The notes under the pieces are model-generated. The model was given only the letters and a program-made list of their open reading frames with translations. It did no database searches and was not told the DNA's origin. DNA of 63,644 nucleotides, the filler included, from Octopus bimaculoides (taxonomy: Eukaryota): NCBI RefSeq assembly GCF_001194135.2. It is 6 parts of 5 records of this genome, joined end to end, with 100 filler letters (N's around TTAATTAATTAA, not from the genome) between each part and the next. Parts side by side here need not be neighbours in the genome. Positions count along the whole stretch, not along the records: positions 7,606 to 32,211 come from NC_069002.1; positions 32,312 to 49,887 come from NC_068986.1; positions 49,988 to 56,580 come from NC_069002.1; positions 56,681 to 61,321 come from NC_068987.1; positions 61,422 to 63,644 come from NW_026373140.1; 1 more part is not named here. One strand, 5' to 3'. Of the stretch, positions 1-63,644 are shown piece after piece. The position numbers were made by a program, and so were the translations under genes. Within the stretch, counting starts at the first letter, position 1. Every line of letters starts with the position of its first letter.

Positions 1-39
<39 letters not shown>

Positions 40-41
<2 letters not shown>

Positions 42-200
42 TGCAAGCCTGGCTGTGCGGTAAGAAGTTTGCTTCCAAGCCATATGGTTCTGGGTTCAGT
101 CTCATTGCATGGCACCTTGGACAAGTGTCTTCTACTATAGTCTCAGGCCAACCAAAGCCTTGTGAGTGAATTTGGTTGACAGAAACTGAAAGAAGCCCAT
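40..200 (+). mobile_element. tRNA-derived SINE, family A head
   Basis: A-box-like TGGCTGTGCGG, B-box-like GGTTCAGTCT, then GCACCTTGGACAAGTGTCTTCTACTATAG...GAAAGAAGCCC. Homologous to copies at 13580, 33620, 37795, 45843, 48725 and 63336. Confidence 0.8.
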
Positions 201-659
201 CACATATATATATATATATGGGCATAAGATTGACACAAATAAATAATCATGTTCATAAATCTACATTTTGATGTCTCTGGCACAAGCAAACCCTGATTAA
301 ATGCAATCAGCACGCTATGAAAAGTGAGTGGCAAATGAGCAAGAGACAAAGCATGTTTGAACAGATTCTTAAAACTGGTTAAGGACATGACCACCCTCGT
401 TGTGTTGGTGCCATAACAAAGTGTGTTCAGTACACTCTGTAATGTGATTGATGTTACAAGTGCTGTACAGCTATAGAAATCATGTCACAAAAGGGAACAG
501 TTGAACAAGGCACTGTCTCTTGCTCTGTTTTTACCCTGTCTAGGAGAACAGTATCTCCAAATAAGAATTGATTTAGACCATAGCAACCCTCGTCTGACCT
601 TTGAAAGCGATGGTAAAATGGTTGTTCTTGTTGTTGTTGTTGTGGTGAGTAAAAGAGAA

Positions 660-748
660 GCAAAGAGAGAAAGAAAGAAAGAAAGAAAGAAAGAGAGAAA
701 AAGAAAGAAAGAGGGGGAAAGAGAGAGAGAGAGAGAGAGAGAGAAGAG

Positions 749-793
<45 letters not shown>

Positions 794-832
794 AGATTGT
801 TGTCGAGTGAGAAATAGTGTATGTGAGCGTGT

Positions 833-871
<39 letters not shown>

Positions 872-905
872 GGACAGACAGACAAACAGACAGACAGACA
901 GAGAA
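660..905. repeat. Compound (AAAG)/(AG)/(AGAC) microsatellite
   Basis: Direct inspection; explains the low-complexity ORFs 454-978, 485-1075 and 501-914. Confidence 0.95.
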
Positions 906-1364
906 GGCGAGTGAAAGATAGGTAGACTGTTGTCACCACAGTAACTAGCGAGACTTTCACTATTAAAAGTAAGTGCATGATTAACGAATATTTTTACCGG
1001 CAGCGCAGCGACGAATAAAGACCAAGCAACAACAACAATAATAATAATAATCAATAAATGAGGTACAATGAACACAAAAATAAATGCTCAAGTAGTTTTT
1101 ATCATTTCCAACATTTTACAACCATTTTTATTTGTAGTGGCAAACGTTTGTTTATATATATGTATGTATGTATGTATATGTATATATGTATGTGTGTATG
1201 TATGTTCATTTTAGAATCATACCCTTCTAGCTTGTATTTTTCTATATTTTCCTTGATAGATGCATCAACGTACGGAATATATTAAAATGTCAGCGATTTA
1301 GACGCAAGAAAAACATTTTCTATGATCATTGATTATGTTGATCACCATCACCTCTACGGTGCAA

Positions 1365-1901
1365 TCATGCATTTACTTTATCATATGTCCCTTCGTTTTT
1401 ATAGGCACCCACGTAACCAGTGTTGTCTACTAATTCTTTTCGGCCACTCATTCCCTTGCCTTTTCCTTCCTCATCAAAGCGCTCTTTATGTGATCCCGTG
1501 TAACCAGCCACATCTGTAAGACCGGCGACATTGCCAGTTTTTGATATTTTTACTTCTTTGACGTTTGGTCTCCCTTTTTTTAGCATTTCAACAAACTCTT
1601 CGTAATATTTGTCCACCTGCGGGTCCCCTTCTGGCAGTTTGGAATTTTTACTTTTGTTCTTGGCATATTCATGTGCACAACCACGTATAAATAGATGGAA
1701 GTTACTTATAAGGAGGTACTGTTTACTTTTCTCTTTGTATTTTGGGAATATAGAAGCATCTGCAATTGTTACAACTTCTTTTGGTAGACAGTCTTTCACC
1801 ATTTTTGCACAAGCCTTAGAGTTCATTTGTTTTTCTTCTTCAGGAGTCTTTGCACCTGCAAGCTTGGTGAACGCTCGAAAAACTTCATCTAATTCCGCCA
1901 T
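1365..1901 (-). CDS. TPPP: Tubulin polymerization-promoting protein (TPPP/p25-alpha family), 178 aa, no introns in the CDS
   Basis: C-terminus has the family signature LTDxxxYTGSHKERFDEEGKGKGMSGR (GxGxGxxGR) and GYVGAYKNEGTYDK. N-terminal LDEVFRAF...MNSKACAKMVKDC corresponds to the p25-alpha LEEAFRKF...MNGKNWAKLCKDC block. Good start context (aaaATGG). Confidence 0.93.
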   Translation of the reverse strand: MAELDEVFRAFTKLAGAKTPEEEKQMNSKACAKMVKDCLPKEVVTIADASIFPKYKEKSKQYLLISNFHLFIRGCAHEYAKNKSKNSKLPEGDPQVDKYYEEFVEMLKKGRPNVKEVKISKTGNVAGLTDVAGYTGSHKERFDEEGKGKGMSGRKELVDNTGYVGAYKNEGTYDKVNA

Positions 1902-2032
1902 TTTAGAGGTAAAGTAAATGAGCTCCGAATGTCACTACGTCTATATCGTTACGCTGACTTTTTCTTTCTGTTCTACAAGTGAGAACAAGGCTTGCTTTTT
2001 CAAACAAACAAATGTTTCTATTGATGACGTAA
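1902..2032 (-). promoter_or_regulatory. TPPP upstream leader (possible 3' splice acceptor or proximal promoter); left arm of an inverted duplication
   Basis: On the minus strand a pyrimidine tract ccttgttctcacttgtAG (AG at 1974-1973) lies 72 nt before the ATG; CRE-like TGACGTAA at 2025-2032; 120/131 identical to the reverse complement of 2992-3122. Confidence 0.55.
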
Positions 2033-2147
2033 AGAGCGTTTTCTAAAACACACGCTTTCATCATAAAAGGGCTTTCTATGTCATAATGAATATCTCGTTA
2101 CTATTTCAAATGAATCTCATTTAAACCAAATTTTATACATCTGTAAG

Positions 2148-2189
2148 TAATTGGCATACCCCAGAATAATAATAATAATAATAGTAATA

Positions 2190-2245
<56 letters not shown>

Positions 2246-2256
2246 TGGCATACCCC
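2148..2256 (+). repeat. (TAA)n tract flanked by a 15-bp direct repeat (TSD-like)
   Basis: TAATTGGCATACCCC at 2148-2162 and 2242-2256 brackets AGAATAATAAT... Confidence 0.85.
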
Positions 2257-2306
2257 TAGAAGAGACTAAATACTTGTGCTAATCTTTTCAGTTGTATGAT
2301 CTACCC

Positions 2307-2677
2307 AAGGGGTTCTCAAACAATTTTCTTTTTATCTATGAACCCCTTTGATTACTATTTTATTCTGGTGGACCCCCATCACCATTTGATGTTTAAAAAC
2401 TAGTTTTATAGAAACATCTTTCAAAATTCCTATTTTGTTTTGTTTTTTCGCACATTAACTTGTGTAGGCTGAACTGTGTAAAATGTTATAGAAAGCAACG
2501 TAGCTGTTTCTTGCAATATATACCAATACATACATCTAAAGCAAACATTTTTCAGGGGCCTTTAAAATATTATGATCCCCAATTTACTATTTTGTTNNNN
2601 NNNNNNNNNNNNNNNNNNNNNNNNNNNNNNNTATATGGACGCTCAGGGGCCAGATGGACTCCGGTTGAGAACCATAG
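2307..2677. mobile_element. hAT-type MITE
   Basis: Imperfect 15-bp TIRs (aaggggttctcaaac / ggttgagaaccatag, resembling CAGTGGTTCTCAACC) with 8-bp flanks atctaccc / atctacac (7/8), the TSD length typical of hAT elements. Contains an N gap. Confidence 0.7.
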
Positions 2678-2991
2678 ATCTACACAACTTCTAATTTAGG
2701 CACGAGGTCAGCAATTTTGATGGGAGGGAATTAGTTGATACCATCGACCAGCGCTTTAGCATATCGAGCCTTGAGGAATGGAAAGTAAAATTTATCTCGA
2801 CCAAATTTAAACTTGGAATTTAATGAAGCGGAAGAATACCTCAAAATCATTTTCCCTGACATTTTTAATCAACCAGTGTCGGATTAACCTAAAAGCAAGT
2901 GCAGAATATGCTGGGGTCTGCATTTTCAAGGGAACCTCACTAAATACTTTATTACTATAATTCTTAATCTCTTTGCATTGTATCGTGATGC

Positions 2992-3122
2992 TTACGTCGT
3001 CAATAGAAACATTCATTTGTTTGAAAAAGCAAGCCCTGTTCTCACTGGTAGAACAGAAAGGAAAAGTCAGCGTAACGATATAGACATTGTGACATTCGTA
3101 GCTCAAATACTTTACCTCTAAA
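2992..3122 (+). repeat. Inverted copy of the TPPP leader with no CDS behind it
   Basis: Ungapped reverse-complement match to 1902-2032 with 11 mismatches; homology ends at ctctaaa, the base before the ATG. Confidence 0.9.
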
Positions 3123-3176
3123 TTTTTATGAACAACAGGGTATTTAAGGTCGATCCTACCACGCGGCACCCTTCCT

Positions 3177-3350
3177 AGATCCGTCTTTATGTTCGTCTTT
3201 ACGTTCTGAGTTCAAATTCAGCCGAGTTGACATTGCCTTTCATCCTTTCAGGGTCGATAAAATGGAATGTTGAGCAATGGGGTTAATGTAATCGACTTAC
3301 CCACTTCCCCGAAATCACTGGCCTTGTGTTAAAATTTGAAACCAATATTA
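3177..3350 (+). mobile_element. SINE family C fragment (Nin/Deu-domain-like)
   Basis: TTCTGAGTTCAAATT...GCCTTTCATCCTTTCAGGGTCGATAAA. Related pieces at ~2700-2810 (-), 4080-4225 (+), 11100-11240 (-) and 48500-48650 (-). Confidence 0.7.
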
Positions 3351-4951
3351 ATTAAAGAAATTTACAATGATTACATTTAATAACGATGTTAAAATAGGCG
3401 GTCTAAATTTTGTCGGATGCTAATTAATCCACTTGTCATTCTATTTTTCTATTTCGATTCATTAAACTGAGTTTAATGAATTGAGTTTAATTATTAATTT
3501 TAACATAAATATGAGTCTTTGAATGAATCTGATTTATTGTTGAATATAAATCGAATCAGGATTTTTAAAACAGGTGAGAAATATTTTGTGTGCAGTTTCT
3601 TCGTCAACTTTATACCGTTAAGTAAAACAACACCATAACTAAAAAGCGTAAAATAATATAATCGCGACAAAGTCAGCGAGCTGGCAGGATCGTTAGAACG
3701 TCGGAGGAAAAAAAAACAGCTTTGGTCGCTGAACTTCGTGGAAGCTAGACGTCACAATAGCAGCTCTCCAACAACTCAACACTGGAGCCACATAGATAAC
3801 CAGAGAGGAGAAAAATGACTTCTAACCACGCAACTTCATTGACGGCGTCTCATCTAACCAAAGGACGACATGCTACCGAACTCCCTCCTAGTGTGAGCAG
3901 AATTCTACTGTAATAACATATTGTTGTGCTGTTAGTTTAGAGTCTGCGTTCCGTTTTCTTCCTTAAGAAATTTAATGTACGGAATCGGAATACACCTAAT
4001 GGTGTATAACCACTTCCCTACAAATGTAATCGACTAGACTCCTCCTGGATAAAAATTTACTTAGTTTAATATAATGATCTACGGCCGGCGAGCTGTTCAA
4101 ATTCCGCCGAGGTCGACTGTGCCCTTCATGCTTTCGGGCTCGATAAAATGAGATCCAGTTGAGCAACGAGTTCAATGTTATCATCTTAACCCTCCCCCGT
4201 ACCAAAATTGTCAAAAATTTGAAATCAATATAATGCTCAGTAGGATTCTTAGCTTTAGATATTTTCAAATGTTTGAAGTAGAAAACTCCAAATTAGGAAA
4301 AATAGTGGCTTGTAATACTGATATGTAGCATGTGTCTACTAAGCACTAGCATATTAGGAATGTCCATTGTTCTATATTTGCAAACAAACGTAAAATAGGC
4401 AGTAAACACTCATGTATAATACGATTTATCTTTAAAATATTAATAACTGAAATTCAATATTCAAAAAGAAAAAGTGGAGCAAGTTTATTACCTTCTCCTT
4501 GGAAAACGTGTCCCTGTGCAAAATTTCAGGCTGACTCATATATGCCAACACGAGACAAAATAAACGTAGTTATGTTTACGACTTTGAATAATTTTATTGT
4601 TCCAAACTGCATTAAATCACATTTTATTTTTTGTTTCTGTCTTTTTTTCCTTCCTTTCCATTTTTGAGAACCTAATCGCACCAATAATATTCACGAAAAA
4701 TTCGCAGAATTAATGCAAATATATGTAAATATTTAACAATTTATGCAAATAACAAAATGGAAATAGTTCCAACTACGACTCTACAGTGTGAAGCGATGAA
4801 AGATAAATCTTCACAGGACGCCTGTCTGGTAATAGTGGCATTCCCAAATGATTTGGAATATATTCCTGACGGTTAAGCCAAGTACATACATGCATGCATA
4901 CATACATGCATGCATACATACATACACACGTACTATTCATGCATATATGTG

Positions 4952-5019
<68 letters not shown>

Positions 5020-5141
5020 CATATATNNNNNNNNNNNNNNNNNNNNNNNNNNNNNNNNNNNNNNNNNNNNNNNNNNNNNNNNNNNNNNNNNNNNNNNNNN
5101 NNNNNNNNNNNNNNNNNNNNNNNNNNNNNATATATACATAC

Positions 5142-5174
<33 letters not shown>

Positions 5175-6703
5175 CTTTTTCTGAATCTTCAGATTTTTCA
5201 ATTTGCTAGGCCAGTTTTTAAATTGATATTAATCAAATTAATATTCAATTTTTCACCCTTATTATTTAAATTTGTATATACATACACGCACAAACATATA
5301 TGTGAATTTTTCTATTGATATACACAAATGTATATATCCATACATTCATAGTCACAAATATATACATGCATACATACACACACATATCGCTTTTTAACGG
5401 TAGAACTCGAAATAAATAACGCTATAAATAAATCCTTGTAAATATTGGGTAAACAATAGCGAGGAAATATTGGGTTAACACCATGTGAATATTGTGTTTT
5501 TAACGGTGACACTCGAAATTTACACGCACTTATAGCTTTGTTTACTTCAAGTTCTACTGTTAAAAACGATTATTTCCTATCACTCAAAGTTTCTTTGTTC
5601 TTATAGCATAAACAACACACAATTCTTGCCGGTAAGAACATATAAAATCAGGTTTCTACAAAATATAAAATCTCTATAGAATCTCCTCCAAATCTGAATA
5701 TATTTCAAGTGACAGAAAAGAACGATTAAATAAATATAACCCATGGGATGTCTTCACAGGCTCCACTGCTTCCGCAAGTTAGTATTACTGAATATGGATC
5801 AAATCAATCAATTTTGACAGAATATAACAGCTGAAATTTTAATAGTGAATGGCTTAGACCTTATTCTTTGATTTGTTTATGACATTGATAAGAGCAAGCC
5901 TTCGCGTTACGGTTATAAAACGTTCGTGCAAAATAACACTTAGATGTGAAAGCTAGAAGAAAACAAATCAGTTCACAAAGTCCGCAAAATGTGTTTGTCA
6001 CAAGCAGAAAACGGTGAAGTGGTATGACTCTCTAAAGTCTTTCCACTGCCAATACGAAATGTCATCATCGACTAAACGATACACACATTCTAGCAATTAC
6101 AGAAAATGAGACGGTTACTACCGATAAATTAAATACGTTATAAATATTAAATACATAATAATATAGGTAGCTAAAACAATTAAAAACCAAAAAGATAGAA
6201 TACATAAATAAGAGTGCAAATAGGACCTACAATTGCTAGAAATAAGAGCTAAAAAATATAACTCGATCGTTATATCTTATTGTATGTTCATATACGCTCA
6301 AACTGTTTTGAATTTTGGCGCTCGTTGTTCAACGGTTATTTTCCCTCGTTAGCTAATGGGAAACAAACTATCTCTTTAACCTGGAGTAAATTATGGATTC
6401 TCCTGAGGAGAAATGACACTTTATTGGTTAAATTTCGAAATCATATGATAGGGTCTTATCAAATTACTTCATTCGGCGAGTTTTATCTCTCTGGAGAAAG
6501 ATGTTGTTGCTTGCCGCTCGAAGTCGCTTGGACAACTCATGAGGTTCGTGATTTTGTGTGGCTATTCGAGTTATATGTTTTAGCTCTTATTTCTAGCAAT
6601 TGTAACTTCTATTTGCACCCTTATTTATGTATTCTACCTTTTTGGCTTTCAATTGATTTAGCCACCTATATTATAACGTATTTAATATATTGTTACAGTA
6701 TCT

Positions 6704-6739
<36 letters not shown>

Positions 6740-6934
6740 AATATATGAGTATATGCATATATATGTACATGTATGTATATACCTTCATCCACATGTACAT
6801 ATGGATACATAACTGGGTACATGACGTGGCAAAAGAACATGGACAAAATGGTAAACAAGGTGCAACAAACAAGCAGGCCACATAGAAACATCCCCTTCAT
6901 CAGCTGCCGCCATTAAAACTCATATATATATATA

Positions 6935-7266
6935 TGTAATGAACCTTGGAAGTCAAGCAGGAAAGCAAAACGGAAAAGGAATTTAACGAGAGTAATCTCC
7001 CTCAACCTTCTAGAAAGTTCTCGAACATTCTAGAAGCTTCCGGTTGACGGGCACTTCCGGTTCATCCCTTATATAAAGTAACAAATTTCTAAATTCGCGC
7101 CATCAGTCCGCCGCACCCGCACCCGCTCGCGCGTACGTTCTCCTCACTTACTTGGAGACATGTAATTGCAAAAAAGAATATGCTCATGTGATGTTACAAG
7201 CTTTCCTTCAATTAACATTATATGTTAACGCATTCCTTCCAGTAACAAATGTTATGACTTATTACA
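6935..7266 (+). mobile_element. Possible solo LTR carrying an HSE/TATA promoter
   Basis: TGTAATGA...TTATTACA near-inverted termini and an internal TATA box. No TSD is visible, so the LTR call is tentative. Confidence 0.3.
7007..7108 (+). promoter_or_regulatory. Heat-shock element (7 phased nTTCn/nGAAn units) + two CTTCCGGTT (ETS-like) + TATA + Inr-like
   Basis: TTC/GAA alternate at 7008, 7013, 7018, 7023, 7028, 7033 and 7038; TATATAAA at 7070-7077; TCAGT at 7103-7107. Confidence 0.7.
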
Positions 7267-7345
7267 AACGTTTCGCGAATTCCTATTTCCTTGTTATTAT
7301 GTACAAGATGGTGACCCCTCTTTCTCTGATGCTCATTAAATTATA

Positions 7346-7505
7346 GGTTGGCGTTAGGAAGGGCATCCAGCTGTAGAAACTCTGCCAGATCAGATTGGAG
7401 TCTGGTGTAGCCATCTGGTTCACCAGTCCTCAGTCAAACCGTCCAAACCATGCTAGCATGGAAAGCGGACGTTAAACGACGACGATGATGATGATGATGA
7501 TGATG
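7346..7505 (+). mobile_element. SINE/RTE-type 3' tail ending in (GAT)n
   Basis: GGTTGGCGTTAGGAAGGGCATCCAGCTGTAGAAAC...GGACGTTAAA(CGA/TGA)n; second copy at 47701-47848. Confidence 0.75.
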
Positions 7506-8959
7506 NNNNNNNNNNNNNNNNNNNNNNNNNNNNNNNNNNNNNNNNNNNNTTAATTAATTAANNNNNNNNNNNNNNNNNNNNNNNNNNNNNNNNNNNNNNN
7601 NNNNNATATATACATAGTTAAGTATTAATATTTTAAATATACATATTTTCTAAAACTCCGAAACTCATATCAAAATATTTATGCGATGGATTAGTTTCGA
7701 AGTATGTATCTTGGGCTCAAGGACATTTTTCAGCTTGAAATATTTATATTCAGAATATTTTAAACGCAATAACTAAAGTGCTATTATAACACGAACATAT
7801 GTGATGCACACACCTTGTCTAGAGACAGGTTCCCAGAAATACTTTAACGTAACGTTCAGATTATTTCAATTTCCATTTACCTAAAACTTTATCTTTTTTA
7901 TATTTCTCCAGGGGCTAAATATATTCTATTCAAAGTGTAATTATATCGAGTTTATCATTCTTGTTTTATTTTGTATGATTTTGTGATATGTGATTTGACG
8001 TTGATCTATTTAGTGTATATATGTTTGAATAATCGAACAACGTGCTGAAATACATGAAACGGAACAAGACATCTTTAAATATCTTTAAATATATTTTGTT
8101 TGTTGTTATTTTCATTGTTTGAATCCCATTCTATATCGACCTTCTTCTCTAAGTGGCACAACTAAAATGCATGCCAAAATGCTGCTCCACGAATCTGACC
8201 CCGCATTAGCTTTCATATGTCCTCATTTTCATACATCGTCTCTCCGCCAATTACGTCATGGTAATTCAGTGTTTTTTGTCTTCTGTTTGAGTACGAAGCC
8301 TCTAAAATAAGACAACATATTTAATTGTTTTTCAGCACGATAATTGCCAAGACAGCATTCAGGATCAACTGTAGAAATGGGCGGAATGTGTCCCTGAATG
8401 TATCTGTGGGTTATACTCACGCCAAAAGATATTTGGAGCTGAACAGAGAACAAATCCATCACACAACGGATGGGCGTCTAGTTGAAAACTAGAGAGCTTT
8501 CCCACTGATTTATATTGTGAGATGTCACTGTCCAGTCACTAGATATCTTGTTTTAATATTTTAGAATGCTACGTACTAATACAGAGCTATATGCAAAATC
8601 GATTTTCACCTCTCCTTTCTTAAACAGCAAAGCAGCAGATTAACTGTCGGTTGTAAAACGTACTGTCACCATGGAAATTCTTCAAAATACTTACAACGTT
8701 AAGAAACAAAACACTAGGCCTACATAACATGCCAACCATGATGTGGTAGAATCCACTCTTCCGTAAACAACCGATTGACGTTTGCACCGAAACCTATAAC
8801 TAAAACAAACCAACAGCCTTCTCAGACATTTCAGCTGTCTTACTTTTATAGAAAGCAGATCTTCACTTCACTTGTCTCAGAACTACGAATCACTCTCCAA
8901 ACTCTTACCCAATCCAAGACGCATTGTCTCTTGATAAAATTCATTCCCCTCACATTCAT

Positions 8960-9420
8960 CTCATCCTGAATCGGAAACAAAGCATCTTCGGCAAACTACA
9001 CTTTTTGGCTCTTACAAGAATCACAGAAGAGATGCGTATCTTGAAGCAAAGCGTACTAGTAATACATCTGAGATTCTCCAAGGTAAACAAAAAGGGCCAT
9101 CTTATATGTATATCCCATTTGAACGACGATATCTCTTATACAAATACTAGTTGAGAAGCCACTGCACCATCACAAATGCTTCTAAATATGCCAAGCCATT
9201 GGAAAATATTTGAGGGCCCGCTTGAACCCACGCACAACACTGCTTCTTCCTCAGCATGAAACATGCGTAGCTCTAAAATTATACAAAGAATTATTGTATT
9301 CGAATGTAAATCGAACTGGCTATGAACTGACTCGAACTCTTCTCACGCTACCTAAAAAAGGAATATTTATACCTAAATATTGGAATTCTAGACATTTCTA
9401 CACCTTTTTCTCTTATTTAT
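8960..9420 (+). mobile_element. Decayed RTE-clade LINE RT fragment
   Basis: Translation FLALTRITEEMRILKQSVLVIHLRFSK resembles the RTE RT block ILALRRIIEE...FIDFSKAFD. Confidence 0.4.
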
Positions 9421-12400
9421 TGACAAAGCCATACTTTATTCTGTTTTGTTATTCACTCGCATCGTCATAAGGTTGTCGATGACGGTTTCCGCAGTTTTAT
9501 TTAATTTAATTATTGACACGTTAAATCAAACAGTCTAGAATACACCACTTCCGTTTGTCATTACTTTTTTAAATATAGTGACTTCAAAATCTCTGTTACC
9601 TAGACATCAACAAATAATTTGATGACAGTTAGAAGGTAGAAACATCGAAGCCAGTGAATCTTATCAAATTTGTAATTTTACCTACAAAGCATTCAGGAAT
9701 TCTTCAATTAAAAAATTTAATGATCATATGTTTTTACGTAAATTTGTTTTTATGTAGAATTAAATAAGTAGGCCACTTAACAAATTTGTCTTTTACTTCA
9801 TTTTAGTCCACTAATATTTGGATCCACAAACATTAATTCCCCTTCAGTATTCTAAATGAAATGGAATTTTATATTTGGTAGTGGTGGGATTCAGTGCTAC
9901 ATAAACTTTCTAAGTTATTTTCTGCATTTGTCATTAAGTTTCATACATAACATATGTTGTTTGGTGCTTGGAAATGGTTTACGCCGTTACCAATACGGGG
10001 CAGTGAAAGCTGAGGTTTCGTGATCATAGTTGACTTGAACTATACGTTTAGTTACAAACTTTATGTTTCGGATTGAAACTTATCCGAAGTATCATTTACA
10101 TTCATTCGTCTGTTGCCGATAAACTGCGTATCAACAATTTGTGGGGGTTTACTTCAATCGCTTGTATGCCTGCGAACCTAAATATACTTGTAACAATGAA
10201 AGTAAACATCGTCACTGATTTTATGTCTCACCGATACTTATGTACTATTTTCTTGTATCCAAAAACCAAGTTTTACTTTTTATAATCACTTTGAACTCGA
10301 CAAGATCAAAAACGTTTCAGGTTTTCCGTCAGAATTTTCAAAGTCTTGAACCTGAAGCTCAAAATCTCCGTTGATAATGCATTTACGTCTCTTTGGGGTA
10401 TCACTTTGATCCTATCTTCAACCTTACTCGTTTGAAGTTCTCTTTCTGAAATGCAGTCGTGATATCTCATAATCTTTTAAGTGATTATTTTTATATATTT
10501 ATTCATTTGATTTGTGTCTAAAATTAAATGTTATGAGTTTATAAGCGTACAACTTATTCATCAGAAATCTCGATTCCTTAAAAACACCTCCACAACTTCA
10601 GATTCTTATGCAATATATGTATAAGTTTGCGGCATTCATTTCATTTGTAAAGCCTTTGGCATTGTTGTTCCTTACACCCAGACTAATATCGTTCGTCCCA
10701 GTAGGCCTTTACGCAAAGACATTTTAAAAGAGATCATGCTACCGTTTGAAACACACACACATAGACACATGAATATATGCTATCTCTTTGAGGATGTGCA
10801 ACCATGTTGGGTTTCTAGAGTTGACTTGCACAATGACAATAACACCGCAACCATTAAAATATTACCTTATTTACCGCAGTATTGTAAATGGATGTTTAAA
10901 TTAATAAAAGCTGTTTTATTAGCGATAATTGAATTGTCTGTCGTCTGCTGTAAGATTGAATTCTTTATGAGACAGAATTTTAATATTGGTTTCAGATTTT
11001 GGAACAAGGCTAGCAATTTTAAGAGGATGCGTGTTACCAGATTAAATAAAATCCAGTGTTCAACTAGTATATATTTTATAGACATTGAAAGGATGTAAGG
11101 CACAGACGACCTCAGCGGAATTTGATCTCAGAATGCAAAGTATCGGAAGAAATACCGCTAAACATCTTCTCTGACATGCTAACGTTTCTACCAGGTGGCC
11201 GTCTTTAACCATAGTTATAACATTGGTTTGGAATTTGGGAAGAAGTTCAGGAATTTGGTGAGACGGTGTAAATGAATTACATCAAATGAATTGCATTAGA
11301 TATAGTTGTAATATTGATAGAAAGGTGCATGCAACTGCCTCAAAAGTGTCGATGAAAATGAAAAATGTGGCTTGCGAAAAGATATTTTGACTCACTGGTG
11401 AAGCGGCGAAAGAGTTCATTTTCTATGATGTTGTAGCCATTAAGCAGAATGTGAGATAGTTATGAACAGTAACCAAAATAGAAAGTAGATTCTCTCGGCC
11501 GACATGTATTTTACAATATGCATCAAAGCATTTTTTTGTAAACGGCATATTATTATAAACCAAGAGAATTGTAGGTCTTCGAAAATTAGAGGTATTTATT
11601 GTTTCAGAAACGTAATTTAGGTACTTTGAAATGCATTTCCTATTGCAGTAAAACCTTATTCATAGAATATGCTCACAAGAATTTTATGGAAAAATACCTT
11701 CATGCATAATTCCTAGGAAGCGCTGTGGAATGGAAACCAGTTTCCTTAGTTAGAATTACAAAATCAAAAGAAATATTCGTAAAAACATTGAAATATGGAT
11801 AGCATTTCGCTATTTGATGCGTTGCAGTGAAGTTCATTACCATTTGCAGAACACGAGGCATTTCCATTTCGTCACGTGTGAAAGCGCAGGATACATTCCT
11901 ACCTTCTGTTTAATGTGAGAAAAACACACTTAATCAATGGAGGTTCGTGTTATTCGTGACATTTTTTTAATGATGAATACATGTTCGTGAACATATTTTA
12001 GGTGATATTTTGTATCGATATTCAAGTAACAGCAATTGTTCAGTGTCTAAATGTAAACATATCTCACGAGAATCTCTTTTATAAGAACTTTCAGTTAGCG
12101 TTATATAGTAATGTTTCATGGACATCACCGAAAGCGACTTCTACTCTATACTATAATTCCATAGAAACATGGACACCATTCAGAGGGATGATTTTATAGT
12201 TCTTGTATTGTCTAGTGAAGATTTTTACGTATTCGCACTAAAATCATTTCTTCTGTTAATGAAAGCAGCAACTGCAGCAACTTCAAAGGCATTTTAAAAA
12301 CGATCTTCTGTGAGAAAATTATTATTTTTGAGACAGAGTAAATCCCTTAAATATTTATATCCCAAATGTGATATTCACAGTTCGTTTCGCAAAGTATGTA

Positions 12401-13264
12401 TTTGTATAAAATATAATAAGACAGAAAATAATTGACGAAGAAATGATATACTTAGATATAAAGAGCAGTGTAGATACGCATACAGGCATAGAAAATGAAT
12501 TACATAAATTTCTAGATTTGTAAATAAGTAAATCCAACTCTAATTGGAAAGCTAATGTAAAATTACAGTTTATTAAAAAAACACTACAGCAATGCATCCT
12601 GCCAGTAACCGTTTACAACTTGTATATAACAGCAAACTCACATTGAGTTTTGGCTTAGACGAGGGTTACTTTAAGAACGCAGTTCTTTATTCCTAGACCG
12701 AGTAGAGCGTTGTTCTTGAACAAAACACTTCCTCCAACGTTGCTCAGCGATCACTTCGATATCTGTTTCGTAGTATACAGTGTATCTGTTCAGGAAACGT
12801 CGATTTGAGCAAATGTACAGCACATATATTTGCTCACTATAAACAAATTATTTATGTAGGTTGTTCCCACAAAACAGAACGCTTATACGTCGACCTCGAC
12901 AGGGGTATACGTTGTATGTGCATATATGATTTATATATATATATATATATATNNNNNNNNNNNNNNNNNNNNNNNNNNNNNNNNNNNNNNNNNNNNNNNN
13001 NNNNNNNNNNNNNNNNNNNNNNNNNNNNNNNNNNNNNNNNNNNNNNNNNNNNNNNNNNNNNNNNNNNNNNNNNNNNNNNNNNNNNNNNNNNNNNNNNNNN
13101 NNNNNNNNNNNNNNNNNNNNNNNNNNNNNNNNNNNNNNNNNNNNNNNNNNNNNNNNNNNNNNNNNNNNNNNNNNNNNNNNNNNNNNNNNNNNNNNNNNNN
13201 NNNNNNNNNNNNNNNNNNNNNNNNNNNNNNNNNNNNNNNNNNNNNNNNNNNNNNNNNNNNNNNN

Positions 13265-13306
<42 letters not shown>

Positions 13307-13579
13307 ATATAAAATGGGACAAGAACGCAAAACATCCAGAGAATTATGTGATACAAGAAAGGGACAACAAACATCGTGATAGACGATACAAAGAAAACAA
13401 GGACAAGTCATTCGGATTTTTTCTTCGTCAGTTGTGTTCCAGATTATCCTTGCAATTTCGGCTGGTTATACTCGATATCACTCCAATCTGCCCAGCCCCA
13501 AGTAAAAACTAAGCTGAGAGCATTAGATACCTTGAAAGAAAGCAGCGAATGTATACAAATACAAGGACGAAAATATATA

Positions 13580-13735
13580 GGCGCAATCATGGCTGTATGG
13601 GAAGAAGCGTCCTTCCCAATCACATGGTTCCGTGTTCATTCCCACTGCGTGGCACCTCTGCTATAGCCTAGGGCTGACCAAAATCATGTGAGTGGATTTG
13701 GTTGACGGAAACTGGAAGAAGCCCCTCGTTGATAT
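13580..13735 (+). mobile_element. SINE family A head (diverged)
   Basis: Homologous to 40-200. Confidence 0.7.
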
Positions 13736-14174
13736 GTGTATGTGTATGTATGTTTGTATGTTGTATGTATGTATGTATGTACGTATGTATGGGTAGAATG
13801 AAATCTTTGCTGCAGTATGACAATAGACTGTACGATCTGCCGACCTGTAGCAGTCTGCGCTGGTTTGTGAGCAAACCCATGGGAGTGGAATGGCTATTGG
13901 TATAAACGCAGACAGAAAATCCCGCACCCTCTTACAGTGCAAAGGGCCATGTGCTGCCACCTGCTATTCAGTCTTATCTGTCTCTCTTTGTAACACCTGC
14001 TTTACCTCGGGTTGTCCTGTACAACGGAGGCAGGTGAGGAGAGGTGCTATGGCTTGGCACTAATTAAATACCTTCACACCCATTCACTAACAAAAATTAA
14101 ACAAAGCAGATGGGGTATGCACAAGAACAGTGCTATCTCGGAGCTTTTCCACCTCGAAAGTTGACCAAAAGTGA

Positions 14175-14234
<60 letters not shown>

Positions 14235-14913
14235 ATTTCCGCATGTATATACGTTTAGTATACATATTCGAATGTATTACCTGTACAGATTAAAACTTGA
14301 TTCTTGCATTTCCAGAAAAATTTAATCCATGTAATAAGATTATAAATCCAGTATTATGTTAAAGATGCAGTAAATTCAGTATTACGCTAAACGAAAGAAT
14401 TTTCTATTTTGCATGCTCGAAGAACAGTTCTATATAATTCTATCTTTAGGAATACTCGCTATCTCGAAGATGTATGACTTTCTAAAACAATTTATCGGCA
14501 TAAATCGCCCGCTTGTCAATAAAATGGTATACAAAATCGCACAGAGATCATTCTCTCCAAAATTTCTCCTTCTTTCAGCAAGTTGGATTCGAGCTGTGCT
14601 CCCCGGGATTACATTAAAACATTATCTAAGCGGTTTTACGCACAGAGACTGTACGAGTTTCTATCCTTCATACACCAAGAAGCGTCGTTTGTAACTCACG
14701 GAAAAGTACCATGTTCCATCACAGTCATTATGAATTTTTAAATAAACAATCTTGAAATCGAGACTTCTTACAGAAATTCCATTTCTTGGGCATGTTCATG
14801 CAAACTCCAATGGTTATATATTCAAACGTTCTGTGAATAGCAATGAAGCAGCGAAACATTAGCATTTTAGCAAAAAATAGGATACCCTGTAACTATACAG
14901 GCATGCATGTATG

Positions 14914-14944
<31 letters not shown>

Positions 14945-14986
14945 NNNNNNNNNNNNNNNNNNNNNNNNNNNNNNNNNNNNNNNNNN

Positions 14987-15049
<63 letters not shown>

Positions 15050-15068
15050 ATGTGTGTGTGTGTGTGTG

Positions 15069-15102
<34 letters not shown>

Positions 15103-15180
15103 AGACAAAAAAGGTAATCAGAGATCTGGATGGTTGTACATATACAAATATTTATTAACATGTCAGGTATTTACAAATCA

Positions 15181-15222
15181 CATATAAGCAGTTTCATCTA
15201 CTCTAGTAGATTCTTCAGATTA
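15181..15222 (-). ncRNA. Partial hammerhead-like motif
   Basis: CUGAAGA (15218-15212), 6-bp stem II AUCUAC-uaga-GUAGAU, GAAA. Helix III (CUGC) is not palindromic and stem I has only 2 bp. Confidence 0.35.
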
Positions 15223-15959
15223 AAATTTTGTGAAGGGATTTGTCTCTTTTTATAGTATTAGTGAATGGGTTGGGATGAGGAGAGAGAGGGAAAAAAGAGT
15301 AATGTGGAGTGTATAGGGTAGGAAAAGAGGGAGAGAAATGGAGAGATAGTGGAGGAAGAAAGTGAGAGAGCTAGTGTGTATTTGTGTGTGTGTGCGTACG
15401 TATGTGTATTTGCCTGTGCAACTGAAAGGAAGCGTTTTGAGCAAGAGACAAAGAGAAAAGGAAAAGAATAGATACTTTTCAGTAGGTGGCTAGAGCAGTT
15501 GCTTAATTTGGTTCAGCCAGCTCACCAGGGGGTCTGAAAGAAAAATGCTTTCAAAGTGAAAAATTGCCTTTTTCTTAATGTCAATGGAAAAGAGAAGGAA
15601 AGAAAAGAGGGAAGGAAAAAGAAAGAAGAAAAACAATGTGTTTATATCTATACAGTTGGTCAGTTGTTTCAATAGAAGATGACAAGTTGATTTTTGGTCT
15701 GTAAAAAGGCAAGACCTGGTGGTTATTCTAGGGGGGGGGGTTAGTTTTTATGAGGAATAATGAAAATTATTTTTCAAAACCTTTTCTGGACTTATTATCA
15801 TCATGATCATCATCATTGTCCAATGCTTGATTCCCATGATGGCATGGGTTGGAAAATCTGGATGCAAGAATGTTTCTATTTATGTATATACATACAAACA
15901 CACACATATGCATATATGCTAGGGTTCCAGATGGGTTTATAAGGAAGTTGATGTGAATT

Positions 15960-17393
15960 TCATATTTTTAGCCATTCAGTTTGGTGGAGAATTTGGCTAT
16001 AAAGTGTTGTTCCATATTTTTTCTGAAGTTGTCATTCCTTGGGCATTTATAGAAGCGAAAGATCTTGAATCTTCCTTCTCCACTAGCTTCTAAGTGTTTA
16101 CTTAATGGAATTTTTTGTAGCTTTCCCTGTCGGATATGTTGTCGGTGAATTCTGGCTCGTTGGCATAACGAATTGCCAGTTTCACCTATATAGTTCTCCT
16201 TGCATGTGGGACAGGTTATGTAATATATTAAGTTTTGTGTCTTGCAATTCATGTTTGCATTTGCTTTGAATGTGTATCCGCTCTAAAATTTTATTTGTTT
16301 GTTTTCCTCTATGTATTTGTAGATGGGGTTACTGCAAATCCCACATCTACTATCTCCACATTCTTTCACAAAGAATTCGGTTTCATTCTCCGATGAGAAT
16401 TTTGCTCTTGTCAGTTGTTTTTCAGGTTTTTCGCTTGGCGTTTACTGCTTCTTGTGCAGTATTTGTTTAATAGGTTTCCCATTTTGGGGCTTTGTAAGAT
16501 TATTGATAAGTTTGATTGTATAATCTGAAGCATGTTGTTAAATCCAGGTGTGTGTTTATATATGGGCTGATATTTTTTTCTTTTCTTGAGTTCTGAGTTA
16601 TGTGATGCCCAGTTTTATTGTTCTTGAGATTCCGTTTGTTCATTAATTTGTAGTAGATATCTGTTGCGACGATGGAGTTGTGTATCTTGATGTTGATGTC
16701 TAGGAAGGGAAGTTCGTTGTAGCTGGTTTCTGTCGTGAAGTTGATAGATGGGTGCAGTGTGTTGAGGATGTTGTGGAATGTTCGTAGATCTTTTGATCTG
16801 TTCCAAAAGATGAGACAGTCATCGAGGTAGCGTTTCCACTTTTCTTGATGTCTTTTTTGAAGACGTGTTCGAAGTTAGTCCCTATTTCCTCGCATAGTTT
16901 GTTCTGGAGGAAACCCATAAATTGGTTGGTTGACATATGAAGGTGCAAATTTCGCACCCTTTAACTGTCGGTGTGACTTGTTAAATGTGTATGTGTTTTC
17001 TTCAAGTATTAATTAGGTGGCTTTGGTGATAAAGTCTGTTTTTAAGTGTTTATCTATGAAATTGTAATTTTATACCCGGTGTTTTACCGCATACAGACCC
17101 AGGGTGTGTGGTATGTTCGTGTATAAGATTGTGACATCGAAGCTTGAAGTATGGTGCTTCCGGAAACGTATTTGGAATGTGTGTAAGAAATTTTGTCATC
17201 CCTTTTGTAGTTTGGTATCAGTGGGCATAAAGGTTTGAGGAGTACATCTATGAAGTGGCTTAGCTGTTGTGTTGGTGCTTGGGAATACGCAACTATTGGT
17301 CTCATTGTGAGGTCTCTGGGCCTTTGTATTCTTATATAATGTCTCCTCTGTTCTTTTATGTCTCTCTGTATTTTAGAGCTTTTATGAACTTTA
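15960..17393 (-). mobile_element. Penelope-like element, decayed (RT + GIY-YIG endonuclease)
   Basis: ORF 15968-16252 has LIYYITCPTCKENYIGETGNSLCQRARIH (GIY-YIG). RT motifs KVHKS...MRPIVA...LSHFIDVLLKP, SFDVTILYTNIPH and WKRYLDDC are spread over frameshifted frames. Confidence 0.92.
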
Positions 17394-17394
17394 T

Positions 17395-19380
17395 CATTTC
17401 TGTGAATACATCTCAAATTACCCATATCAACATATGCACAAACAAAAACACAAAGCAAACTTCAGCAAAAAGAAATGTGCTGAGCTGAACAAATTAAAAG
17501 ATGACAAATCTATAACAATCAAAGAGGGTGATAAAGGGAGTGCAGCTGTCTTAATGGACACGGTATTCTATATAACTCAAGTACTACTCATATTAGAAGA
17601 CACAACGTATTATGAAAAAGGCCAACACTACAGTCAGCAGAAAATAATGAGAGACCTAAAATCCATGTTAAACCTGTACAGAGAACGGCTCACCGACAAA
17701 AAATATGACTATATGACCAATTTCAAAATTAAATCCAGTCAGTTCTACGGTATTCTCAAGATACACAAAAGTGAGAAAATAAGCAACGCATGCAGGATAG
17801 TCACAGGCATCATTATCAAAGTCCCTAATCCTAACGACATCAAATTGAGACCTATAATAGCAGGTCCCGCATGTGAAACCCACCGCCTCAGTAACTTTTT
17901 AGATGCCCTCTTAAAACAATTCTTCAGGCATGTCAAATGCTACATAAGGGACGACCTGGATATGGTCAATCACCTTCCTGAAACAATAAACAAAAAATAC
18001 CCTAGCAATATCCTTCGATGTAGTCAACCTCTATTCTAAAATCCTCCACAACCTAGGAATAGAGACGATTCAATTCTGGCTAGAGAATTACCCCCAATGA
18101 ACTCCCACATCGCATCAAAAAAGAATTCGTAATAGAAGGGCTAAAATTCATCTTGGAGAATAACTACATTGTCTTCTAAGACAACTTCTATCGACAAAAA
18201 TCGGGGACTGCGATGGGTACGAGAATGGGCCCCCTCCTTTGCTAACCTAGTCATGGGATATCTAGAAATCGGTTTTTATCGCAAGGTTCTAGAAAAATAC
18301 GGCAACCCATTCTCCCTCTACATAGACAATAACTGGATGAGATATTTGGATGAGGGTTTCATTCTTTGGCATGAAAGAAAGTATTGAGAGACTTAAAGAA
18401 TTCTAAGCACTTATAAATGGACTTGACGTAAACATTCAATTCACGATGAAACATAGCCATCAACAATTTTCCTCGACATCCTCATTAAGAAATCTAACAA
18501 CGTAATAGAAACAGATATATACTATAAGTCTACGGACTTCAAGCAATATCTACCGTTCAACTCATGCCAACCCAGAAACACCAGAATGAATATCCCCTGT
18601 AACCTAGGAAAAAGGATTTGTACTATAGTTTCTAATTCAAGCACCAGGGACACACGACTACCTGAACGAAAGGATATACTCATCACCAGGAACTACCCAC
18701 CTCCATTAATTGACATATGCTTTCAATGTGCCCTAGAACTCAACATCCACAAATTCAGACATCTCAAATTAAAGAAGGATTTACAACCAAAAGCCCTACC
18801 ATACATCTCCACAAGCAACCCTTTTAACAATGAAGCCTTCAACACCATCCTTCAAAACATTCCCTGCTAAAAAAGGACCACCGAATGAACTTAATCCACA
18901 AAAGACACCATCAGAAAAAGCAAAAGGCAGCCCAAATCTATGAAAAGTCTCCTAACACAAGCCCAACACTGGATCCGTCAGTAAAAATATACGGGAGACC
19001 CAACTGTGGGATATGCGTCACTCTAATTCTGGGCTCAGAGTTCTCTTTCAAACAATGAAAAGCAGCTTCACATGTGCTTCGGAGAACCTGATATACGCAC
19101 TAACCTGCTTTGGGTAGCAAGGGCGATACATAGGCCAAACAAAAAACAGCCTACGTCAAAGGACGGCTCTGCACAGATCCCAGATCAAAATTAAAAATTA
19201 AAAAAAGCAGAAAAATAGCATTCAGTCAACACATCGTCATTTGCGCCAATAACAAAAATCCACGCTTCAGAATTCTCCCCTCTATGAATTCAGGGACGAG
19301 GCAACTTATAACTAACTTATAAGTAAAGGGTCTCTCTTTATTACGAAAAGAGACAGCTTTTGAACGCATCTACAACAAAT
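17395..19380 (+). mobile_element. Penelope-like element of a second family, decayed (RT + GIY-YIG)
   Basis: ITIKEGDKGSAAVLMD, FYGILKIHKS, LRPIIAG...LSNFLDALLK, GTAMG-RMGPSFANLVMGYLE, WMRYLDEGF, and the endonuclease block NLIYALTCFG*QGRYIGQTKNSLRQR (~19055-19170). Confidence 0.92.
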
Positions 19381-19705
19381 GGATTATCCACCACAACCTT
19401 AGAATAACATTCATTCAAATATTAAAAATGATACATTTAAAAGTGATACACAAGTTTTCATTAAAGACAGTTCTAATCACTGCTATAATCTACAACGAGC
19501 CACTTTTAAGTCACTTGACCATTTAACGTCCCACTACTATCATACCATCCTGCATTCTCTTATTCCTTTTCTTCTTCTCTTTCTCCTCCTTCTTCTTTGT
19601 CTTCTTTTTCCTCTCCACCACCTCTTTACTTACTTTACTACTACTGCTGCTTAGAAAAACAACTACGCAGCTATTGTAAACAGTGCATTCAAAAAAGCAC
19701 GGAAT

Positions 19706-19756
19706 TTTGTCAGTGAACAGGTCGCAGTCTGAAAGCGACGAAAATATTTTGACAAA
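19706..19756 (+). ncRNA. Minimal type I hammerhead ribozyme, G3-C8 core variant
   Basis: UUUGUCA | GUGAACA | G | GUCGC-agucugaaa-GCGAC | GAAA | AUAU | UU | UGACAAA: 7-bp stem I, 5-bp stem II, palindromic helix III. Same strand as, and ~330 nt downstream of, the + PLE. Confidence 0.7.
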
Positions 19757-20244
19757 TTAAATTTAAATGTTGAAGCGAATCTAATGGTCTTTATGTGTTT
19801 CTTAAATGGCTTATAAACACCTTCCACGCTGCAATTGTTTTGGTTCCAGCACACGATCTCAGATCAGGTCGCTTTCTATGAAAAGTACATCTCCGCAATT
19901 CAAAAGCGATATCTCAAGAATTCAATCACTACTACCATCCACAAGAAGTCACTTTCAGGGCACCTGTCCATTTAGCATCCTTCTATCATAGCACTCCGAC
20001 ATTATTTTCTTCTTCTTCTTCTTCTTCTTCTTCTTCTTCTTCTTCTTCTTCTTCTTCTTCTTCTTCTTCTTCTTCTTCTTCTTCTTCTCTACAAACAATT
20101 CACAACGACCTCGAACCCACAAGAGTGAACAAGAGAGATAGAGACTGGCAAAAGCAAGGAAAATGCCCCTTGTATTTGAATACCATGCAAATATTCTTTT
20201 AAAATACTTTTCAATTATTCCACAATTTAATTATTTTCCATACT

Positions 20245-20284
20245 TACAGTTGAAAAAGTCTCAATTACCGAAACCGATACTGAA
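20245..20284 (+). ncRNA. Decayed minimal hammerhead motif (U3-A8)
   Basis: CAG | UUGAAAA | aGU-cucaauu-ACc | GAAA | CCGA | UA | CUG; stems are short and imperfect. Confidence 0.35.
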
Positions 20285-20369
20285 CTATTTTTTATAAAAT
20301 TATTTTAGCGTTTTCTACCTTGACTTTTTTCCATAGATATATCAACTCGTGTGTTCCTTTTGAAAAAAG

Positions 20370-20560
20370 TTATTATTGTCGGAGATGTATCCAGGCGTAG
20401 GAGATTGGTAGGGGATTTTTTGAAGAAATTTGTCCAGTGAACATTTGAATTTTACGGGATCCGTTTCAGTTTTGACGTAATTTGGCATGGTATTAATGAG
20501 AGTTGGACCGGTTGAGGTAAAGTAATTGTGATGTAATGTTGCTATGTCTTGCGAGTTTCA
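20370..20560 (-). mobile_element. CR1/L2-group LINE 3' end fragment
   Basis: Minus-strand translation FTSTGPTLINTMPNYVKTETDPVKFKCSLDKFLQKIPYQSPTPGY resembles the CR1-type ORF2 C-terminus. Confidence 0.4.
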
Positions 20561-20929
20561 TTTTTGTAGTTGGTGGATAGCACGCGGGCCAAGTCTAGGA
20601 TGGATTTTAAAATTGATGCCAACATCATTTGCGCAATATTGATGGAATATTTGCCACATAACAAAAATGATGTAGCGCCCCTGGTGGTGTTGGAGAGATT
20701 AGAGACTGACTTGTTTTAGTCGACCCCAATAATCAGTGCCTCTCCTGCCGTCTATCTTTCTTGTTATTGACCTCTGTAGTGCTTCGACTTTCATAATGAC
20801 TTGCATTGTATGGGGGACAACAGTAGGCAACGGTATTCAAGGTGGGGGTCGGGCAAAAAGTAGAGTAGAGAAGGATGATGGTATAGGCGTCTCTAGACTG
20901 GAAAGGTATCAGAATCCATATATATTTGT

Positions 20930-21232
20930 TGTTGGCGCTCCGTCGTTTACGACGTCGAGAGTTCCAGTTGATCTGATCAACGGAACAGCCTGCTCGTGAA
21001 ATTCACGTGCAAGTGGCTGAGGATTCCACAGACACGTGTACCCTTAACGTAGTTCTCGGGGATATTCAGCGTGACATAGCGTGACAAGGCTGGCCCTTTG
21101 AAATACAGATACAACAGAAACAAGAAGAAAGACTGAAAGAGTGCTGCAGGGTTCGCCTCCATCCCCTGCCGGAGCTTCGTGGAGCTTTAGGTGTTTTCGC
21201 TCAATAAACTCTCACAACGCCCGGTCTGGGAA
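20930..21232 (-). mobile_element. SINE family B, 5'-truncated
   Basis: Homologous to 39935-40299. Confidence 0.85.
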
Positions 21233-22599
21233 TCATTACATGCAATCATCACATGCAATCATCACATGCAATCATCACATCAATTTAAATAAATGCTATC
21301 TTCACCTGTACAAAATATAGAATTTCTTAACAAGTAGGACACATTAATAAAATTTTTCTTAAATATTTTAACGGAGTAAGAAGTTGGAAGAAATTCATGT
21401 TGTCGTTATTGTAGCAAAGCGGCTAAGAATAGACTAAAATATCTTAGTATCACATAGAGGATAGTAGAGCCCTATGGCTGTAAGGTTTCTAATTCATTTC
21501 TAATTTATATATCTCCTTATCATCTATTAAATATCAGACTCAGTATTATATATAAAACCCTCTTTGTATATGTATCTGTATGCATTATTGTACACTTTAC
21601 ACATACTTATAGCAGCACATATTTTTCCAGTATTTATATATAGTTTATACTTTAGATTTTATAATTTTTGCTTAAATATGTCTATGTGTTACCATTATCT
21701 CAATATCCCGCTTCTGATTCATGGCTTAAGATTTATAGATATTATGTATTTTTTTCCAGATATTCCATATGTAAGTACCTTGAGCATTCTTCATAGAAAC
21801 AACCCAATAATTAATTAATTAAGCACAAGAATGGCTTTTAAACTGATTCTACATAAACTTTCCTTTTAATGTTTATAAGTGATTCATAGACACCTTTTAG
21901 CTATTTTGGTTATGATATCGTTTGGAATTCTTAAGTTTTATTTTATACAGCATAATGTTCCCCATCGTATCCCTAATAAGTTTTACCTGTATTAGCATCT
22001 TTAGTTTCTCAGTGACTTGCCCTTTTAATTGATAGTTAACATCATGATTTAAAGTCTACTCCCACACTGCGTCTTTTTCCTGATAGACAGTTGCTTCTAT
22101 CAAATTGACTCTTCCTAATGTCTTATTTCCTTTCTCTTGAGTAAAAGGGATACCTATGATATCTATGACCATACCTAGCCATGAACTGTCAACTCACTCT
22201 TGTTCTTTATTCAAAATTGACTCAGTCTGCTGGTCTCAGATTTAATAGATGATAAAGAGATAAATAAATTAGAAATCAATTACAAACCTCACAACCCAAT
22301 GACCCTACAGTGCTCCATGTGATTCTAAGAAATTGTAGTCTATTCTTAGCCACGTTGCTACAATAACGACAGGATGAATTACTTCTATCTTCTTACTCTG
22401 TTAAAATGTATAAGATAAATTTATATTAATGTGTCCTACTTGTTAAATTATTCTATACTTTGTGGCGCGTTTTAATTGATGTAATGCTTGCATTGTTCAA
22501 TGAATTGCAGCCGCTTGAAACGGTCATACTGCATTACTACTTGATATCAAGTTGTATATATATATATATATATATANNNNNNNNNNAGAGTGAAATTTA

Positions 22600-22880
22600 T
22601 AGAAAGACAAAAGAGGAAAAAAGGTGTATGAACATCAACCAGGTGTTTTAGCTGAGGAAAAATGAAAACGTATTTTACGTTTCAAGCCTACGCTGTTCAA
22701 CAGAAAGGAATAAGAGAAAATAAACGGAGAAAGTAAAAAACTTGTAGATTTCAGTGGTGGCTATATACATCCATAAGTTATCTATTGATTAACAGAACAA
22801 AGTACATCTACATACCTATACCTGAATATATATATGTATGCGTTTTTATGTATATGTTTATGATTGTGTGAGTAATATAT
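22600..22880 (-). mobile_element. Short dispersed repeat with a hammerhead-like motif (22672-22705)
   Basis: Minus strand UUU CUGUUGA A CAGC-guag-GCUU GAAA CG UA AAA; similar to the + copy around 54600-54750. Confidence 0.45.
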
Positions 22881-51367: not shown

Positions 51368-51590
51368 AATAGTACAAACAAGAGCACTCAGAGAGCGCAA
51401 ACCTCCGTCAAGGCAACACCAACGTCGCCTCAACGATTAGCCGGAGATGATTCTAAAAATGAGAATATCTGAAATAAACTCGACTACTCTCACAAACGAG
51501 AATGAATCCGACCGCTCTCAAAAATTATGTAAAACGAAAAAAAACGGGAAAATAATCCAGAATCCTTCTCCGGTACCTTATCGATCCGAA
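51368..51590 (+). mobile_element. Helentron/DINE-like non-autonomous element 5' part
   Basis: Begins AACAAGAGCACTCAGAGAGCGCAAACCTCCGTCAAGGC, resembling the CCTCCGCCAAGG subterminal motif of such elements (recalled from memory, not searched). Confidence 0.4.
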
Positions 51591-53119
51591 TGGTAGTCAT
51601 GGAATGTGAAGATGCGTGTTTGGGCCATGTTTGTAATGCTGTGCGTGTGTCATCTGCATTGGGAACATGGACAGTTTTCTCTGTGAAGGCTTTTTTAGTC
51701 TATCCACTGAAGATCTATAGGGAAAAACTTATCCGTGCGTGAGAGAAAACAGAAAAGACCTGCATACAGTGCTGTTAACGGACATCGGGTCGAAGTATCC
51801 CCGTAGCCTCATAAACATGAGGCTACATTGATACCTAGACCTACTGTCCGCATTGACAGTAATGTGCCATCCAACAGCAATATTAGCAGATTAACCAGAT
51901 CTCACACCAATACATTTGCCACGCCTAGAGATATTATTCACTTCACTCCAAAACATGACTATTTCTGCCATATTTCACTCNNNNNNNNNNTGTATGTATG
52001 TATGTATGTATGTATGTATGTATGTATGTATATTTATATCCTCATCCTGGTCTAGCGACCGTCCATGTTTATTTTCGTTCGGTTTTCTCGTATGTCTCCA
52101 CTGTCCTGTTTTTGTTGATGATTGTCCTGGTTTTCCATTTGCCTGTCTCGTTGTCTGCGTATTGAACTCATTTGTTTTCGTATTTCGTGTTGATATGCAT
52201 GTATGTATATACATACATGTCCATATACATATATAAAAAGGTGTGTGTGTTTGTGAGTGTGCGTGCGTTCGTGTGTGCACCACTACTGTCACACCTTTAC
52301 AAACGTGATATTACCCTCTGTGTACTAAATTTCACTCGCAGATTAATGGCAAATATCGTCGCTGGTAATGCAATGTTGTGAGCTGAAACCTGGAATTATC
52401 TCATTCCAAGTCTTGTCTTTTCTTTCTTTTTTCCCCAGATATCGGTGATATTTTAAAACCAAAGTCGTTTGTCACGGGTCGGTTAAATTTTGTATTTTAT
52501 ACTCGAATAAATTTGCACAAGACACGTCTTAGCTATTACATTCATCCATTGGCCATGCAACGATAAAATGTAAAGAGTACATTCTGTGGACTTAGAACCA
52601 AAATATAAAGACAAAGAACTAAATGGAATCGAAAGGAATATACAAATATTACAATCTTAGCCCATAGATGCTAACCACAAGCATTGATATTGTTTTATAG
52701 TTTATTAATTGTCGTGTTGTTACGCTACATCACGCAAAATCTTTGTGTTCAACCACTTGCTAGAGTCTGTAGTTCTCTCATGCCACATCACATTAGTTCG
52801 TTGGGAAGATTAATACAACGTTATTATTCACCAAATTCAATACAACTTATCTATACATTGAGATACACATATCTGTGACTGCATGTATGTATGTATATAT
52901 GTGTCTGTCTGTGTATTTGTATGCATATATAAAAGTGTGTGTTTGTGTGTTATTGTTCTTCGATTCAGTGCACACCTGAAAGATGGAGGAAATACTACTC
53001 GCCTATGAAATTCAAAACACTCTCTGATGAATTTTTATCAGAGCACTTGGGGACAGCAGTAATGATTCGAGACAGACTGAATTACTCGGAAGTCCTCCCT
53101 TTCTGACAACATCAAGAGG

Positions 53120-53330
53120 AATTTCGTCATAGTACATTGAATCAATACCTATGTATGGCTCTTCAGCATGGATACTTAGAAACTTGAAATTAAGCTTGGC
53201 AACGTACAACAGAGTTCTTCGTGCTTTACTCAACATTTCTTGGCAACAACACTATACAAAGCAGCGATTGAATCACTACGATAATCAGAGAAAGAAGAAA
53301 ACGTTATCCAAGACACTGTTGGAGAAGCAG
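53120..53330 (+). mobile_element. RTE-clade LINE ORF2 3' fragment
   Basis: MYGSSAWIL...TYNRVLRALLNISWQQH resembles RTE LYGxETWTL...YTRMLRxALNISW. Confidence 0.45.
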
Positions 53331-54613
53331 AGTTGATATATCCAGCGATCTTCTCTCGAATAGACATACAAAGTATCAAGTATCACAAGAACAAAACGAG
53401 AATATAACGCTCATCATATGAAATACACTGGATATCAATCTGAAGATAGGATATGAAAAGTGTTATGGAAGATCACGAAATATAGCGTGGAAGAGTTTCT
53501 TTGGATTAGGTAAGTCTCCCGATCGGATATATAGACAGATAGGCAGACAGACAGACAGGCAGTCAGGCAGACAGACAGACAGGCAGTCAGGCAGACAGGC
53601 AGATTGAGAGATAGATACATGCGTGTGTATAAACAGAGCATTCCAGAATTTTTTACGCTTTTGTCGGAGGACAGGTATATCTGTACCAGATGATTATAAT
53701 TTTTCTATATCAAATCTATAAATCTGAAAAGGTAACCAGTCGACTTCCGTTATTCCAGATTGAAGGAGACGGTTGCAACTTCGATTTGAAGACACCGTAC
53801 TAAACGCTTCATGTCAGAGCTGACTAGTTTGCAGAATGCAGTCGGCACGTGAAGTCAATATGGAAGCTGGCAATAACACTTTTTGGTTAAACTAAACACA
53901 AGCACTAGATTGCTTCTGGATTCAATTATAGGAACCAGAATATCTTTCTGCACAATAGTTCAAGCAAATCAAGTCCCCCGCATGTTCCGTTCTTCGAAGG
54001 TAAGGTCTCGCCGACATCCGCTAGATTTTCCCCAACCAGACAGTAAAATCTATGTGTGTGTGTGTGTGTGCGCGCGTGCGCGCAGTGAACAGGAATTGAC
54101 TTTGAATCCCTTTAACAATTCAAAATAATGACTTTATTCCTCTTAATTCTATCTCAGTTCATCTAATTGTATATATTTATCGTTACTTTTCATAAAATAG
54201 CTTTTATGTTTTTTTTTTAAATCCAATGTGCATTTGCGCTTTTTTTCTTACTTTCCCCATATATCTACCACGTGTAGTTTATTTTTCTCTTTGAAACCTA
54301 TTTCAATTATATATATATATAGTATAGTATAGTATAGTATAGTATAGTATAGTATAGTATAGTATAGTATAGTATAGTATAGACTGTCTCTCACACACCC
54401 TTCAGACTGCCCTGACTAACTATTGCCTTATTCTATCTAAGCAAATAATCAAAAACAGATACATATCACACATACCGACCATCTTTGCACTCTCTTTTAC
54501 CAGAAAGCACTTTCTCTTTGTCCTATATCCGGTCACTTAAAAAATGTAACTACTCATTTACTATTAGCATTTTTTTTTTCTTTTTCCTTTTTCTTTGGAG
54601 TTTCCAGTTTTTC

Positions 54614-54652
54614 CCGTTTCCGAAGTAGAGCTATGCTCGAAACGTAAAACGG
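54614..54652 (+). ncRNA. Hammerhead-like motif with a mutated core (probably inactive)
   Basis: CCGUUU | CCGAAGU | A | GAGC-uau-GCUC | GAAA | CG | UA | AAACGG: perfect 6-bp stem I and 4-bp stem II, core U4C and A9U. Confidence 0.5.
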
Positions 54653-55149
54653 TTACTCTTTTCCTTCTCCGAGCATATTATTACTACTTTGCATGTGTTA
54701 CATCCTCACGTTGTTACTCTTTTCTTGTTGTCTTTTTCTCAGTGTTTTTAATTAATTATATATACGCCCACATGATATAATTTATATATAAACACAAATG
54801 TCAATCAATCATTTCTTCCTCCCTCTGTTTATCTGTAGATCTCTCTTTCTCTATCTATCTATTTCTTTTTCTCTCTATCTGTCTCACTATGTCGCCAATC
54901 CCGTTTATTAATCTGTTTTCTGAATAAAATGAAATTATTTTGTTAGCAACGTTAACATATAAACAAGTTGAGATTTAGAATTGTACGTAATTTATTTTCA
55001 TTTATAAGAAACATTGAAAGTTAAAATAAATTGGAAAACTTTCGTTTCAATTAGAATTTATGTAGAACTGATTTCTGAATATAAGTATTCAAAAATTTTA
55101 TGATTTGTTTTGAACATAACGTGTTGTAAATTAATGCATTAGTAATGAT

Positions 55150-55770
55150 TTCAATTTTTTGCACAAAGCCAGTAACTTCGGAGGAGAGAATAAGTCAATT
55201 ACATTGACCCCTGTGCTCAATTGGTCCTTATTTTATCGAACCCGCAATAATGAAAACCAAAGTTGACCTCAACTCGGTGTGCTCACAATTCTGCCAGCTC
55301 GCCGCTTTTTTAATGGTGTCAAATTTTTGTACAAGGCCAGAAGTTTTGGGTGATGTGCCAGATCGATGAAATTGACCTCTATGTTTACCAAATTATAATT
55401 ATTTTATCGCCTCTGAAAGGCTGAATGGCAAAGTCGTTTTCGGCAGAAACAGAACCAAGAACATAAAGATGGACGAAATGACACTAAGCAATCTTCCCGG
55501 CTTCCTAAGGACTCTGCCGGATCGCCACTTTTTTTTAAATACATTAATAATCCTTTCTACTATAAGCACAATGCCTGAATTTTGGGGGAGGGGTGTTAGT
55601 CGATTACATCGACCCCCAGTGCGTAACAGGTACTTATACTTAATTCATCGACCCCGAAAGGATGAAATGTAAAGTCGACCTCGGTGGAAATTGAACTCAG
55701 AACGTAGCAACGGACGAAATACCGCTAAGCATTTCGTCCAGCACGCTTACCGAGTCTGCCATCTCACCAC
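55150..55770 (-). mobile_element. Three adjacent SINE family C copies
   Basis: Repeated TTTTATCGACCCCGAAAGGATGAA..AAAGTCGACCTCGG..GAA-like blocks at ~55150-55290, 55315-55520 and 55555-55770. Confidence 0.7.
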
Positions 55771-56261
55771 TCTTTTTTATACATTAATACATTAGTACTG
55801 ATAACAAGTATCGAGTTATAAAACAGACACAGCGCCACATACATTGTAATTGTGAACAACACTGCACATTGAAAACAACACTGTAACATTTAAAAACTTT
55901 TTATATTTTTTTTGCGGGATCAATGAAATGAACGTTGAATTTGCGGAATATTTTATCATTGAAGAGTGGAGAGTGCATGGTTTAGGCAAGCGACTAATGA
56001 TAATGTAAAATATCTATATTCCCAAAACTATCAGCTATACGGCCACAAACATTTACTCTACACAATGTTAAAATCATGGCACAAATAATTCCTCCTCAAC
56101 ATTGTTTTATCCATTGATTGTAGTATTATCTGGCGTCTGTCATTCCTATCATTCTCTTTCTACATTCATCCCTCTCCCACCTATTTACTTCTTAAATCCC
56201 TTGCATAAAATCTTGGTGTACATTTATGCATTTATGGAACATCATTGACTTATAAAAATAT

Positions 56262-56580
56262 TATTATTATTATTATTCAGTAGTTTTATTTTTATAACGT
56301 GCTTTCACTTCACTACCGAGCGCAGCTCTGTGCGCCTTGGGTATGTGCTGTGGTTTGCTGTGGTGCTCTTATGTTTACTGTATTGAAAGAGTTTTGCGTA
56401 GAATGTGTGCAGTACCCAGTAGTGCAATTTTCTGTATGTTATATATATTTGTAAGTCCTGGTGTTTTTGTTATGTATGTGTCTGAATATTTATTTATTAT
56501 ACCTAAGGCACCTACTATGATAGGAATTGTTTCTGTTTTTAGATTCCACATTCGAGTTATCTCTATTTCCAGGTCTTTGT
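56262..56580 (-). mobile_element. R4/Dong-type (REL endonuclease) non-LTR retrotransposon 3' end in (TAA)n
   Basis: Reverse complement is closely similar to 60525-60860; ends in a TAA tract and is cut by a gap. Confidence 0.8.
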
Positions 56581-56680
56581 NNNNNNNNNNNNNNNNNNNN
56601 NNNNNNNNNNNNNNNNNNNNNNNNTTAATTAATTAANNNNNNNNNNNNNNNNNNNNNNNNNNNNNNNNNNNNNNNNNNNN

Positions 56681-56720
<40 letters not shown>

Positions 56721-56904
56721 GGCGGTGCTCCAGCATGGCCGCAGTCAAATGACTGAAACAAGTAAAAGAGTAAAAGAATAATAATAATAATAATAATTAA
56801 CTGGAACGACTCATGTACTGAGAAGAGCATTATCGCTGTGAAAACAACATCCATTCATGAATTTGTTTATTTATTTAATATCCACAACTGTTGTGAATAC
56901 TCAC

Positions 56905-57205
56905 CCTTTCCTCTCTCTCTGAGTATTCGAGAAAGTAAACATTTGGACTCTCAACAAGGGAAGAACTAATGTCAGCGAACGAAACACTTAAACAAAAAGT
57001 TTAAGCAAAAGCTCAGAGAATACGCAGATTTGAGAAAAGAATCAAATTCTACAAGCAAAATAAAATGTTCAAATCCAATGCCAAATTATTTTACAGGGAA
57101 ATAGGGAATGAAAAAAAAAATGACCATTGAAAATCCACCCCTAATGGAAGAGGTTGAAAACTTTTGGAAAGGGATCTGGAGTGATGAGAAACCATACAAT
57201 GAACA
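56905..57205 (+). mobile_element. R4/Dong-type pre-RT ORF fragment
   Basis: AKAQRIRRFEKRIKFYKQNKMFKSNAKLFYREI...PPLMEEVENFWKGIWSDE resembles the region just upstream of RT in R4-clade elements. Confidence 0.6.
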
Positions 57206-57249
57206 TATATTGTGACACAGGCCTAGGTAGATACATAACACGCAGAGCG

Positions 57250-59740
57250 TATCATATGATCTACCATGAAGTTATAACTTCTTTTCTTATGTGAGAATAG
57301 AATTGCAAACCTCTGAAAACGAGTGAGTTGTGGGACTTTCTTATACAAATCGAAAGAATAAATGTGAATCTTTGATCATTATTAGGTATAGTATGGCAAA
57401 TTGCCACATCAATAGCCACAGTATGTCTACTCCTCCACGCGGTGGGTGTTGAGCAAGATGGACCGTCTGATCTGCCGAAAATACCCCTTCCGCAAAATGA
57501 GAATAGAGGGATGAGATGCTCTCGTCTGATCAGACCTGAAAAAAGGCAGAACATGGTCAGGTGCTAGTAGATAGTGGAGTAATGTGGTGGGGGATCTCAA
57601 CATCTGCCCGGAGTAGCTTCATCTCGGCCCATTTCTGAATAAGCCTAGCCATCATGCTTGTAATGCTTGTTACCAAGTTCCAGTTCATGTCCACCTGAAA
57701 ATCTGGAACAAACCAAACACGAAAAAATTTAACCGGGCCGTTCGTTCAGCGTTTTCAGATACTTCTGGGTGGCATAGATCTGTATTTGGTTGATACTGGC
57801 TTCTATCACTGTTTCGTTGTTCTTTAGATCGGTACTGGCCATCTCGATATTCTTGGTCTCCGACATCATGTCGATGACGACATCCGCATATGCCGACATA
57901 GATCTTTTGCATCCTTATTTGTGCGGGACGCACCTAGAAGTTTCTAGTTTCTGCCATAGTGGTTCTAGAGTTAATACATACAGAAGGGATAAGACATGAG
58001 GGGACAACCTTAAACGCATGATTTCCAGCGAAATTTACCCTGACCACGTTGCAGATGCGACCGTACTTTGTTGCAATACAACTCTTAAAACGAAACTCAA
58101 ACCAACTGCCTTGAGGACAGTCGCTTAGTAGTGACGGTCGCATCACTTTCATGTATCGTATGATGTGGAGGTTCACTTAGATAGATCTGTTTGTCATGTC
58201 ACATCGCTGCGTATCAACGGACACTCCATTAGCAACAAGCGCTAACTTTTTGCTAACAAGTTGGTCAAAATCTTAAACAATTCACTTAACTGAGTCCTAG
58301 ACTGAAAATTGTAATTCGGATGCTTTCCTAGCAGTACCACCACTCAGATTTCAGAAGTGGAAATTCTCCTGTTTTATTGTCAGTGGTTGTGGTCGTCAGT
58401 CAAAAGATATTGAAAACCTATGGCATAGAGAAATAAAAGATGTGAGATAGAGCACCCTAATCAATCAATTTCTCACACGTGTGGCCAGTTATCACTTCCC
58501 GTATTTCAACAGCATTTATTAGCTTTTCTCAGCACACCGCTTCCATTCTTGTACGTTGCGGCTGGCCATTGACCTAGGTGCTGAAATTTATCCTGTGATC
58601 CGACTCATCACTCGTCTCCAACAGCCGAGTGAATTGTCGCTGAAAAACCGCCCAGAAACGAAGTCTAGGAGTCTAATCGTGGTTTTGTTGAAACTTTACG
58701 TTACTACTCACCTGACTCTTCAAGCTGTATTCCTTCCTACGTATCGTAAAGTACGCGTCTTATCGCTGACAAAGCAGCCTTTTTCTTTCTCTTTGAAAAA
58801 TTGATCGAATGCCAACTTTGCTGCGAGTACGCTGATCGTAATGCCTGTTCTAAGCGGCTATTCTAGGTTTCTAACTAGGGCTCCTTATAATCCAGCTTTC
58901 TCTATTATTTCTTCCTTACTAAACTTTAACGAACCACAATTTGTTAATGACAATTAACTAACTTGCTAACCCGATTTCTGTTAGCTTGGCATGCTCGGAA
59001 AGGACGTGTTTAGCTTACAGCAACCGGACTCCGGTCTACAAATCTTGTCTAGGTCGACCTTACAAAACACAAAATTGTGGTCTCTGTAACCGACTATTTT
59101 GAATTGTAGGTAACCTACATAGTACCTCTAGGATGGCCTACGGAATACTCTATCTAGATTCAATCTGGGTGAGCCGATGCAGGTTGTCCATCGGTACAAT
59201 TGGAAAATTCCTGCGAGTACCTGCCGAACATTTGCAAATGACCAAGTAAGTTTGTTAGGCTTTTGCACTCTGACTCCTACCAGTTAACACCAAGCTGTTC
59301 GAGAGTGTATCCAAGATGACATTCCAATCTTCTAATCGCACTACAGAGCAAAACTTTCTAGGATGATCTCTAAACAGCAGACTAATCTGATCGACCATCC
59401 CTGTTAGGGCGTAGTGGGCTATTGGCGTAGCTTTCGCTACTAGCCACGTCCACCAGCTTGTTTTCAGCCTTCAAGGATATGATTCACATCGTAAGATCCA
59501 GAATTTCTAAATCAACTCGGCGGCCTCGACTCCCGATCTCTGCCATAATTAACCGATAATCATCGAAAGTGGGTATGGAGAATGCTGCTTAGAAAATTCT
59601 GGTTTCGCTGATAACTCCAATATCTATTTCTAGTGATCTGAGTTCGTTAAAGAGTTGCCATGCTTCCGACGCAACCCTTGGTTACGCGCAACCCTTGGTT
59701 ACGCGCAACCACACGACCTCTACTGAGTGTTGACATGCTA
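57250..59740 (-). mobile_element. Decayed L1/Tx1-type LINE ORF2 (APE endonuclease + RT), not captured by the ORF track
   Basis: Manual minus-strand translation gives ELRSLEIDIGVISETR (~59600-59640), EDWNVILD (59311-59332), FKILTNLLAK, NLHIIRY, LSLLYVLTLEPL and SAYADVVI (57879-57896, YADD box). Confidence 0.8.
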
Positions 59741-60159
59741 GACAAAAGGCGGAAATTAAAAAGGACCACTCACTTTATTCCTGTAGAAGGATAGGTGTTC
59801 CGTCTTTGATTACAACGACTTACTGATGGAAACAGGGATAAGTCTTTTGTTAATAGTCCCTGGGATACTTGGTTTTCAAAAGGTTTTATATTTTAGCTTC
59901 TTTTTATGATTTCCTATGTGCGTCGCTATGCTATTTGTAGCGATATCCATTCGTTGATATTTGTGGTTCATTAATTTTCTTGTTGCTTGTGTCAATGACT
60001 GTAGTTAATAAGTTTCCATTTGTTCATGTTGGGGTAGATAATGATGTGGGTGTGAATTAGGCTGTTTGTGTTTGTAATATTGGTAATGGTAGTGATGATG
60101 ACGACGACGATGGTGATGATGATGAAGGCGTTGATAGTGTTGGTGCTACTGTTGAAAAG

Positions 60160-60860
60160 AAGCATAAGTAACTTCAGAATATGTGGAAATGGACAAGAAA
60201 CAATAAACCATATTATCTCTGGTTGCCCAGTGCTGGCTAAGAAGGAATATATCCACAGACACGACAGAGTTGGTACCTACATACACTGGAAGCTATGCCA
60301 ACACCATGGAATAACAAAAAAAGAAAAAGTATAGGCACACGCCTGAAAAGGTCACAGAAAATGAGAAAGCAACAATACTATGGGATTAGCCAATTCACAC
60401 AGATAGAGAAATTAAGGCCAGTAGGACAGATATAGTTGTCAGAGATCACGAAGAAAAAAAACAAAACAGAAACTTTCTAATTGATATATCAATACCAACA
60501 GATGACAACGTTTCCCTAAAAGGAATGGAGAAACTTTCAAAATGCAAAGACCTGGAAATAGTTGTAACTCGAATGTGGAGTCTAAAAATAGAAGCAATTT
60601 CTATCAGTGTGGGCGCCTTAGGTATAATAAAAAAATATTCAGACAAATACATAACAAAAACACCAGGACTAAGAAATATATATAACATACAGAAAATAGC
60701 ATTACTAGACACTGCACACATCCTACGTAAAACACTTTCAATACAGTAACCATAAGAGCGTCACAACTAACCACAGCACATACCCAAGGCACACAGAGCT
60801 GTGCTCGATAGTGCAGTGAAAGCACTTGAAATAAATAAGACTACAGAATAATAATAAAAA
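60160..60860 (+). mobile_element. R4/Dong-type non-LTR retrotransposon C-terminus (CCHC-like knuckle + PD-(D/E)xK REL domain) with TAA tail
   Basis: RICGNGQETINHIISGCPVLAKKEYIHRHD...TDIVV...LIDISIP...EKLSKCKDLEI...VGALG; ends ctacagaataataataa. Confidence 0.85.
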
Positions 60861-61474
60861 TAATACCTGACTATGTGTCCAAAATAAAAAAGAAAATGCA
60901 GCTCCTCGCATGGGACACGAACTGACAACACTACAGAGTAAGAAGTTCGATCAATAACCAGTTGACCACAACAGTCCTCTTTCTATCACGTTGCCAACAA
61001 ATAACTATGTAAAAAGCAAGAAAAAAACAAAACCCAGAACAAAATAAAAACAAAAATGAAAACAAAAATATAAAAAGTCTTCAATCTGACCCAGCCACCA
61101 AAACGCTATGTAATTTGTCAATGTTTTCTGCTCTGCCAATTGCAAACAGCTTGTGTGAAGAATACAAAGCTGGTCGATAAAGTTAGGATATGAAGATTAA
61201 TTGCTTAGATCGTAGGGGAATGTGTGGCGTCTCAATATGCTTGTATAGATATTTATATAGTTATTAACGTTGCATACACACACACACACATATATAAAGA
61301 TATATATATATATATATATATNNNNNNNNNNNNNNNNNNNNNNNNNNNNNNNNNNNNNNNNNNNNTTAATTAATTAANNNNNNNNNNNNNNNNNNNNNNN
61401 NNNNNNNNNNNNNNNNNNNNNATATATATATATATATATATATTTCTAAGTCTCTCTAAAGGAGACTACGGGAG

Positions 61475-61865
61475 ATATTAATAGTTATCGCCAAGCTAAC
61501 ATGGTAGTCCAGTAAAACAGGACGAATGCTGCCGTTAATTAGCTCCAAGAGGCCATCGCCTCTTGATAGCTATGTGACACACGAATCTGTATCCATTATA
61601 ACCTTCGAACAGGGAGACGGTCAGTAGCGACGCCTGTTGGGTTCGGCTGGTCTACATTGATAAGGGGTAAATACCCTGAAACTAGTCTGTAGATGCCAAA
61701 CCAGCAAGCGGAAGCGGGTGACGTCCCCTGTTCGAAGGTTATAATGGACACAGGATCGTGTGTCACGTAGCTAGCTAGAGGCGATGACCTCATGGAACTA
61801 ATGAACGGCAGCATCCTTCCTATTTTTCTGGACTGCCATGTTAGCTTGGTGATAACTATTAATAT
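61475..61865. mobile_element. Foldback element (~145-bp arms, ~88% identical) with a hammerhead motif in its loop
   Basis: 61475-61619 versus the reverse complement of 61722-61865: 17 differences in 145 positions; TATTAA/TTAATA ends. Confidence 0.88.
61651..61693 (+). ncRNA. Minimal type I hammerhead ribozyme, U3-A8 core variant
   Basis: UCUACA | UUGAUAA | GGGGU-aaau-ACCCU | GAAA | CUAG | UC | UGUAGA: perfect 6-bp stem I, 5-bp stem II (one G-U), palindromic helix III, GUC cleavage triplet. Confidence 0.75.
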
Positions 61866-62390
61866 ATACTCTTTCTCTCTTTACTCTTTTACTTGTTTCA
61901 GTCATTTGACTGCGGCCATGCTGGAGCACCGCCTTTATAGTCGACCAAACGACACCAGAACTTTTTCTTTGCAAGCCAAGTACTTATTCTATCAGGTTTC
62001 CTTATTTAATCTAATTTGTGTTGGTGTTCCAATGGCACATTGATAGAATGGAAAGATTACAAATTGTGGTAGCATTTGTTTTGCGCATTTCTCATATTGA
62101 GAAATAAGGAAACCTTCTTCATTGAAAAATATAAGCCAAAACTTAAACCATTTCTAACATTTTTAAATAAGGAAACTCACCTCATTGAAAAAATATAAAG
62201 CAAAACCTAACCACTTGTAACATTCTATTCCTTCTAAACCAAATCATGTTAAATTAATCAAACCTAGTCATCCCCAACATTTTTTATTATCTCCCTTATA
62301 CCGGAAAAAATCCCTGATTACCTTCCTCTATCTGGAACTCCGTATTTTACACCATAACGAAGACATGATATGATATAGCTAAAGAAATTT

Positions 62391-62429
62391 GAGAAATTTG
62401 AAAAGAAAATACGAAACCGGTTATTTCTC
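62391..62429 (+). ncRNA. Minimal hammerhead-like motif, U3-A8, vestigial stem II
   Basis: GAGAAAU | UUGAAAA | G-aaaaua-C | GAAA | CCGG | UU | AUUUCUC: perfect 7-bp stem I and palindromic helix III. Confidence 0.5.
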
Positions 62430-62612
62430 CAAAAAACAATGTTACCATACTCAAAATTTATAACATTTTTCTAACATAACGATTTGAATATATACTTTAA
62501 CCATATAACACAAGCCTTCTGTAGTTTTTTTCACTCATTTTAGACTTTTATACATCCAACCACGTGCTTTCACATACCAACTCTCTCACCTATATATGTA
62601 TATATACATACG

Positions 62613-62674
<62 letters not shown>

Positions 62675-62956
62675 NNNNNNNNNNNNNNNNNNNNNNNNNN
62701 NNNNNNNNNNNNNNNNNNNNNNNNNNNNNNNNNNNNNNNNNNNNNNNNNNNNNNNNNNNNNNNNNNNNNNNNNNNNNNNNNNNNNNNNNNNNNNNNNNNN
62801 NNNNNNNNNNNNNNNNNNNNNNNNNNNNNNNNNNNNNNNNNNNNNNNNNNNNNNNNNNNNNNNNNNNNNNNNNNNNNNNNNNNNNNNNNNNNNNATATTG
62901 ATCAATTAAAACCAGTGGTCTAGCATATTAAAAAATCCGAAGATTAAAATTATATT

Positions 62957-63306
62957 ACATACAAGAATAAGAGGAATGACCAGCAAATGTGGATTCCTGA
63001 ATGCTAGAAATAGATGCTGAATTATCCAACCACGAAAAAGAATGTTCTCTGTAGAAAAAAATCAGCGACACAACAGACTGTAAATGAGTAAGACAAATGA
63101 AAAAATACTAAAATACGATTAATTTACCATGGTACGTAAATTAATCGTATTTTAGTATTTTTTCATTTGTCTTACTCATTTACAGTCTGTTGTGTCGCTG
63201 ATTTTTTTCTACTGAGAACATTCTTTTTCGTGGTTGGATGATTCAGCATCTATTTCTAGCATTCAGGAATCTACATTTGCTGGTCATTCATCTTATTCTT
63301 GTATGT
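62957..63306. repeat. Near-perfect palindrome: 171-bp arms, 8-nt loop
   Basis: 62957-63127 versus the reverse complement of 63136-63306: ungapped, 4 mismatches. Confidence 0.95.
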
Positions 63307-63335
63307 TATATATATATATATATATATACATATAT

Positions 63336-63505
63336 GGGCGCAGGCGTGGCTGTGTGGTAAGAACCTAGCTTTCCAGCGACATGGTTCTGGGTTTAGTCTC
63401 ACAGTAGGGCACCTACGGCAAGTATCTTTAACTATAGTCTTTGGGCCGACGAATGCCTTGTTAGTGGATTTGTAGATGAAAACAGAAAGAAGCTCGTCGT
63501 TTATA
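63336..63505 (+). mobile_element. SINE family A head
   Basis: GGCGCAGGCGTGGCTGTGTGGTAAGAA...; homologous to 40-200. Confidence 0.8.
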
Positions 63506-63644
63506 TAAATATATGTGTGTGTGTATCTTTCTGTCTGTTTTAGAGAACATGATTTTGTGTCCCTGGAAATCTCCTATAGAAGACGGAGGCCTGGGAAAGG
63601 CGTTTTATGGAAAACAGCCAGTTCCCTTTGCAGTAATTCTATTT

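What the first reader, a model, noticed from the sequence alone, without database searches (positions are those of the whole stretch)
19706..62429. Window-wide covariation of hammerhead positions 3 and 8 across unrelated repeat families
Seen: eight hammerhead-like motifs with different stems. Cores: CUGACGA (13425-13431, -), CUGAAGA (15212-15218, -), GUGAACA (19713), UUGAAAA (20250), CUGUUGA (22696-22702, -), CCGAAGU (54620), UUGAUAA (61657), UUGAAAA (62398). Positions 3 and 8 are complementary in all eight (4 C-G, 3 U-A, 1 G-C), even where other positions have decayed. Inferred: this genome may hold a large, under-annotated population of variant-core, dimer-type ribozymes spread by Penelope-derived non-autonomous elements. 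Caveats: the search was by eye and may be biased, and U-A could arise from general C-to-T/G-to-A drift, though single mutants would then be expected to outnumber doubles.
Basis: partly seen in the sequence, partly recalled or inferred. Interest (0 to 1): 0.75.

Follow-up and report, generated by a model that had tools for sequence, protein, structure and literature searches.

The report
Penelope hammerheads swap their core pair
Jumping-gene families in this animal genome carry hammerhead-type RNA motifs in which one normally fixed base pair of the catalytic core occurs in all four Watson-Crick forms, and every well-sampled family keeps it paired, which likely means that the predicted self-cutting fold is under selection, although cutting itself is untested.

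Summary
Real, and larger than the window shows. The motifs are minimal type I hammerheads of Penelope-like retroelements. All 20 families with 3 or more scored copies have a Watson-Crick majority; none a mismatch majority. Single copies decay at about the neutral rate, so the signal lies in family founders: about 7 double changes on a Penelope protein tree, not eight independent cases. Most variant families are related, and several are 5'-truncated copies of coding elements. Canonical C-G still dominates by copy number. Natural U3-A8 in Penelope hammerheads is published (PMC4209133, PMC3088659); I found no report of natural A3-U8 or G3-C8 families, but four key papers were not held. The scan noted U-A and G-C swaps before in a phage (e1-5996897, not checked). 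Against: one family of thousands of copies fixes A6U; cleavage is untested. New variant of a known kind; interest 0.52.

The parts
6400..6453 (+).
   Evidence: passes strict descriptor; one relative, also C-G
13390..13440 (-). Hammerhead-like 5' half (core 13425-13431, C-G) without GAAA or A15.1-U16.1; not a complete hammerhead
   Evidence: 5 relatives (4 C-G, 1 C-U), none with GAAA
15180..15225 (-). Decayed hammerhead, C3-G8 (core 15212-15218), about 750 nt 3' of a Penelope GIY-YIG remnant
   Evidence: no relative among fetched loci
15968..17461 (-). Broken Penelope-like ORF (RT fragment, C-terminal GIY-YIG) belonging to the 15212 motif
   Evidence: Pfam GIY-YIG E 2.1e-6 at 15971-16282, weak RVT_1 E 0.017; tblastn
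17377..19310 (+). Broken Penelope-like ORF (RT, thumb, frameshifted GIY-YIG) ending about 400 nt 5' of the G3-C8 motif
   Evidence: link to the motif rests on this one locus
19696..19899 (+). About 200-nt repeat unit shared by the G3-C8 family; most genomic copies are this short unit, often with an inverted partner
19706..19756 (+). Intact hammerhead motif, G3-C8 (core 19713-19719), extra G after A9, 5-bp stem II, 4-nt palindrome, 7-bp stem I; predicted cut after 19749
   Evidence: family 749 matches vs 0 control, 84 G-C of 100 listed (by eye); 33 of 34
20245..20284 (+). Decayed hammerhead, U3-A8 (core 20250-20256)
   Evidence: 13 of 16 relatives U-A, 2 C-A, 1 U-C (15 of the 16 were fetched by searches that fixed position 3 as C or not-C)
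22667..22732 (-). Hammerhead motif of a high-copy family with C3-G8 and a family-wide A6U change (core 22697-22703)
   Evidence: 20 of 20 relatives U6, 18 of 20 C-G; about 25 of 100 listed rows
54085..54197 (+).
   Evidence: blast match 54101-54197, 88%; sequence
54614..54652 (+). Decayed hammerhead (C4, U9) of a C3-G8 family (core 54620-54626)
   Evidence: 3 of 3 relatives have the canonical core
61440..61865 (+). ORF-less repeat insertion with inverted arms 61475-61614 / 61726-61865 beside (TA)n; family unit about 360 nt, head-to-tail dimers at two loci (retrozyme-like)
   Evidence: no same-strand Penelope protein hit upstream in 62 loci, some fetched twice
61650..61694 (+). Intact hammerhead motif, U3-A8 (core 61657-61663), 4-nt palindrome; predicted cut after 61687
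   Evidence: 106 matches vs 0 control, 95 U-A of 100 listed, 0 C-G (by eye)
61994..62542 (+). 5'-truncated Penelope copy: end of GIY-YIG, 3' UTR, hammerhead, tail, with a short inverted piece at its 5' end
62391..62429 (+). Intact minimal hammerhead motif, U3-A8 (core 62398-62404), 1-bp stem II, 4-nt palindrome; predicted cut after 62422
   Evidence: 29 of 32 relatives U-A

Best explanation
The motifs are minimal type I hammerhead motifs at the 3' ends of Penelope-like retroelements and their short derivatives, whose family majorities show all four Watson-Crick pairs at core positions 3 and 8, likely because founder elements are selected to keep a fold that is predicted, not shown, to cut the RNA as a dimer. 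Shown: the motifs, their place 200-1,150 nt behind a Penelope GIY-YIG domain on the same strand in most coding-linked families, palindromic stem III, family-level pairing, neutral-rate decay of single copies. Inferred: two motifs pair through the palindrome, cut after H17 and trim the element RNA from a longer transcript; only founders that restore the 3-8 pair by a second change go on to multiply; the thousands of truncated copies inherit the founder's pair and then decay.
For: Family tables with 3 and 8 free: U-A 95 of 100 listed, G-C 84 of 100, A-U 85 of 100 and 92 of 100, all counted by eye, controls 0. Descriptor hits with non-C3 and stem I intact: 53 of 62 Watson-Crick against 33.0 by permutation, 0 of 20,000 (copies are not independent). 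Inside one A-U family, 6 G-C against 2 G-U and 0 A-C (Fisher 2e-8; one founder event). A suspected C-A family turned out 9 U-A of 13. Families chosen by GIY-YIG, blind to the core: 6 U-A, 1 A-U, 2 C-G, 1 unresolved. Seven changes by parsimony on a 41-row protein tree, each at both positions; independent change at position 8 never gave 17 of 17 complementary families in 3 x 20,000 runs, best 13. Published: C3-G8 is a tertiary pair (PMC3884650, passages); in an anole Penelope hammerhead single changes kill cleavage and the G-C swap partly restores it (PMC11167929, passages).
Against: No cleavage was measured. A family with thousands of copies has fixed A6U at a normally invariant position, and the 13425 family lacks GAAA, so a family can multiply with a damaged core. 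In a full double-mutant scan of one hammerhead only the G-C swap rescued; U-A and A-U did not (PMC9901934, passages). Cleavage was not needed for insertion in vitro in the anole element (PMC11167929). Minor mismatch groups exist: 4 G-G among 100 of the G-C family, 3 C-A of 13, 2 diverged A-C relatives of the A-U family and a two-copy family split U-A / C-A; one published representative is U3-G8 (PMC4209133 supplement, Fig. S3). Deep tree nodes are weak, three motif-to-ORF links rest on one locus each, and only some stem III classes were searched genome-wide.
Confidence: 0.68

Rival explanations
1. The 3-8 pair is selected, but for a folded RNA shape that the element's own protein binds (or another non-catalytic role), not for cutting.
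For: The anole Penelope hammerhead cuts only with the protein present and cutting is dispensable for insertion in vitro; no RNA-seq reads ended at the cut site there (PMC11167929, passages). The A6U family is among the largest here. U-A and A-U swaps had low activity in one laboratory scan (PMC9901934). Genomic copies contain the whole motif plus a tail, so their template RNA was not cut at the 3' motif.
Against: The 3-8 pair belongs to the active conformation (PMC3884650, passages); the other catalytic positions and H17 are kept in nearly all families, though the descriptors required most of them.
Confidence: 0.22
2. No selection: a few founder elements drifted (C-to-T, G-to-A bias) and happened to multiply, and kinship inflates the pattern.
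For: Single copies carry mismatches at 2.5-8% per site against 3.5-5.7% divergence in the 3' tail. Most variant families fall in one group of lineages. U-A is the commonest variant.
Against: Drift predicts many single-mismatch families and none was found among 20; A-U and G-C states need transversions or AT-to-GC changes; tree simulation 0 of 20,000 at three rates.
Confidence: 0.07
3. Ascertainment: the reader and my patterns picked complementary cases.
For: Family patterns were designed after seeing some copies.
Against: Patterns left 3 and 8 free or split them into C and not-C with 8 free; the GIY-YIG sample was blind to the core; control hits in window shuffles were 0 of 3 Watson-Crick.
Confidence: 0.03

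Closest known systems
Minimal type I hammerheads of Penelope-like elements, with the U3-A8 variant of Schistosoma mansoni (Cervera and de la Pena 2014, PMC4209133; main text parts 1-2 of 4 read, supplement file 2 part 2 of 3 read and searched, file 1 not readable)
   Same: Type I, short palindromic stem III, optional extra base after A9, place in Penelope terminal repeats, mostly single truncated copies, many families per genome, U3-A8 covariation (about 1,300 hits there).
   Different: Only U3-A8 is reported there; the Fig. S3 rows I saw are C-G except two U-A and one U-G. Here A3-U8 and G3-C8 are family states too, and non-C-G pairs prevail among the coding lineages sampled.
Natural core variants of hammerheads (Perreault et al. 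2011, PMC3088659; section on core variation read, other passages seen)
   Same: Natural C3-G8 to U3-A8 covariation; stems II of one or two pairs; A6 variants with low activity.
   Different: A few scattered examples, U-A only; no family-level or tree-level analysis.
Poseidon element of the green anole (Frangieh et al. 2024, PMC11167929; passages)
   Same: Penelope hammerhead whose cleavage depends on the 3-8 pair; engineered G3-C8 partly rescues.
   Different: Engineered swap in a C-G element; cleavage found dispensable for insertion in vitro. The natural swaps here point to selection in vivo.
Metazoan non-LTR retrozymes (Cervera and de la Pena 2020, PMC7229834, passages; Li et al. 2026, 10.64898/2026.07.22.740005, part 1 of 5 read)
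   Same: The 61657 family: about 360-nt ORF-less unit with a type I hammerhead, head-to-tail dimers.
   Different: Mostly single or fold-back insertions, U3-A8 core; circles not shown.
Small Penelope-associated hammerhead variants that cleave as dimers (Lunse, Weinberg, Breaker 2017; not held, seen only as a citation in PMC6765202 and PMC10085705)
   Same: Diminished palindromic stem III, dimer cleavage (as summarised in PMC6765202, passages).
   Different: Whether its data set holds A3-U8 or G3-C8 cores could not be checked; this is the main risk to novelty.

Membership tests
Minimal type I hammerhead of Penelope-like elements | Invariant core U4 G5 A6 A9, G12 A13 A14, A15.1-U16.1, H17 | tested here: met
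   Met at 6403, 19713, 61657, 62398 and in the families of 20250 and 54620
Minimal type I hammerhead of Penelope-like elements | Same core in the 22697 and 13425 families | tested here: not met
   U6 in 20 of 20 relatives of 22697; no GAAA in 5 of 5 relatives of 13425
Minimal type I hammerhead of Penelope-like elements | Stems I and II, short palindromic stem III | tested here: met
   stem I differs between subfamilies with pairing kept
Minimal type I hammerhead of Penelope-like elements | C3-G8 consensus pair | tested here: not met
   U-A, A-U and G-C majorities; the weaker feature, a Watson-Crick 3-8 pair, is met in 20 of 20 families
Minimal type I hammerhead of Penelope-like elements | Placed behind a Penelope ORF on the same strand | tested here: met
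   16 of 48, 18 of 37 and 24 of 40 loci (some fetched twice) for the 62398 family and the two A-U families; one locus each for 19713, 20250 and 15212 families; 0 of 62 for the 61657 family
Minimal type I hammerhead of Penelope-like elements | Self-cleavage after H17, as a dimer | not testable with these tools
   Folding only: homodimer energies are lower than twice the monomer for the intact variant sites, partly through swapped stems
Endonuclease-bearing Penelope-like element | RT followed by C-terminal GIY-YIG; 5' truncation; inverted partner copies | tested here: met
Endonuclease-bearing Penelope-like element | Clade (Neptune, Poseidon/Penelope, Nematis) | not tested
   No reference elements were aligned; (TA)n flanks suggest Neptune by recall and PMC8557442 passages only
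Non-LTR retrozyme (61657 family) | Short ORF-less unit with a type I hammerhead | tested here: met
   360-nt unit; no Penelope protein hit
Non-LTR retrozyme (61657 family) | Tandem arrays | tested here: inconclusive
   Head-to-tail dimers at two distinct places among 60 fetched loci; no longer array seen
Non-LTR retrozyme (61657 family) | Accumulates as circular RNA | not testable with these tools
   Circular fold z = -2.5 for one unit; nothing more

The most novel reading that the evidence does not exclude
One group of Penelope retroelements has walked the hammerhead's catalytic tertiary pair through all four Watson-Crick forms by repeated double changes, and the natural A3-U8 and G3-C8 motifs are working ribozymes. 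That would be the first natural A3-U8 hammerhead, against a laboratory scan in which only the G-C swap rescued, and evolutionary evidence that hammerhead chemistry matters to Penelope elements in the animal; descriptors fixed on C3-G8 would have missed the hammerheads of most coding lineages in such genomes.
Probability: 0.45. Interest if true: 0.68.

Novelty: new variant of a known kind. Interest (0 to 1): 0.52.

Why it matters
Why Penelope elements carry hammerheads is open: PMC8557442 calls their function unclear, and PMC11167929 found cleavage dispensable for insertion in vitro. Repeated compensatory change at a pair that forms in the active core is the kind of evidence that separates a selected function from a passenger, and it hands over natural pairs of near-identical motifs (A-U against G-C inside one family) to test. 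It also widens the natural sequence space of the best-studied small ribozyme and shows that standard descriptors undercount it.

Tried and rejected
Rfam scan of the window: no hammerhead family, only microsatellite-driven microRNA hits. Random sampling: 172 kb of G000 gave one convincing motif (C-G) and one weak one, too sparse for a 16-cell table, so I moved to pattern searches. Suspected C3-A8 family: rejected. An antisense G3-C8-like motif inside the GIY-YIG coding region of one A-U family: rejected, its stems are mostly G-U and it lies in conserved coding sequence. Excess of copies starting at the predicted cut site: not seen in small bystander samples, 2 to 16 per family and none for one family; no conclusion. 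RNA: no RNA holder listed for the 61657 stretch. Three raw RNA runs of coded organism B, about 6% of each read, laid 230-282 reads each at 85% likeness, both directions alike, with no pile-up of ends; such libraries need not show a cut, so this counts neither way. One A-U copy was covered in four runs of organisms A, B and C with no listed difference at positions 3 or 8 while position 7 and loop II varied (3 rows not shown, contigs may be DNA): a hint of conservation only. Papers not held: Lunse 2017, Przybilski and Hammann 2007, Nelson and Uhlenbeck 2008, a 2012 review. PMC6155905 and PMC10085705 (passages) and PMC2920678 (part 1 of 2) had nothing on natural 3-8 swaps. Stem III classes RYRY, RRYY, YRYR, none and 6-8 nt were not searched genome-wide with a generic pattern.
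Full report
The window is six separate stretches of a 2.34-Gb animal genome, G000; probably an octopus, which is my guess and the wording of earlier notes, not something I tested.

Check of the observation. A type I hammerhead descriptor with positions 3, 7 and 8 free passes 19713 (G-C), 61657 and 62398 (U-A) and a missed site, 6403 (C-G). That is 4 hits against 0.05 per shuffle, 0 of 60 shuffles reaching 4. The 19713 motif has an extra G after A9 and a 5-bp stem II. 15212, 20250 and 54620 are decayed. 22697 has U6 in 20 of 20 relatives. 13425 has no GAAA in 5 of 5 relatives. Eight sites of which four are the consensus cannot show covariation, so I went to the genome.

Family tables, 3 and 8 free; counts by eye from the first 100 rows listed in position order, totals from the tool. 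61657 family: 106 matches, control 0; 95 U-A, 2 C-A, 1 U-G, 1 G-A, 1 U-U, 0 C-G. 19713 family: 749, control 0; 84 G-C, 5 G-U, 4 G-G, 4 A-C, 1 G-A, 1 C-C, 1 U-C. 62398 family: 29 U-A of 32 blast-ranked relatives. So U-A and G-C are founder states, not decay of C-G copies.

Generic searches. With position 3 not C and a YYRR stem III: 3,252 matches against 1,171 control. I fetched all 100 listed matches; 62 have at least 4 of 5 stem I pairs: 40 U-A, 11 A-U, 2 G-C, 9 mismatches; the 38 failing rows are mixed. 53 Watson-Crick against 33.0 by permutation, 0 of 20,000, with the caveat that copies are kin. The same pattern with C3 gave 393 against 180; of the first 30, 13 pass, 9 C-G and 4 C-A. This revealed A3-U8 families. 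One has 168 matches, control 0: 85 A-U, 6 G-C, 3 A-A, 2 G-U, 2 A-G, 2 U-U, 0 A-C; all six G-C copies share one loop II type, held by 11 rows (6 G-C, 3 A-U, 1 G-U, 1 U-U). The other has 150, control 0: 92 A-U, 3 G-U, 2 U-U, 2 A-G, 1 A-C. Two C-A hits that looked like a mismatch family belong to a family of 13 with 9 U-A, 3 C-A, 1 U-G. With a 2-nt CG stem III and both positions free there are 23,549 matches against 6,948; by eye about 66 of 100 rows are one canonical family (about 57 C-G) and about 25 are the A6U family caught in a shifted register. Variant pairs therefore number in the low thousands, roughly a tenth of motifs in the classes searched (inference).

A sample blind to the core. Pfam GIY-YIG gave 112 matches among 150 scored of 2,390 candidates; I examined 90 of the 112. 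13 had a downstream motif at score 9 or more against 3 on the opposite strand; most gave no call. Grouped into families and projected: U-A in six (11 of 11, 4 of 4, 7 of 10, 2 of 2, 3 of 3, 4 of 4), A-U in one, C-G in two (6 of 9, 4 of 4), and one two-copy family split U-A / C-A. Over the session, 20 families or subfamilies had three or more scored copies (10 U-A, 2 A-U, 2 G-C, 6 C-G, the last including the incomplete 13425 family and the A6U family); all have a Watson-Crick majority.

Copies against founders. Mismatches at 3 or 8 run at 2.5, 4.5, 4 and 8% per site in the four large tables, against 5.2, 5.3, 5.7 and 3.5% divergence in the 3' tails of fetched copies.

What carries the motifs. 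The 62398 family and both A-U families lie 200-300 nt behind a GIY-YIG end on the same strand in 16 of 48, 18 of 37 and 24 of 40 loci (some fetched twice), with variable 5' truncation. The G-C family is mostly a 200-nt unit starting about 25 nt before the core, often with an inverted partner; only the window's copy follows a Penelope ORF. The 61657 family has no Penelope hit in 62 loci and a 360-nt unit with head-to-tail dimers at two places.

Tree. From thumb and GIY-YIG pieces stitched across frameshifts, a first tree (49 rows; L401 and L376 left out) put the then-known coding-linked variant families, apart from one distant U-A lineage, in one clade with support 94. A second (41 rows; L479 and L465 left out; FastTree, midpoint root) needs 7 changes of state; that clade has 0.85, and U-A also occurs in three lineages outside it. 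Deep nodes are weak, so the ancestral state and the order of events are open; the better-supported local contrasts are G-C beside U-A (0.915), G-C inside A-U, A-U beside U-A, and C-G beside U-A (0.977). Letting position 8 change independently on this tree never made all 17 labelled families complementary (best 13; 3 x 20,000 runs). The simulation is crude, one label (the split two-copy family) was set to U-A, and three links rest on one locus each.

Mechanism. Most likely the founders are selected for the active hammerhead fold, in which 3 and 8 pair (PMC3884650, passages): two motifs join through the palindrome, cut after H17 and trim the element RNA; a founder that changes one partner spreads only after the second change. 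The anatomy and the family pattern are shown; pairing of two motifs, cutting and its purpose are inferred. The serious rival is selection for a protein-bound fold without chemistry, fed by the A6U family, by PMC11167929 (cleavage protein-assisted and dispensable in vitro) and by PMC9901934 (only the G-C swap rescued).

Against what is known. U3-A8 in nature: PMC3088659; in Penelope hammerheads, about 1,300 hits: PMC4209133. G3-C8 I saw only as an engineered variant (PMC3884650, PMC9901934, PMC11167929). Searches for natural A3-U8 or G3-C8 found no report, but four relevant papers were not held and one supplement file was unreadable. Verdict: a real, family-level compensatory signal; a new variant of a known kind; interest 0.52.

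Noticed in passing
window 22667-22732 (-); L206, L212-L214, L217, L220 and about 25 of 100 rows: A repeat family with probably thousands of copies has fixed A6U in an otherwise complete hammerhead core (20 of 20 relatives). Either a tolerated new core variant or a dead ribozyme in a successful element.
   Followed up: partly
G000 C1:6477019, 6669759, 131217762, 143936780: Four G3-G8 copies among 100 of the G-C family, three sharing one loop variant; may be a small mismatch sublineage or an intermediate from C-G.
   Followed up: no
window 54085-54197 (+); L073, L172, L468: Older relatives of the A-U family have G3-C8 (window, L468) or A3-C8 (L073, L172) cores; state of that subfamily unresolved.
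   Followed up: partly
L310 and G000 C3:162877657: Sister forms of the 61657 family with a changed stem I pair; the two copies seen are U-G and C-A at 3/8.
   Followed up: no
window 13390-13440 (-); L067, L068, L070, L203, L467: Family with a hammerhead-like 5' core half but no GAAA behind stem II; may be another core variant or not a hammerhead.
   Followed up: partly
window 1365-1931 (-): Uninterrupted 188-aa frame matching p25-alpha (TPPP family), Pfam E 2.6e-31; single-exon gene or retrocopy.
   Followed up: no
window 56259-56579 and 60390-60865: Two copies (88% alike, on different stretches) of a frame that by recall resembles the endonuclease end of a non-LTR retrotransposon; no Pfam hit below E 0.05.
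   Followed up: no
window 62951-63312: Near-perfect fold-back: 177-nt arms, 97% complementary, 8-nt spacer.
   Followed up: no
window 20926-21140, 39930-40080, 42858-42983, 46205-46419: Four copies of one dispersed short repeat, 89-95% alike.
   Followed up: no
In the YYRR stem III class non-C3 motifs exceed C3 motifs about tenfold above control (about 2,080 against 210), whereas the 2-nt CG class is almost all C-G: stem III type and core pair go together, probably through kinship.
   Followed up: partly
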